Of a stretch of 64,000 bases of DNA, positions 1 through 64,000 are shown one piece after another. Position 1 is the stretch's first letter, and each line of letters starts with the position of its first letter. The notes below the pieces were generated by a model that worked only from the letters and a program-made list of their open reading frames with translations, made no database searches and was not told where the DNA came from. A program made the position numbers and the translations under genes. Source of the DNA: an uncultured Campylobacter sp. (lineage in GTDB: Bacteria > Campylobacterota > Campylobacteria > Campylobacterales > Campylobacteraceae). The DNA lies in assembly GCF_938045205.1 (NCBI RefSeq), contig NZ_CALIMY010000138.1, positions 8,619-72,618 on the forward strand, read 5' to 3'.

Positions 1-77
1 TCTGCGTGAGCTAAATTATGACTCACGGCAAAAGCGCAGTCGCCGCAGATGCTATTTTAAGCTTTCAGCGTTAAATT

Positions 78-665
78 TTACTCAAACGCCTTGTAGTGCG
101 CCTCGTCGGCGAATTCTAACATCTCGCGATCGCCCCTGCTGTCGCCGTAAGCGATGACACGATCGAAAGCCTGCACGTCGTATGCTGCGCGCACGCGAGC
201 GACCTTTTGCGCGCCGTAGCAGTTCTGCCCCTCGATCTCGCCCGTGATGATGCCTCCTTTGCGCCGTATTTTGGTGCCTAAAAGCTCCAAGCCCTGCGCA
301 TCGCACCACGGACGCAGCCAGTCTTCGAGCGAGGCGGTGACGATGACAACCCTATCGCCCGCGGCTTTATAGCTTGCGATCTTATCCATCGCGCTTTGTT
401 TTAGGATATCTTCGATGTGAGTGGTGGAGTATTTTTTGCAAATTTTATCGAATTTATCGGCGCTCATACCCGCAAAAAAGTAGCCTAGAAGCTTTCTGCG
501 CGTAAAATTATTGCTCGCAAGGCCTAGCTTATATGCCGCTAAAATGGGCGATAGCACCAAAATCCCGCGAAAAAATTTCTTAAATCCGACTACGTAGGCG
601 ACGAACTCGAGCAGGGAATCATCGCGCGTGATCGTGCCGTCAAAGTCGAATAAAACAAGATTCAT
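78..665 (-). CDS. HAD-superfamily (IB, phosphoserine-phosphatase-like) hydrolase
   Basis: From ORF 78..680. It has an N-terminal DxDGT motif (LFDFDGTITRDDS), a VTASLEDW segment and a C-terminal GDSRGDREML motif. The ATG at 665 is preceded by AGGAG, so I prefer it over the TTG at 680. Confidence 0.8.
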   Translation of the reverse strand: MNLVLFDFDGTITRDDSLLEFVAYVVGFKKFFRGILVLSPILAAYKLGLASNNFTRRKLLGYFFAGMSADKFDKICKKYSTTHIEDILKQSAMDKIASYKAAGDRVVIVTASLEDWLRPWCDAQGLELLGTKIRRKGGIITGEIEGQNCYGAQKVARVRAAYDVQAFDRVIAYGDSRGDREMLEFADEAHYKAFE

Positions 666-712
666 TACCTCTCCTAGCAAAATTTTAGAAGCGTAAATTT
701 TAAAATTTGCCT

Positions 713-750
713 ATAAAAAAGGCGTGAAATTTAAAGCTAAATTTCACGCC
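713..750 (-). terminator. Rho-independent terminator after typA
   Basis: A perfect 12-bp stem, GGCGTGAAATTT/AAATTTCACGCC (721-750), has a 6-nt loop. On the minus strand it is followed by a T6 run (715-720). It lies between the typA stop and the next gene. Confidence 0.55.
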
Positions 751-776
751 GAATTTTAAAATTTCATTTTGAAATT

Positions 777-2579
777 CTATTTTTTAGCCATTCGTCTGCG
801 CGTCGTAGGGTCCAGGTATCGCTTGCGCACGCGGATATTTACTGGCGTAACCTCCACAAGCTCGTCCTCCTCGATCCACTCCAGCGCACGCTCTAAATTT
901 AGCGCACGAGGCGGCACGAGCTTGATCGCATCGTCGCTACCGCTCGCGCGGACGTTGGTTAAATTTTTACCCTTGATTGGATTGACGTCCAGATCGTTCG
1001 GACGGCTGTGCTCGCCGATGATCATACCCAGATAAACCTTTGCCTGCGGAGCGATAAAAAGCACGCCGCGATCTTGCAGGTTCCACAGGCTGTATCCTAG
1101 CGCCACTCCGTTTTCCATACTCACGAGCGCGCCGTTTTGTCGCTTCTCGACCGCGCCGATGAAAGGGCGGAATTCCAAAAAGCTATGGTTCATCACCCCT
1201 TCGCCTCGAGTATCGGTCAAAAACTGCGAGCGAAAGCCGATAAGACCGCGCGCCGGGATCTCAAACTCCATACGCGTCTGCCCGTCGCCGGTAGGGTTCA
1301 TCACCTTCATCTCGGCCTTTTTGCGACCGAGCTTTTCGATGACGGTACCGGTGCAATCATCGGGCGCGTCGATAACTAGATGCTCGAAAGGTTCGCATTT
1401 GATGCCGTCGATCTCTTTAATGATGACTTCCGGGCGCCCGAGGCAAAACTCAAAACCCTCGCGGCGCATATTTTCAGCCAAAATCGTGATCTGCAGCTCG
1501 CCGCGGCCGCTTACTTTAAATTTACCCTCGCCCGCGTTTTCATAGCGCATCGCGATGTTAGTTTTCATCTCCGCTTCCAAGCGCTCGTCGATCTTGTTTG
1601 AGGTTACAAATTTACCCTCTGTGCCAGCTAGCGGTCCGTCATTTACGCTGAAAATTACGCTAAGGGTGGGCTCTTCGATATGTAGCGCATCAAGCGGAAT
1701 CGGATTATTGGGATCGACGATGCTGTCGCCTACGTCAAGTGCGTCAAAGCCCGCAATCGCCACGATGTCGCCCGTGCCCGCCGCATCAATGTCAGCGCGC
1801 TCAAGCCCGCTAAAGCCGATGAGTTTTGAAATTCTACCGTTGATGTGCGTGCCGTCGGCTTTAGCTAGCATAACGCTTTGGTTTTTGTTTATCGTACCGT
1901 TAAAAATTCTAGCGATACCGATTTTGCCTACGTAGTTGTCGTAATCGAGCGTGAAAACCTGCAGCTGCAGCGGATTGTCGTCGCTACCGCTCGGAGTAGG
2001 GACGTGAGAGATGATCGTCTCAAAAAGCGGCTTCATATCGGCGCTTTCGTCGCTTAGATCGTATTTTGCGTAGCCGTTTTTAGCGGCGGCGTAGATGACG
2101 GGGAACTCAAGCTGCTCGTCGTTTGCATCAAGCGCTACGAAAAGATCGAAAATTTCATTTACCACGCGGTCCGGATCGGCTGCGGGCTTGTCGATTTTAT
2201 TTACGACTACGATAGGTCTGAGCCCTAAAGATAGTGCCTTTTTTACGACAAATTTTGTCTGCGGCATGACGCCTTCTTGCGCATCGACGAGTAAAAGCAC
2301 GCCGTCTACCATCTTTAGCACGCGCTCGACCTCGCCGCCGAAATCGGCGTGGCCCGGAGTGTCAATTATGTTGATTTTAACGCCGCCGTAGTGGATGGCG
2401 GTATTTTTGGATAGTATCGTAATGCCTCGCTCACGCTCGATGTCGTTGCTATCCATCACGCGCTCGCCGACTTCTTGGTGATTACCAAACGTGCCGGACT
2501 GTTTTAAAAGCTCATCTACGATAGTGGTCTTGCCGTGATCGACGTGCGCGATAACCGCAATATTTCTGATATTTTCCAA
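777..2579 (-). CDS. typA: Translational GTPase TypA/BipA
   Basis: 600 aa. It carries the G motifs [17 protein letters not shown] and NKID, and its overall length and layout are those of BipA. Confidence 0.96.
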
Positions 2580-2643
2580 ATTTTTCTCCGTTTGCTATTT
2601 TAAAGGCTGACGATTATACTAAAAAAATTCTTAAGATAAAAAT

Positions 2644-3063
2644 TTACGAATACTCTTTGACTTCGCAGACAAAAAACTCATAAACGCGCTGTTGGATTAG
2701 TGCATCCTCGTCATCATCTCCGATCAGACGGCGCAGATGCGAAAAATCGATCTTTTTGATATATTTTTTGTTGTTTTTGATATCTCTGTCGATCTCTTTT
2801 AAAAGCGAGTCTAAATTTAGGCCTTTATAGGTCTTCGCCTTTAAGATATACTCTTTTACAATGGAAACTAGCACGCCGATGCGCTGTTCATCGCCCGGAT
2901 AAATTTCGCCCGCTATATCTTTGATCACGTCGTAGTCCTCGTCGGTCTGCTTCTTTTTGGCAAGTAGCATCGCGGCAAAAATTTTAGCTCTGAACTCGAT
3001 AGAGCGATGATGAGGGATAAAAACCTCGCGAAATACGGATAAAAGATGATTTTTAAAATTCAT
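2644..3063 (-). CDS. Hypothetical protein (139 aa, helical, charged)
   Basis: A clean ORF with a codon-like composition. I recognise no diagnostic motif. Confidence 0.55.
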   Translation of the reverse strand: MNFKNHLLSVFREVFIPHHRSIEFRAKIFAAMLLAKKKQTDEDYDVIKDIAGEIYPGDEQRIGVLVSIVKEYILKAKTYKGLNLDSLLKEIDRDIKNNKKYIKKIDFSHLRRLIGDDDEDALIQQRVYEFFVCEVKEYS

Positions 3064-3104
3064 TTATAACCTTACTTTAAGAAACATTTCCATATAATCC
3101 CGTT

Positions 3105-3213
3105 TGCCCTTTCTTAGACCTGTGCAATGCTTTTTTTAGGCACCGCTTCAGGGTAGGAATACAGCAGAGCACTTAGATCTCGCATGTGCCGCAGCCATCT
3201 GGGAAGGGGTTTT
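3105..3213 (+). ncRNA. ffs: Candidate signal recognition particle RNA (4.5S-like)
   Basis: TATAAT at 3093-3098 precedes the proposed 5' end. The terminal stem pairs CCCUUUCUUAGA (3107-3118) with UCUGGGAAGGGG (3198-3209) and is followed by UUUU. The apical CAGG-GUA-GGAA-UAC-AGCAG (3149-3167) matches the SRP domain IV pattern. UGUGCCG (3185-3191) matches the 3' arm of E. coli 4.5S RNA. The middle of the fold is asymmetric and unresolved. Confidence 0.5.
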
Positions 3214-4447
3214 ACAAATCGATCCTATTAAGTCCGAAATGCTCTTTGAAATCCTCGCAAACACTCTGAAAATCGACGCCTTCAATTTTCGGCTTAGCTT
3301 TGAAAAACTCTAACATCGAATTATACCCGCTAAGTAGCTCCTTGCTCTTTACGCCGTAGCTTATTGAAATTCCGGCCTCAAAAAACGCCGCGAGTTTGTC
3401 GCAATACTTAAGCGCCTTGCCGTCGATTGCGCGAAATTTGTCTTCATTAAACATCTTTAGGCTGCCTTCTGCAAATTTAGGCTCCTTGCCTAGCTCGAAG
3501 GTGCGGTTTTCAAACTCGTCTTTTATAAATTTACTGCCCTCTTTACGGATACCCAAAATATAACTAAAATCATCTCGCATATGTTCCGGCACAAAGGGTA
3601 AAATTTTATCGTCTATTAGCCGCATCTCATATTCGCTGATGATGTCGCTAAGGCCCTTGACGCCGTATTTTACGGGGCTAATAATGTCGCGAGTGAGGCT
3701 TTCGGGTAGATCGTGAAATAACGCGCAGAAAAAATTATACGCCGTGCGCGAGCGGCACGCACCAACTTCAAGCGAGAAAAAGTAGCTTAAAATCGCGACT
3801 ACCAGCATATGTCCCAGCACCGATGTCTCAGGAATGCGCGGCGTCTGAGCCCAGCGTTTTTGAAAACGAAGTCTGCCACTAAGATCAACTATGCGGGCAA
3901 GTTTTTTATTCATCACGATCTTTCGCACGCCGATTAGCTCATAATAATCCTCGAGCTCCTCCTCGACCTTGGATTTTAGCTCCTCGATATCGTTTAAAAA
4001 CTGGCTAGTTTGATATACGATATTAAATTCCCACCGCGTAGAAAGGTAGCTTGCCGCCTTTAAGATCACCGCTTCTTTCTTATGATCCTTGGAATTTAGA
4101 TATTTTTTAAATCGCTCGAAAAAGGCGCCGTTTTGAATAGGCAAAAGATCTCTTTCTAGGACGCTTAAGACCCATTCGTTGATCTTTTTTTTCTTGGTTT
4201 TTTGTATCTGATGAAAAACGTCCGGACGGATGTCGGTCACGACGATGCGCGCTAAAAACTCGAAAATCCCCGCTTCGATGACGTAGTTGATATCCACGTC
4301 GCGCTCAAAGCTAGCGATAAAATAAGCGATAATAAATTTATGCGCCTGCTTGTCGAGCTCGACTAAACTCACCATCTTTGGGTAATCATTCCAGCGACTA
4401 ATGCTTGCGGATTTAAAAATTTGTTCGACTAAATTTGAGCTTATCAT
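3212..4447 (-). CDS. HD-domain phosphohydrolase (YfbR-like 5'-deoxynucleotidase-type HD core with extra N-terminal domain)
   Basis: 411 aa. The motifs RWAQTPRIPETSVLGHML and FHDLPESLTRDIISPVK fit the H...HD...E..D..PVK pattern of YfbR-type HD hydrolases. Confidence 0.8.
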   Translation of the reverse strand: MISSNLVEQIFKSASISRWNDYPKMVSLVELDKQAHKFIIAYFIASFERDVDINYVIEAGIFEFLARIVVTDIRPDVFHQIQKTKKKKINEWVLSVLERDLLPIQNGAFFERFKKYLNSKDHKKEAVILKAASYLSTRWEFNIVYQTSQFLNDIEELKSKVEEELEDYYELIGVRKIVMNKKLARIVDLSGRLRFQKRWAQTPRIPETSVLGHMLVVAILSYFFSLEVGACRSRTAYNFFCALFHDLPESLTRDIISPVKYGVKGLSDIISEYEMRLIDDKILPFVPEHMRDDFSYILGIRKEGSKFIKDEFENRTFELGKEPKFAEGSLKMFNEDKFRAIDGKALKYCDKLAAFFEAGISISYGVKSKELLSGYNSMLEFFKAKPKIEGVDFQSVCEDFKEHFGLNRIDL

Positions 4448-4824
4448 CGGTAAATTTGATCCGAGTTTATTTCGATTACGGTGTGGACGTTGCCGCGCGG
4501 ATTAAAATCGCCCCTGATTTTCATAAATTTAGGCTTTAACTTACTTTGCAGCGCGCCGTAAATTTCATTTATGCTATCTTCGTGGCTGATGTAGCGGTTC
4601 ATAAAGGAATTTATGTAAAGTTTGATAGCTTTAAGTTCGACTACTAGCTTATCGGGGATATATTCCAAATAGATCGTCGCAAAGTCCGGATAGCCAGAGC
4701 GTGGGCAGCGGCAGCAAAACTCGGGCAGGGTAATTTTTATCAGATAATCGCGCTTCTGTTTATTGGGCCAAACTTCTAAATTTTCAATGTTAAAATTTTT
4801 TATCTCCTCTTCGCCGTATCTCAC
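4444..4824 (-). CDS. queF: NADPH-dependent 7-cyano-7-deazaguanine (preQ0) reductase, type I
   Basis: 126 aa. It has the catalytic-Cys region CCRCPRSGYPDFA and the QueF motif VELKAIKLYINSF, followed by ISHED. Confidence 0.92.
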   Translation of the reverse strand: MRYGEEEIKNFNIENLEVWPNKQKRDYLIKITLPEFCCRCPRSGYPDFATIYLEYIPDKLVVELKAIKLYINSFMNRYISHEDSINEIYGALQSKLKPKFMKIRGDFNPRGNVHTVIEINSDQIYR

Positions 4825-6253
4825 TGCACTCTCCTTAAATTAGATATATCATTCGGTTTTTCGACGCAAAATCCCTGAATATAATCGATACCCATTTTAT
4901 AAAGTTGCATTTGAAATTCCTCTTTGTCGATGAAACGCATCACGGTTTCAACGCCCGATTTCGCGCAAGCTTCGTTAATGCCTATAAAGATATTTTTAAT
5001 CTTTTCATCGTCTAAATTTTTATTAAATTCTATATCATAAACTATAAAATCGACGTTTAGAAACTTTAAATACTCAAAGCTAGCGTTTGAGCCGCCAAAC
5101 TGCGACAGCGCGAAGCTAAATCCGAGTTCGCGGAATTTAATTAAAATTTCGTCAAAGCGCTTGATCTCCGGGTAGATGAGCTTTTCGTTAAACTCAAACA
5201 CAATCTTTTTCGGATCAATTAGATTATTATCAATGAGTTTTAAAATTTCATTGCGAAACTCGTTATTTCGCAGGGTCTGAGGCATGATCTCGATAAAAAT
5301 TTTAGCGTCAATATCCTTAAAATAGATGATTCTAGAAATTTGCCTCATCATTGAAATATCGTATTTAATATCGTAATGATTTAGAAGCAAAATATCTAAA
5401 ATTCTACTTTTCGTGATCTTTTCACCGCTCCGCAGATCAAGCTTCGGGATCAAATTTATATGAAATTTTACTCCGTTTTTATCTGCAACGCGCTGATATT
5501 TAAAGCTGAAATTTTCGCTATCGATCGCTTCCATAACGTCGGCGGAAAATACGTCGATTAATACCTTTTCTACGTCAATAGCCTTCTCGCCGTGCTCTTC
5601 GTCGTCCAGGTGATTTATCTTATAAAATAGCGCATTTACGATATTATGCAGATTGCGATCATAAGAGCTTGGAAGCATCGTAAATTCGCTTTTTATCTCT
5701 ACATTTTTGATCGTTTGACTTGAAATTTTATGCTCAAACATCCGCAAAATATGGCTTAAATTTGTAGCTTTTGATTCCACTCCGAATACGAAGTAGCCGT
5801 TTATAAAGCGACCGATCGGAAGGTCTTTAAAACCTTGCTCCGCCATAAAATTTGAAAGTTCCTTACAATACTCGTATAAAATTTCATCGCCGTTTTTATA
5901 ACCGTACCGATCATTTATGTCGATGATATTTTTAATTCGCAAAAGAACGATATTTATTTGACGATTTTTAGCTAAATCGTTACTTAAAATTTTCTCGATC
6001 TCCTCTCGCACAAATACGTGAGTAACGGGATCGATCAGAGTCTTTTGAAAGCCAAAGTAAATTTGATAGATGACATAATAAACATAGCAGATTAAAAGTA
6101 TTAAAAATAAAATTACGTCGTCAAATTTAAACTCGCCGTTTCGAAACAAAATAATTCCAAAAACAATCAAAACGCAGGTAAACGGCACCGAAATTTTAAG
6201 CGCCGTTATGAAGCGGTTTTCGCGCTCTTTGGTCTCACTAAATAGAACAGACA

Positions 6254-6254
<1 letters not shown>
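4821..6254 (-). CDS. Membrane protein with degenerate GGDEF-like and degenerate EAL-like domains
   Basis: 477 aa with two N-terminal TM helices. NDRYGYKNGDEIL resembles the GGDEF-domain start, but the GGDEF position reads NGYFVF. The EAL-domain landmarks are altered: EIM replaces EAL, SQFGGSNAS replaces DDFGTGYSS, and the terminal IQGF is retained. Confidence 0.75.
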
Positions 6255-8575
<2,321 letters not shown>

Positions 8576-9655
8576 TTAAATATTATTTATCGGCATGACG
8601 ACCGTTTTTAAGCCATCCACGCTAAGCACAAACGCCGTATCGGAGCTGTTAAAATCAAGCTCAAAAATTTCACTCTCGATATTACTTAAAAAATCAAGCA
8701 GAAAGCGATTTTTAACGCCAAAAACTATTTCTCCATTTATATCGATTGGCGCTTCGATTTCGGTCTTTGCCTCAGAATTATCCTCATTAATGCTCTCAAA
8801 AATCATTCCGTCCTTTTTAATGGTAACCTTCATCTCCTCGCACATCGCGTTTATCGCTCGCACGCCGCTTACCATCTTATCGCGTGGGATTAAAATTTTA
8901 TACGCCGTATCGCTTGGGATCACGCGCTCGTAGTTTGGAAATTTGCCGTTTATAAGTTTTGTAAAAAACTCAAAATTTTCACTAACTGCTAGCAACACGT
9001 TTTCGTCGTAGTAAATTTTAATTTTATCAGAAAATAACTTTTGAATTTCGCCTATTGCCTTTTTAGGGATTAAAATTTTAGTATCTAGCTCGCCCGCTTT
9101 TGATTGAGTTATTAGCTTATAAATGCTAAGTCGCTTCGTATCGGTTCCGACTAAATTTATAAAGCCCTCTTTTACGTCGATTAAAGCGCCATTAAGCTCA
9201 TATTTTGGATTGTTCGTATCAATCGATGGATATATTTTTTTAAGGCTTCTGCCTAAAATTCCTGCATTTACGTCAAAGCTGTTTTTACCATCTATCGTAG
9301 GGAAGCTTGGAAAATCCCTCGTCTCAAACATTGGAAGCTTGTACTTAGATTTTTTTTGCTTTACGAATAGCGCTCCGTTGACAGTTTCTAAAGTAACGCT
9401 ATCGTCGCTTAGACCTTTAATAACGCTAAGGAGCTTGCCTCCATTTGCTGTAGCTTCTCCATCTGTTTCTATTGAGATATTTTGTAGGTTATAGCTTAGT
9501 CCTATTTCATGATCGGTAGCTTTTATACTAAAAATTCCATCTTTTGCACTCATTAAAAGATGCGAAGTTATCGAGCTTAGATCTTTTTTATCAAGATAGG
9601 AGCTAGTATTTGAAACTATCTCTTCTAGAAGTTTTTTAGTGATTAACACTTTCAT
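8576..9655 (-). CDS. dnaN: DNA polymerase III beta sliding clamp
   Basis: 359 aa, positioned between dnaA and gyrB. Its length and periodicity are those of a three-domain clamp. Confidence 0.93.
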   Translation of the reverse strand: MKVLITKKLLEEIVSNTSSYLDKKDLSSITSHLLMSAKDGIFSIKATDHEIGLSYNLQNISIETDGEATANGGKLLSVIKGLSDDSVTLETVNGALFVKQKKSKYKLPMFETRDFPSFPTIDGKNSFDVNAGILGRSLKKIYPSIDTNNPKYELNGALIDVKEGFINLVGTDTKRLSIYKLITQSKAGELDTKILIPKKAIGEIQKLFSDKIKIYYDENVLLAVSENFEFFTKLINGKFPNYERVIPSDTAYKILIPRDKMVSGVRAINAMCEEMKVTIKKDGMIFESINEDNSEAKTEIEAPIDINGEIVFGVKNRFLLDFLSNIESEIFELDFNSSDTAFVLSVDGLKTVVMPINNI

Positions 9656-9811
9656 ATTTTTATCCTTTTAAATTTTTATCGTTGTAGTAGTTGGCAAGTG
9701 GTTTTTGTGAAAAACTTATCCTAAAGCTTGTCTTTAGGTAGTTTATCCAGTGAGTAGGTAACCTTGTTTTATTCACTTTCATTCACCCTTTTTGCTTTAT
9801 TTTCATAAAGT
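9656..9811. other. Candidate oriC module (dnaA-dnaN intergenic region)
   Basis: An AT-rich stretch (9656-9680) is followed by three same-orientation DnaA-box-like 9-mers: TTATCCAGT (9743-9751), TTATTCACT (9769-9777) and TCATTCACC (9779-9787). Confidence 0.6.
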
Positions 9812-11140
9812 CTAAATTTCATTCTTATCCTTTTTGGTTATTTTGTTTTTTAGTTCTTCGATCTTTATCTTTAACATCTCGTCGGTTTGAATGAGTTCGT
9901 TGATTTTTTTGATATTTTTGCTGATGGCGCTGTGATCTTTTAGATTAAAAAATGCGGCGATTTTAGGCATTGAGTTTTGAGTTAACTGTTTGGTTAAATA
10001 TATGCAAATTTGGCGCGCTTCGACGACGTTTTTAGCTCGCGTTTTGCTTTTTAGCTCGCTAGGTTTTACGTTTAGCTCTTTTGAAATGACTTCGATGACG
10101 TGCTCTAGGCTCACGCTTGAATATTTTTGATGGATCTGATCTTGAAGCGTACTTTTGGTAAATTCCAGCGTGATCTTTGTGCGAAGTATTGAGGAGTAGG
10201 CGTTTAGTTTGTTTATTGCGCCTTCGATTTCGCGGATATTGTCACCCATATTTGCAGCGATATATTCTACGACATCGTGTGAAATTCTAACGCGATTTTC
10301 CTCGCTCTTTTTATTGATAATGGCAATTTTAGTTTCGAGATCTGGCGGGGTAATGTTTGCTATTATGCCGCTTTCAAATCGCGTTGTGAGGCGACTTTCA
10401 AAGCCTTTTAGAAATTTTGGCGGCAGGTCGTTGGTTAGCACGATTTGGCAGTTTTTGTCTTTCAGCTCGTTAAACGTATAAAAAAGCTCCTCTTGAGCTT
10501 TATCGCGTCCGATTAAAAACTGAATGTCGTCGATAAGCAAAACGTCGCAGTTGCGGTATTTTTGTTTAAATTTATCGATTGAGTTGTTTTTGAGATTAAA
10601 GACGAAATCATTAGCAAACTGCTCGCTGGTAACGCAAATGACGGTCTTTCCCTTTTTGATGCAGTAATTTCCGATCGATTGAAGCAGGTGAGTTTTTCCT
10701 AGCCCGCTAGGCCCGTAGATAAAGAGCGGATTAAAGCGAATTCCGGGCTCTTTTGCGACGGATATCGAACATTCGAAGGCAAATTTATTTGAATCGCCGA
10801 TGATAAAATTTTCGAAGTTATAATTTTCGCTTAAAATCGTGCTCTTTGGCTTTTCCGAGATGATTTTTACCTTTTCTTTCGGCGAAATTTTAGCCTTTGA
10901 GGTGATTTTAACGATCACGTCATTAAGCCCGAACTGTTTTTTGATAAGCTCTTTTATTTTAGTGCCGTATTTTGTCTGAGCGTATTTAGCGATAAACTCG
11001 TTAGTTGCGTTGTATATGAAAAATTCTGGTGTCGAGTTTTTATCGTTAAATTTCAAATTTTTAATGTATCTAGAGTATTCGGTAGGCAAAATTTCCTTCT
11101 CTAGGTTTGATAAAATTTCTTGTGCTTGTGACGTCGCCAT
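9812..11140 (-). CDS. dnaA: Chromosomal replication initiator DnaA
   Basis: 442 aa. It has the Walker A motif GPSGLGKTHLL, the Walker B segment LLIDDIQFL, and a C-terminal DNA-binding domain (VVEARQICIYLTKQLT). Confidence 0.98.
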   Translation of the reverse strand: MATSQAQEILSNLEKEILPTEYSRYIKNLKFNDKNSTPEFFIYNATNEFIAKYAQTKYGTKIKELIKKQFGLNDVIVKITSKAKISPKEKVKIISEKPKSTILSENYNFENFIIGDSNKFAFECSISVAKEPGIRFNPLFIYGPSGLGKTHLLQSIGNYCIKKGKTVICVTSEQFANDFVFNLKNNSIDKFKQKYRNCDVLLIDDIQFLIGRDKAQEELFYTFNELKDKNCQIVLTNDLPPKFLKGFESRLTTRFESGIIANITPPDLETKIAIINKKSEENRVRISHDVVEYIAANMGDNIREIEGAINKLNAYSSILRTKITLEFTKSTLQDQIHQKYSSVSLEHVIEVISKELNVKPSELKSKTRAKNVVEARQICIYLTKQLTQNSMPKIAAFFNLKDHSAISKNIKKINELIQTDEMLKIKIEELKNKITKKDKNEI

Positions 11141-11206
11141 TGAATTCCCTTATAAATTAAGCCGCTATTTTAGCTAAATTTCACTAAATTTGCGGTAAAT
11201 TTCAGT

Positions 11207-11236
11207 TTATTCACCGGTGATTAAGCCGTGAATAAG
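11207..11236. promoter_or_regulatory. Inverted pair of DnaA-box-like sites in the dnaA/ruvC divergent promoter region
   Basis: TTATTCACC (11207-11215) and GTGAATAAG (11228-11236, which is the reverse complement of CTTATTCAC) face each other 12 nt apart, upstream of dnaA. Confidence 0.5.
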
Positions 11237-11250
11237 TGTGAAAGGTGGCT

Positions 11251-11730
11251 ATGAAAATTTTAGGAATTGATCCAGGAACTAGAAATTTAGGCTATGCGAT
11301 TTTGGAAAAAGATGTGAATAAAATCACTCTCATAGAGGCAGGACTTGTGAAAATGAAGGCCGAAAACGTGCAATTTCAAATGACGCAGATGAGTGAGGCG
11401 ATCGATCAAATTTTTAGCGCTCATAAGATTGATGAGGTCGCGATAGAATCGATGTTTTACGCCTATAATCCGCAGTCTGTTTTAAAGCTCGCTCAGTTTC
11501 GCGGCGCGCTGGCTCTTAAAATTTTACAAATTTTTGGAAATTTTGCCGAATATACGCCGCTTCAGGTAAAAAAATCGGTCACGGGCAAAGCAAAGGCAGC
11601 GAAGGAACAGGTCGCCTTCATGGTAAAGCGAATTTTGGGGATTAATAAGGAGATTAAGCCGCTTGATATCACCGATGCCATAGCTATTGCGCTTACGCAT
11701 GCAAATGTAATGCGGCTAGCGCCTAAATAG
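11251..11730 (+). CDS. ruvC: Holliday junction resolvase RuvC
   Basis: [18 protein letters not shown] is the canonical RuvC N-terminus. The ATG at 11251 is preferred over the GTG at 11245. Confidence 0.92.
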
Positions 11731-11739
11731 GAGGGTTTT

Positions 11740-12546
11740 ATGAAAATTGCTATTTTGCAAATGGACGCGAAAATAGCTCAAAATTTCGCAGATTGTGAGC
11801 AAAATTTTATTCGCGCACGTGAGCTGATAGATCGTGCGTTAAAGCGCGGTGCGGACGTAGCGGTGCTGCCCGAGGCATTTAATATCAGCTTTAATACGGC
11901 TAAATTTAAAGAGCTTGCCGATACGAACGCTGCTTATACGAAAAAATTTTTAAGCGAAATTTCGCAAAACTGCGGCGCTGTTTTAATAGGCGGATCGATA
12001 AGCTCCGAGCGAGATAAAATTTACAATTCCGCTTTTATCTATCAAAACGGAGCCGAAATTTTACGCTACGACAAGATCCACGCTTTCTCACTCGCTCGCG
12101 AAAACGAGATCGTAAGCGGCGGCGATAGGTTGGGCCTTTGTGAGATTAAATTTAAAAATCGCGCAGTTAAAATCGGCGTCGCGGTCTGTTATGATCTGCG
12201 CTTTTGTGAAATTTTTCGCGCCTTGGCGCTTCGCGGCGCGCAGGTGGTTTTTGTAATCGCGCAGTTCGCGCAAAGCCGCATAGAACATTTTATCACGCTT
12301 GCGAAAGCCCGCGCGATCGAAAATCAAATTTTTATCTGCGCGGTAAATGGCTGCGGCGATACGGGGCAGAGCGAGAGTTTCGGCGGAAATTCCATGCTGA
12401 TTAGTCCCGGCGGCGAGATCGTCGCGCGCCTAGGCAAAAAAGAGGCCGTAAAGATTGCTCGGGCGGATTTAGATGAAATTTTAAAATTTCGCGCTAAAAT
12501 GGATATTCTAAAAGATATGAAACCTGAAATTTATAAGGAGTTTTGA
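11740..12546 (+). CDS. Carbon-nitrogen hydrolase (nitrilase superfamily)
   Basis: 268 aa. VAVLPEAFN supplies the catalytic Glu, and GVAVCYDLRF supplies the catalytic Cys in its usual context. Confidence 0.82.
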   Translation: MKIAILQMDAKIAQNFADCEQNFIRARELIDRALKRGADVAVLPEAFNISFNTAKFKELADTNAAYTKKFLSEISQNCGAVLIGGSISSERDKIYNSAFIYQNGAEILRYDKIHAFSLARENEIVSGGDRLGLCEIKFKNRAVKIGVAVCYDLRFCEIFRALALRGAQVVFVIAQFAQSRIEHFITLAKARAIENQIFICAVNGCGDTGQSESFGGNSMLISPGGEIVARLGKKEAVKIARADLDEILKFRAKMDILKDMKPEIYKEF

Positions 12547-13073
12547 TGAAAACTTTGGTGTTTGTGATCGATATGGTAAACGGCTTCGTAAAATTCGGCG
12601 CGATGGCCGATCCTAGCATAGCAAAGATCGCTCCTGCGGTGCTTAAACAGATTGAGGCGGCGAAAAACGTGCATTTTATCTGCGACGCCCACGCCGAGCG
12701 GGATTTGGAGATGAAGCGCTACCCGATCCACTGTCTAGTTGGCTCGCCCGAAGCGGAGGTGATCGAGGAGCTCACGCCTTACGTAAGCGAGCAAAACGTC
12801 ACTTTTAAGCGCAGCACGAACGGCTTTCATAATTTGGATAAGAAAATTTTGGACGGCTTCGATCGCTTTGTGATTACGGGCTGTTGCACCGACATCTGCG
12901 TGATGCAGTTTGCGCTTAGCCTGCGCACCTATCTCAACGAAACTGGCGAGGATAAGGACGTCATCGTTCCGCGAGGTGCGGTAGCTACCTACGATGCGCC
13001 GAACCATGAGCGCGGCTACTACGACGAATGCGCGCTAAGCCTAATGCAAAATGCGGGAATTTTGGTAATTTAA
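12543..13073 (+). CDS. Isochorismatase-family cysteine hydrolase (nicotinamidase-like)
   Basis: 176 aa. LVFVIDMVNGF provides the Asp at the start, and ITGCCTDICV provides the catalytic Cys motif. There is a 4-nt overlap with the upstream gene. Confidence 0.82.
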   Translation: MMKTLVFVIDMVNGFVKFGAMADPSIAKIAPAVLKQIEAAKNVHFICDAHAERDLEMKRYPIHCLVGSPEAEVIEELTPYVSEQNVTFKRSTNGFHNLDKKILDGFDRFVITGCCTDICVMQFALSLRTYLNETGEDKDVIVPRGAVATYDAPNHERGYYDECALSLMQNAGILVI

Positions 13074-13203
13074 GCTGCGCTTGGATCAGACAGAATTTTA
13101 AGTTAAATTTTCTAGCTTATAAATTTTAAAATTTAGAGCCGCTCTTAAAATTTTGAAATTCTTTGGGCGGTAGAATTTTGAAATTTTAATCTTTTTATAG
13201 ATT

Positions 13204-14367
13204 TTAGCTTTGTTTTACCGCGACTGCTTTTGCGACGAAAAATCCCACTACTCCGGAAATTATCGAGCCTAAAAATACCGCGAGCTTGTCTGTGTAATGA
13301 TACATATCGCTGCCGCCGTATGCGAGGCCATCGACGAAAAGTGCCATCGTAAAGCCGATACCACAGATAATTGCTACTGCGTAAAGCTGCGGCCAGCCTG
13401 CGTTTTCGGGCATGTAGGCGATTTTGGCTTTGATTAAGATCCAGCTAAAGGCAAAAATTCCGATCTGTTTACCGAAAAATAGTCCGAGCATTATACCCAT
13501 AGGCACCGGGCCGAAAAGAAAGCTAGGACTGATGCCTGCTAGCGAAACGCCTGCGTTTGTAAAGGCAAAAATCGGCAAGATGAAGAAATTTACTGGGTAA
13601 GCTAGTCCGTGCTCCATATCCTTTAACATCGAGCCCGAGCGGGTCTTAAGCGGGATACAAAAACCCGCAAGCACTCCCGCGATAGTCGCGTGGATGCCGG
13701 AGTTTAGTACCATCACCCACAGCACGACGGCTACTATGATAAACGGAAGCTTTTTATCGACGCCAAGTCTGCTCATCGCTAGCATTATTGCGACACAGGC
13801 AGCTGCGCCGCCTAGATAGATTGCGTTTATGGTAGAGGAATAAAACAAAGCGATGATTAAAATTGCACACAGATCGTCCATTATCGCAAGCGTCAAAACA
13901 AAAATTTTAAGGCTAGCCGGGATTTTTTTACCCAAAAGTGCCATAACGCCCACGGCAAAGGCTATATCTGTCGCCGTAGGGATTGCCCAGCCCTTCATCG
14001 CGACGGCATCGCCCCAGTTAATGATCGAAAATATAATCGCGGGCATCATTACTCCGCCCAAAGCCGCGAAGCTAGGAAGTAAAATTTGAGAGAAATGGCG
14101 CAGTTGTCCTTCGATCTTTTCGCGCTTTAGCTCAAGTCCGATAGCGAAGAAAAATATCGCCATGAGCACGTCGTTTACTAAAAAATGCATCGATTCATCG
14201 AGCTTTGCAGGGCCGACGCCTATGGTGAAGTTTAGATGTAAAAACGCCTCATAGTATTTTGATAAAAAACCTACGTTTTGAGCTACGATTGCAAAGACCG
14301 CGGATAAAAGCAGTATAATTCCCGCGCTACTTTCGCTCGATAAAATTTTTCTTATGATCTGCCGCAC
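13204..14367 (-). CDS. nhaA: Na+/H+ antiporter NhaA
   Basis: 387 aa and polytopic. LAIMDDLCAILIIALFY contains the conserved DD pair of NhaA. Confidence 0.92.
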   Translation of the reverse strand: MRQIIRKILSSESSAGIILLLSAVFAIVAQNVGFLSKYYEAFLHLNFTIGVGPAKLDESMHFLVNDVLMAIFFFAIGLELKREKIEGQLRHFSQILLPSFAALGGVMMPAIIFSIINWGDAVAMKGWAIPTATDIAFAVGVMALLGKKIPASLKIFVLTLAIMDDLCAILIIALFYSSTINAIYLGGAAACVAIMLAMSRLGVDKKLPFIIVAVVLWVMVLNSGIHATIAGVLAGFCIPLKTRSGSMLKDMEHGLAYPVNFFILPIFAFTNAGVSLAGISPSFLFGPVPMGIMLGLFFGKQIGIFAFSWILIKAKIAYMPENAGWPQLYAVAIICGIGFTMALFVDGLAYGGSDMYHYTDKLAVFLGSIISGVVGFFVAKAVAVKQS

Positions 14368-14430
14368 ATGCTTCCTTTAAAATTTTGTCCTAATTTTATG
14401 CAAATTTTAATTAAATTTTTATCAAAGCGC

Positions 14431-14871
14431 TTAGTTGCTCGGTAAATTCGGCATTATTAGCATCGCATAAAGTATTATAAACATTATGATCGTAGGGCCT
14501 TCGTTGATCGCACGGAAGTATTTTCCGCTCCTGTGGCACTCATTTTTTTCAAATTTATACATATAATAATACAGCCACAAATGATAACAGATTAGCAAAA
14601 CCCCGGCTAGTAATTTTATATGAAAATATCCCATTTTCATAAGCCCCGGATTTAAAACGATAAGCATCACGCCGCTAAAAACCGTCACCGCCATTGCTAT
14701 CCAACCGATCGCGTGATACAGCATCCGCTCCATCTTTTTAACGACCTTTACGAAATCCGGCTTGTCTAAATTTTCAGCGTGATATACATACAAGCGCGGC
14801 ATGTAAAACAGCATCGCCATCCATGAAATAAAGCCTGCAAAATGGATAAATTTAAACCAATAGTAACTCAT
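14431..14871 (-). CDS. hemJ: HemJ-like protoporphyrinogen IX oxidase / UPF0093 membrane protein
   Basis: 146 aa with 4 TM helices. The N-terminus WFKFIHFAGFISWMAMLFYMPRLYVYH is typical of the HemJ family. Confidence 0.75.
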   Translation of the reverse strand: MSYYWFKFIHFAGFISWMAMLFYMPRLYVYHAENLDKPDFVKVVKKMERMLYHAIGWIAMAVTVFSGVMLIVLNPGLMKMGYFHIKLLAGVLLICYHLWLYYYMYKFEKNECHRSGKYFRAINEGPTIIMFIILYAMLIMPNLPSN

Positions 14872-14881
14872 TTTAGCCTCC

Positions 14882-15274
14882 TTAATCTCTCATTAAAATT
14901 TCTTTTCGCGCTTCGAATTCCTCTTTGGAAATCGCGCCTTTTTGATACAGCTCATAAAGCGCATTGACCTTTTTCAGACGCCCCTCGTAGTCGTCCTCCT
15001 CTGTCTCGCTTGCAAAAGCATTTAAATCTTCTACCCAAATTCCTACGAAAAATATGTCTAGCAAAATCCAAATTCCCCAAATCGCCCAAAACAAAAAGCC
15101 CACCAAAAACCATAGTGTAAAGCTCCCTAGCCAAAATAGCGCGATTTGAGCAAATCCGCTGATAAATTTACCGCAATAAATTCTATGCAGTCCGCCTCCG
15201 ATCGGCATAGCTGCTATCCACGAAAACGCACCTAAAAACCAAAGCGCGTAAGCGATGTAATTATTTCTCTTCAT
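14882..15274 (-). CDS. TM2-domain membrane protein with C-terminal SHOCT domain
   Basis: GGLHRIYCGKFISGFAQI fits the TM2 signature. The C-terminal LYELYQKGAISKEEFEARKEIL fits SHOCT. Confidence 0.65.
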   Translation of the reverse strand: MKRNNYIAYALWFLGAFSWIAAMPIGGGLHRIYCGKFISGFAQIALFWLGSFTLWFLVGFLFWAIWGIWILLDIFFVGIWVEDLNAFASETEEDDYEGRLKKVNALYELYQKGAISKEEFEARKEILMRD

Positions 15275-15722
15275 TTTTCTCCTTTTTTGCGGCGCGTAAG
15301 CCCTGAAAAATAAAAATCACGACGGCTAGATCTATCATCACATCGGCGAAATTAAACACCGCAAACTCAAACCATTTATGCCACGCGACGTAATCGACCA
15401 CGCCGCCGCGAATGAAGCGATCGAGCAGGTTCGAACAGCCTCCCGCGAGCATCAGCGCAAACGGCATCCAGTGCTCGTAAAAGAGCTTTTTATGACAAAA
15501 TACATACGCTGCAAGCGCTGAGATCAGCGCGATCTGGATAAATTTTAAATTTTCACCCAAAAAGGCAAGCATCGAAAACGCAACGCCGCGATTAAGCGTA
15601 AGCTCTAGCGAAAAAAACTCCCCCTGCCACGAAAAGCCGTTTAAAAACAGAAGTTTGATCGCTTGATCGATTGCAAAGATCGCCGCGAAAAGCAGGATAA
15701 ATTTAATACAGGTCTTAGCCAT
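15261..15722 (-). CDS. lspA: Lipoprotein signal peptidase II
   Basis: 153 aa. It has the motifs NRGVAFS, VVDYV and FNFADV. Confidence 0.9.
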   Translation of the reverse strand: MAKTCIKFILLFAAIFAIDQAIKLLFLNGFSWQGEFFSLELTLNRGVAFSMLAFLGENLKFIQIALISALAAYVFCHKKLFYEHWMPFALMLAGGCSNLLDRFIRGGVVDYVAWHKWFEFAVFNFADVMIDLAVVIFIFQGLRAAKKEKNEEK

Positions 15723-15820
15723 CTCGCAGCCTAAATTTAAATATGTAAAGCCTGCGTTTTTTGCCCGCGCTTTTCGTGTACAGCCGATAGCTTGTCGTGC
15801 TATAAAATTTTATCAAATCG

Positions 15821-17167
15821 CTACTCATTTAGGGCTTTGATGAAAAATTTTTCCACTTCGTCCATTCGCTTTTGCAGCAGTTTTTCGTTTTTGCCCTCGA
15901 GCAAGAGGCGGATAACGTTTTCGGTGCCGGAGTAGCGAAAGAGCGAGCGGGTTTTGTCCGCTTTAAGGCTTGCTTCAAGCTCCTTTAGCCCTTTTAATTT
16001 TTCAAGCGGTTTTTTATCTGAAATTTTTAAATTCTTTAAAATTTGCGGATAGGGCTTAATCATCCCCGAAAATTCGCTTGCCTTCTTTTTCATATCCAGC
16101 ATGCAGGCGGCGAATTGCAGCGCGCTTGCGATGCCGTCGCCCGTTTTGGCGTAATCGCCAAAGATCACGTGCCCGCTCTGCTCGCCGCCGAAATTTGCGC
16201 CTAGTTCGTGCATCGTCTCAAGTACAAATTTATCGCCGACGTTGCAGCGATGAAGCGCGATGTCGTGTTTAGCTAAAAAATCCTCCAGCGCAGAATTACT
16301 CATCACTGTGGCTACCATTTTATTGCCTGCTAAGCGATTTTTTCCTTTCAAATAGACTGCTAAAATTCCAAGTAGCGCGTCGCCATGGATGATCTCGCCG
16401 TTTTCGTCCACGACCACGAGTCTGTCGGCGTCGCCATCAAAGGCAAAGCCAACGTCGGCGCGTAGGCGTCTTACCTCCCCGGCCAGACCTTGCGGGCTCA
16501 GCGCACCGCAGGCGTCGTTGATGTTTTTTCCGTTAGGTTCGTCGCCGATGACGATAGTTTCGGCTCCCAGCTCATTAAATACGGTAGGTGCGACCCTGTA
16601 GCTTGCCCCGTTTGCGCAATCAAGGACGACGCGAAGCCCGTGCAGGGTCTTTTGCTTTGGGAAGGAGTTTTTAATATGCACGATATATCTGCCGATGACG
16701 TCGTCTACGCGCTTTGCAGCGCCGATCTGCATCATTTTGGTGCGCGCTTCGGCGATGAGCTCGTCGTTAAAATAAATTTTTTCGATCTGCGCTTCCTCTT
16801 TTTCGTCGAGTTTAAAGCCTTCGCTGTTGAAAAATTTAATGCCATTGTCGTAGTATGGATTGTGGCTCGCGCTTATCATGATGCCCGCGTCGCAGCGCAT
16901 ATCCTCCGTAAGAAAGGCAATCGCAGGAGTAGGCATCGGTCCGATCTGGCGGACGTTGTAGCCCACCGAGGTAAGGCCCGCTACGATCGCGGTTTCTATC
17001 ATATAGCCGCTTCTGCGGGTATCTTTGCCGACTAAGATCATATTCGTAACGGAATTTTTCCTAAAGTAAATCCCCGCCGCCATCGCTACGCGCATCGCAA
17101 GCTCGGCGGTCAGAAATTCCCCTGCCTTGCCTCGTACGCCGTCCGTTCCGAAAAGTTTCATTATCAA
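15821..17167 (-). CDS. glmM: Phosphoglucosamine mutase
   Basis: It has the N-terminal [10 protein letters not shown], the phosphoserine loop [19 protein letters not shown] and the metal-binding FDGDADR. The true start may be the ATG at 17161. Confidence 0.95.
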
Positions 17168-17313
17168 ATCCTTGTATAAAAATCGGGAAATTCTACCAGA
17201 AAAAGTTTAATCTTAATAAATTTAAACTATATTTAAATTTTACTTAAATTAAGCGTCGATTAAATATTTTTTACGTATAATCGCAGGTTCAAATTTAACC
17301 GAAAAGGAACGTT

Positions 17314-17586
17314 ATGGCAAATCACAAATCCGCCGAAAAACGCGCGAGACAAACCATAAAAAGAACGGAGCGAAATAGATTTTATCGCACCAGAGTAAAA
17401 AATATCACAAAAGCCGTAAGAGAGGCGGTCGAGAGCAAGGATCTAGACGCAGCGACTCAGGCTCTAAAAACGGCTAATGAAAGCTTCCATAGCTTCGTAA
17501 GCAGGGGCTTTTTGAAAAAACAGACCGCGAGCAGAAAAGTAAGCCGCCTAGCCAAACTCGTAAATTCTTTAAAAACCGCCGCGTAA
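17314..17586 (+). CDS. rpsT: 30S ribosomal protein S20
   Basis: 90 aa and basic, with the N-terminus [13 protein letters not shown]. Confidence 0.95.
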
Positions 17587-17610
17587 GCGCTCCTTACGCA
17601 TAAAATTTAA

Positions 17611-18678
17611 ATGCTAGCCGATAAACTAAAGCCTTTTTTAGATCGCTATGACGAGCTTTCGCGCATGCTTAGCGATCCCGCTGTTACCGCAGATATCGCT
17701 AATATGACGGCGCTATCTAAGGAGCAGCGCAATATCGAGCCGATCAAAGAGGCGGCTAGCGAGTATCTTAAAATTTTAAATCAGATCGAAGAAAACAAAG
17801 CCTTGCTAAGCGATGCCGATCTCGGCGAGCTAGCCAAAGAGGAGCTTAAAAGCTTAGAGGCGCAAAAGCCGCAGCTCGAAGAAAAAATCAAAATTTTACT
17901 GCTTCCGAAAGACCCCAACGACGATAAAAATATCTTTCTTGAGATCCGCGCCGGTACGGGCGGCGACGAAGCGGCGCTGTTCGCGGGCGATCTACTCGGC
18001 GCGTATTTGCGCTATGCCGATCTTCGCGGCTATAAATGCGAGATCGTAAGCACTAGCGAAGGCAGCGTCGGCGGCTACAAAGAAGCGATCTTGCTCGTAA
18101 AGGGCGCGGGAGCGTATTCGCGGCTGAAATTTGAAGGCGGCACTCACCGCGTGCAGCGCGTCCCCGAAACGGAGAGCCAGGGCAGGGTGCATACCTCTGC
18201 AATCACCGTCGCTGTCATGCCCGAGATCGAGGATAGCGAGATACAGATCAACCCAAACGACCTTCGCATCGACGTTATGCGCAGCTCCGGCCACGGCGGG
18301 CAATCCGTAAATACCACCGATAGCGCCGTTCGCATCACTCACATCCCGACCGGTTTAGTCGTCACCAACCAAGACGGCAAAGATCAGCACAAAAACAAAG
18401 AGGCGGCAATGAAGGTGCTGAAGGCGCGCCTTTACGATATGCAGGAGCAGGAGCGGCTCGAAAAAGAGCGCAAAGATCGCAAGGATCAGGTAGGCACCGG
18501 TGACCGCTCGGGGCGAATTCGTACCTACAACTATCCGCAAAACCGCATCAGCGACCACCGCATAAATTTAACGCTCTACCGCCTGGACGCGATAATGGCG
18601 GGGGGGTTGTTCGACGAGATCATCGATCCGCTCATCGCGCACTCTCAAGCCGAAGCGATCGCAAACGCGGGCTATTAA
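17611..18678 (+). CDS. prfA: Peptide chain release factor 1
   Basis: 355 aa. [17 protein letters not shown] contains the PxT-type anticodon motif (PET here), and SGHGGQSVN contains the GGQ motif. Confidence 0.96.
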
Positions 18679-19044
18679 GTCTTTTAAAATTTAATTTTAA
18701 TCCACATATATTTTCAAAATTTCGCCGTAATTTGGCTGCAAAATTTTATTTCAAATTTAGCTGCAAACTCCGCTTGAAATTCCGCCTTTTTAAATTTAAA
18801 ATATATTCGTTGCGCCGCATCGCCGCGCTGCCTGGCGTTTTAAATTTCGCCGTTTTAAAATGTGTACCTCAAGCGCCGTTTTAAAATTTACGCAGACGCG
18901 AGCAGGCAAGAGGGCGCTGTTATAAATCTAAAGCCAAATTTTATTTCTAGCCATTTTTTAATTCGTTTCTTATTTTTAATATATTAAAATCTCATTTCGT
19001 TTTATTCATAAATTTGAAATGTATTTTAAAAATGAGGAAAATAA
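18679..19044. repeat. RAATTY/AAATTT-rich non-coding repeat field
   Basis: No credible ORF. There are many AAATTT/AAATTC/GAATTT cores separated by GC-rich words, for example CGCCGTTTTAAAAT repeated at about 18848 and about 18873. Confidence 0.65.
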
Positions 19045-19302
19045 ATGAGTGAAAGAAATTTATAAATTTTAGGTTGGGCGGGCACATATCTGTAGGTCAT
19101 CATGTATGTATCCTATGTGCCGAATATAATGGCAAATTTAGACGGCAACAAAGTCCCGTTTCTCCAGCCGCTAGCAGCTGCGATAAACTGCACGATATAA
19201 CTTAGCTACGGTCTTTTAAAGCCTAAAAAGGACTATCCGCTCGCCGCAGCGAATTTCCCGGGGATCATCTTTGGGCTACTAACCGCAATAACGGCGCTTT
19301 AA
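19045..19302 (+). pseudogene. SemiSWEET (PQ-loop, 3-TM) transporter pseudogene with three in-frame stops
   Basis: A single frame reads MSERNL*ILGWAGTYL*VIMYVSYVPNIMANLDGNKVPFLQPLAAAINCTI*LSYGLLKPKKDYPLAAANFPGIIFGLLTAITAL*. The internal stops are at 19063-19065 (TAA), 19093-19095 (TAG) and 19198-19200 (TAA). The layout is that of a 3-TM SemiSWEET, and the third stop sits at the conserved W of W..YG. Confidence 0.7.
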
Positions 19303-19591
19303 ACCGTGCTTTTAGCGGCTTGATAAATTTAAAATCGCCCGCGCCGTATCTTGCCTGCCGCGTCCGCAACGCTTTTTAGTCGCCTACTACGCTGCAACTA
19401 CTCGATCGCTGTCAGCTGAGCCTGAGCTAGCTTACCACAAGCGCGCCCGCACCTCACAAATCCATTACGACGCGGCTTGATAAATTTCAAAATTGCCCGC
19501 GCCGCATTCAAATCCGCCGAATTTAAATAACTTTTATACAAAATTTGATAAGCTTATTTTGATTAAAATTTTATCTTTAAAAGGACGAAAA

Positions 19592-20437
19592 ATGAAAAAG
19601 GTCATCACTTGCGTCGATCAAAATGCGCTTGCCCCAGCGGTTAGAGATTACGGAATTTACGTCGCTAAAACCTTGGGTGCCGAGCTCGTGTTTATTCACG
19701 TGGTTGAAATCCCGGAGCTTGGCGAGAATTTTTATGGGCTAGCCGCAGGCGGAATCGTCCTAGGAGAGAATGATATCCTTGCAAATAGCTACGGAAGTCC
19801 CACACTAGGCGGCGTGGATGCGGAGAAAGACCACGAAGAAGCCGAAGCGATGCTGGATGAATATATCTGCGCCGCGACTACTGCGGGCGTAAAGGCGAGT
19901 AAGATCATCAAAGATGGCGATTTCATCGACGTTATCGCTGAGTACAAGGAGGAAGCTGAAATTTTTGTACTCGGTATCAAGGGCTCGAATAACGAGGACG
20001 TAGGCTTTAACGCAAGCGTGCTAATAAAGGAGCTTCACGTGCCGTCGCTGCTCGTGAATAAGGAATTTTCACCTATTAACTCCGTGCTCATTGCGTTTGA
20101 CGGCACTGACGCGGCGAAACGCACGCTTGAGTTTATAAAGAGCTCAAAGCTTCTTGCGAGCGCACATAAGCATGTCTTGCACATCAATCTCGATGCCGCA
20201 GAGGGTGAGCGGATGCTGGATCTAGCGCGCGAAATTTTAGGCACTCAAAACGCCACTTTCAAATTCATCCAAGCCGAAGTTCCCGCCGATGAGATCATCA
20301 AATATCGCCGCGCTAATAACCTCGATCTGATCGCTACCGGTGCCTTTACGAAGGGCTTTTTCAAAAAGCTCTTTTTAGGCAGCGTTTCCGAGGATATATT
20401 ACACAATGCGCTTGTACCGGTGCTAGTGCTATCGTAA
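19592..20437 (+). CDS. Universal stress protein (tandem Usp domains)
   Basis: MKKVITCVDQ follows AAGGA. There are two Usp-like halves, and the C-terminal segment GAFTKGFFKKLFLGSVSEDILHNALVPVLVL is typical of UspA. Confidence 0.82.
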   Translation: MKKVITCVDQNALAPAVRDYGIYVAKTLGAELVFIHVVEIPELGENFYGLAAGGIVLGENDILANSYGSPTLGGVDAEKDHEEAEAMLDEYICAATTAGVKASKIIKDGDFIDVIAEYKEEAEIFVLGIKGSNNEDVGFNASVLIKELHVPSLLVNKEFSPINSVLIAFDGTDAAKRTLEFIKSSKLLASAHKHVLHINLDAAEGERMLDLAREILGTQNATFKFIQAEVPADEIIKYRRANNLDLIATGAFTKGFFKKLFLGSVSEDILHNALVPVLVLS

Positions 20438-20656
20438 TCGCAAGACCAAACACCGATAAACGCTAAATTCCGTCGCTTACGTTATTTTAAAGCGGCGGAA
20501 TTTTAGAATTTTAAATTTTTCAATCCTACGTTTTTCAAATTCATATACTTTTTAAAATTCATAGAAATTTTGCTTAATAATTCGTCAATAGATCTTATTA
20601 AATTCCGTTAAATTAGTAATTGCATATAAAATTTTATGATTTAGTTTATTAAAAAT

Positions 20657-20671
20657 TTTATTATTATTTAA
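20657..20671 (+). promoter_or_regulatory. Conserved AT-rich 15-mer TTTATTATTATTTAA upstream of a TonB-dependent receptor gene (candidate Fur-type operator/promoter element)
   Basis: An identical 15-mer recurs at 27170-27184. Both copies end about 65 nt before the start codon of a TonB-dependent receptor gene. Confidence 0.45.
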
Positions 20672-20735
20672 GAGGAATTGTAAGATAATCCCGCCAGTAA
20701 ATTGATATAGATTATAAAATCTAAAAAGGATTTTT

Positions 20736-23159
20736 ATGAAAAAGGGTAAAATTTTACTCTCTTTGGCGCTACTTTGCTCGCCGTTTTGGCTTACTGCGGC
20801 GCAAAATAGCGGCGCTTCTCAAAACTCATCCGCCGCAAGCTCCACCTCTAAAATTTCGTCGTCGCAAAGCTCTGCGCAAAATCCTGGAAGCCCTACCGCT
20901 GTAAATTCTGCGCCGCAGGGCAACGCTGTCGTAAGCCCCGCCACTAAAGACATTGCACAAAATTCCGCGCCGCAAAGCGGTAGCGCGGCAAATTCTACGC
21001 TGCAGGGTTTGGACGACGATAATCTCGGCACCATAAACGTCACGGGCAAGGCCGATCTGTCCACTACCGAGGGCACCGGCTCTTATACGACGGGCAATAT
21101 GAGCACCGCGACGGGGCTAAATTTAAGCATAAGAGAGACGCCGCAGTCCATAAGCGTCATCTCCAATCAGCTTTTAAAAGATCTGAGTTTACACAACGCC
21201 GAAGAGGCTCTTTCAAAATACGCCACCGGTATTTCGCTAAATAACGACGCGGGCGGCAATCGCATCGTCTCGCGCGGCTTTTATGTCGATAATATCCAAG
21301 AAGACGGCATCGCAAGCTCGGTTTCCAGCTCCGTGTTCGGGCCGCTGGGCTCATCGAAGGAATTTACCGATTTGGAATTCTACGATCGCGTCGAGGTTCT
21401 GCGCGGCGTAGCAGGCCTTACGCAAAGCAACGGCGAGCCCGGCGGCACGATAAATTTAATCCGAAAGCGCCCGAGCGATCAGTTCGGCTTTAACGCAAGT
21501 CTAAGCGGCGGTAGCTGGGATAATTATCGCGGTATGATCGACGTTACGGATGCGATAAATCAAAGCGGTACGGCACGCGCGCGGCTGATCGGAATTTTAA
21601 GTAAAACGGGTTCGTTTAAGGACTATCCGCGCAACGGCTATCGCGAAGGTATCGGCGTTTCGACGGAATTTGACGTGGCCGATAAGACGCTTCTTAGCGC
21701 GGGATTTTTGTGGCAAAAAACCGTCGGCATCTATGACATTTACGGCGTGCCCGTTTTAGATAATCATGGAAATTTACTGAATTTACCGCGCAGAAGCTAC
21801 TTCGGCTCAGACTGGGATGAGAGCGAATATAAAAAATTTAACGCCTACAGCGAACTTTCGCACGAATTTAGCGATGATCTAAAAGCCTATGCGAGGCTCA
21901 ATTATACCGATAGCGACAGCATGTTAAAATTCGGAGCGCTCGGCGGGGCAGATCCTTACAACGGCACTACGTCGCATACGGTGCGATATAGAATTTACGA
22001 TAACGACTCCAAAGAGATCGGGTTTCAAACGGGGCTAGACGGCAAATTCGAAGCATTTGGGCAGAAGCACGACTTTTTCTTAAACGGCTCGCTTAGCAAC
22101 GAAAAGCTTAATTGGCGCGAGACTAGGACGAGAGATTCGTCTCTGGCGTCACTGGGGATGAATATTTATAATTGGGACCGCTCAAGGATTGCCCAGCCTG
22201 ATTGGAGCAGTGCCGCTATGTTTAAAGACCGAAGCTCCACTACCATAAAGCAGCGCGCGATCTCGCTCGGGACTAGATTAAACTTAACCGACGATTTTCA
22301 CTTTTTGCTCGGCGGGCGCTTTTCGAAGGTAACTTACAGCAGGTATTATTATAATATTTTGCGCGGTACGGCTTCGCATAGAGCGAGCCCGAGCAAATCG
22401 GATTTCACGCCGTATGCGGGGGTAGTCTGGGACTTTGCGGATAATTTTTCGTGGTACGCAAGCTATGCCGAAATTTTTAAGCCGCAAGCCGCGCGCGACA
22501 AGGATGGTAAAATTTTAGATCCCGTCGTCGGCTATAATTTAGAAACCGGCGTGAAGGGAGAATTTTTTGACGGCGCGCTTAATACGAATGTCGCGCTATT
22601 TCAGATCATTCAGAAAAATAGGGCGATGAGCGATCCTCTTAATACGAACTACTCCATCGCCGAGGGCAAAGTGCGAAGCCGCGGCGTGGATGCCGAGGTG
22701 CAAGGCTCGCTCACTGAGAATTGGAAATTATTCGCGGGATATACTTTCAACCGCAGCGTATATTTAAAGATGGAAAGAACCTCCGCAGCGGTCGATTATA
22801 GCAAGGGCGCAAACGCCAAACGCTACATTCCGAAGCATCTGTTTAAGCTCTATACGAACTATGAAATTCCGCTCGGCGAAAATCGTAAGATCACCCTGGG
22901 TACGGGCGTGCGCTATCAGAGCAAAACCGCTTCGATATATCGCGAAAACGTTGCGTACTACGCCGCGCCGCAGAAAGCTTACACGCTGTGGGACGCAAAT
23001 GTCGGCTATCATTTTGACAAGCACTTTAGCGTAAATTTTGCGGTCAAAAACATCACGGATAAGAAGTATTTTCAAAATACGCAAAATCGCGTCGCAGGGA
23101 TGAATAATTACTACGGCGAGCCGCGGAATTTTATGTTGACGCTAAATTATACGTATTAG
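20736..23159 (+). CDS. TonB-dependent siderophore receptor (FhuA/FhuE-like) with long low-complexity N-terminal linker
   Basis: 807 aa. It has a signal peptide, a Ser/Ala/Gln-rich linker (aa about 20-95), the plug segment ETPQSISVISNQLLKD, RVEVLRG, and the C-terminal beta-barrel end GEPRNFMLTLNYTY. Confidence 0.92.
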   Translation: MKKGKILLSLALLCSPFWLTAAQNSGASQNSSAASSTSKISSSQSSAQNPGSPTAVNSAPQGNAVVSPATKDIAQNSAPQSGSAANSTLQGLDDDNLGTINVTGKADLSTTEGTGSYTTGNMSTATGLNLSIRETPQSISVISNQLLKDLSLHNAEEALSKYATGISLNNDAGGNRIVSRGFYVDNIQEDGIASSVSSSVFGPLGSSKEFTDLEFYDRVEVLRGVAGLTQSNGEPGGTINLIRKRPSDQFGFNASLSGGSWDNYRGMIDVTDAINQSGTARARLIGILSKTGSFKDYPRNGYREGIGVSTEFDVADKTLLSAGFLWQKTVGIYDIYGVPVLDNHGNLLNLPRRSYFGSDWDESEYKKFNAYSELSHEFSDDLKAYARLNYTDSDSMLKFGALGGADPYNGTTSHTVRYRIYDNDSKEIGFQTGLDGKFEAFGQKHDFFLNGSLSNEKLNWRETRTRDSSLASLGMNIYNWDRSRIAQPDWSSAAMFKDRSSTTIKQRAISLGTRLNLTDDFHFLLGGRFSKVTYSRYYYNILRGTASHRASPSKSDFTPYAGVVWDFADNFSWYASYAEIFKPQAARDKDGKILDPVVGYNLETGVKGEFFDGALNTNVALFQIIQKNRAMSDPLNTNYSIAEGKVRSRGVDAEVQGSLTENWKLFAGYTFNRSVYLKMERTSAAVDYSKGANAKRYIPKHLFKLYTNYEIPLGENRKITLGTGVRYQSKTASIYRENVAYYAAPQKAYTLWDANVGYHFDKHFSVNFAVKNITDKKYFQNTQNRVAGMNNYYGEPRNFMLTLNYTY

Positions 23160-23466
23160 GTGTGGATGGAATTTTGCGCTTATGCGAACTTGGACTGACT
23201 GAGCTCGCACGCGGCCTTGGATAAATTCCGCGCTTTATAAGAGCGCGGATAAAGCGAGCGTAGAGGCGAGAGGCAAGCTTTGTCGCAAGTAGCACGTAGC
23301 GAGGCGGGTAAAATTTGAACGAAGCCGCGGGATTAAAATTTAACTCGCGATTTGGTTGATTAGCGATTGATTGGCGCAGGCAATGCGGGCGATAAATTTA
23401 ATCTCGTGATTTAATCCCGCGATCTCGCCGCAACTAGCGCTAAATTTTAAAATTTAAAGAGAAAAT

Positions 23467-24030
23467 TTGAAAACGCTAAAGCATTTTTTTGAAATTCTAC
23501 GTCCGCACTGGTTCGGCAAGGGCGCGGCGAAGCTATGGGCGCTGCTACTACTAGCGCTCGGTTTTAGTCTCGCTATCATCAAAATCAGCGTGCTGATGAA
23601 CGCGTGGGATAAGCGCTTTTACGACGCGCTAAGCGAGCTTAAGGGCGAGCTCATTCCTGCGCTCGTGGGCGAGTTTTTGCTCTACACGGCGCTCATCGTG
23701 CTTTTCATCGTCTGCGGCAGCTGGCTTCGCAAACTGCTCGTAATCGTCTGGCGCGAGCGGCTAAGCGCGATGATGGAGCGCAAATGGCTACATAACGCAA
23801 ACTTCTACCGTACGAGCCTTGAGGGGAATTTCAGCGCCAGGGGCGGATCAAATTTAGAAAAACCTGGCGACGTAAATTTAGATAAAAATTTAAACGAGCG
23901 TGCAGAGTGTTCCGTAGTCGAAGCGGACAGCGCGGCTTTGCATGGAGACGTAAAGGGGCTTGAAATTTACCGAGCACGGCAGAGTAAAATGCAGCAGGGC
24001 AAAGCGGCGCAAGCGAGAATAAAAATTTAA
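23467..24030 (+). CDS. YddA/SbmA-BacA-like ABC transporter, N-terminal fragment (TM1-TM2), ends inside a repeat insertion
   Basis: The N-terminus (FFEILRPHWFGK...WDKRFYDAL...VWRERLSAMMERKWLHNANFYR) parallels the E. coli YddA N-terminus. The ORF terminates at TAA 24028-24030 within low-complexity repeat sequence. Confidence 0.7.
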   Translation: MKTLKHFFEILRPHWFGKGAAKLWALLLLALGFSLAIIKISVLMNAWDKRFYDALSELKGELIPALVGEFLLYTALIVLFIVCGSWLRKLLVIVWRERLSAMMERKWLHNANFYRTSLEGNFSARGGSNLEKPGDVNLDKNLNERAECSVVEADSAALHGDVKGLEIYRARQSKMQQGKAAQARIKI

Positions 24031-24089
24031 ACGATCGTAGCGACGAGAATTTTAAAAATTCAAAAAACGCCGAGAATACTAAAGCATAT

Positions 24090-25646
24090 TTGGAGCAGGA
24101 TACGGATGGCTTAAACGAATACGTGGACTCTGCGAGCGATCGCGCAGAGTATCTTGCAAGCGAGGCGAGTGGCACCGATGTGAACGAAAATTTAAACCAG
24201 CAGCGTGAGGAAGATTTTAAAGAATATTGGGGACGAGATACGGGTAATTTAAACGAACGTGCGGCGTCCGTGAGGGCGCGGGCTGGGTGCCCCGCAACCG
24301 AAGCGGATGTCAAAGGTTCGTTTAAAGCTTCCGAAGACCGGGGAATTGCAAAGCTAGACAACCCCGATCAGCGTATCGTCGAGGACAGCTTGCTGCTCGT
24401 GCAAAAAAGCGTCGATCTCGTAAAATCGCTCGTCTATAATCTCGCCAAGCTCATCGCCTTCGTCGCGATCTTGTGGCAGGTCTCGAAGGTATTGAAATTT
24501 GAAATTTTTAGCATGCACTTTGAGATCGAGGGCTTTTTGCTCTACGTCGCGCTCCTCTATACGCTGCTTTGTTCGCTGATTACGCATCTCATCGGGCGCA
24601 GGCTTAGGGGGTTAAATTTTGCTAAGCAGCGCGCCGAAGCCGACTACCGCTCGGATCTGTTGCTCGTGCGCGAAAACGCAGAAGCCGTAGCCTTTATGCG
24701 CGGAGAGGATGCCGAGCGCGGCCGCTTCCGCGCGAGCTTCGGCGAGATCGCTAAAAACTGGCGCAGCATCATGAATACGGAATTTCGCCTCGAATGCTTT
24801 TCGGCAAGCTACCTAAAAATCACGAATTTAATCCCGATCTTTGCCTACTTGCCGCTGTATTTGTCGCGCGCGATGAGCTTCGGCGATATGATGCAGGCGC
24901 GCTCGGCGTTTTACAGCGTGCAGGACGGATTTGCGTGGTTTATGGACTATTATAAGCAGATCATGGAGTGGGCGGCGAGCGTGCAGAGGATCTATGAGTT
25001 CATCTCGCGCATGGACGGCGAGAGCGCAAATCTGCGTACTTGCGTCAAACAAAGCGACGAAAATTCCGCTCGCTGCGAGGGCTTGTCGGTCTTCACGCCT
25101 GCGGGCGAGCCGCTGATCGAGGATCTACGCTTCGAGCTTGCGCCCGCGCAGTTTATAATGCTGCGAGGCAAGAGCGGTACGGGCAAAAGCACGGCTCTGC
25201 GCTACGCGGCGGGGCTTTGGCGATACGGCTGCGGCGAGATCAGTCTGCCGCGCATGGGCGTGATATTTATCCCGCAAAAGCCCTATCTGGCGCCGCTTAG
25301 CCTAAAAGAGCTCATTTCCTATCCGCAGCCGCCGCGCGCAGACGACGCGGAATTTTTAGAAATTTTATGCCGCGTAGGGCTTGAGAAATTTGCCCGCATG
25401 CTAAACTCGCGCGCCGATTACGTTAAAATTTTAAGCGGCGGGGAGGCACAGCGGCTTAGTTTCGCACGTATTTATTGCCACAAGCCGAGCTTTGTTTTTG
25501 CCGACGAGATCACGTCCGCGCTAGATCCCACCTCGGCGCGCGAGCTGCTACTTGGTCTGCGCGCGGATCTGCCGAACCTCGGCATGCTAGCGATCGTGCA
25601 TCAAACGGGCCTTGAGGACATATTTGAGCGGACTATAGAGCTTTAA
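24090..25646 (+). CDS. YddA/SbmA-BacA-like ABC transporter, C-terminal part (TMD remainder plus ATPase)
   Basis: It has the family motif LDNPDQRIVED, the Walker A GKSGTGKST, the signature LSGGEAQRLSFAR and the Walker B FVFADEITSALD. This frame is open from 23988, so the start is uncertain. Confidence 0.8.
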   Translation: MEQDTDGLNEYVDSASDRAEYLASEASGTDVNENLNQQREEDFKEYWGRDTGNLNERAASVRARAGCPATEADVKGSFKASEDRGIAKLDNPDQRIVEDSLLLVQKSVDLVKSLVYNLAKLIAFVAILWQVSKVLKFEIFSMHFEIEGFLLYVALLYTLLCSLITHLIGRRLRGLNFAKQRAEADYRSDLLLVRENAEAVAFMRGEDAERGRFRASFGEIAKNWRSIMNTEFRLECFSASYLKITNLIPIFAYLPLYLSRAMSFGDMMQARSAFYSVQDGFAWFMDYYKQIMEWAASVQRIYEFISRMDGESANLRTCVKQSDENSARCEGLSVFTPAGEPLIEDLRFELAPAQFIMLRGKSGTGKSTALRYAAGLWRYGCGEISLPRMGVIFIPQKPYLAPLSLKELISYPQPPRADDAEFLEILCRVGLEKFARMLNSRADYVKILSGGEAQRLSFARIYCHKPSFVFADEITSALDPTSARELLLGLRADLPNLGMLAIVHQTGLEDIFERTIEL

Positions 25647-26507
25647 ATTCGGCCGTTGAAATTTCACGCCGCAGGGATTTCGCCTTTAAATTCATATCTT
25701 TTTAAATCCGGATTTATTAAAATTACTCGTTTATATTAAGCGGCGATAAAATTTAGCCGAAGCGCAAGTGTTCGCATATATGGGCATCGGCACCCGCGCG
25801 GCTAGGCGCTCGCACACAGTCGGCGGCGGGCAGGCACTACGGCGCGGCGAGCGGCTTGGAGGTCGATAGCCAGCGCGCGATCGTGATTTTGCGCGAAATT
25901 AAGTCCGTAGAATTTAAACGCAAAATGATCTGCCAAGAAGACGGCGCCTAGATAAAATTTTAAACCGAGCCGCGATCGGTAGCATAACGGCGTGCTAAAT
26001 GAACGGGCTACGGCAGCGGCGCGATGCGCGGGCGTCGCGATAAGTCAGTAGCGCGTCGGATGGCGCGTAACACATCGGCGGCGCAGACGGCACGCCGTAG
26101 TCGAGAAGCGGAGCGACAATACGTGCCTACTCGGCATCGTATGACATAACCTTCGCTTGGGCAAATCATCATCATAACGGCGCTACGATCGAAGCGAGTA
26201 GCGCGGCCGTGACGGCGGATCGGCAGCACAAGGGCGCGGCGTGATTGCGGCGGCGACAGCATAAAATGCCGCAATATGGCAACCGCGATCGACAGCATGC
26301 GTATATAGGTAAAGCGCAGTGCAAGTAGCGCAAACGCCGCGATACGACGATGGCGACCTGCAGAGCGTATAAGTGAAGCAGCGGTGCGGGCGGCGCAACA
26401 ACGCCGAGGCGATACGATAGCGGCGACCGATGGGATGTAGCGCCGCCGTAGCGTTCGCGGGCGCTACGCCTAAGCCGATAAATTTTAAAACGAAGCAAGG
26501 AGATTTT

Positions 26508-26996
26508 ATGTTTAAAGCGGGGATTGTCTATAAATTTGCGCTCATCGTGTTGCTAGGCTGCGCGCTTTGCATTTTGGGCTTTTCTGGCGCTAATTTCGCG
26601 CGCGGCGAATATGACGAGACGTGGATGAGCCTGCATAAGATCGCGGGATTGGGTCTGCTTTGCGTCGCGATCTTGCATATAATCACAAGGCGAAAGAAGC
26701 TCGTAAAGCTCTGGGGCGAGTTTTTAGACGTGGTTTTGAGCCGCAAAAATCCCGGCTTTTGTAATATGGACCGCATCATAGGCGCGATCGAGCACTATAA
26801 TATCAGAGAAATCGCTGGTAAAATGGGCTTTGAGCCGGACGAGCTCGCTGAGATTTTGAAATCAAACGGTATCAAGCTCATAAGCGCAGATCAAGGCCTG
26901 CGCGAGCTTGCGAAGTTTAACGACGAAAAAATTTTCTTCATCTTGGTGCTTTTGATCGAGGCAAAATTCGGCAAAGCGGGCAGCTGCAAGGTCTAA
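26508..26996 (+). CDS. Small membrane protein (2 TM helices plus soluble C-terminal domain), function unknown
   Basis: The ATG at 26508 is preceded by AAGGAG. The upstream part of ORF 26430.. lies in non-coding GC-rich sequence. Confidence 0.55.
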   Translation: MFKAGIVYKFALIVLLGCALCILGFSGANFARGEYDETWMSLHKIAGLGLLCVAILHIITRRKKLVKLWGEFLDVVLSRKNPGFCNMDRIIGAIEHYNIREIAGKMGFEPDELAEILKSNGIKLISADQGLRELAKFNDEKIFFILVLLIEAKFGKAGSCKV

Positions 26997-27169
26997 ATTT
27001 TAAAATTCCGATCCGAATTTACTCCATAAACTTGCCGCTTTAGGAAATAAAAACCGCTAAAGAATCTAAATTTAAAACCGAAATTTTACCGCGCCCAGCG
27101 AAACGCTCAAAATCAAAATTTCATCCAATCTCTGCCTAAATTTTAAAAACCTATCTTTAATCTTTGAAA

Positions 27170-27184
27170 TTTATTATTATTTAA
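27170..27184 (+). promoter_or_regulatory. Second copy of the TTTATTATTATTTAA element
   Basis: Identical to 20657-20671. It is followed by TATAAT at 27196-27201. Confidence 0.45.
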
Positions 27185-27209
27185 TCAAGAGAAATTATAA
27201 TATAGCATT

Positions 27210-27224
27210 TGCAAATCATTTGCA
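27210..27224. promoter_or_regulatory. Perfect 7-1-7 palindrome TGCAAAT-C-ATTTGCA (candidate operator)
   Basis: It lies just downstream of the TATAAT at 27196-27201 and 26 nt upstream of the receptor start. The same DNA also reads as a direct repeat of CATTTGCAAA (27206-27215 and 27217-27226). Confidence 0.45.
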
Positions 27225-27252
27225 AAATTATAATTTTGAATAGGGGAGAGTG

Positions 27253-29328
27253 ATGTTTAAGAAATTTTATCTTTCAAATGCCGCGATTGCGCTAAGTTTG
27301 TGCGCCGCATTGCAACTAAACGGAGCCGAAAACAACGCTACGTCCGCAAATATCGGCGCGCCTAGCGCGGGGGCGGTAAATCCCGCAGTTCCTAAAAGTG
27401 CTTCCGGCACGAACGCCACAAAGCTGGGCACCATCGTAGTTACCGCGACGGGCTTTGAGGATACGCTTAAAAACGAGGTTCGCAACGTCTCGGTCATCAC
27501 CGCGGAGGATATGGAAAACCGTGGCTACCGCGATCTGCGCGAAATTTTAGAAAAGGCGCCGGGGGTTAGCTTTCACGGCGATACGGTTGATCTGCGCGGA
27601 CAGGGTCAGAAGGCAAATACCTCCGTAAAGGTCCTTCTTAACGGAGTCGCGCTCAATATGATCGACACGACGCCGACGAGCATTCCGATCGATCTAGTTC
27701 CGATCGAAGATATTGAGCGCGTGGAGATCATCCCCGGCGGCGGTAGCGTGCTTTACGGCAGCGGCACCAGCGGCGGCGTGATAAATATCATCACGAAAAA
27801 GGGAGCCAGATACCCGTACGCCAATATCTCGACCAAGATCGCATCGTATAATTACAATGATCTAAATTTAGGGCTAGGCGGCGGCGTGAGCGATAATCTG
27901 TTTCTAAAAACCGCCGTTAAGGGCTTTAAGCATCGCGGATATCGCAAGGGCGAGAAAAATACCGGCTACTACGGCTCACTCGGGATGCATTATAAAATTT
28001 CGGACGATCAAAGCATCTCTTTCGATCCGAGTTTTTATCGCGCCAGAACCTATTCCGTGCCCACTCTTGGCCTTGCCGAGCTTAAAGCGGATCGCCGCCA
28101 GCAGGGAGGCGAGAGAACCTTTACCAAAAGTACGCGACTAAATTTTGACTTGGATTATGCGGTAAAATTTGGCGATAGATTTGAAGCAAATTTACAGCCT
28201 TATTATCAAGATATTAGAATTTTACAAAAGGGCTTTGTGATGAAAGATCGCAAAGAAGGTGCAAATTTAAAAGGCAAGCTCGACTACGACAGCGGCGAGT
28301 TCATAGCGGGATATGATTATCTCAAAAACAAGGGCTTCCGCAGGATAAATTTTGATGCCGCGATGAATCCTATGATGAGCCTTTCGCAGCTTACGATCTT
28401 TGATATGCAAAAGCTTACCCACTCGGTCTATGCTTTAGAAAAGCACAATTTCACCGATCTGTTTTCGCTTAGCGCGGGCGGGCGGTTTGAGCGCGCCGAA
28501 TACAAAGTAAATCGCAGGGTTTCGACTACTATAAAAAGGATGGGAAACATAATCTCGCAGACGCAAGATAGCACCCGAGTAAGCGATCATAAAAACAACT
28601 ACGCTTTTGAGATCACGCCGAATTTTAATTATTCCAAAGATGGCAATCTATATTTTAAATTTGAGCGCGGCTATATCTCGCCGGGTCCTAATCAGCTCAT
28701 TGATAAGCTCGGTCGCAACGGGCCCTATGTGCTTAATAACCTCAAATCCGAAACTTTTAAAACCTACGAGATCGGTCTTAAAGATCTGATCTACGGGCAG
28801 TACGTAAGCGCTACGATCTTTTGGACCGATACGAAAAACGAGATCATAAACGAAACTTTGGGCAGCTCGATCACCGACGGTTGGCATTTTATAAATATCG
28901 ACGAGACGCGCCGCAAGGGCGTGGAGCTGTATGCGGAGCAAAGCCTGCTTTCAAATTTAAAGCTCAGCGAGACCTTTTCATATGTCGACGCCAAGATCCA
29001 ATCCGGCGCGAATAAAGGCAAGCAGGTTCCGCTGGTGGAGCGCTCGAAGTTCGTTTTGGGCGTCGATTACGAGCCGATTAGAAATTTGACGCTGATGAGC
29101 GATTTTAAATATTTCTCATCATCGCACGACGCCAACCACGATAGGATCGATTCGCGCACGATCGTGGATCTGGGCGCTGCGTACCGCTTCGCAAGCGGAT
29201 TTTTGATAAGCGCCGGAGTCAAAAACGTCTTTGACGAGGAGTATAATTACAACCAAAATTTACGCTCGGATGTCTATACTCCGGCTCCCGGGCGCAATTA
29301 CTACGCGGAGTTTAAATACACCTATTAG
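27253..29328 (+). CDS. TonB-dependent receptor
   Basis: It has a signal peptide, the TonB-box-like LGTIVVTATG, plug segments NVSVITAEDMENRGY and IEIIPGGGSVLYGSGTSGGVINIITKKG, and the barrel end GRNYYAEFKYTY. Confidence 0.92.
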   Translation: MFKKFYLSNAAIALSLCAALQLNGAENNATSANIGAPSAGAVNPAVPKSASGTNATKLGTIVVTATGFEDTLKNEVRNVSVITAEDMENRGYRDLREILEKAPGVSFHGDTVDLRGQGQKANTSVKVLLNGVALNMIDTTPTSIPIDLVPIEDIERVEIIPGGGSVLYGSGTSGGVINIITKKGARYPYANISTKIASYNYNDLNLGLGGGVSDNLFLKTAVKGFKHRGYRKGEKNTGYYGSLGMHYKISDDQSISFDPSFYRARTYSVPTLGLAELKADRRQQGGERTFTKSTRLNFDLDYAVKFGDRFEANLQPYYQDIRILQKGFVMKDRKEGANLKGKLDYDSGEFIAGYDYLKNKGFRRINFDAAMNPMMSLSQLTIFDMQKLTHSVYALEKHNFTDLFSLSAGGRFERAEYKVNRRVSTTIKRMGNIISQTQDSTRVSDHKNNYAFEITPNFNYSKDGNLYFKFERGYISPGPNQLIDKLGRNGPYVLNNLKSETFKTYEIGLKDLIYGQYVSATIFWTDTKNEIINETLGSSITDGWHFINIDETRRKGVELYAEQSLLSNLKLSETFSYVDAKIQSGANKGKQVPLVERSKFVLGVDYEPIRNLTLMSDFKYFSSSHDANHDRIDSRTIVDLGAAYRFASGFLISAGVKNVFDEEYNYNQNLRSDVYTPAPGRNYYAEFKYTY

Positions 29329-29360
29329 CGTGCGTTTAAATTTAAGCGAGGTTTGAGCTG

Positions 29361-29399
29361 CGAAATTTAAAATTTACGGGCGAAATTTAAAATTTCGCC
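29361..29399. repeat. Two tandem CGAAATTTAAAATTT units, the second closed into the 21-nt perfect palindrome GGCGAAATTTAAAATTTCGCC
   Basis: Copies lie at 29361-29375 and 29381-29395, and the palindrome spans 29379-29399. They sit immediately after the receptor stop, so the element could double as a hairpin terminator. Confidence 0.6.
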
Positions 29400-29447
29400 G
29401 CCGCGCGCTTTGCCGCCGCGGGATTAAATTTAATAAAAGGAGCAAAG

Positions 29448-30239
29448 ATGAAACCGGACTATAAAAACTGGGTGCCTAAGGGCATGATCGCGAGCTTTGC
29501 CGCAGGTGCGGGCATAGCGTTAGTTTTGTTTTTGATTTTCGGCGTTTGCGGCGCTTTTGTTGGCGGCGTGCTGAGGTGGTTTCTTGCGGGGCTTTTCGGC
29601 GCAGCGGCGCTGGTTTTGATCGGCTTTACGATCTACTGCGTCGTGTGGTACCGCGCGTTTGATTACGGCGGCAAGCGTCAGCTCTCTCGCGCGATCGTAG
29701 AGGGCACGGCAAAATACGTAGATCTACCTGAGGGCGGGCGCGGGCTAGACGTAGGCTGCGGCAGCGGCGCGCTAACGATCGCCGTGGCTAAGCGCAACCC
29801 GCACGCATCGGTGCTAGGCGTCGATCGCTGGGGCTTTGAGTATGCGTCTTTTAAGAAGCAGCTGTGCGAATCCAACGCACGCGCCGAAGGGGTGCAAAAT
29901 ACTAGCTTCGAGCAGGCCGACGCCACGCAGCTGCCCTTTGAGGACGGCAGCTTCGATGCGGTTGCAAGCAACTACGTCTATCACAACATCATGCGCAAGG
30001 ACCGCCAGGCGCTGCTTTTAGAGACGCTCCGCGTGCTTAAAAAAGGCGGCAGCTTCGCGATCCATGATCTTTTTTCGCGCGGAAACTACGGCGATATGGA
30101 TGCTTTCATCGCGCGACTTAAGGAGCAGGGCTATGAGCAGCTCGAGCTCATAGATACGACGCAGGGGCTTTTTATGGGCCCGCGCGAAGCCAAATGGCTG
30201 ATGCTAGGCAGCTCAAAGCTTCTGGTTGGTAGAAAATAG
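29448..30239 (+). CDS. Membrane-anchored class I SAM-dependent methyltransferase
   Basis: Two N-terminal TM helices are followed by motif I, GLDVGCGSGALT, and later by FDAVASNYVYHN. Confidence 0.82.
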   Translation: MKPDYKNWVPKGMIASFAAGAGIALVLFLIFGVCGAFVGGVLRWFLAGLFGAAALVLIGFTIYCVVWYRAFDYGGKRQLSRAIVEGTAKYVDLPEGGRGLDVGCGSGALTIAVAKRNPHASVLGVDRWGFEYASFKKQLCESNARAEGVQNTSFEQADATQLPFEDGSFDAVASNYVYHNIMRKDRQALLLETLRVLKKGGSFAIHDLFSRGNYGDMDAFIARLKEQGYEQLELIDTTQGLFMGPREAKWLMLGSSKLLVGRK

Positions 30240-30668
30240 AAAGTCTTTATTCGATTTAAAATCGGTAGCTAACGCGAATAAAATTTTAAAGTTATTAAAA
30301 ATCTTGAAATTCTAAGATTATGAAATTTTAGAATTTTGCAAAATTTTAAGAAAACACAATGTAGCAAATTTTAGAATTCTGCCTAATTTTAAATTTTGAA
30401 ATTCCATCTGACGCACTACTGCGTTAGTATCGCGACAAATACCTTGAGCTGCGCTTTAGCCATATTTGCAGTATTGAAGCGGCGCATTTTTGTTCCCGCC
30501 GCGTGCCCAATCGGATTTAAATCCCACCGCTTAGAAAATCCGCGAAATTTTTTATAATTCTATAAATCTCAAATTTTATAAATTTTAAAATTACGTATCG
30601 TTACGCCACTATCGCGGCAGAGTACTTTAACCGCGCCTACCTCATCTGCCCGCTGAATATCCGCGCCG
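30240..30668. repeat. RAATTY/AAATTT-rich non-coding repeat field
   Basis: No ORF. It is dense in GAAATTC, AAATTTTA and GAATTTT cores. Confidence 0.65.
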
Positions 30669-31223
30669 CTAAATATCGATAATGCCGAGGTGCGAGAGTA
30701 AAATTTTAACCCCGATTAGGATCAAAATCACGCCGCCTAAAACTAGCGCCTTTGAGTGCAGATATTCGCCCGTTAGCTTGCCTACGTAGCACGCCGCGAC
30801 GCACAGCGCGAAGCAGACGAGTCCGATTACGCAACAGGCGTAGAGGATGTTTATTTCGCCGAACGCAAAGGTCACGCCCACGGCCATCGCATCGATGCTG
30901 GTAGCGATCGCACCCAGCGCCAGCTCCTTCGTGCTTAGGCGTAGAGCTGGCTCGTCCTGCTCGCGGCAGGATTCTGCGATCATCTTAACGCCTAAAAACG
31001 ATAAAATTCCAAACGCGACGAAGTGATCAATCTGCGCGATAAATTTGACGAAGTTTATCCCCAAAGCGTAGCCTGCAAGCGGCATTATAAACTGAGCCGC
31101 CGCGTAGAAAAATGCGACGCGCGCGATCTGCGCAAATTTGAAATTCGGATATTTCGCGCCGTTTGAGATACTAAGCGCGACGCTGTCCATCGCAAGCGCG
31201 AAAGCGATGAGTAAAAGCTCCAT
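30669..31223 (-). CDS. mntP: Manganese efflux pump MntP
   Basis: 184 aa. It has the duplicated DUF204 halves LIAFALAMDSVALSISNG and ATSIDAMAVGVTFAF. Confidence 0.88.
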   Translation of the reverse strand: MELLLIAFALAMDSVALSISNGAKYPNFKFAQIARVAFFYAAAQFIMPLAGYALGINFVKFIAQIDHFVAFGILSFLGVKMIAESCREQDEPALRLSTKELALGAIATSIDAMAVGVTFAFGEINILYACCVIGLVCFALCVAACYVGKLTGEYLHSKALVLGGVILILIGVKILLSHLGIIDI

Positions 31224-31309
31224 ATTTAGCCCTTTTGGTATTATAAAAGCGTTGATTATACATTAAAATTTTCGAAATAAAATAATCAATCTTTAATTAG
31301 GGAAAAACT

Positions 31310-31939
31310 TTGCTTAAAAAATTAATCTTTTGTTTATTGCCGCTATTTGCGACTGCTAGCTGGGAAGAGGTCGCCGTAAAGGGGCTGGACGTGATGCTTA
31401 GTGCGGGCGCGGGCGATAGCGAAAATTTCAAAAGCTCGCTAAGCACCCTGATAGAGCGTGCCGCAAATGAATACGAACGCACTGGCGTGCAGGATTACGA
31501 GCTCGATCTGCCTAGCTACATTACCGAGCGCGCGGGCAAAAAAAGCATCGCCGTGCAGAATATGCAAAGGCTGGCGAGCAAGAAGCTAAGTCTTGCCGTA
31601 GAGCCGATCAAAAAGCTCGTACTTGCTAAAATAAAAGATATGTCCGAAGCCGATACTAAGGCGGTAATGAGCGGCGAGGTGCTATTCAGCCACTATCTGC
31701 GCACCAACGCCTTTGATGAAATTTACGAAATCATTCGCCCTTTGGCACGCGAACTAGGAGCCGACGCGAGCTTTGCTAAAAGCTTTAAAAGTGCCGTTGG
31801 ACGCGAGCCTGGAGACGATTTTAGTAGCGAATTCAGTAGCGCCTTCATCAACGAAAGCTTCGATTTTTTAAGCAAAAACGAAAGGGAGTTTCGCAAAAAC
31901 TCGGGCGCGATTTTAAACGCGATAAAGACGGTCAGATAG
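31310..31939 (+). CDS. Secreted hypothetical protein (possibly DUF4197-like)
   Basis: TTG start with a signal-peptide-like N-terminus, MLKKLIFCLLPLFATAS. The family assignment is weak. Confidence 0.5.
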   Translation: MLKKLIFCLLPLFATASWEEVAVKGLDVMLSAGAGDSENFKSSLSTLIERAANEYERTGVQDYELDLPSYITERAGKKSIAVQNMQRLASKKLSLAVEPIKKLVLAKIKDMSEADTKAVMSGEVLFSHYLRTNAFDEIYEIIRPLARELGADASFAKSFKSAVGREPGDDFSSEFSSAFINESFDFLSKNEREFRKNSGAILNAIKTVR

Positions 31940-31981
31940 GCGCGACCGCACTAAAATCTCGGCGAAATTTTACTTCAAATT

Positions 31982-33811
31982 ATGAAAAATTCTATCTCTG
32001 AGCTCGCGGAAAATTTTAATTCAAAATCCGCTTTAAATTTTATCTCAAATCAGACGTGCAAGCGTGTGAAAGACACAGCGCCTGGCGGTGTGATAAATTT
32101 CGCTCCAGCTTCCCGCTTCAAAAGAAATTTTAAATTTAAAGATGCGACTGCCGAGTTAAATTTTATCAGCGTGCGAAATTTAAAATTTTATCCCACTTCG
32201 GCTGGTTTCGCCGCACGCAATCGTGCCTCGGTCGGTTTTGCCGTGCACAGTCTCGTAGCGCCCTATTCCGCTCCGCGCGTCAGAAATATCGAAAAAAAAG
32301 TTACTTTAAATTTTGCGGCTCTTGTGCCAAATTTAAACTCTGCGCAAATTCTGAACTGCGCCGAAAATAAAGCTTTAAATTCCGCAAAAGCCCCCACAAT
32401 AAATCCTTGCGAAAATTCCGCAAGAAATTTCAAACGAAATTTTATATTAAATTGTGCGGAAAATTTTACTTGCAACGGCGCAAATAGCGCGAGTTCGCTA
32501 AGCCGTGCAAGCGTCGTAGACGATCCAAATTTAAGCTCCGCAAAAAGCCATGTCGCCGCTCACATGCGACGCTCAAAGAAAAATTTTACCGATATCATTG
32601 CAAAGGGCCACGGCTTCGCTCAAGCGCTGCAGGGGTTTGGATTGAAAAATTTTGAGGCGCGGAATTTCGCGAAGAAATCTAATTCGGCAGAGAATTCTAG
32701 CTCTGCTCGAAGCTTAAATTCCGCGCAGAATTTCGATTTCGCGCAAAGCTCGAATTCTACGCAGAGCCCTGCTGCCGCGCAAAATTCTGCCTTTACGCAA
32801 AGCTCGAATTCCGCGCAGAGTTTCGGGCAAAATTCTAGTTCCGCGCAAAACCGCGCGCAAAACCCCGTTCCGCCTAGCAGGCTGTGGGATCTGGGGCTGC
32901 TTTTCGTAGCGATCGTTTGGGGCTGTACCTTCGTGCCGGTTCAGCGCGCGCTGCATAGCGGCGACGTTTTTAGCTTTTTGTTTTGGCGCTTTTTGGCGGC
33001 GAGCATTTTTACCTACCTCGCCTGCCTGCGCTTCGGCATCAAATTTGACCGCGGCACGATAGGGCGGGGCGTGTTTTGCGGGCTGATGCTATTTTGCGAT
33101 TTTTCGTGCCAGACCATAGCGCTTGATTATGCGCTATCATCGACGGTGGCGTTTATTTTGGGGCTCAACGTCGTCATCGTGCCCTTTTTGATGCTTGTGT
33201 TTTTCGGTAAAAAGGTCGGTGCGAGCGCCTTTGGCGGCGCAGTCGTGGCGCTTTTTGGGTTGTATTTTTTAAGCGGAGCAAGCGGCGCGGTGGGATTTGG
33301 CATAGGCGAGCGGCTGACGCTAGTTTCGGCGTTTGCATACGCGCTTCACATCGTCTTTACCGGCGTCTGCGCGCGCAAAAGCAATCTCTACGGCTTTGTG
33401 ATCGTGCAGTTTATCTGCGTCTGCGTCTGCGCGCTGATCGCGGCGGTTTTCACTCCTCACGCGCAGTTTGAAGGCGAGATAAGAGTACTTGGAAATTTGA
33501 TCTTTTCGCCGAGTTTTGATTTCGTTTTCGCGCTGGTTTTGACCTCGATCTTTGCTACCGTCGCGGCGTTTGTGATCCAAACGATGGCGCAAAACCGCGG
33601 CGTAAGCGAGATAAAAACGGTGCTTATTTTCGCGCTGGAGCCCGTAAGCGCTGGCATAATGGGGTATGCTTTCGGCGAAAAGCTAAGCGCGCTTCAAATT
33701 TTAGGCGCGACGCTGATACTCGCAGGTATCCTGCTTAGCGAGCTGGGTTGGCTTTTAGGCGCGAAGTTTGCTAAAGATCGAGCTTGCGAAAAAACAGACC
33801 GAGGCGACTAG
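31982..33811 (+). CDS. EamA/DMT-family transporter with a long repeat-derived N-terminal extension
   Basis: The 10-TM EamA core starts near 32882 (LWDLGLLFVAIVWGCTFVPVQ). No ATG, GTG or TTG lies immediately upstream of TM1. The frame is open back to ATG 31982, and the only other in-frame ATG is at 32564. Confidence 0.72.
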   Translation: MKNSISELAENFNSKSALNFISNQTCKRVKDTAPGGVINFAPASRFKRNFKFKDATAELNFISVRNLKFYPTSAGFAARNRASVGFAVHSLVAPYSAPRVRNIEKKVTLNFAALVPNLNSAQILNCAENKALNSAKAPTINPCENSARNFKRNFILNCAENFTCNGANSASSLSRASVVDDPNLSSAKSHVAAHMRRSKKNFTDIIAKGHGFAQALQGFGLKNFEARNFAKKSNSAENSSSARSLNSAQNFDFAQSSNSTQSPAAAQNSAFTQSSNSAQSFGQNSSSAQNRAQNPVPPSRLWDLGLLFVAIVWGCTFVPVQRALHSGDVFSFLFWRFLAASIFTYLACLRFGIKFDRGTIGRGVFCGLMLFCDFSCQTIALDYALSSTVAFILGLNVVIVPFLMLVFFGKKVGASAFGGAVVALFGLYFLSGASGAVGFGIGERLTLVSAFAYALHIVFTGVCARKSNLYGFVIVQFICVCVCALIAAVFTPHAQFEGEIRVLGNLIFSPSFDFVFALVLTSIFATVAAFVIQTMAQNRGVSEIKTVLIFALEPVSAGIMGYAFGEKLSALQILGATLILAGILLSELGWLLGAKFAKDRACEKTDRGD

Positions 33812-34558
33812 GATTATCGAGGCGCCGCTGGTTAGATTGAGCTTAAAGCTCAAAACAAGCCCCGCCGCGCAGAAAAGCGCCGATAGCGCGCAGCTTATCG
33901 CCATCATCGAGCCTAAGTTTTTTGAAATTTTTTCGGCGATGAAAGGCGGGATCGTCATCAGCGAGATCACCAAGATTAGTCCTACGATCTGAATCGATGC
34001 GACCACCGCGAGGCTCGCCATCACTACGAGGACGTAGTAAAAGACGCTCGTATTCACTCCGCGCAGCAGGGCGAATTCCTTATCGAAGCTGATCGCCAAA
34101 AACTGTCTGTAAAAGCATGCCGTAAGCGCCGCAAATGCCGCGCCGCAAATGCCGATGAAGATTAAATTTTCATGATTTATCGCTAAGATCGAGCCGAATA
34201 AAAAGCTCATCAGATCGGATTTGTATCCGGGCGTGAGATCGGCGAAGATTATCCCCAGCGCCATTCCAAACGCCCATATCGCGCCGATTACGGCGTCGAA
34301 GCGCTCGGTATTTCGTAGCGTGACGTAGGCGATTAGCAGCCCCAAAAACAGCGCAAATACGCTAGCTCCCAGTACGGGCGAGATGCCTAAAAATAGCGCG
34401 ATGCCGATGCCGCCGTATGCGCCGTGCGCGATGCCGCCTGCTATGAAGCTCATGCGATTTATCACGACTAAAGAGCCTACGACGCCGCAGACTATACTGA
34501 CCAAAAGTCCGCCAAGTAGGGCGTTTCGCATGAAATCGTAAGATAAAATTTCAGCCAT
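33755..34558 (-). CDS. Metal (Zn/Mn) ABC transporter permease, ZnuB-like (ABC-3 family)
   Basis: 267 aa and polytopic, immediately downstream of and overlapping the ATPase gene. Confidence 0.85.
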   Translation of the reverse strand: MAEILSYDFMRNALLGGLLVSIVCGVVGSLVVINRMSFIAGGIAHGAYGGIGIALFLGISPVLGASVFALFLGLLIAYVTLRNTERFDAVIGAIWAFGMALGIIFADLTPGYKSDLMSFLFGSILAINHENLIFIGICGAAFAALTACFYRQFLAISFDKEFALLRGVNTSVFYYVLVVMASLAVVASIQIVGLILVISLMTIPPFIAEKISKNLGSMMAISCALSALFCAAGLVLSFKLNLTSGASIILVASVCFFASSIFSKLRA

Positions 34559-35318
34559 TTTCGCCCTCCTTGCAGCAGCATTCGTTAAGCGCGAGATCGA
34601 CGGCGCAGAAGTGTCCGTGCTCGCGTCGCAGGTGATCTAAAAATTCCGCTCTGCCTCCCGGATCGATCTCATGAGTGTGCGCCGAGCCGTTTGCGACGTA
34701 AAGCGCGCGGTTTGCGTAGTTTAGCGCAAGCTGCACATCGTGGCTGATTAGAATTATGCCGCAGCCGCTCTCGTTTAGGGATTTTAAAAGCTCGTAAATT
34801 TGAACCTGCCCCATCGTATCGATGCTCGCTAACGGCTCATCGAGAAGTAAAATTTTAGCCTTCGCGCACAGCGCCCGCGCGATGTAAACGCGCTGTCTTT
34901 GTCCGCCGCTAAGCTCGCTGATACGGCAGCCTGCTAAGCTCTGCATGCCTACGCGCTCCAGGGCTTGCATGGCTTGCTCGCGCTCGGATTTAGAGTAAAA
35001 GCCGAAAATTTTCTTATCTATCAGCCCCATTAAAACGACTTCGAGCACGCTTATGGGAAAGCTTTTGTTTATCGCGATGAATTGCGGCACGTAGCCCATT
35101 TGCGCCCTGGCAAGCGCGGGCGATCTGCCTAAAATTTCGATCGTGCCCGAGCTTGGTCGCAGCAGCCCCAAAAGCAGCTTCAAAAGGGTGCTTTTGCCGC
35201 CGCCGTTGGGCCCGAAAATCGCTAAAAAATCGCGCAGCTCGTAGCTTAGGTTTATATCTTTTAAAATTTCGCGTTTTTCGTAAGCAAAGTTTAAATTTCT
35301 TATCGTCACGTCCGCCAT
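34551..35318 (-). CDS. Metal ABC transporter ATP-binding protein, ZnuC-like, with His/Cys-rich C-terminal tail
   Basis: It has the Walker A GPNGGGKSTLLK, the signature LSGGQRQRVYIARAL, the Walker B ILLLDEPLASID, and the tail HTHEIDPGG...HGHFCAVDLALNECCCKE. The ATG at 35318 (MADVTIRN) is preferred over 35381. Confidence 0.88.
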   Translation of the reverse strand: MADVTIRNLNFAYEKREILKDINLSYELRDFLAIFGPNGGGKSTLLKLLLGLLRPSSGTIEILGRSPALARAQMGYVPQFIAINKSFPISVLEVVLMGLIDKKIFGFYSKSEREQAMQALERVGMQSLAGCRISELSGGQRQRVYIARALCAKAKILLLDEPLASIDTMGQVQIYELLKSLNESGCGIILISHDVQLALNYANRALYVANGSAHTHEIDPGGRAEFLDHLRREHGHFCAVDLALNECCCKEGENG

Positions 35319-35417
35319 GAACGCCCTTTCGCCTAGATTTTGAAAGTATTTATTATAGCCCAAATTCGGAAAAATTGCCAAATTTTGCTATTATTACAAA
35401 AAATTTAAAGGCTAGCG

Positions 35418-36332
35418 GTGGAGAAAATCGGCGAAAAATCAGATGAAAATAACTGGGATAAAAAGTCCGAAAGTTACGCTAAATTTAGCGGCGAGCTAGG
35501 GGATTTTGGCAAGCGGGTGTTTGAGATATTGCGCGGCTGGGGCGTGAGCTTTGCTGGCAAAAGCGTGCTAGACGTGGGCGCCGGCACGGGGGTTTACTCG
35601 CTGTATCTCGCGTCGCTGGGCGCCAAGGTTACGGCGATCGATAGCTCGGAGGGGATGCTGCGCGAGCTAAGGCGTAGCGCGCAGGAGTTTGGCATTAGCT
35701 TGCAAAACGTATTAAATTTAAGCTTTGCGGAGTTTTGCGAGCGGCTTAGCCGCGATGGTTTTGCAGACGCGGTGGGCGAAAATTTTAAAATTTATCCGCG
35801 TTCGCAGAGTAAAATTTCAAACGCGCAAACCCAAGAAAGCGCCGCACAGGCTTTAAATTTTAAAAATTCTGCGAGCAAAACCCGCGAGAGCGAAAATTTT
35901 AAAATTCCCGCAGTTTTTGATATCGCGTTTCTTACGATGAGCCCTGCACTGAAGAGCACGGAGGATTTTGAGGCGTTTTTGGCTTTAGGCGAGCGAAAAA
36001 TTTATCTAAACTGGGCGAGCGAGCGCAATTCATCGATGCTTGCGCCGCTTTTTGAGCGCTTTGGCACGGGGCATAAAAGACTTGCTACCGCCGCCGAAAA
36101 GTTCGAGGCGCTACTAAAGACGCGCGACATCAAATTTAAAAGCGAAATTTTAACTGAAAAGCGCGAGCAAAAACGCAGCCTGCAAGAAGCTGTGCAAAAC
36201 GCCGCATGGCACCTACATATGGACGGCGCGAAGGCCAGTGAGCGCGAGATCGAGGAGCTTTTAAAAAAGCGGGCTAAAGGCGGGATGATAAGCGATGAGA
36301 TCGAAGCGAGTTTTAAGCTGTTTTATATTTAG
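35418..36332 (+). CDS. Class I SAM-dependent methyltransferase carrying an in-frame repeat insertion
   Basis: Motif I is VLDVGAGTGVYSL, followed by VTAIDSSEGML. An insertion of about 45-60 aa bounded by ENFKI repeats precedes VFDIAFLTMSP. Confidence 0.8.
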   Translation: MEKIGEKSDENNWDKKSESYAKFSGELGDFGKRVFEILRGWGVSFAGKSVLDVGAGTGVYSLYLASLGAKVTAIDSSEGMLRELRRSAQEFGISLQNVLNLSFAEFCERLSRDGFADAVGENFKIYPRSQSKISNAQTQESAAQALNFKNSASKTRESENFKIPAVFDIAFLTMSPALKSTEDFEAFLALGERKIYLNWASERNSSMLAPLFERFGTGHKRLATAAEKFEALLKTRDIKFKSEILTEKREQKRSLQEAVQNAAWHLHMDGAKASEREIEELLKKRAKGGMISDEIEASFKLFYI

Positions 36333-37167
36333 CCTGGCGCCGCTTTTGGGGCTTTGCGGCAATCTTTTCTCGCCGCTTGAGATGCCTAAATACGACCCGC
36401 AAAAGGCGCGGCTGGGCGCAAAAATTTTTACTGACGTAAGATTTAGCAGCAAAGGCCGCTCCTGCGAAAGTTGCCACAACTTCTATCTAAACGATTCGGG
36501 TGCTTCGGTGCGCGATGGACGCGTGCCTACGCTCATAAATTCTTATTATTTTGACCGCTACTTAGGCGATTATAATTTCGCGGGCTTTGAAGCGCGGATC
36601 GCAGCGTCGGTCTTTGGCACGAACGAGCTTAATGCGAGCGAAGATAAAATTTTAGAGCTTATTAGGAAGAATTTAGCCTACAAGCAGGCTTTTGAAAGTG
36701 CTTACGGCGAGGCGAATATGGCGAACTTCATTGATGCGCTGGCGGAATTTTTAAAGTCCAAAACGGCGATAAATTCCAAATTTGACCGATTTTTGCGCGG
36801 CGAGGTTAAGCTAAATGATGCCGAATATAACGGATATGTGCTTTTTGTGCGGCTGTGCTCGGCATGTCATAACGGCGTTAGCCTAGGCACCGGCAGCTTT
36901 ACTAAAATTCGCCCAAGCGTAGAAGAGGAGGATGCGCCTAGACACAGGCTCACTTCCGATGGATTTGAGTTGCGCCGCGTGCCTAGCTTGCGCAATATCA
37001 CGCAAACCGCGCCTTACGTAAACGGGCAGACGGATTTGCGTCTTGCGGTGCGGCAGATTGCAAAGGATCTGCTAAAATACGATCTTAGCGATGGGGAGCT
37101 TGATGCTTTGATGAGCTTTTTAGCTACACTTAAGGGCGAGATGACGGAGGCGCAGGATGAAAGATAA
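36295..37167 (+). CDS. Di-haem cytochrome c peroxidase / MauG-family protein
   Basis: It has a signal peptide and two CxxCH motifs (CESCH and CSACH) at CCP-like spacing. It overlaps both neighbouring genes. Confidence 0.82.
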   Translation: MRSKRVLSCFIFSLAPLLGLCGNLFSPLEMPKYDPQKARLGAKIFTDVRFSSKGRSCESCHNFYLNDSGASVRDGRVPTLINSYYFDRYLGDYNFAGFEARIAASVFGTNELNASEDKILELIRKNLAYKQAFESAYGEANMANFIDALAEFLKSKTAINSKFDRFLRGEVKLNDAEYNGYVLFVRLCSACHNGVSLGTGSFTKIRPSVEEEDAPRHRLTSDGFELRRVPSLRNITQTAPYVNGQTDLRLAVRQIAKDLLKYDLSDGELDALMSFLATLKGEMTEAQDER

Positions 37168-39577
37168 GATAATGTGGACTTTGATGGTGGGGATTATGAT
37201 ATTAGGCATAATCATCGCCGGGAATTATTTCTCGTCGCTAAGAGATGTAGCGAGATTTAGCACGATTTCGCGCGAGCTAGCTTTGATCGATAACGCCGAT
37301 AACCGCTTAAATATATTATTTGATGCAAAGATCGCAAGAAGGGACTTTTCGATTGCAAATGCCGATATGCGCGGCATCTATCAGGTGCTGCAAGCTCTAC
37401 AAAAAGACAAAATCATCGATAAAATTGGACTTAGCAGCGATGTGCGCGCGATCGGAAGCGCTTTTAGCGATAAAATTTCACTTTTGGACGAGCTTGGGGC
37501 TTTAAATTCGCAGAATTTAATCCTTTTTCAAAGTCTGCAGCAAAAATTTTTATCCAGTGGCGCAAATGCGCAAAGAGCAAATCTCTACTCTCAAATTTTA
37601 GGGCTTAACTATAAAAATCGCTCCGAGATCTCTGCTTTAAAAAGTGCGCTAGAAAGCGCAGATGCGTCAAGCCCCGACGAAGCTGCGTTTATAGGAATTG
37701 CGCGGCAAATTTTAAGGAATTTCGAGCGGCAAAATATCATTGTAAGCGATAATCTCTCGTTGCTCAACGAGCGCTTCGCAAGCCTGCGCGAGCGATTTTC
37801 TTACGCTAGCGAGGAATTTTACGGCTCGTTTATGCAAATGACGATGCTTTACACGGCGGTGTTTTTGTCGTTTTTACTGCTTACTTACATCATAAATTCC
37901 GATGCTTTGCGTAGTAAACGCGCCCTCGCGCCCTATCACGCACTATGCGAACAAGCAGGCGAAGCGATAGTTTTAGCAGATCAAAACTTTAAAATTTTAT
38001 ACGCTAATAAAAGCGCGCTTAGCTTAAGCGGCTACGAACAAAGCGAGCTGGAAGGAAGCGATCTTGGAGTTTTGATGCCCAAAGATAAAGGGATCGAACT
38101 TCCTGCGATGGTAAATAAAAGCGCCAAAGATACGCGCCTGCTTCGTAAAAACGGCGAACTAGCCGATGTGAGCCTAAGGCTAGCAAATATCGCCGCTGCA
38201 TCCAAGCCGCCGCTATATGCGCTTTACGCTCATGATATCGGCGAGCGCGAGATTATGAAGCTAGCTCTTGCGAGCGCGAAGGAGAGCTTAAACAATCAAG
38301 TCTATATCGATCATCTTACGGGCCAGGGCAACGAAGCAGCGCTATACGAGCTAATAAACGCCGAAAAAACGGGCGTAGCGATCTACATCACTATCGTAAA
38401 TTTTGCAAATTTACGGCTTTTTTACAAGGCGGAGACGACGAATGAAATTCTGCGCTCCTTTGCGCGTACGCTTGCGATGTGTATCGAATCGCACGAGATC
38501 AAAGCCAGTATCTTTCGCATCCAATCGGATGAGTTTTGCCTATTTTACGAGGGACTAAATGTCGCGCGCGACGTGGAGATCATAAACAAATATTTCACCG
38601 ACAAGGTTTTTAATCTCCATACGACCGAGGGCTTTGCCTCCGCGCCTTTAAATATCACGATGGGCGTAAGCGAGCGTGCCGACGTAGCGGGCGGCGCAAA
38701 TAGGGTCTTTCAGGCGGTTATGGCGATGTATGAGGCGCAGAGCAAAAACGAGCACGTGGGCTTTTACTCGCGCCCAAATGCGATTGAGGAAAAATATCTG
38801 CAAAACCAGATTATGATCAACACCATTCAAAACGCGATCAAGAAAAATCAAGTCTTTGTACTCGTTCAGCCCATATTTGATATTACTCACCGCGATCCTA
38901 CCGGCAACACATACGGCACCGAGGGCGGTGATTATGTTCCCTTAGTATATGAAATTCTAATCCGCCTAATCGACCGCTCGGGCAAGACGCGCTGCCCGGG
39001 TGAGTTTATCGACATCGCAAAGCAAACCTCGCTCTACATCCCGCTAACTCAGGTCGTAATAAACGAAGCCTTTCGCTTGCTAGACCGCTTCGCAGGGACT
39101 TGCTTTAGCATAAATCTTTCATATTTTGACATCGCAAACGAAGGTATCAAGGAACTTTTAGAGCGCAAGCTCGCATCCAGCCCAAATGCTTCAAATTTAT
39201 TTATTGAAATTTTAGAAAGCGAGGAATTCGACGATTACGAGAGTCTACGCAGCTTCATCGCCGTAGCCAAAAACTACGGCTGCAAGGTCGCGATAGACGA
39301 TTTTGGCAGCGGATACTCCAACTACTATAGAATTTTAACGCTCGACGTGGATTATATAAAGATCGACGGAGCGCTCATCAAAAACATCGCAAACGACAAA
39401 AACTCGCGCGCCATCGTCGAAACGATCGCTAACTTCGCGCGCAAGCAGGGCTACGAGCTCATCGCCGAATACGTAGAAAACCACGAAATTTCAATCATCT
39501 TAGAAGAGATGGGAATTAAATATATGCAGGGCTACTTCTACAGCAGGCCGATGGAGCCTTCGAGGATAAAATTCTAA
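37157..39577 (+). CDS. Membrane sensor: periplasmic domain - PAS - degenerate GGDEF - EAL (probable c-di-GMP phosphodiesterase)
   Basis: 806 aa with a periplasmic loop flanked by two TM helices. The PAS-like segment is EAIVLADQNFKILYANKSALSLSGYEQSELEG. The GGDEF position reads QSDEF. The EAL landmarks are intact: EILESE, DDFGSGYSNY, DYIKIDG, AEYVEN and QGYFYSRP. Confidence 0.86.
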   Translation: MKDKIMWTLMVGIMILGIIIAGNYFSSLRDVARFSTISRELALIDNADNRLNILFDAKIARRDFSIANADMRGIYQVLQALQKDKIIDKIGLSSDVRAIGSAFSDKISLLDELGALNSQNLILFQSLQQKFLSSGANAQRANLYSQILGLNYKNRSEISALKSALESADASSPDEAAFIGIARQILRNFERQNIIVSDNLSLLNERFASLRERFSYASEEFYGSFMQMTMLYTAVFLSFLLLTYIINSDALRSKRALAPYHALCEQAGEAIVLADQNFKILYANKSALSLSGYEQSELEGSDLGVLMPKDKGIELPAMVNKSAKDTRLLRKNGELADVSLRLANIAAASKPPLYALYAHDIGEREIMKLALASAKESLNNQVYIDHLTGQGNEAALYELINAEKTGVAIYITIVNFANLRLFYKAETTNEILRSFARTLAMCIESHEIKASIFRIQSDEFCLFYEGLNVARDVEIINKYFTDKVFNLHTTEGFASAPLNITMGVSERADVAGGANRVFQAVMAMYEAQSKNEHVGFYSRPNAIEEKYLQNQIMINTIQNAIKKNQVFVLVQPIFDITHRDPTGNTYGTEGGDYVPLVYEILIRLIDRSGKTRCPGEFIDIAKQTSLYIPLTQVVINEAFRLLDRFAGTCFSINLSYFDIANEGIKELLERKLASSPNASNLFIEILESEEFDDYESLRSFIAVAKNYGCKVAIDDFGSGYSNYYRILTLDVDYIKIDGALIKNIANDKNSRAIVETIANFARKQGYELIAEYVENHEISIILEEMGIKYMQGYFYSRPMEPSRIKF

Positions 39578-40152
39578 TCTCATCTCGCCGCAGCCTTATG
39601 ACCCGCCTTTTTAAATTTACGAGCCAAAGATCGTCTTCGTAAGGCGATAAATTCTGTTTTAGCAAGCCGCCGCTTTAATTCATACGAAATTTATCTTGGC
39701 AAATACTACGCGGTTTTATCGCGAACTTATGGTGCGCCTTATAGCTAAATTGCCAAAAAAGCTTACGCGTGGCAAATGAAGTGAGAGCTAAATTTAAAAT
39801 TTAATAGCGGATTTATGGATGAAATTTTGCGAAGTTCAAAATTTTAAAATTCTAAGCCGTAGAATTTTAAAATTTAAAATGCGCGAACTGCAAATTTAGG
39901 GCTAAATTTTAAAATTCCGTAGCGATAAAATTTTAAATTCCGCACCTTAAATCCGCCTGCAAATTTTAAAATTTTACGGCGCAAATTTCGATCTATTCGT
40001 TTTATAACATTTCGCGCGAGCTTTACAAAATAAAATTTTAGTGCGCCTCGCTCTAAATAACGATAGAGCTTTCAAATGCAGGCGGAATTTTTAAGTGCAA
40101 ACTTCCCGCTTCAGCAAAAATGGGTTTAAGCTTTAGGCTTTAGCGCATTAGC
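39578..40152. repeat. Densest RAATTY / AAATTTTAAAATT(T/C) repeat field
   Basis: No ORF. I count 15 RAATTY hexamers between 39790 and 39988, including AAATTTTAAAATT(T/C) units at about 39839, 39862, 39904 and 39961. Confidence 0.75.
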
Positions 40153-41676
40153 TCAAGCAAATTCGCTCCAAGCCTTCATGCTCCCCGTATCCTTAAATCT
40201 TTGATGCCACGACAGCGCCTCGCTTAGGATGTGCGGAGTATGCCCAGCACAGGGCTGCGCACATGCCCGCTCGAAATAATCTTTCAGTGCGTCTTGGTAA
40301 GTGGGATGTGCGATACTTATCATCGCGCGAGCCCGCTCACGAGGGCATTTACCACGCAGATCGGCGATGCCGTATTCGGTGATGATGACTTGAGTGTCGT
40401 GCTCAGTATGATCGACGTGGCTCACGAATGGCACGATAGCGCTGATTGCGCCGCCTTTAGCGAGCGATGGGCTCAAAAATAGCGACAAATATCCGTTGCG
40501 AGCGAAGTCACCGCTACCGCCAATACCGTTTTTCATCTGCGAACCCATGACGTTAGTGGAGTTTACGTTGCCGTAGATGTCCGCCTCTAGCATGCCATTC
40601 ATCGATACGACGCCGAGCTTTCTGATGAGCGCTGGCGAGTTGGAGACATCTTGCGAACGCAGTATAATGTGCTTGCGGTAGAAATCGATGTTTTTTTGAA
40701 ATTCCTCGACACCTGCGGGGCTAAGCGATAGCGCCGTGGCACTTGCAGTGCCTACGACGCCTCTTTTGATGAGATCTAGCATGCCGTCTTGGATCACCTC
40801 GGAGTAGCACTGCAGCCCTTGGTAGCCAGCATTTTGTAGTGAGCTAAGCACGGCGTTAGCGACGTTGCCGATGCCCGATTGTAGCGGCAGTAGCTTCTTT
40901 GCGGGAAGTCTGCCGCAAGCTTCCTCGTTTTTTAAGAATTTTACGACGTTGCGCCCGATCGCACTTGAAATTTCATCCACGGCGGTAAAATTATTGACGC
41001 GATCATGCGTCCTAGCCTCTATGACAGCGATTACTTTGGCAGGATCTACATGCATATAGAGGCTGCCTACGCGATCGCCTACGTGCTTGATCGGCAGATC
41101 CGCAGCGTGCGGAGGTAGGCGCAGATCCGTAACGTCGTGAATACCCTCCAGCTCAAGCGGCTGATAGTAATTCACTTCTAAAATAACGCGATCGGCGATA
41201 TCGAGCCAGGCTTGGTTGTTGCCTAGCGATGTGGACGGCACGAGCTCGCCGCTTTCTTTAATCGCCACTACTTCGATCACGGCAAAGTTTAGATGTGGAA
41301 AAAAGCCAGCTTTAAGCTGCGCGGCAAGGCTTGATAGATGCACGTCCGTGTATCGTACGGCGCCGCTATTTATCGCACGGCGCATATCGGCATCCGTAAA
41401 AAACGGCGCGCGAAAGCTCACGGCACCTGCTTTTGCCAAAACTCCGTCTAAAAGCAGATCGGTCGATGCGCCCGTAAAAATTTCGATTTGATAGGGCTCG
41501 CCTTTTTTGTGCAGCGTTGTCGCTCGTTGCGCCAGAGCCTGCGGCAGCGCTAGTGCGCAGCCCGCCCCAACAAAGCCGCTAAAGCCCACCGATGCGCCAT
41601 TTGGGATCAGTTCGCAGGCTTTCTCGGCGCTCATAATTTTTGATTTTAGATATTCGTTTTGCACGCGTGAGTTCAT
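40153..41676 (-). CDS. Acetyl-CoA hydrolase/transferase family protein (succinyl-CoA:acetate CoA-transferase-like)
   Basis: About 507 aa. It has GASVGFSGF near the N-terminus and the family motif NGIGGSGDFARN. The start at 41676 (MNSRVQNEYL) is preferred over 41703. Confidence 0.88.
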   Translation of the reverse strand: MNSRVQNEYLKSKIMSAEKACELIPNGASVGFSGFVGAGCALALPQALAQRATTLHKKGEPYQIEIFTGASTDLLLDGVLAKAGAVSFRAPFFTDADMRRAINSGAVRYTDVHLSSLAAQLKAGFFPHLNFAVIEVVAIKESGELVPSTSLGNNQAWLDIADRVILEVNYYQPLELEGIHDVTDLRLPPHAADLPIKHVGDRVGSLYMHVDPAKVIAVIEARTHDRVNNFTAVDEISSAIGRNVVKFLKNEEACGRLPAKKLLPLQSGIGNVANAVLSSLQNAGYQGLQCYSEVIQDGMLDLIKRGVVGTASATALSLSPAGVEEFQKNIDFYRKHIILRSQDVSNSPALIRKLGVVSMNGMLEADIYGNVNSTNVMGSQMKNGIGGSGDFARNGYLSLFLSPSLAKGGAISAIVPFVSHVDHTEHDTQVIITEYGIADLRGKCPRERARAMISIAHPTYQDALKDYFERACAQPCAGHTPHILSEALSWHQRFKDTGSMKAWSEFA

Positions 41677-41703
41677 TTTCCGTCCTAGCCGTGATTTGGG
41701 CAA

Positions 41704-42628
41704 AATTATAATATTTTTGCGCTAAATTTCAAAATCTAAAATTTCGTGCACGAGCTAGGCTATAGAGCAAAATATGGGGGGTGCGGTCGGTTGGGATACG
41801 CCGCAAACGCTTCCGATTAGGCTTTTTTTGCTTCGGCGGTTTGCAATACCCGCTTGCGCGAGCGCTCGGTAAATAGGATTTTAAGCGTGATTGAAGCTTG
41901 GTTAATGATCTAGCTACGATATCATTAAACGCTTATCTCACACCAAATCTTGCGGAATTTAGGCGCAAAATTTACGCATAATTTATGAGCTGCGATATTT
42001 AAATTTAAGCTTCCTTTTGCAATTTAATCGCTCGCCGCACTCAAATTTAAATCCCCAACTTGTAATTTTAAAATAGATGTTTTGAAATTTATCGCTCGTG
42101 GCGTTCAAATTCCGCGTCTAGCGAGCCTTGAACTCATATTTGAAATTGCATCACTTGCGGTGCACGCCTTTGCACGCCGCGCTTGGATTTTAATTCCGCA
42201 TTAATTGAAATTCCCCCTGTCTGGAATTCTTGCCTCTTCGCACAAGACGGCGGTTTAAAATTTCAGATTTCGCGCTTTTTTTGGGGGCGACTCGACGTAG
42301 ATACGCAAAATTTTGATATTTTACGCTTGCAAAATTCTAAAAATTATATCATCGTCACGGATAGATTGCAGATTTTGTTTAAATTCTAGTTCTTAAAATT
42401 GTAGCTTCAGCCGTTACACGAGATTTTTAATTCAAAGAGCATTGCCGCGCAAATTCTAATCTCTGCTGAGCCCAAAAATTGACAACGCTTAAGACACAAA
42501 TTTAAACGCGTTTTAGAATTTAAAATTTAGCCCGCCTTGTTACCATTTTCGGTCGAGCTTTATAAAATTTCGGCAAATTTTATACTTGCAAAATTTTAAA
42601 CTCTATCGCCGCAAAATAGGGCAAAATT
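41704..42628. repeat. 0.9-kb non-coding repeat field
   Basis: There are no credible ORFs. AAATTT/GAATTT/AAATTC cores occur throughout, and there is a local hairpin GTTAATGAT...ATCATTAAC at about 41901-41930. Confidence 0.65.
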
Positions 42629-43147
42629 TCATCTCTGCGGCTTGCCGTCGCCGAATTTTGCGACTATCTCATCGCTGCAGCTCTCCTTGGGCGCCCAGCC
42701 TTCGCGCTTCATCCGCGCCAGATTGTCGCATGCCTCCTGCGAGCCGCCTTCGCAAAGCTCGTCGTATATCACGAGGCTACGGCACTGCCCGCTCGCAAAG
42801 CTCTCCAGCGCCGCGGCGTTGCCTAGACAGGCTCGCTCGCGCAGATCGCTCATCGCGCGCCCGCCTGCGCCGCCCATTTTATCTCCCTGCTTCCGCTCGG
42901 CGAGGGTGGCGAGCTCGCACGCATCTGCGAAAAAGCCCTGCGCTTTGAGGCGGTTTCGCACGACGCCGCGACCGCCCAGCTCGTATCTCATCGCCGCTTC
43001 GTAGCATGCGGCGGCGTCCTTTTTGCTGCATTTTGCTAAAAGCGCGCTGGTTTTTGCGCCGCTAAATTTAAACTCTTTGGCTTCGCTGCCCGCGCTTGCC
43101 AAACTAAGCGCCAGCGCCGCAGCCAGCGCAAGCTTTAAAGCTTTCAT
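42629..43147 (-). CDS. Secreted Sel1-like-repeat cysteine-rich protein (Hcp-like)
   Basis: It has the signal peptide MKALKLALAAALALSLASA and repeated C-x-A-C...G-G modules (CSKKDAAACYEAAMRYELGGRG). Confidence 0.78.
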   Translation of the reverse strand: MKALKLALAAALALSLASAGSEAKEFKFSGAKTSALLAKCSKKDAAACYEAAMRYELGGRGVVRNRLKAQGFFADACELATLAERKQGDKMGGAGGRAMSDLRERACLGNAAALESFASGQCRSLVIYDELCEGGSQEACDNLARMKREGWAPKESCSDEIVAKFGDGKPQR

Positions 43148-43285
43148 CTTTACTCCTTTTTCGTTTATCCGCTCGCACGCTTCGATTTACCGCCTCATCG
43201 CGCTGTACCCGTTGCCCGCTAAAATTTAAAAGGCTCACGCGCCTTATTTGCGATCGAAGCTTGGAATTTTATCGCCTCTGCCGCG

Positions 43286-43852
43286 CTAATTTTTCGGCAG
43301 CAGATCGAGCACCGCGCAGGCGCGCTTGTTGTGCATTTTACACGCTTTATCTAGCGCTTTCCCCGAGAGCTCAAAGCTTTGAGGGGTGCCGATTCCTTGT
43401 AGATATTTGACCGACAGCTCGTAGCAAGCTTCGCTACTGCCGGCATCGCACTGCTCGCGAAAAAGTTCAAACGACGCCACGACGTCCTTCTCCACGCCCA
43501 AGCCCCGCCCTAGCGCATCTGCGTAGAAAAAGCACGACAGCTGATCTTTTCGTTCGCAGCCGCTTTTCAGACCACGCGTGACGCGCTCGCAGGAGCCTTC
43601 GTCGCTTTTTACGATGCAGCTTTGCAGATCCGCCCGTGAAATTCCGTCCGTTTGGATGACCGCATCGGCGCTGCTTTGCGAGCCGGCGCTTGCTCCGCCG
43701 CTCTTTATAAAGCGCGCGTTTTGCGTGGCAGTTTCGCCGATACTCGTTGTTTTGTCCGTTTTGCCCGCCGCAGAAGCTTTATCCGCTGGCGCGCTCTCGC
43801 CGCAGTTTGCCGCAAGTGCGCAAAGTAGCGCCAAAAATAGAAATTTTTTCAT
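43286..43852 (-). CDS. Sel1-like-repeat cysteine-rich lipoprotein (Hcp-like)
   Basis: MKKFLFLALLCALAANCG has a lipobox-like signal. Paired Cys modules include CERKDQLSCFFYADALGRGLG and CDAGSSEACYELSVKYLQGIG. Confidence 0.76.
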   Translation of the reverse strand: MKKFLFLALLCALAANCGESAPADKASAAGKTDKTTSIGETATQNARFIKSGGASAGSQSSADAVIQTDGISRADLQSCIVKSDEGSCERVTRGLKSGCERKDQLSCFFYADALGRGLGVEKDVVASFELFREQCDAGSSEACYELSVKYLQGIGTPQSFELSGKALDKACKMHNKRACAVLDLLPKN

Positions 43853-43989
43853 ACCAGCCTCCGTTAAATTTCGCGCCATTTTAATTAAAAATGCTGAATT
43901 TAAGAGAAATACGCTTCGCCTTAAATTTCAGCTCTATGTCGCAACGCGTTTAAAGCGCGAAATTTAAAGTGCGGCGCCGAAGCGATCGA

Positions 43990-44421
43990 TCACAGGCTCT
44001 TTAGCGCCGCGAGTACGTTTTGTGCGTCCTGCTCGGGTTCAGCGATGCGGCTAAAGCGCTTTATCTCTTTGCCGCCTCGAAAAATCAGGGTTTGGCGGTG
44101 GTAAAATTTCTTCCCATCGCCGGTAGTGAAGGTTTCGAGCCCAAGCGGCGCTTCAAGCTCGAATTTTTTGTCGTTTATGAACTCAAACGAGGCGCCCGTA
44201 GCGCGCTTAAACTCGCTCGTGCCCGCCTCGCCCATGCTGCCTACGGCGATAAGCTCAAAGCCGAGGGCTTTTATCTGCGCAAGCGCGCTCTCATAGGCCT
44301 TGCATTGAAGCGTGCAGCCCGTAAGCCCCGCCGCATCACGCAACTCTGCGGGCAGAAATTTGCCGCTGTCGCCCATTTTCGGATAGGTAAAAACCACGCA
44401 ATTTTTCGGTAAATTTATCAT
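43990..44421 (-). CDS. Bcp/AhpC-TSA-like thiol peroxidase family protein
   Basis: The GCTLQC motif sits in a thioredoxin-fold context (VVFTYPKMG...LTGCTLQCKAY). The start is uncertain (44421 versus 44460). Confidence 0.65.
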   Translation of the reverse strand: MINLPKNCVVFTYPKMGDSGKFLPAELRDAAGLTGCTLQCKAYESALAQIKALGFELIAVGSMGEAGTSEFKRATGASFEFINDKKFELEAPLGLETFTTGDGKKFYHRQTLIFRGGKEIKRFSRIAEPEQDAQNVLAALKSL

Positions 44422-44523
44422 CTCTCGCCTTTTGATCGAAATAGGTCGCAAAAATAGCATAAAAAATCTTAAACCCGCTTAACGGATGAAATTTTAATAA
44501 AATTTATCCCACATTTCGGGCTT

Positions 44524-45534
44524 TTACTCGTTGTTTCCCGCGATCGTTTCGATTAGTTTGCGTTTGTTGCGGCGGTTGTAAAGCACCGACGAAAGGAGCG
44601 ATAGCGCGATGAATAAGATCCCCACGGTGCCCGTTATGATCTCGCTTACTTCAAATTTCAGCTTGGCAAACATTATAAACGCCAAACACGCGATAGCATA
44701 GTGCGCGCCGTGCTCCAGATACGCGAAGTGCGACAGCGTGCCGCGAGCGATGAGATACAGCGTGATGGAGCGCACGAACATCGCGCCAGCACCTAGCCCC
44801 AGCATAATGATGAAGATATTATCGCTTAGCGCAAACGCGCCGATCACGCCGTCGAAGCTAAAGCTCGCGTCCAGAGTTTCTAAATACAAAAAGCCCGCGA
44901 GACCGTTTTTTACGCCGTCCGTGCCGAAAAGGCGGTCGAAGCAGGAGATGAGCAGATAGAGCAGGATCGCGCCGAAATACGCCGCGCCGAGCGTAGCCGA
45001 GCCCATTTTAGCAAGCAGCACGAGCCCCGCGGCTAGAGCGATCAGCGTGGGCACGTTTGGAATGCGCTTTAAAAATCGCACGAGCCCGTTATTTTCGATT
45101 ATGCCCAGCCAGTGTAGCTCGCGCTGCGCATCGAAGAAAAAATCGCAAAAGACCATCAGCAAAAAAGCGCCCCCGAAAACATAAATTTGCGCCTCGTTCT
45201 CGCTTAAAATTTCATGGTAGCGGTGCGGCTGCTTAAGCGCTAGCACGAGGGTTTCCCAAAGACCCAGATGCGCGCTAGCCGCGACTATTAGCACGGGGAA
45301 TAAAAACCTCATGCCAAAAACCGCGATCGGAATGCCCCAGAGGATAAATCTGCTCTGCCACACCGGCGCCATATCTTTTAGCACCTTGGCATTGACTACG
45401 GCGTTGTCGAAGCTAAGGCTGATTTCGAGTGCGCACAAAAGTGCGCAGATATAAGCGGCACCCGCACCGCCGATATAAAACGCGATAGCAAGCGCAATTA
45501 GGCTTACTACAAAAGAGGAGTAAAAATATTTCAT
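44524..45534 (-). CDS. DUF475/TerC-like integral membrane protein
   Basis: It has the duplicated motifs SLSFDNAVVNAKVL and LDASFSFDGVIGAFA. Alternative start at 45570. Confidence 0.78.
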   Translation of the reverse strand: MKYFYSSFVVSLIALAIAFYIGGAGAAYICALLCALEISLSFDNAVVNAKVLKDMAPVWQSRFILWGIPIAVFGMRFLFPVLIVAASAHLGLWETLVLALKQPHRYHEILSENEAQIYVFGGAFLLMVFCDFFFDAQRELHWLGIIENNGLVRFLKRIPNVPTLIALAAGLVLLAKMGSATLGAAYFGAILLYLLISCFDRLFGTDGVKNGLAGFLYLETLDASFSFDGVIGAFALSDNIFIIMLGLGAGAMFVRSITLYLIARGTLSHFAYLEHGAHYAIACLAFIMFAKLKFEVSEIITGTVGILFIALSLLSSVLYNRRNKRKLIETIAGNNE

Positions 45535-45621
45535 CGCTGTCCTAGCCGATTTTTTGCGCGATTTTAGCAAAATTTAGCCCTAAATTCTATATAATTGCAA
45601 AAATTCCAAAAAAGGCAAACG

Positions 45622-46941
45622 ATGCTTACCAATCCCGTATTTATCAGTATCTGTGTGATGTGCGCGCTATGCTTGCTGAGGTGCAACGTAATGCTCGCGA
45701 TCCTAATCGGCACGATATGCGCCGTGCTCTCAAGCAATATCCCGCTGGGCGATGCCATAAATTTATTCATAAACGGCAACCCTGAAAACGCCGGTAGCCT
45801 CGGTATGGGCGGAAATTTAGAAACCGCGCTTTCATATCTGCTGTTAGGCGTCATCGCAAGCGCGATCTCAAAGACGAACTTAACGGCGATCTTGGTGCGC
45901 GCGGTGGCAAATTTAATCAGCGACAAAAAATACGTCTTTATCTTTTCGATCGCCTTTTTTGCGTGCTTCTCACAAAATTTAATCCCCGTGCATATCGCCT
46001 TTATCCCGATTTTGATCCCGCCGTTAGTCAAGATCATGAACTCGCTAAAGATCGACCGCCGCGCCGTAGCGTGCGCGCTGACGTTCGGCTTGCAGACGCC
46101 GTATATGGCGCTGCCGCTGGGATTTGGACTTATCTTTATGGGGCTAATCGAAAAAAATATGAACGCAAACGGCATCGCGGTAAGCCTTGGCGACATATCA
46201 AGCGTGATGTGGCTAAGCGCCGTGCCGATGCTCGTGGGCCTCATCCTGGCCGTGATCTACTACCGCAAGCCGAGGGAGTATGCCGAAACCAAACAGAGCC
46301 TGGACGCACATTTTAGCGAGCTTAGGATGGGTATGCGCGAATGGGGTGCGCTAGCGGGTATCGCGGTGTGCTTCGCGGTGCAAATTTGGATCAAATCCCT
46401 TCCGTTTGCCGCGCTTAGCGGAATTTTAGTAATGCTTGTGAGCAAAGGCATCGAGTGGAAGAAGCTCGATAATGTATTTGACGAGGGCGTGCATATGATG
46501 GGCTATATCGCGTTTTTGATGCTGATCGCCGCAGGATACGGCACGATCTTAAAAGAAACCGGCGGCGTGAACGAGCTGGTGCACGTAGCGAGCACTTTAA
46601 GCGGCGGCAAGCTAGGCGGTGCGCTGCTGATGATCGGCATCGGACTGCTGGTGACGATGGGTATCGGCTCGAGCTTCGGCACGATCCCTATCATCGCTAC
46701 GATATATTGCCCGCTAGCCGCGCAGCTTGGCTTTAGCACGGCGGCGACGATCTTTATCATCGGCGTGGCTGCGGGTATCGGCGATGCAGGCTCGCCTGCG
46801 AGCGATAGCACGCTCGGGCCTACCGTGGGGCTGAATATCGACGGCGAGCATAGCCATATGTGGGATACCTGCGTGCCGACCTTTATTTTCTTTAATATCC
46901 CGCTGATCATATTCGGCATAATCTTTTCGATGATGCTTTGA
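45622..46941 (+). CDS. NhaC-family (YuiF-like) Na+/H+ antiporter-type transporter
   Basis: About 440 aa with 10 or more TM helices and a Gly-rich loop pattern typical of the NhaC C-terminal family. The assignment is made by resemblance only. Confidence 0.7.
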   Translation: MLTNPVFISICVMCALCLLRCNVMLAILIGTICAVLSSNIPLGDAINLFINGNPENAGSLGMGGNLETALSYLLLGVIASAISKTNLTAILVRAVANLISDKKYVFIFSIAFFACFSQNLIPVHIAFIPILIPPLVKIMNSLKIDRRAVACALTFGLQTPYMALPLGFGLIFMGLIEKNMNANGIAVSLGDISSVMWLSAVPMLVGLILAVIYYRKPREYAETKQSLDAHFSELRMGMREWGALAGIAVCFAVQIWIKSLPFAALSGILVMLVSKGIEWKKLDNVFDEGVHMMGYIAFLMLIAAGYGTILKETGGVNELVHVASTLSGGKLGGALLMIGIGLLVTMGIGSSFGTIPIIATIYCPLAAQLGFSTAATIFIIGVAAGIGDAGSPASDSTLGPTVGLNIDGEHSHMWDTCVPTFIFFNIPLIIFGIIFSMML

Positions 46942-47124
46942 AATTTTATAAAATTTAGCCGCGCGGCTTTGCTTTTAAATTTGCCTGCGCGATTTTGCCA
47001 AAATTTATCTGCGTCGCTCGCACGATCGGCTTAAATTTAACCGCTCGCGGCGCGTTGATGAAAATCATTGCTAAAATTTGAAATTTCGCATAAAATGGGC
47101 GAAATTTCATAGCAAGGAGCGGCG

Positions 47125-47568
47125 GTGGAACGAATTTATCCTTACGTGCAGATCGTGCATCTCATCTGCGCCATTATCTTTTTGGGCTACATATTTTTCG
47201 ACGTCGTGATTTTTTCACGGCTTAAAGGCACGCTGGGCGCGGATTTTGAGCGCGTTAAAAAGGCGATTGGCTCGCGCGCGATTAAGATCATGCCGGTTTG
47301 CCTTTTTACGCTGATAATCACCGGCGGAATGATGATGAGCCGTTGGGTCGGAAGCGCTAACGGCGGGTATTTCGGCACGCCGCTTCAAAAAATCTTTATG
47401 CTAAAAGTCACGCTCGCGCTCATCATCGCCGTGTGCGTAGCGATAAATTTGAGCTGCCGCGCGATGGGAAGGCCCGCGCCTGAGTTTTTACGAGCGAACA
47501 TCCACAAAATCGCCTTTGTATTCGGCTTCATCATCGTGCTTTGCGCTAAGCTTATGTTTGTAGTATGA
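47125..47568 (+). CDS. Small integral membrane protein (4 TM, CopD/HemJ-like fold?)
   Basis: GTG start after GGAGCGGCG, with four hydrophobic segments. Confidence 0.55.
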   Translation: MERIYPYVQIVHLICAIIFLGYIFFDVVIFSRLKGTLGADFERVKKAIGSRAIKIMPVCLFTLIITGGMMMSRWVGSANGGYFGTPLQKIFMLKVTLALIIAVCVAINLSCRAMGRPAPEFLRANIHKIAFVFGFIIVLCAKLMFVV

Positions 47569-48181
47569 TTTATAGCGCAAAATTTAGCGCTGGCGGCACG
47601 CTTTTATCGCGAAATTCTGTAGCGTGGCACAGATTTAATTTTGCTTGCTTTTAAAATACGACGCTTGCTAAAAATTTTAAAATTCCAATTTATCGAGCGG
47701 GCATAGGGATTTAAGAATTTTAAATTCCGCCGCGTCTGCACCAAAGCACGAAATTTTAAAATTTCACTCCTTTCTTGTGCTGTTTTGTCAAACGCAATCT
47801 GCAAAATTTAATCTCATAAAATTTTAAAATTTCATCGCAAGCTTTAAAGTGCTCGTAAAATTTCTCGCTCAATCCTACGCTGAAAATTTTGTAAAATTCT
47901 GTGGCTTTAAAATTTTGCAAAATTTTAAAAATTTTAAATTCTATCGCTAGGATGCGGATGAAAACTCTAAAAAAAGCTCGCGTGGAATCGAAGCAAACAA
48001 TGAAAAAGCGAATTTATTTAGCGACTTTACTTACTATTTAATAATCATTAAAGATATAAAAAGCTAAAATTGCTTTTCGCCTGCGGGCGAATTTAATGTC
48101 TGCTTGCCATTCGGGCGGGATTTTGAGGTTTTCCGTAGCCGTGGCAATGGTTTTGAAATTATTTATGAGAAAGGAAAAAGG
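47569..48181. repeat. RAATTY/AAATTTTAAAATTT repeat field
   Basis: Exact AAATTTTAAAATTT units lie at about 47752 and about 47820, with many partial units. Confidence 0.7.
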
Positions 48182-48991
48182 ATGAAGAAATTTCTCTTAA
48201 GTCTGCTCGTCGCAGCTTTGGCTAGTAGCGCGCTTTGCGCTAGGTCGCTCTCCGAGATCAAAAGTAGCGGAGTGCTTAGAATAGGCGTTTATGACGCGCA
48301 ACCACCATTTAGCAAGATAGAAGACGGCGTGCATCAGGGCTTTGAGGTCGATATGGCAAACGCCATCGCTAAAGATATGCTTCCATCAGGCGGAAAAGTG
48401 GAGTTTACCTCCGTGCTTGCAAATCAGCGTATAAAATTCCTACAAGAAGATAAGGTGGATGCGGTTATCGCAACTCTTACCGTAACTCCGGAGCGCGAGA
48501 AGCAGGTAGATTTTACGACCCCGTATTTTAGCGTCAATATAGGCATTTTAACCCGCGTCGAAGATAAGATTAAATCTTTAAACGAATTGCAAGATAAAAC
48601 TATTTTGGTTCTTAGCGGCGGTACTGCAGAAACATACTTTGAAAAGCAAGGCTATAATATCGCCAGATGCGATAACGCAAATGCCTGCTATAAGGCGCTA
48701 AAAGCTGGGCAGGGCGACGGGTATGCCGACGATAACCTAGTCGTGCTGGCTTATCCGGTATTAGATAAAAAGGTTGAAGTAAATATCAAAAATTTAGGCA
48801 CTTCGGATTTCTTAGCCATCGGCGTAAAAAAGGGCAATTCGGAGCTTTTGGATTTTCTAAACGGCGAGCTAATCAAGCTAAGCAAAGAGGGCTTTTTCAA
48901 AAATTCGTTCGATAATTTCATCGAGCCTTACTACAAAGGAACTGCAGAGAAAAAGTATTTCTTGCTGGATGATCTTTATAGCTTGCTGTAA
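48182..48991 (+). CDS. Family-3 periplasmic amino-acid-binding protein (CjaA/PEB1-like), paralogue 1
   Basis: It has the signal peptide MKKFLLSLLVAALASSALCA, the segments LRIGVYDAQPPFS and TPEREKQVDFTTPYF, a CxxxxxC loop and the C-terminal KKYFLLDDLYSLL. Confidence 0.87.
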   Translation: MKKFLLSLLVAALASSALCARSLSEIKSSGVLRIGVYDAQPPFSKIEDGVHQGFEVDMANAIAKDMLPSGGKVEFTSVLANQRIKFLQEDKVDAVIATLTVTPEREKQVDFTTPYFSVNIGILTRVEDKIKSLNELQDKTILVLSGGTAETYFEKQGYNIARCDNANACYKALKAGQGDGYADDNLVVLAYPVLDKKVEVNIKNLGTSDFLAIGVKKGNSELLDFLNGELIKLSKEGFFKNSFDNFIEPYYKGTAEKKYFLLDDLYSLL

Positions 48992-49011
48992 TTTTAAAAA
49001 AGGGGGACGCT

Positions 49012-49815
49012 ATGAAAAAGATAATCTTGGCGTTAATGCTGGCTGCGTGTTCGCTTCTTAGCAACACTTTGACTCAAATCAAAGAAAAAGGGGTTATTCG
49101 AATCGGTATAGATGGCTCATCTCCGCCGTTTAGTGTCGCTAAAGCTGGCGAATATAGCGGCTTTGAGATACTCTTAATCGAAGGGCTTGTTAAAGAAATT
49201 TTCGGTGATAAAGGCAGCAAGATACAATATGTCGTAACGGTAGGCGATGATCGTATAAAAGCGGTGCAGGATAACAGAGTTGATTTGGATATCGCACTAA
49301 TCTCGGTTACAAAAGAGCGCGAGAAGCTGGTAGATTTCTCCGATCCATACTTTAGCGTAAATATCGGCGTGCTAACTCGTAGCGACGATAATATCAGAAA
49401 GGTCTCCGATCTAAACGGAAAGACTATACTGGCGCAGCCCGGTACTACTGTGTTTGATTACTTTACGAAACAGGGCTATAACGTAGTACCGTGTGCGAGC
49501 GCGAATGAATGCTTTAATGATCTAAAATCGGGTAAGGGCGACGGATACGGCGATGATAATCTACTTGTATTTGCTTACGCTGTAGTCGACCGCAAAGTCG
49601 AAGTAAATATCAAGAATTTAGGCTCGACGGACTTCCTGGCCATCGCGGTGCAAAAGGGCAATACCGAGCTGCTTAACGCGGTAAATGCGGGACTAATTGA
49701 GCTAAGTAAAAAGGGTTTTTTTACAAAAATTTTTGATGAGAGTATTGAGCCTTTTTATAAAGGCACCATTGATAAAAAGTATTTCTTGCTGGACGATCTT
49801 TACAGCTTGTTTTAA
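49012..49815 (+). CDS. Family-3 amino-acid-binding protein, paralogue 2
   Basis: Same architecture as paralogue 1, with IRIGIDGSSPPFS, TKEREKLVDFSDPYF, CASANEC and KKYFLLDDLYSLF. Confidence 0.87.
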   Translation: MKKIILALMLAACSLLSNTLTQIKEKGVIRIGIDGSSPPFSVAKAGEYSGFEILLIEGLVKEIFGDKGSKIQYVVTVGDDRIKAVQDNRVDLDIALISVTKEREKLVDFSDPYFSVNIGVLTRSDDNIRKVSDLNGKTILAQPGTTVFDYFTKQGYNVVPCASANECFNDLKSGKGDGYGDDNLLVFAYAVVDRKVEVNIKNLGSTDFLAIAVQKGNTELLNAVNAGLIELSKKGFFTKIFDESIEPFYKGTIDKKYFLLDDLYSLF

Positions 49816-49879
49816 TTTAAAGTGGCGATGGACGGAATTCTATTCGCCGGCAAATTTTAGTAAAATTTAAAGGAATTTT

Positions 49880-50683
49880 ATGAAAAAGATTATATTTGCA
49901 TTATTAATCGCTTCATGTTCGTTATTTGCTAACTCTTTAGCGCAGATCAAAGAAAAAGGGCTCATTCGTATCGGAATAGACGGCTCACTGCCGCCGCTTA
50001 GCGTCTCCGAGGACGGCAAATACAGCGGTTTTGAAATTTCGCTTATCGAAGAGCTCGTGAAAGAAATTTTCGGCGATAAGGGCGGCAAAATCGAATATGT
50101 CGTAACTCTGGGCAATGATCGTATCACAGCCGTGCAAGATAACAAGGTCGATTTGGATATCGCGGCGATTACGGTTACGAAAGAGCGCGAGAAACTAGTG
50201 GATTTTTCAAACCCTTACTTTAGCGTAAATATCGGCGTACTAACCCGTAGCGATGACAATATCAAGACAATAAACGACCTGCAGGATAAAGAAATTTTAG
50301 CAGAGCCCGGCACTACGGCGTTTGATTATTTTAATAAGGAAGGCTTTAAAGTTATCTCATGCGCTAGTTCTAGTGAATGTTTCCGAGCGCTAAAATCCGG
50401 TCGCGGCAGCGGCTATGCAGACGATAATATGGTAGTTTTGGGTTATTCGGTTGTAGATCGCAAGGTAGAGGTAAATATCAAGAATTTAGGCACGACGGAC
50501 TTTTTAGCTATCGCGGTGCAAAAAGGTAACGATGACTTGCTAAACGCCTTAAACGACGGGCTTGTCAAGCTCAGCAAAAACGGCTTTTTCAAGAAAATTT
50601 TTAACGACAGCATCGATCCTTTTTACAAGGGCAAGGCTGAGAAAAAATATTTCTTGTTAGATGATCTTTATAAAATGTTTTAA
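49880..50683 (+). CDS. Family-3 amino-acid-binding protein, paralogue 3
   Basis: Closest to paralogue 2 by eye, with IRIGIDGSLPPLS, TKEREKLVDFSNPYF, CASSSEC and KKYFLLDDLYKMF. Confidence 0.87.
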   Translation: MKKIIFALLIASCSLFANSLAQIKEKGLIRIGIDGSLPPLSVSEDGKYSGFEISLIEELVKEIFGDKGGKIEYVVTLGNDRITAVQDNKVDLDIAAITVTKEREKLVDFSNPYFSVNIGVLTRSDDNIKTINDLQDKEILAEPGTTAFDYFNKEGFKVISCASSSECFRALKSGRGSGYADDNMVVLGYSVVDRKVEVNIKNLGTTDFLAIAVQKGNDDLLNALNDGLVKLSKNGFFKKIFNDSIDPFYKGKAEKKYFLLDDLYKMF

Positions 50684-50698
50684 TTCAAAGGACAAAAT

Positions 50699-51502
50699 AT
50701 GAAAAAAATTCTACTAAGTATTTTGCTGGGTGCTGGCGCGCTTTGCGCTAATTCCCTAGCAGATATCAAGCAAGCAGGCGAAATTCGCATAGGCTTGCAA
50801 GATTCCCAGCCTCCGTTTAGCTTCGATGATAACGGCACGCTGAAGGGCTTTGAGGTTGACTTGGCAAACGAGCTAGTCAAAAATCTATTTGGCAATAAAA
50901 AGATCAAAATCGACTTTATCGCCGTAGCATCTAAAGATCGCGTCCCCTCGCTAGAGCAAAATAAAGTAGATCTCATCATATCCAAGCTTACCGTCACAAA
51001 AGATCGCGTTCAGAAAGTCGATTTTTCTTACCCGTATTATTCAGTGCAAATTGGCGTGCTAAGCCGTAAGGATGATAATATTTCAAGAATCGATCAGATC
51101 GCGCATAAAAAAATTCTAAGCGTTAAAGGCACAACTGCCGAGGAGCACTTCAAAAACGCGGGCTATGAGATTGCGACATGTGCCGACGCGAATGAGTGCG
51201 TCGCTAGGCTAAAGGCTGGCGAGGGCATAGGCTTTGCCGACGATAATACGGTCGTACTCGGATACGCTAGAAACGACGCCACACTTGATGCAAAAATCAT
51301 CAACCTCGGCAAGGTAGATTATATCGCTGTTGCCCTATCTAAGGGCAATACCGAGCTACTTGATGCGGTTAATAGCAGCCTGGTAAAAATGTATAAAGCG
51401 AAATTTTTCCATAAGGCTTTTGACGAGGATATCAAGCCATACTACGGCGGCAAGATCGATAAAAAGCACTTTACGCTAGACGAGGTTTATAGCCTGTTTT
51501 AA
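50699..51502 (+). CDS. Family-3 amino-acid-binding protein, paralogue 4 (most divergent)
   Basis: It has IRIGLQDSQPPFS, TKDRVQKVDFSYPYY, CADANEC and KKHFTLDEVYSLF. Confidence 0.87.
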   Translation: MKKILLSILLGAGALCANSLADIKQAGEIRIGLQDSQPPFSFDDNGTLKGFEVDLANELVKNLFGNKKIKIDFIAVASKDRVPSLEQNKVDLIISKLTVTKDRVQKVDFSYPYYSVQIGVLSRKDDNISRIDQIAHKKILSVKGTTAEEHFKNAGYEIATCADANECVARLKAGEGIGFADDNTVVLGYARNDATLDAKIINLGKVDYIAVALSKGNTELLDAVNSSLVKMYKAKFFHKAFDEDIKPYYGGKIDKKHFTLDEVYSLF

Positions 51503-51552
51503 TTTAGACGTATTTAAAATTTTAAGGCGTCCTTTGACGTACAAACATACGC

Positions 51553-51584
51553 GCAGCTGCGATATTTGATCGCAGCTCGCTTTT
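51553..51584 (+). terminator. Rho-independent terminator after the binding-protein array
   Basis: The stem pairs GCAGCTGCGAT with ATCGCAGCT(C)GC, with a 5-nt loop and one bulge, and is followed by TTTT (51581-51584). A second GC hairpin, GCCGCC...GGCGGC, follows. Confidence 0.6.
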
Positions 51585-51724
51585 GCCGCCAAGGCTTCGG
51601 CGGCAATTTATAATTTAAATTCCGTATTTTTACGGATCCCGGTTGCGATATAAAATTTTATGAGATTTTGATATGCAGTTACGAAAGATTGTGGCTTATA
51701 AAAGATAGCCGGTCGCAAGAAATT

Positions 51725-52681
51725 CTAATCCGAGTAGTAAAATTTTATATCCTTTTTCAGTTGCATCGGCAATATATTAAATTTAGCCCTAAAAATTTTA
51801 GAAAAATGCGATAAATTATTGTATCCGACCATTTTAGCAGCTTCGTTTACGCTGATTTGATCTAGACTTAATAGCTCTTTTGCAATTCCAAGCCGCTCAT
51901 TTGTCAGCATTGCATAAACGCTCGTGCCAAAATATGCTTTAAAATCCCTTTTTAGTGCAAATTCGTTCGTGGCGCAAAGATGAGCAAGCTCTTTAATGCT
52001 AGGTGGATTTTGCATATTTTCGAGTAATATTTTCTTTGCTTTTTGGACTGTTTTTATGCGATTTTCATCAAGATTAAGCGCATTTTCGGGCTCATTAAAT
52101 TTATGAAAACTTCTATAAAGCATCTCTAAAATTTTACTTTCCATAAAAATTTCGCGCATTTTGCCGTCGTATATCGCGGCATTTTCGATTTCTTTAAGGA
52201 TGATATTTTGCACGGCGCTTGTTTTAAATTTCTTCATGCAAACGGCTTGATCTAAATTCAAATTTTTTAAAATTCCCAGCTCATTCGCAAAAGCGGTGCT
52301 AAGCGCTATGCATGAGCTTTTATAGTGTTTATTTTCAAGCTCGTGAACGCCACGCAATTTGCTTTGCATAGTTCCGAGCCAAAACTCACCTTTATTCAAG
52401 ACGAATTGATCTTTATCCGATCTGAAGCAGATAGGATTTTCGCCCGTATTGAAAAATAAAAATGAATAGCGGCTGCCCCGTTCGTGGCGATGCAAAAGGA
52501 AATCTCTGCAAATTATATCGCTGCTATAATATCCTATCTCTCCGCCCGTATAAAAAGAGCTAAAGCCGAATTTTATACTTTCGCTTTCAAGCTCGGTTTT
52601 GTTATACCCACATTGCTTGGACGGCTCAATGTCGTTAGATATTTTTTGTAAAAAATCATCTAAACTTATCTCTTTACTCAT
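51725..52681 (-). CDS. AraC-family transcriptional regulator
   Basis: 318 aa. The C-terminal double HTH includes IKELAHLCATNEFALKRDFKAYFG and AAKMVGYNNLSHFSKIFRAKFN. It is divergent from a TonB-dependent receptor gene. Confidence 0.9.
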   Translation of the reverse strand: MSKEISLDDFLQKISNDIEPSKQCGYNKTELESESIKFGFSSFYTGGEIGYYSSDIICRDFLLHRHERGSRYSFLFFNTGENPICFRSDKDQFVLNKGEFWLGTMQSKLRGVHELENKHYKSSCIALSTAFANELGILKNLNLDQAVCMKKFKTSAVQNIILKEIENAAIYDGKMREIFMESKILEMLYRSFHKFNEPENALNLDENRIKTVQKAKKILLENMQNPPSIKELAHLCATNEFALKRDFKAYFGTSVYAMLTNERLGIAKELLSLDQISVNEAAKMVGYNNLSHFSKIFRAKFNILPMQLKKDIKFYYSD

Positions 52682-52730
52682 CTTATCCCTTTAGCGTTTA
52701 AAATAATCCCTCTGCCGTTTAGTATTTCTT

Positions 52731-52750
52731 GATAATGCATATCTTATTAT
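52731..52750. promoter_or_regulatory. Fur-box-like site
   Basis: The first 19 nt (52731-52749, GATAATGCATATCTTATTA) of GATAATGCATATCTTATTAT match the classical 19-mer GATAATGATAATCATTATC at 14 of 19 positions. The site lies in the AraC/receptor divergent intergenic region. Confidence 0.5.
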
Positions 52751-52790
52751 AGTAAAATGAGTTTAAATTTTAATAATAAAAGGGGCGTTT

Positions 52791-54761
52791 GTGCGCGCAA
52801 TATATAAATTATCGCTGATTGCTGCTATAGCGACAGCCGGAATATCGAGCGAGATAGAAAAACAGGACAAAAGCGTAAATTTGGGCGAAATTACCGTAGT
52901 CAGTGCTACGGGCTATCGGCAAAATATCCAAGACGCACCCGCTTCTATCTCCGTTCTTACGCAAAAAGAGATACAAAAGCGCAACTACCAAGATATCTCC
53001 GCAATGGTAGAGGACTTGCCGAGTGCCTTTACCGCAACGCTAGGCGCTGCATCGAGAAAAGGCATAAGCCTAAGAGGTCTGTCTCAAAAATATACGAAAA
53101 TTTTAATCGACGGCAAGCCCGCGACCAGCGATAGCGCTTATAAAGGATTAAGAAGTATTGGCAGTAGCCAGAATTTCTTGCCTCCCGCAAATGCGATAGA
53201 GCGCATAGAGGTCATCCGCGGTCCTATGAGCTCGCTTTACGGCAGCGACGCTATGGGCGGAGTAATAAATATCATCACCAAGGGCTTTTCAAATGAGCCT
53301 AGCGGCAATGTAAACGGATACTATACTTTCGCTAAAAAATCGCAAATAAAAGGTGATTATCAAACGGGTTTTTATCTAAACGGAGCTATCGTCCCGGACG
53401 TGCTAGGTATCGCACTTTACGGCAGATTTTTTGAAAAGATAGAGGATAAAGAGCCTTATGCGAATAGAAATAATGAAGAGACGAATATAGGCGCAAAACT
53501 GATGTATAACGTAACGCAAAATGATGAGGTAACGCTTGATTATCGTAAAGTAAATAATAAATTTAGGCGTACATACGGGCGTACGCGAACAATCTCGGGA
53601 GGCAATAACGATATTGCGAAAGAGGATATGAAAGGCTACACTGCAAGCCTGTCTCACCAGGGAAAATACGATAAGTTTATGATAGATAGCTATGCAAACT
53701 ACGATAGCATGAAAGAAAGCGGCGCCCAGGATCTGCGTCTTAGAACGACTACGTTAAATTCTAAAGGCTCATATTTTTTCGATTCAAATGCTTTGAGTTT
53801 GGGCGTACAATATCGAAGCGAGAGATTAAACGAAGCCGCTACTACCGCAGATGAGGCAAATGTCAAAAGATGGGATTATTCGATCTACGGCGAGGATGAT
53901 TTTTATCTAACTGATGATTTAACACTAACCGGCGGAATCAGATATAACCGCGATAAGGACTATGGCGGCCATATATCGCCGCGCGCTTATGCCGTTTATC
54001 GTTTAAACGAAAGTTTTTCTATTAAAGGCGGCGTTTCGACGGGATATTCAACTCCGGATATTAAGCAGCGTAGCGAGGGCCTTGCCCTGCCATTTGCAGG
54101 AGGCCAGGGAGCGCAGATAGGCAGAAGCTCTTTAAAGCCTGAAAGCAGCATAAGCTACGAAGGCGGGTTTTCTTACGACGATAACGATAAATTTAACTTT
54201 AGCGCTACCGCGTTTTATACCAAAATCAAAGATGGAATTTCTACCAAATTAATTTGCCGCCCAAGACCGGGAAATCCTTGCGTGCATAACGGCAAAACTT
54301 ACAGACGCGGTATTTGGGACACTATAAATATCGGGGAAGCCGAGGTTAGGGGTCTAGAGCTAAGTAGCGATTATCAAATTTTAAATAATTTGAAGCTGCA
54401 TGCAAACTACGCCTATACGAAATCCGAGCAAAAAACGGGTAGCGAGAAGGGCAAAACCTTAAATAATTTTCCAATCCATTCGGTAAAGCTAGGATTTGAT
54501 TACGACGTAAGCTCCAAGCTAAATTTATGGTCGCAAATAAATTATTATAGTAGGACGCGCGATAGCCTAAGCTACGATGAGGATATCCGCTCATACACGC
54601 TTTTTGATCTGGGCGCGAGCTATAAAGTCACAAAAGACGCAAGTTTAAATTTTACGCTTTATAACATATTCAACGAATTCGTACTAACGCGCTCGGGAAA
54701 TTATCAAATGATGGTCGTAGACGGGATGAAGGCGCAGGTTGGATTTAACGTGAACTTTTAA
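52791..54761 (+). CDS. TonB-dependent receptor (CirA/FepA-like)
   Basis: GTG start. It has the TonB-box-like LGEITVVSATG, the plug segment IEVIRGPMSSLYGSDAMGGVINIITKG and the barrel end KAQVGFNVNF. Confidence 0.92.
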   Translation: MRAIYKLSLIAAIATAGISSEIEKQDKSVNLGEITVVSATGYRQNIQDAPASISVLTQKEIQKRNYQDISAMVEDLPSAFTATLGAASRKGISLRGLSQKYTKILIDGKPATSDSAYKGLRSIGSSQNFLPPANAIERIEVIRGPMSSLYGSDAMGGVINIITKGFSNEPSGNVNGYYTFAKKSQIKGDYQTGFYLNGAIVPDVLGIALYGRFFEKIEDKEPYANRNNEETNIGAKLMYNVTQNDEVTLDYRKVNNKFRRTYGRTRTISGGNNDIAKEDMKGYTASLSHQGKYDKFMIDSYANYDSMKESGAQDLRLRTTTLNSKGSYFFDSNALSLGVQYRSERLNEAATTADEANVKRWDYSIYGEDDFYLTDDLTLTGGIRYNRDKDYGGHISPRAYAVYRLNESFSIKGGVSTGYSTPDIKQRSEGLALPFAGGQGAQIGRSSLKPESSISYEGGFSYDDNDKFNFSATAFYTKIKDGISTKLICRPRPGNPCVHNGKTYRRGIWDTINIGEAEVRGLELSSDYQILNNLKLHANYAYTKSEQKTGSEKGKTLNNFPIHSVKLGFDYDVSSKLNLWSQINYYSRTRDSLSYDEDIRSYTLFDLGASYKVTKDASLNFTLYNIFNEFVLTRSGNYQMMVVDGMKAQVGFNVNF

Positions 54762-54810
54762 ATTCGCGGCGCATAAATTTCGTCCGCGGATTTAAAATTT
54801 AAGGAAATTA

Positions 54811-55956
54811 ATGGCGATTCTAAAAAGGAAAAAATTTTGGTTCAACGTCCATCTTGTTTTGACGCTTATATGCTGCGTACCGATCTTAATCATAGCCCTT
54901 AGCGGCGCTATTATCTCGTATCATGATGAGATTATAGATGCGTTAAATCAAAGCAAATCTTTCGTGCGCCCGAGCGAAAAAGACGCTCTTAAGCCCGCCG
55001 AAATTTTAAATATTTTCAGAAAAGTCAAGCCCGGTTTTACGCTCAGTTATTATAGGATTCCTCAAAATAAAAACGAAGCGATTAGGCTTTCTGGCACAGA
55101 TTCTAGCGGCGAGTTTAAATCATATTTTATAGATCCTTATAACGGCGAAATTACTTCGGAAAATATAGGCGATACGTTTATCGGCGTAATGCTAAACCTA
55201 CATACCAATCTGGGATTTGGGCTAAGCAAAAACGAAACTCTGCGGGTAATAGGCAAAAATATCGTGGCGCTTAGCACGGTTATGTTTATTTTGGTCTTAA
55301 TTTCAGGCGTGGTGATCTATTATCCTAGCTTTAGAGGAAAGATTTTACGCGCATTTAGGATAAATTTTAAAGCGAGAGGTTACACGTTTTTATATAGCTT
55401 GCACGGCGCGGTCGGAGCTTTGCTACTGCCCGTTTTGCTTACGATAAGCGCTAGTGGGCTTTATTGGTCGTATGATTGGATAGCCAAAATCACCAACAGA
55501 GCGCTAGGCGAAAAGGAAATTTTTAGAAAAACGAGTTTTACCGAAGTGCGAGGATTTTCGCTCGAGGATGAAGATAAAATTTTAAATTTGCAGACGGCAC
55601 TTGATATTTTTAAGCGTGAACGCGGTGAAAACTACGAATTCTTTAACATCATCGCTCAAAAAGATGGAGAAAATTTTATGATCTTTTATTTCGATAAAGG
55701 CGAAGAGAGCGAAAAGCATATGAACACGATGAGCGTGAACGTTAAAAAGGGCATCTTGCGGCATGCTCGCTATGATGATGCGAAAAGCACCATGCCGCGC
55801 CCTTTTGCTATACATAAAGCCGTTTTGAGCGTGCATTCGGGCTATATCTTCGGCGAGGCGGGTAAGTTCTTATTTTGCGTAGCGGCGATTTCAGTGTTAT
55901 TTTTTATAGTTACGGGATTTTGGATGAGCATAAAAAGAATTTATAAGAAAAGATAA
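54811..55956 (+). CDS. PepSY-associated TM-helix protein (PiuB-like)
   Basis: 381 aa. The N-terminus KKFWFNVHLVLTLI and the overall TM pattern resemble PepSY_TM proteins that accompany siderophore receptors. Confidence 0.82.
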   Translation: MAILKRKKFWFNVHLVLTLICCVPILIIALSGAIISYHDEIIDALNQSKSFVRPSEKDALKPAEILNIFRKVKPGFTLSYYRIPQNKNEAIRLSGTDSSGEFKSYFIDPYNGEITSENIGDTFIGVMLNLHTNLGFGLSKNETLRVIGKNIVALSTVMFILVLISGVVIYYPSFRGKILRAFRINFKARGYTFLYSLHGAVGALLLPVLLTISASGLYWSYDWIAKITNRALGEKEIFRKTSFTEVRGFSLEDEDKILNLQTALDIFKRERGENYEFFNIIAQKDGENFMIFYFDKGEESEKHMNTMSVNVKKGILRHARYDDAKSTMPRPFAIHKAVLSVHSGYIFGEAGKFLFCVAAISVLFFIVTGFWMSIKRIYKKR

Positions 55957-56145
55957 GTCTACGAATTCAAAGCGGAGAGATAGCTTATCCGCGGCGTAAA
56001 TTTAAAATTTTACCCGAAGCAATATCGCTTCTTTTCAGCTAATAAAATTTTATGTGTAGCGCTTTGAAATACTATGTGCAGAGTCTTTTTAAGCCTTGCG
56101 CCGCATCTTGATTTTGTTAAATTTGCTTTGGCGTTTTAACTGCAT

Positions 56146-57078
56146 TCATTTGCCGCTCATAAAATCTCTAATATTTTGCGCGATCATTTTTATTAGCCGC
56201 TTGCGAGCCTCTATGCTCGCCCATGCTATGTGAGGCGTGATGATGACATTGCAGCGATTTTTTACTCGCAGCAGCGGATGATCCGCCTTCATCGGCTCTG
56301 TTTGCAGCACGTCAAGCGCCGTGCGTAGGCCTCGCTCGTCCACGGCGCGAGCCAGCGCGTCCTCATCCACGATGCCGCCGCGGCCGAAATTCATCAAGAT
56401 CGCCCCCTCTTTCATCTTCGCAAGCTCCGCCTCGCCGATCAATCCCGCCGTTTTTTCATTTAGCGGGGCGTGTATCGAGATGATATCACAAGCTCTCAAA
56501 AGCGCATCCAAGCTCACTCTGGCAAACTCGCCGTTATCGTTCGCGCCGCTGGTGGAGTAGTATCTCACGTTCGCGCCGAATGCGGCGGCGATGCGGGCGA
56601 CCTTTGCGCCGATCTGTCCAAGCCCGATGACGCCGAATTCTTTGCCGTAAATTTCGCTGATGGGCGCGTCAATGTGAGTAAAAATTTCGCTCTCGCACCA
56701 TTTGCCGCTACTGCCGTAATCCGCGTAGTATCCGAGCGCGTTGGTTAGCGCAAACAGCGACGCGAATGTCTGCTGCACGACGCTGTTCGTCGAATAGCCC
56801 GCCACGTTTTTCACCGCGATGCCGCGAGCCTGCGCGGCCTGCATGTCGATGTTATTCGTGCCCGTGGCGCTGACGCAGATCAGCTTAAGCGCGGTTTGCG
56901 CCATGATCTCATCCGTGATTAGGACTTTGTTGGTTATGACGACGCCCGCGCCGGCTAGGCGCTGTGCGGTTTGCGCGGGCTCGGTCATTTCGTAACTTTC
57001 AAACTCGCCCAAGCTCGCGATCTCGCTAAGATCGGCATTGCTTCCCAGCGTCGCGGCATCCAAACATACGATTTTCAT
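56146..57078 (-). CDS. D-isomer-specific 2-hydroxyacid dehydrogenase (glycerate dehydrogenase-like)
   Basis: It has the NAD fold GVIGLGQIGAKVARIAAAFGANV, the catalytic region FGRGGIVDE and ITPHIAWAS. Confidence 0.9.
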   Translation of the reverse strand: MKIVCLDAATLGSNADLSEIASLGEFESYEMTEPAQTAQRLAGAGVVITNKVLITDEIMAQTALKLICVSATGTNNIDMQAAQARGIAVKNVAGYSTNSVVQQTFASLFALTNALGYYADYGSSGKWCESEIFTHIDAPISEIYGKEFGVIGLGQIGAKVARIAAAFGANVRYYSTSGANDNGEFARVSLDALLRACDIISIHAPLNEKTAGLIGEAELAKMKEGAILMNFGRGGIVDEDALARAVDERGLRTALDVLQTEPMKADHPLLRVKNRCNVIITPHIAWASIEARKRLIKMIAQNIRDFMSGK

Positions 57079-57659
57079 ATTTCCCCCTTTGCGTTTTAAA
57101 ATTTTAAGTCGTAGCAGCGCGGCTAAATTTAGCCGTCAAATTTCGTTGCGCGGTCGGAGCGCGGCGCTTAAACGGTAAATTTTAACCTGCAAAATTTAGC
57201 TATTGCGGAAATTTGCTCTCGCGAAATTTTATTATCGCGAATTCCGCTCTTGCTAAAATTTTAATGCTCGCAGCGCTCGGGGCGTTAAATTTTAGAATTT
57301 TAATTCGCATAGAAATAAGCGGTAAGTTTTACCGCCGCTAAACCCTGCGTCTAAATTTTGAAATTCTAATTTGCGCCGAAGTGAGAGATCAATTTTTGCC
57401 GCTCGCGTTTAAATTTTAAAATTTAGCTCGCGCAAATCTTGCTCTGCACGGAATTTAGTTCGCGTCATTTAGCCTGCTCGAAATTTTATCTGCGCAGAAT
57501 TCCAGTAGCGACGCTACGTTAAATTTTGCCGTAGCCTCCAGCGTTAAATTTCACCGCCGCCCAGCGATAAAATTTACCGCCGCGAGAGCCTTGCCGCCAA
57601 AGCTACTGCCAAAATACTCCGCCTTAAAATTTCTCAAATTTTTAAAATTTGCCGCGCCG
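57079..57659. repeat. RAATTY/AAATTT repeat field
   Basis: No ORF. AAATTT/GAATTC/AAATTC cores recur every 10-25 nt between GC-rich words, and there is an exact AAATTTTAAAATTT at about 57413. Confidence 0.7.
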
Positions 57660-58844
57660 CTACTTCGCGTCCTCGATGTAGTGCCCCACAAATTTTGAGA
57701 GATTATTGAGTATCTCGCCGCCCTTGCGGAAGCCTAGCGCGCAGCCCTCAAAGGCGAAAAATACCCCCGCTTGGTAGCTCTGGGCGCGCTCGTCTTTGTT
57801 TAGCTCGTAAAATTCCTGATATAAAAATTTCTGATTTCCGTAGTCGCCGCCGTTTTCCTCTATCTTTCTGCCGTCGGCGTCGAAAATTGCCACATTCGCC
57901 CCCTCACGCGCCAAAAACGGCTTTTTGATCATCTTTTTGCCGATGATCGGCGAAAAGGAGCTTTGCAGCAGCAGCGGGTGGTTTGGATACAGATCCCACA
58001 GGATTTTCATAATCCCCTTGCTTTGAAAAAGCAGCGTGTATGCGGGGTTTAAAATGATCGCCTTTTGATTTTGCACGATGTTTTTTAGCAGTATCGCAAG
58101 CTCGCCCTCCTCGATCGCGATCGCCTCCCAAGGGATCAGCTTAAACCAATACTCGTAGTTTTCGCCGTCAAAAAACACGCCCTCTTCGTCGTTAAATTCC
58201 ACCTCGTCCACGTAGGCAAAGCGCGTCTTAAAGCCCGCATCCTCCGCGGTCTGCTGCAAAAGCTTCGTCGTCTTTTCATCCTCGACGTTGCCCGCGACGC
58301 TGCTAAATAGAATTTTCCACCCCTCATAAAATTTAGAAAAGTCCTCGAGCTCGCCGTCAAGCACCACAAGCCGCTTGAAATTATCGCGCAGCGCGTCGTA
58401 GAGGTCGTTGAACTGGCTCGCCTCGTCCATACCGTTTTCTTTGAGCATCGCCCACTGGATGATCGCCGTCTCAAACACCGCCGTGGGCGTGTCGGCGTTA
58501 AATTCTATCAGCTTGATCGGCTTGCCGTCCAGCCCGCCTGCGAAATCGAAGCGCCCGTATAGGTGCCAGTGCACCTCGTTTTCCCAGCTTTGCTTGATTA
58601 GATCGACGAGGTTGAAGGGGATGCCTAGCTCGTGGAAGAGGTTATTGTCGATGACGTGCTGCGCAGCTGCGACAAACATCTCGTATAGCTCGTTTGCGGC
58701 CTCATAATACGCATCCGCCTCCGCAGCGCTCACGCACACGATCTCGTCGCTGACGTAAGGGGTCTCGTCTGCGTCCGTGTGCCAGTAAAAGCCGAGCTTT
58801 TCGAGATACTCGTTGCTTAACGGCGTTATCTTTTTTAGTTGCAT
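57660..58844 (-). CDS. Glutathionylspermidine-synthase-family (pre-ATP-grasp, YgiC/YjfC-like) protein
   Basis: 394 aa. Its length and segments such as LIEFNADTPT fit the Gss synthetase-domain family. Confidence 0.85.
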   Translation of the reverse strand: MQLKKITPLSNEYLEKLGFYWHTDADETPYVSDEIVCVSAAEADAYYEAANELYEMFVAAAQHVIDNNLFHELGIPFNLVDLIKQSWENEVHWHLYGRFDFAGGLDGKPIKLIEFNADTPTAVFETAIIQWAMLKENGMDEASQFNDLYDALRDNFKRLVVLDGELEDFSKFYEGWKILFSSVAGNVEDEKTTKLLQQTAEDAGFKTRFAYVDEVEFNDEEGVFFDGENYEYWFKLIPWEAIAIEEGELAILLKNIVQNQKAIILNPAYTLLFQSKGIMKILWDLYPNHPLLLQSSFSPIIGKKMIKKPFLAREGANVAIFDADGRKIEENGGDYGNQKFLYQEFYELNKDERAQSYQAGVFFAFEGCALGFRKGGEILNNLSKFVGHYIEDAK

Positions 58845-59714
58845 AGATTTTCCTTTTTATGTAAATTTTAAAATTCCGCCCGCAGCGCAAAACAAATATA
58901 GCACTAGTCGCTGCCGGCGTATCTTGCGAGCGCGGCGAAGCAGAATAAAACGCGAGCTACGAGCTCGCACCTCTAAGCGCACCAGTTAATCAGAGCTCGG
59001 CGGGCGAGCGGTGCATTGCTCCGCTGCAGAGCGGCGCCTCTTTTGCAAGAAATACACCCTTGCAAGTAGCCCCTCCTCGGCTTCCTCAAAAACTGCGGCA
59101 CGACTTGATCATGCGCCGCTGCGATCAGGATTTCGCCCGGGTAAAATTTACTCACTTTAGCACTGCTCGGCGATATAAAATTTGTCGCAATAGGCGCCGC
59201 GATACGAAATTCCGATTGCAGATGCGGTGATCAAAACTCCCGTCACAGCACGGCCTCGCTCGCCTTAATGTCGCGTCGCAATATAAAATTTTATCGCACG
59301 ACGCTGCCTTTCATATCAAAATTTCGCCGCGTGGCAATACCTCAGTAAAAAATGCGATCCGATGCGCTCGGCAGCGGGCGCGAATTCCGCCTCATCATGA
59401 CATCGCCGCGGCAATAATTACAAACTGCTATACGCATAGTGACGCGTAATTTTATCTTGACGCAACCTCGCCGCGTAAGGATTGTAAATCACTACGCGCA
59501 CCGTAGAATTTTTTCTAGCGACAACGCATCCGAAGAACACTGCCCCCGAGCGATACGAAATTTCGTCGTATCAAATTTCACCAAAGACGTGCAGCGCGGA
59601 GCGCGCTTTCGTTTTAGCTAAAATTCTGCTGCGACGGAATTTTGCTCGCTTTCAAGTGCCGCGTGTTAAAATTTAAACTCGCCGCGCAGAGCCGCCGTAT
59701 ACTTCAAAGCGCGC

Positions 59715-60302
59715 TTAACCGCCGAAAAATCCGCCGCTCTTGCCGCTCTTGCTTCCGCCGAAAAACCCGCTCTTGCCGCTTCGCGCTTTGGCGTTTTGCT
59801 GCTTTGCTTGATTGAAGCTATCGACGCTTCTGGAGTAGGCACTCGGGCTTTTGTAGGCGGTTTGGCGCTGGCTTTGATAGGCGGGGTTGTTAAACAGCTT
59901 GCCGCCGATCCACGAGCCGATGATGGCGCCCGCGGCGCTTGCCAAGATCGCTTCGCCCAGGCTCATGCCGCCGCTGCTAAGCTGCGCATTTTGGTTTGTT
60001 AAATTTGAAGTGCCGGCGTCGATTTTAGCGTTTTCCTCGGCTAGAAGGGCTTTGGTCTCCTCATCGCTTAAAATTCTCTCCGTGCCGTCGAGCGATTTTA
60101 GGATGATCTGGGTCTTTTCGCTCGGAAATTCCTCTAAAATTTTATATTTTCCCGGCGCGATCTCTTCGAGCCTAACGAGCGCGCCCTCCTGCAAGCGGAC
60201 GTTTTGCTCCTGCTCCTTGTCGTCGCAGCCCGCTAGCGAGCCCGCCATAACGAGACCGAAGCCCCCTGCTAGCGCGTATGCCGCGATTTTGCGTAGTTTC
60301 AT
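59715..60302 (-). CDS. UPF0323-family lipoprotein (glycine-zipper C-terminus)
   Basis: It has the lipobox LAGC (MKLRKIAAYALAGGFGLVMAGSLAGCDD) and a Gly-rich tail. This family is the partner of Gss-like genes in Campylobacter and Helicobacter. Confidence 0.78.
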   Translation of the reverse strand: MKLRKIAAYALAGGFGLVMAGSLAGCDDKEQEQNVRLQEGALVRLEEIAPGKYKILEEFPSEKTQIILKSLDGTERILSDEETKALLAEENAKIDAGTSNLTNQNAQLSSGGMSLGEAILASAAGAIIGSWIGGKLFNNPAYQSQRQTAYKSPSAYSRSVDSFNQAKQQNAKARSGKSGFFGGSKSGKSGGFFGG

Positions 60303-60937
60303 TTAGATCCTTTCAGTGATTTTATATCTAAGCTTTGATTTATTAAAAGCTCGTTTCCCTCGACGCGGATAAGCTCGCTCTTGCCGATATTTTCGATGAT
60401 TAGGCTTTGCGCTTTGAGGCGCTTTTTGCGTTTGAGCGATTTTACGAATTTTGCAAGGCTCGTCCATTCGCTACGATCGAAGGTTTTTTCTTTGATTTCG
60501 ACATCATAGGGTTTGGCTTCGCGGCTTTTGTTCGAAAGCAGCGGTTTGTCGAAAAACGACAAAAAATACCTGAGCTTCTCATCGCGCTCTTTATACATCA
60601 GCTTGATTTCATCTTTCGAGGCGATTAAAATTTCCTCTTTTTCTTTGTGAAGCCTGTCCTTATCGCTTTGCAGCGCTTCGATTTTACCTTTTAGCTCGGA
60701 GATTTCTTTGATGAGATAGTCGATGAAGCTTTGAGTGCCCGCCCCGCCGCCAGTACGCGTGCTTTTTGCAGAGCCTTGCGAAGCGGGCTCGCTTTGTTGC
60801 ATTTCATCATCTAAAAGCACGTAGCGTACGCCGCCGCTTTCCTCGGCGCGCAAGGAATTTCTGCGGATGCGGTTATAGACGGCTTCTTTTGAAATTCCTA
60901 AAATTTCGGCTGCTTCGCCGATCGAGACTTTTTTCAT
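60299..60937 (-). CDS. DNA-binding protein with N-terminal excisionase/MerR-type HTH and coiled-coil middle
   Basis: VSIGEAAEILGISKEAVYNRIRRNSL is the HTH. There is a 4-nt overlap with the downstream lipoprotein gene. Confidence 0.72.
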   Translation of the reverse strand: MKKVSIGEAAEILGISKEAVYNRIRRNSLRAEESGGVRYVLLDDEMQQSEPASQGSAKSTRTGGGAGTQSFIDYLIKEISELKGKIEALQSDKDRLHKEKEEILIASKDEIKLMYKERDEKLRYFLSFFDKPLLSNKSREAKPYDVEIKEKTFDRSEWTSLAKFVKSLKRKKRLKAQSLIIENIGKSELIRVEGNELLINQSLDIKSLKGSK

Positions 60938-61162
60938 ACAAAGATGCCTTTTAGCGTTTTAAGTAATTATTGCTAAATTTGCCTAAAATAGGCATTAAAC
61001 ACTTCGTTTACAAAGATAGATTCCGCCTTGCCGCAGCCGGCGCGCGATAAAATTCCGCTCGCTTGCGCCTGCGCGATATAAAATTTCGCTTCGCTCGCAA
61101 AGCCGCGCAAATTATTTTTTTGCTAAGCTTTTAGAATTTTAGCCCAATAATGTTGCTTAATT

Positions 61163-61183
61163 AAGTATATTTTTTATACACTT
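61163..61183. promoter_or_regulatory. Imperfect inverted repeat AAGTATAT-N5-ATACACTT (candidate TetR operator)
   Basis: Seven of 8 arm positions are complementary. It lies 33 nt upstream of the tetR-family start. Confidence 0.3.
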
Positions 61184-61215
61184 ATAAAAAATTTTAGTAT
61201 TTCAAAGGAGGCGAA

Positions 61216-61839
61216 ATGCCCGAATCGCCTAAATATAAAAAATCCGAAATTCGCTGCAAGCTCATTTTAGACGCGGCGCTGGAGCTGTTTTTAGCCAAAG
61301 GCTACGAGGCTACGAGCTTAAGCGATATTATCGAGCTTAGCGGTGGCTCGCTATCGTCGGTTTATAAGTATTTTGATAACAAAGAAAGCCTATTTTTGCG
61401 CATCATCGAACTGCAAAGCAAAAAGCTCGATGAGCGCATGAACGAGCGCATGCGAATTAATAAAGACCTAAAATTGCGTGAGTATCTGCAGGAGTTTGCA
61501 GGGATTTATCTGGAGTTTCTTTTCGCTCCGGAAGCGATAAAATTCTACCGGCTGATACTTTTCAGCGGCTTTAACGGAGCGCTTAGCGAGAGCCCAAAAA
61601 TCTTTTTAAAAAGCGGCGTGCTAGGTTCGCCGAATGCGCTGGATGAGTATTTGGCGGCGCATGCGGACGAGTTTGCGCCCGGACGCACGGCAAAAAGCCT
61701 AGCGCTATATTTTTGCTTTTTACTTAGAGAGCCGCATTTTAGTAGGTTGCTGTTTTTCGACGAAAAGCTAAATTTCAAAGCGAGCGAGCTAATCAAGGAC
61801 CGCATCGATATGTTTTTGCTCGGCGTAAAAAAGCGCTAG
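61216..61839 (+). CDS. TetR-family transcriptional regulator
   Basis: The N-terminal HTH is ATSLSDIIELSGGSLSSVYKYFDNKESLF. Confidence 0.9.
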   Translation: MPESPKYKKSEIRCKLILDAALELFLAKGYEATSLSDIIELSGGSLSSVYKYFDNKESLFLRIIELQSKKLDERMNERMRINKDLKLREYLQEFAGIYLEFLFAPEAIKFYRLILFSGFNGALSESPKIFLKSGVLGSPNALDEYLAAHADEFAPGRTAKSLALYFCFLLREPHFSRLLFFDEKLNFKASELIKDRIDMFLLGVKKR

Positions 61840-62165
61840 TGGCGGATTTTACAGCGCAAATTCTGCGTTTTTCGCGCCTTTAAATTTTATGAGCGGTTTG
61901 GGGCTTAGAATTTGATTCTATCCGTTACCAAGCGCTATAAAGTGCCGCATATCCCGCGCTTAAAGTTCTAATTCTATCGGCGCAGAATTTTTAAAACGAT
62001 TAGAGTCAAAATTTTTATTTTCCGTATTAAATTCTGTGCCGAAGTTAGAATTTCGTCGCGAAATTTCGCGCCTCTTGTCTGCGCCTTTAAATTTGCGCCG
62101 CTTAGATTTTAAATTTAATAAAACCTCTTATAATCCCGCGAAATTTCAGATCAAAAGGATAAAAA
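61840..62165. repeat. RAATTY/AAATTT repeat field
   Basis: No ORF. It contains repeated GAATTT, AAATTC and AAATTT cores. Confidence 0.6.
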
Positions 62166-63506
62166 ATGGATTATGATATCATCGTAATAGGCTTTGGCAA
62201 GGCGGGCAAAACCCTTGCCGCAAAATCCGCCGCGCTAGGCAAAAAGGTCGCTCTCATCGAGCGCTCTCCGCAGATGTACGGCGGCACCTGCATCAACGTA
62301 GGCTGCATCCCGACCAAGCGGCTAATTACCGCGAGCAAGGAAGCAGGCTTCGTAAATTTCAGCGTGCTCGGAGAGTATTTCGTACTGAGTATGCAGAAAA
62401 AGGACGAGCTCGTAGAGGCGCTGAGGGCGAAAAATTTAGCCATGCTAAAGGGAAGCCCAAATATCGACGTAATCGACGGCGAGGGCTCATTTACGAGCGC
62501 GAATTCCGTGCGCGTGCTAAGCCCTGACGGACAAACGCGTGAAATTTCGGCAGAAACGATCGTCGTAAATACGGGCTCGAGGGAGGTCGAGCCTAGCTTT
62601 GAGGTAAGCTCAGGGGTCGCTTATAGCAGCGAAGAAATTTTAAATTTAAAGATCCTGCCGAAGCATCTAGTAATCATCGGCGGCGGATTTATCGGGCTTG
62701 AGTTTGCCTCGATGTTTGCGGGGTTTGGCTCTAAAGTCAGCGTGCTGATGCGATCAAAATTTATGAAAAACGAGGATGAGGACGTGGCTGCCAGCGTCAA
62801 ATCCGCTCTGCAGGCCCAAGGCGTGGAGATTATCGAGGGCTGCGAGTTTTTGAGCTTAAAGGGCGGGGAGCTAAAATTTAACCTCGCGGGCGAGAGCAAG
62901 GCAGTCGCGGCGGATGCGTTTTTATACGCCCTTGGTCGTCGCGCGAATACGAACGATCTAAATTTAGCCGCTGCGGGGGTGCAGACGGACGCGCACGGCA
63001 ATATCATCACGAATGAGCATCTGCAAAGCTCGACTGCTGGCATCTACGCAGCAGGCGACGTGCGCGGCGGCGAGATGTTTACCTACACGAGCCTAGACGA
63101 TTTTAGGATAATTTTTAGCGCGCTTTTCGGAGACGGCGCGCGCACTACGAAAAATCGCACGCCGCATGCAAGCGTGCTGTTTACCCACACACCGCTAGCT
63201 CGCATCGGCCTTAGCGAGAGGCAGGCAAGAGAGAGTGGGCGCGAGATCAAGGTGCTGAAGCTTTCGATGGCGGCGGTGCCGGGCGCCAAGGTCGTAGCGC
63301 ACGACGAGGGAATGATGAAAGCGGTCGTGGACGCAGCTAGCGGCGAAATTTTAGGCGCGGCGCTTCACTGCGTAAACGCGCACGAGATCGTTAATGAGCT
63401 GGCGATCGCCATGGCGCTGGGTGCGAAGGCGGACTTTTTCAAAAACCAAATTTTTACGCATCCTAGCATTAGCGAAGCGCTGAACGATCTTTTCGGACAG
63501 TTTTAA
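62166..63506 (+). CDS. Class I pyridine nucleotide-disulfide oxidoreductase (RclA-like)
   Basis: It has the FAD fold IIVIGFGKAGK, the redox-active GGTCINVGCIPTK, the NAD fold VIIGGGFIGLEFA, and THPSISEAL in the dimerisation domain. Confidence 0.9.
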   Translation: MDYDIIVIGFGKAGKTLAAKSAALGKKVALIERSPQMYGGTCINVGCIPTKRLITASKEAGFVNFSVLGEYFVLSMQKKDELVEALRAKNLAMLKGSPNIDVIDGEGSFTSANSVRVLSPDGQTREISAETIVVNTGSREVEPSFEVSSGVAYSSEEILNLKILPKHLVIIGGGFIGLEFASMFAGFGSKVSVLMRSKFMKNEDEDVAASVKSALQAQGVEIIEGCEFLSLKGGELKFNLAGESKAVAADAFLYALGRRANTNDLNLAAAGVQTDAHGNIITNEHLQSSTAGIYAAGDVRGGEMFTYTSLDDFRIIFSALFGDGARTTKNRTPHASVLFTHTPLARIGLSERQARESGREIKVLKLSMAAVPGAKVVAHDEGMMKAVVDAASGEILGAALHCVNAHEIVNELAIAMALGAKADFFKNQIFTHPSISEALNDLFGQF

Positions 63507-63520
63507 ATTTGAAATTTAAC

Positions 63521-63550
63521 GGCGCTCGGGCTTGGCGATGCCCGGGCGCC
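63521..63550 (+). terminator. GC-rich hairpin after the oxidoreductase gene
   Basis: An 11-bp stem pairs GGCGCTCGGGC with GCCCGGGCGCC (one G-U pair), with an 8-nt loop. No T tract follows. Confidence 0.4.
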
Positions 63551-63825
63551 CTAGCTAGGCAATGTCCTACTCCAAGCGCCCGGAACAAATTGATCGTGAA
63601 ATTTAATGCGCCGGAGCGGGTTAAATAATTTGAGTCCTTGCCGCCAGTGTCTTTCTTGGTCGCTATAGCTTGGCATGTATCGTCTCATCCGCCGCTTGTA
63701 AAAAATAATTTCTAGGTTATCTTGGAATTGTTTTAAAGGAGCTGTGCGTAAAATTCTGTTAGTACCTGCCGCGTTTTATTGTTTAGAATTTCAAAAATTT
63801 ATACTTTATGGATAGGCTCAAAATT

Positions 63826-63999
63826 TTATCTATCCCCAAAGATCAAATAGGCTAATTTTTTACTCAAATTCCCATACGCAACTACCCAGTACTCTCTTAT
63901 GATATTTTTGATTTGTAAGTTATCGTCCAGAAAGTCGGCAAATATTTTAATCCTATCTTTGTCTACCTCGCCTAGCTCTTCATTCTCTTCCTCAAACGA
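63826..63999 (-). CDS. 3' end of an unidentified gene running off the window edge
   Basis: The minus-strand frame reads ...EEENEELGEVDKDRIKIFADFLDDNLQIKNIIREYWVVAYGNLSKKLAYLIFGDR* with the stop at 63826-63828. It is AT-richer than the preceding genes. It is absent from the ORF track because it has no start within the window. Confidence 0.3.
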   Translation of the reverse strand, partial: SFEEENEELGEVDKDRIKIFADFLDDNLQIKNIIREYWVVAYGNLSKKLAYLIFGDR

Positions 64000-64000
64000 A

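Follow-up and report, generated by a model that had tools for sequence, protein, structure and literature searches.

The window analysed here, a 64-kb stretch of DNA whose source is the Campylobacter gracilis group (human mouth), contains long spacers between genes that are rich in the degenerate hexamer RAATTY and in the 14-mer AAATTTTAAAATTT, and the 575-bp spacer at positions 39578..40152 (hereafter, the index spacer) raises the question of what such spacers are. The original prediction regarded them as repeat fields that might serve as a reservoir of uptake signals or, alternatively, as a nucleoid-protein array or a REP-like family. The results described here indicate that the spacers are not discrete elements and that RAATTY is kept genome-wide, most likely (with a probability of roughly 0.6) as a methylated self tag for DNA uptake of the CtsM type.

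In C. jejuni, DNA uptake is described as requiring RA(m6A)ATTY, a mark that the orphan methylase CtsM writes (Beauchamp et al. 2017, as cited). Methylation of RAATTY and a conserved methylase have been reported for C. coli, C. fetus (all 331 genomes) and C. hyointestinalis, with m6A on the third base of the site in C. jejuni, C. coli and C. fetus, and the methylase is called an orphan in Campylobacter and Spirochaetaceae. The C. jejuni genome carries one RAATTY site per ~60 bases, an abundance that might reflect no more than the AT-richness of the genome.

Abundance of RAATTY in spacers and genes

When compared with dinucleotide-shuffled controls, the predicted excess of RAATTY in the window survives, with 695 sites observed vs. 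242 ± 13 in the shuffles. The density is 10.9 sites per kb, i.e. one per 46 bases with both strands counted, which is ~8-fold what base composition predicts and 2.9-fold what dinucleotide frequencies predict; the GC content of the window is 46%, so that composition cannot explain this density. Sites are more frequent in spacers (25 per kb) than in ORFs (8.2 per kb); 437 of the 695 are located within ORFs, 53 of the 55 ORFs contain at least one (observed/expected ratios of 2 to 17), and AAATTT is the most frequent hexamer in coding and intergenic DNA alike.

With the protein sequence and codon usage fixed, genes contain 430 RAATTY sites compared to 178 expected (z = 24), that is, a 2.4-fold excess, whereas under the same null AATT in other contexts is depleted (YAATTR, 0.46 of expectation; YAATTY and RAATTR, 0.59). 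Other AT-rich words are likewise mildly enriched against the protein- and codon-fixed null (2.1-fold for TTTAAA). Codon choice shows the same preference: the ratio for the Lys-Phe codons AAA-TTY is 25:3, compared to 192:121 for Lys codons elsewhere. The R...Y context accounts for 80% of the AATT occurrences in the window, compared to ~25% in Neisseriaceae loci. As judged from this 64-kb sample, the RAATTY signal is genome-wide, synonymous sites included.

The claim that every long spacer is saturated with such words holds for the named spacers, which carry 16 to 41 RAATTY per kb, but not for those at 25647-26429 and 46245-46502, which are poor in sites, and genes are enriched as well; in general, long spacers are not denser in RAATTY than short ones.

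The index spacer and other RAATTY-rich spacers

The index spacer (20 RAATTY sites; GC 0.37) separates two convergent genes, namely, a gene for a PAS/EAL-domain protein on the forward strand (37157..39577), the stop codon of which adjoins the spacer and which itself contains a copy of the 14-mer at 37984, and an acetyl-CoA hydrolase/transferase gene on the reverse strand (40153..41703), which was used to retrieve related loci. In the RAATTY-dense core of the spacer (39790..39988), the predicted count of 15 sites in 199 bp is exact, but the expectation quoted with it, well below one, underestimates the mean of 3.2 that a local dinucleotide-preserving null yields (sd 1.4; at most 7 sites in any of 300 shuffles); against this null, too, the enrichment holds. 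The core includes four 14-mers (39839, 39862, 39904 and 39961), two of which form an AT-only inverted repeat at 39839..39875 with a 16-bp stem (−12.2 kcal/mol, z = −6.8). No ORF above 49 aa, Rfam hit or tRNA was found in the index spacer; the scan of the window for Rfam families and tRNAs yielded only the SRP RNA at 3111-3208 and no tRNAs.

Five independent human metagenome assemblies contain the index spacer with 100% identity, and it is syntenic in those related genomes whose contigs reach that far, which dismisses the concern that this spacer is an assembly artefact. Of 35 related lineages, 9 lack part or all of the dense core. The deletions are flanked by short direct repeats wherever their junctions are clear; 5 of the 6 deletion classes have junctions in direct repeats, e.g. 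AAATTTTAAAATT for both the 65-bp and the 122-bp deletions. Given the genome-wide signal, which extends to synonymous sites, and the loss of the dense core in several lineages, the notion of a special intergenic field or reservoir is not supported.

Among the other RAATTY-rich spacers, those at 41704..42628 (21 sites, 22.7 per kb), 47569..48103 (20 sites, 37 per kb; 14-mers at 47672, 47751, 47819 and 47920), 57079..57659 (24 sites, 41 per kb; 14-mers at 57287, 57411 and 57637) and 61840..62165 (11 sites, 33.7 per kb) are accompanied by the spacer between convergent genes at 30240..30668 (12 sites, 28 per kb; 14-mers at 30323 and 30580). The long spacers at 18679..19492 (16 sites, 19.7 per kb) and 58845..59714 (GC 0.51; 14 sites, 16 per kb; 14-mer at 58863) have lower densities, and higher ones are found in two short spacers, 681..776 (6 sites, 62 per kb; 14-mers at 695 and 751, with a GC-clamped hairpin at 721-750) and 13074..13203, again between convergent genes (8 sites, 61.5 per kb; exact 14-mer at 13121).

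Copies and make-up of the 14-mer

The predicted self-complementarity of AAATTTTAAAATTT is borne out, the 14-mer being a perfect palindrome. Allowing at most one mismatch, the window contains 26 copies, compared to 0.42 expected from dinucleotide shuffles; 9 of these are exact (695, 12476, 13121, 23442, 35780, 39961, 47751, 47819 and 57411) and 17 have one mismatch. The coordinates previously assigned to the copies are correct within 1 to 3 bases, but 11 copies had been overlooked, and the two placed at 29361 and 29381 are 13-mers (AAATTTAAAATTT) rather than 13/14 matches. Higher-order Markov nulls account for part, although not all, of the count (1.7 to 2.8 expected under Markov-5 vs. 7 to 9 observed).

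Seven of the 26 copies lie inside ORFs (8027, 12476, 15540, 35780, 35855, 35894 and 37984), so that the motif is not limited to spacers. Three of these (35780, 35855 and 35894; 35780..35907) are within the ORF for a SAM methyltransferase-like protein at 35418-36332, and the exact copy at 12476..12489 is within a carbon-nitrogen hydrolase gene. The sequences that flank the 26 copies are unrelated, with no extended consensus. The 14-mer consists of two sites 8 bp apart (RAATTY-TA-RAATTY), a compact arrangement that is favoured: among 221 neighbouring RAATTY pairs, 22 have the 8-bp spacing and none has a 6-bp spacing.

Conservation of RAATTY among related lineages

To compare orthologous sequences, 49 related lineages were aligned to the window between 30.7 and 50.3 kb, and all conservation data refer to this one 20-kb region. 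The nucleotide diversity (pi) of the AATT core is 0.006, compared to 0.075 for other intergenic A/T positions, 0.125 for intergenic G/C positions and 0.110 for codon position 3, and is the lowest among all tetramers; more generally, AT-rich words are less diverse than the GC-rich filler. The dip in diversity spans exactly the four core bases of RAATTY and conservation ends there. Aligned cells that differ from the window make up 0.33% in the AATT core vs. 8.5% in the background, i.e. ~26-fold fewer substitutions, and the flanking R and Y positions show transitions in 4.6% (background, 6.6%) and transversions in 0.9% (background, 1.9%). Variants that break the motif (0.071 per site) occur at frequencies below background (p = 4 × 10−5), whereas flank variants that keep it are similar to background (0.26 vs. 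0.34 per site, p = 0.38).

The protection of the core depends on its context. Intergenic AATT has a diversity of 0.006 in the full R...Y context vs. 0.043 in the half context, a 7-fold difference, and the corresponding values at synonymous sites are 0.021 (full), 0.071 (half) and 0.126 (none). Across the 49 lineages, RAATTY is retained in 97% of the cases, compared to 77–84% for YTTAAR and RAAAAY; A-tracts without AATT (RAAAAY and RTTTTY) are kept at the background level only (77–82%). In the spacer 41704..42628, the diversity of motif positions is 0.037 compared to 0.082 (A/T) and 0.144 (G/C) for non-motif positions. Thus, constraint tracks the degenerate R-AATT-Y exactly, exchanges of R for R and of Y for Y being tolerated and AATT elsewhere being unprotected and depleted, and the protection against site loss extends to both spacers and synonymous codon positions. 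The choice of RAATTY as the unit in the original prediction is therefore supported by enrichment and conservation with exactly that degeneracy, neither of which applies to AATT outside R...Y, and the orthologous spacers bear it out with an AATT core that is nearly invariant in the 49 lineages.

A methylated self tag as the probable cause

The sequence data indicate that RAATTY is read by some component of the cell and that loss of sites is disfavoured, and a protein with this specificity probably exists in the C. gracilis-group lineage. A CtsM-type enzyme, the orphan N6-adenine methylase found across the genus, is the most parsimonious candidate. The predicted link to CtsM is strengthened as far as specificity is concerned: the conserved R-AATT-Y equals the specificity of this Campylobacter orphan methylase, and sites are abundant in nearly all genes. 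Under such a scheme, a CtsM-type enzyme would write RA(m6A)ATTY as a self tag needed before DNA uptake, and sites would persist through one of two processes, selection that favours well-tagged DNA or recombination biased by uptake (molecular drive). RAATTY has become near-saturating in these stretches of non-coding DNA, which are under no other constraint, and with so many recurring short words, slippage or recombination between them expands and contracts the arrays, leaving spacers that are long and polymorphic for indels. No DNA methylase was detected among the 45 window ORFs scanned, and E. coli Dam as a PDB query retrieved nothing closer than Dam, DpnM and T4 Dam and no Campylobacter enzyme. 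A single methylated site reportedly suffices for uptake in C. jejuni, so that it is hard to see why each of ~11 sites per kb should be under selection.

C. jejuni is the closest parallel, with an identical 6-bp degenerate palindrome in the same genus and a site in almost every gene; DNA uptake that depends on the methylated site has been shown only there, and would apply to the C. gracilis group by analogy. Sites are denser in the window (one per 46 bases at 46% GC vs. one per ~60 bases in C. jejuni, both strands counted), the base-composition excess is higher (~8-fold vs. ~2.3-fold, the latter calculated here from published counts), and protection follows the exact degeneracy of the enzyme even at silent positions. 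The reason for the abundance of RAATTY can now be addressed by comparative genomics together with simple uptake assays. In the literature searched, we found no description of site-level purifying selection or drive acting on RAATTY, or of dense intergenic arrays. For oral Campylobacter, these results imply that annotation of the long AT-word/GC-word mosaic spacers as repeat elements or regulatory arrays is unwarranted.

A stronger form of the scheme, which we consider doubtful, is that RAATTY is a true uptake signal under molecular drive in the C. gracilis group, with arrays of site pairs that fill and lengthen the spacers. DNA with more methylated sites would then be preferentially taken up and recombined, so that sites would spread and resist loss, and pairs 8 bp apart might be the preferred docking arrangement for a putative methyl-RAATTY receptor. 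If so, a methylation-dependent uptake bias would have remodelled both the composition and the intergenic length of a mid-GC Campylobacter.

Comparison with other genomic signals

Uptake-biased recombination has been proposed for the DUS of Neisseria and the USS of Haemophilus. The DUS (Neisseriaceae) and USS (Pasteurellaceae) resemble RAATTY as short motifs in genome-wide excess that are most frequent outside coding DNA yet occur in genes too, sometimes form hairpins after genes as inverted pairs, are conserved between related lineages and admit the same two explanations, selection or uptake-biased recombination. The non-coding excess and the conservation are both present here (25 vs. 8 per kb; 97% retained). 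However, DUS and USS are specific, non-palindromic motifs of 9–12 bp that are read directly by a pilin or receptor and occur about once per kb, whereas RAATTY is a palindrome at ~11 per kb, the recognition of which would presumably need methylation; instead of a specific motif of at least 9 bp, the unit is a degenerate one of 6 bp, and the flanks of the 14-mer are unconserved.

HIP1 of cyanobacteria (GCGATCGC) is, like RAATTY, a palindrome that is hugely over-represented in genes and spacers and is the target of an orphan methylase, as RAATTY would be by analogy with CtsM; a recent report describes methylation-dependent gains in transformation efficiency from HIP1. Unlike RAATTY, it is an 8-bp, GC-rich, non-degenerate motif from an unrelated phylum, and its function is still debated. 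The GATC sites of Enterobacteria, methylated by Dam, similarly combine an orphan adenine methylase (D12 class) with a short genome-wide palindrome, as the CtsM-type scheme would; to our knowledge, GATC is not over-represented there to a comparable degree. The roles of Dam methylation in mismatch repair and origin sequestration need MutH and SeqA; the dnaA-dnaN spacer of the window has a single RAATTY site.

Alternative explanations

An abundant shape-reading protein, e.g. a nucleoid-associated one, for which RAATTY would be the binding site and the spacers nucleoid-organising or silencing arrays, with methylation irrelevant, appears unlikely. The R...Y requirement equals the absence of a flexible pyrimidine-purine step at the edges of the AATT minor groove, so that a protein of this kind could mimic the observed signature, and the single preferred pair spacing and the highest density in spacers fit as well. 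However, the power spectrum over 11 spacers has no RAATTY peak at the helical period of 10–11 bp expected of phased A-tracts or curved DNA (power 0.8–1.4 times noise) and only a weak one at 8.25 bp, A-tracts without AATT are retained at background level, constraint is seen equally at synonymous sites within nearly all genes, the dense arrays are dispensable, and the genus already has a known RAATTY-specific enzyme. By the phasing and A-tract results, a nucleoid-protein array, as in the original prediction, or a curvature array is disfavoured. A complete restriction-modification system of the ApoI/XapI type, with conservation as a by-product of its target specificity, seems quite improbable. 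Among type II specificities RAATTY is a classical one, C. fetus has an EcoRI-like methylase (GAATTC) alongside its RAATTY methylase, and GAATTC is the sole variant that is not enriched here. Active restriction systems normally have their own targets avoided in the host genome, whereas RAATTY is 2.4–8 times over-represented with its loss selected against, and the methylase has been described as an orphan. A purely mutational or compositional origin, through slippage and context-dependent mutation in a mosaic genome in which AATT is hard to mutate, has very little to recommend it, even though Markov-5 statistics account for a fair share of the 14-mers, diversity is reduced in AT-rich words as a class, other AT words are mildly enriched, and the arrays change through repeat-mediated indels. 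AATT is 7 times more diverse without the R and Y flanks, synonymous codon choice is biased towards creating RAATTY, and the 26-fold rate difference far exceeds, in our judgement, known context effects. Moreover, motif-breaking variants arise yet stay rare while motif-keeping ones are neutral, a frequency shift that low mutability does not predict.

It is highly improbable that the words are transcription signals, whether operators for a regulator that binds palindromes, terminators working in both directions, or periodic AT-rich upstream elements of the kind that Campylobacter promoters typically have. Promoter-like matches in 39400-42800 exceed shuffles (14 vs. 5.0), the 14-mer is palindromic, and a few copies fold into hairpins right after genes. 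However, the index spacer, 30240-30668 and 13074-13203 sit between convergent genes, a setting that calls for no promoter; terminator-like sites in 39400-42800 show no excess over shuffles (4 vs. 5.0); and ~11 sites per kb, genes included, are far too many for a regulator. Of the two hairpins that had been proposed, the one at 721-750 is perfect, with a 13-bp stem (z = −5.8), but that at 29379-29399 is less clear (z = −2.0), and other copies fold no better than shuffles; only two of six copies folded gave outstanding hairpins, so that hairpin formation is not a general property. The same hairpins, together with the self-complementarity of the copies, their concentration in spacers and their strain-variable presence, recall REP/BIME sequences and MITEs such as the Correia elements, i.e. 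small mobile or recombinogenic extragenic elements, an origin that is scarcely credible here. Such families have a defined consensus of 20–150 bp (at least ~20 bp) with ends, are restricted to extragenic DNA and are tied to a transposase or to terminal repeats and duplications, none of which is true of the RAATTY copies: the consensus ends at the AT word, more than a quarter of the 14-mers (7/26) and most RAATTY sites (437/695) lie in ORFs, terminal repeats and target duplications were not seen, the indels are deletions between internal repeats with no clean insertions, and no transposase domain was found among the 45 window ORFs scanned. A whole-window repeat search and TRF returned short AT-word families only (two to eight copies, 60–85% identity) and no extended element. 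The REP-like alternative is thus rejected, as the copies lack shared flanks or an extended consensus.

A further observation concerns the four RAATTY variants, which are unequally enriched in genes (AAATTT, 3.4-fold; AAATTC and GAATTT, 1.7-fold; GAATTC, 1.1-fold), a counterpoint to the CtsM-type explanation. About 80–87% of the degenerate positions are occupied by A or T, which suggests that the reader may prefer AAATTT or that the flanks are shaped by AT-biased mutation. Within spacers, G/C-flanked variants and AAATTT have equally conserved cores.

RAATTY abundance in coding and intergenic DNA

RAATTY, in its exact degeneracy, occurs more often than expected in this lineage and is protected against loss, in coding as well as in non-coding DNA. 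Across the whole window, 695 sites were found compared to 242 ± 13 in shuffled sequences, with 24.8 sites per kb in spacers vs. 8.2 per kb in ORFs; AAATTT is the top hexamer in coding and intergenic sequences alike. For the dense core (39790-39988) of the RAATTY-rich index spacer (39578-40152), the count of 15 sites in the original prediction was confirmed, but the accompanying expectation of well below one was too low, the local null giving 3.2. The self-complementary 14-mer AAATTTTAAAATTT is present 26 times, 9 times exactly and 17 times with one mismatch (dinucleotide shuffles give 0.42), and 7 of the 26 copies are within ORFs; the coordinates reported previously were essentially right, but 11 copies had been overlooked. 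Neighbouring RAATTY sites are spaced 8 bp apart in 22 pairs, 17 of these being RAATTY-TA-RAATTY, and 6 bp apart in none; this favoured arrangement explains a weak 8.25-bp signal, the only periodicity detected, phasing at 10-11 bp not being found. Given that a Markov-5 model predicts 1.7-2.8 of the 7-9 copies observed, the 14-mer is largely a by-product of hexamer bias and pairing preference.

When genes were shuffled synonymously, with protein sequence and codon usage kept fixed, 178 sites were expected vs. 430 observed (z = 24). AAATTT exceeds expectation 3.4-fold, AAATTC/GAATTT 1.7-fold and GAATTC 1.1-fold, and AATT outside an R...Y context is depleted (YAATTR, 0.46-fold; mixed contexts, 0.59-fold). 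The preference for the Lys codon AAA is 25:3 before Phe compared to 192:121 elsewhere, and 53 of the 55 ORFs contain RAATTY, at 2-17 times the base-composition expectation.

The two ORFs lacking the hexamer, 29448-30239 (a small-molecule-type SAM-dependent methyltransferase) and 46503-46919, both with GC 0.57, may be recent acquisitions or subject to a different constraint. ORF 31982-33811 has the highest density of all ORFs (31 sites, 16.9 per kb); its sole domain, EamA, begins at residue 301, and its 5' half, which carries an 18-bp tandem repeat (AATTCCGCGCAAAGCTCG x5.6, 32717-32817), may be non-coding.

Conservation of RAATTY sites among relatives

With the acetyl-CoA hydrolase encoded next to the index spacer as query, a scan of species-representative genomes yielded 49 loci; one carries the label C. 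gracilis and nearly all others 'uncultured Campylobacter sp.'. They show 96-98% protein identity, ~94% DNA identity and synteny to the window over 30.7-50.3 kb. Together with the match between the GC content of the window (46.4%) and that of the published C. gracilis genome (46.55%), these similarities place the window in the C. gracilis group. Five human metagenome contigs, most of them oral, encode an identical copy of a protein adjoining the index spacer.

Diversity per site (π) was obtained by projecting the 49 lineages onto the window, all such data coming from this one 20-kb region. In spacers, π is 0.027 at RAATTY positions and 0.006 in the AATT core, compared to 0.075 at intergenic non-motif A/T, 0.125 at intergenic G/C and 0.110 at codon position 3. 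AATT has the lowest diversity of all tetramers in spacers, with the drop confined to the four core bases and adjoining positions at background. A purine precedes 90% of intergenic AATT and a pyrimidine follows 92%; core π is seven-fold lower with both flanks fitting (0.006, n = 86) than with one (0.043, n = 16), and spacer cores are equally well conserved in AAATTC/GAATTT and in AAATTT. Of the lineage-by-site cells, 0.33% in the core differ from the window vs. 8.5% at background A/T; at the degenerate positions, the corresponding values are 4.6% vs. 6.6% for motif-keeping transitions and 0.9% vs. 1.9% for motif-breaking transversions. Variants that break the motif are five-fold fewer per site and segregate at lower frequency than those at background sites (p = 4e-5), whereas motif-keeping flank variants match the background (p = 0.38). 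This frequency shift argues for selection or biased transmission, beyond mere low mutability.

Across lineage comparisons, 97% of the RAATTY sites of the window are retained vs. 77-84% for YTTAAR, RAAAAY and RTTTTY, and turnover is evident at 23 positions where other lineages have a site and the window has none. A consistent pattern was observed in genes, where core π at synonymous positions is 0.021, 0.071 and 0.126 with both, one or neither of the flanks fitting, and identical codons show 2.4-10 times less diversity at the third position when it falls inside a RAATTY site.

Anatomy of the dense spacers

The index spacer, flanked by two convergent genes, is identical at every base in five independent assemblies, so it is no artefact. 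Scans of it for Rfam families, tRNAs, ORFs and terminators gave no match. The proposal that the RAATTY-dense stretches are special intergenic elements did not withstand comparison of orthologous spacers: 9 of 35 lineages lack part or all of the dense core. Short direct repeats are found at the junctions of five of the six deletion classes: AAATTTTAAAATT for both the 65-bp and the 122-bp deletion, GCGCGA for a further one and AAATTCCG for yet another. Together, the losses and the junctions show that the arrays are dispensable and change through slippage or recombination among their own words. The GC-rich filler between AT words is the fastest-evolving site class in the intergenic DNA of 30700-50300 (π 0.125-0.146 vs. 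0.110 at codon position 3); the spacers are conserved AATT islands amid fast-changing sequence.

The 26 copies of the 14-mer were also considered as a discrete repeat element, which was rejected, the copies having nothing in common beyond the AT word; repeat finders run on the window returned only short, low-identity families and no extended element. Hairpins, previously proposed for several copies, are notable at 721-750 and 39839-39875 but not at the others of the six copies folded.

At the related locus L047, ~1.5 kb (8284-9781) stands in place of a 642-bp spacer (41921-42563) upstream of the acetyl-CoA hydrolase gene, so that this site is polymorphic through insertion or replacement. In contrast to most spacers, the AT-rich one separating dnaA and dnaN (9656-9811, GC 0.29) has a single RAATTY; it belongs to the neighbourhood of the chromosomal origin of replication, with gyrB (6254-8566), dnaN (8576-9655) and dnaA (9812-11140) on the minus strand and ruvC (11245-11730) on the plus strand.

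Possible causes of RAATTY conservation

Sites in RAATTY context account for a share of 0.80-0.86 of all AATT in the C. gracilis group, vs. 0.43-0.74 at other Campylobacter MAG loci and 0.19-0.33 at Neisseriaceae loci obtained with the same query. According to published counts, C. jejuni has one RAATTY per ~60 bases at 30.5% GC, whereas in the window one is found every 46 bases at 46% GC; by our arithmetic, base composition predicts a three-fold lower density than in C. jejuni, yet density is kept or higher. We infer that a RAATTY-reading protein is the cause, the obvious candidate, by analogy, being a CtsM-type orphan methylase. The RA(m6A)ATTY mark of CtsM is reported to be needed for DNA uptake in C. 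jejuni; RAATTY methylase specificity is reported from C. coli, C. hyointestinalis and C. fetus, all 331 genomes of which carry the gene, and orphan RAATTY specificity also from Spirochaetaceae and Akkermansia. Sites could be kept by selection for well-tagged DNA or by uptake-biased recombination, alternatives likewise discussed for DUS and USS, and the spacers are merely the places in which RAATTY density is not limited by any other constraint. The putative reader may prefer AAATTT, given the 80-87% share of A or T at the degenerate positions and the lack of enrichment of GAATTC.

A nucleoid or shape-reading protein would be compatible with the R...Y degeneracy, but we consider it improbable. 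A complete restriction system targeting RAATTY is unlikely as well, because such a system's own targets are normally avoided in the host. Neither the context dependence nor the frequency shift can be reconciled with a purely mutational origin, and the anatomy contradicts both REP/MITE elements and transcription signals. The methylome and uptake studies retrieved for RAATTY deal with neither C. gracilis nor site conservation nor intergenic arrays, and the C. gracilis genome note mentions neither RAATTY conservation nor arrays; what is new here is a line of evolutionary evidence for RAATTY rather than a new type of element.

Other features of the region

The sole Rfam match in the window is the bacterial small SRP RNA (RF00169; 3111-3208, plus strand, 55 bits). 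Four tandem paralogous genes for family-3 solute-binding proteins (48104-51502; the two scanned match SBP_bac_3) are spaced 819-868 bp apart and share 66-76% nucleotide identity. An SbmA/BacA-like ABC transporter is spread over two ORFs (23467-24030 and 24090-25646) that match consecutive parts of one Pfam profile (positions 5-108 and 112-253), and is either a frameshifted pseudogene or a split gene. A near-consensus sigma-70-like promoter (11/12; TTGAAA, 16 nt, TATAAT; 41705-41732, minus strand) adjoins the TTG at 41703 that we assumed to be the start of the acetyl-CoA hydrolase gene; this start yields a product of 516 aa, the gene calls on metagenomes one of 507 aa, so the true start is probably ~27 bases downstream. 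The nearest non-Campylobacter relatives of this protein (64-67% identity; L055-L058, L060, L063-L065) come from ruminant Neisseriaceae MAGs and Pseudoclavibacter rather than from other Campylobacterota, which hints at horizontal transfer.
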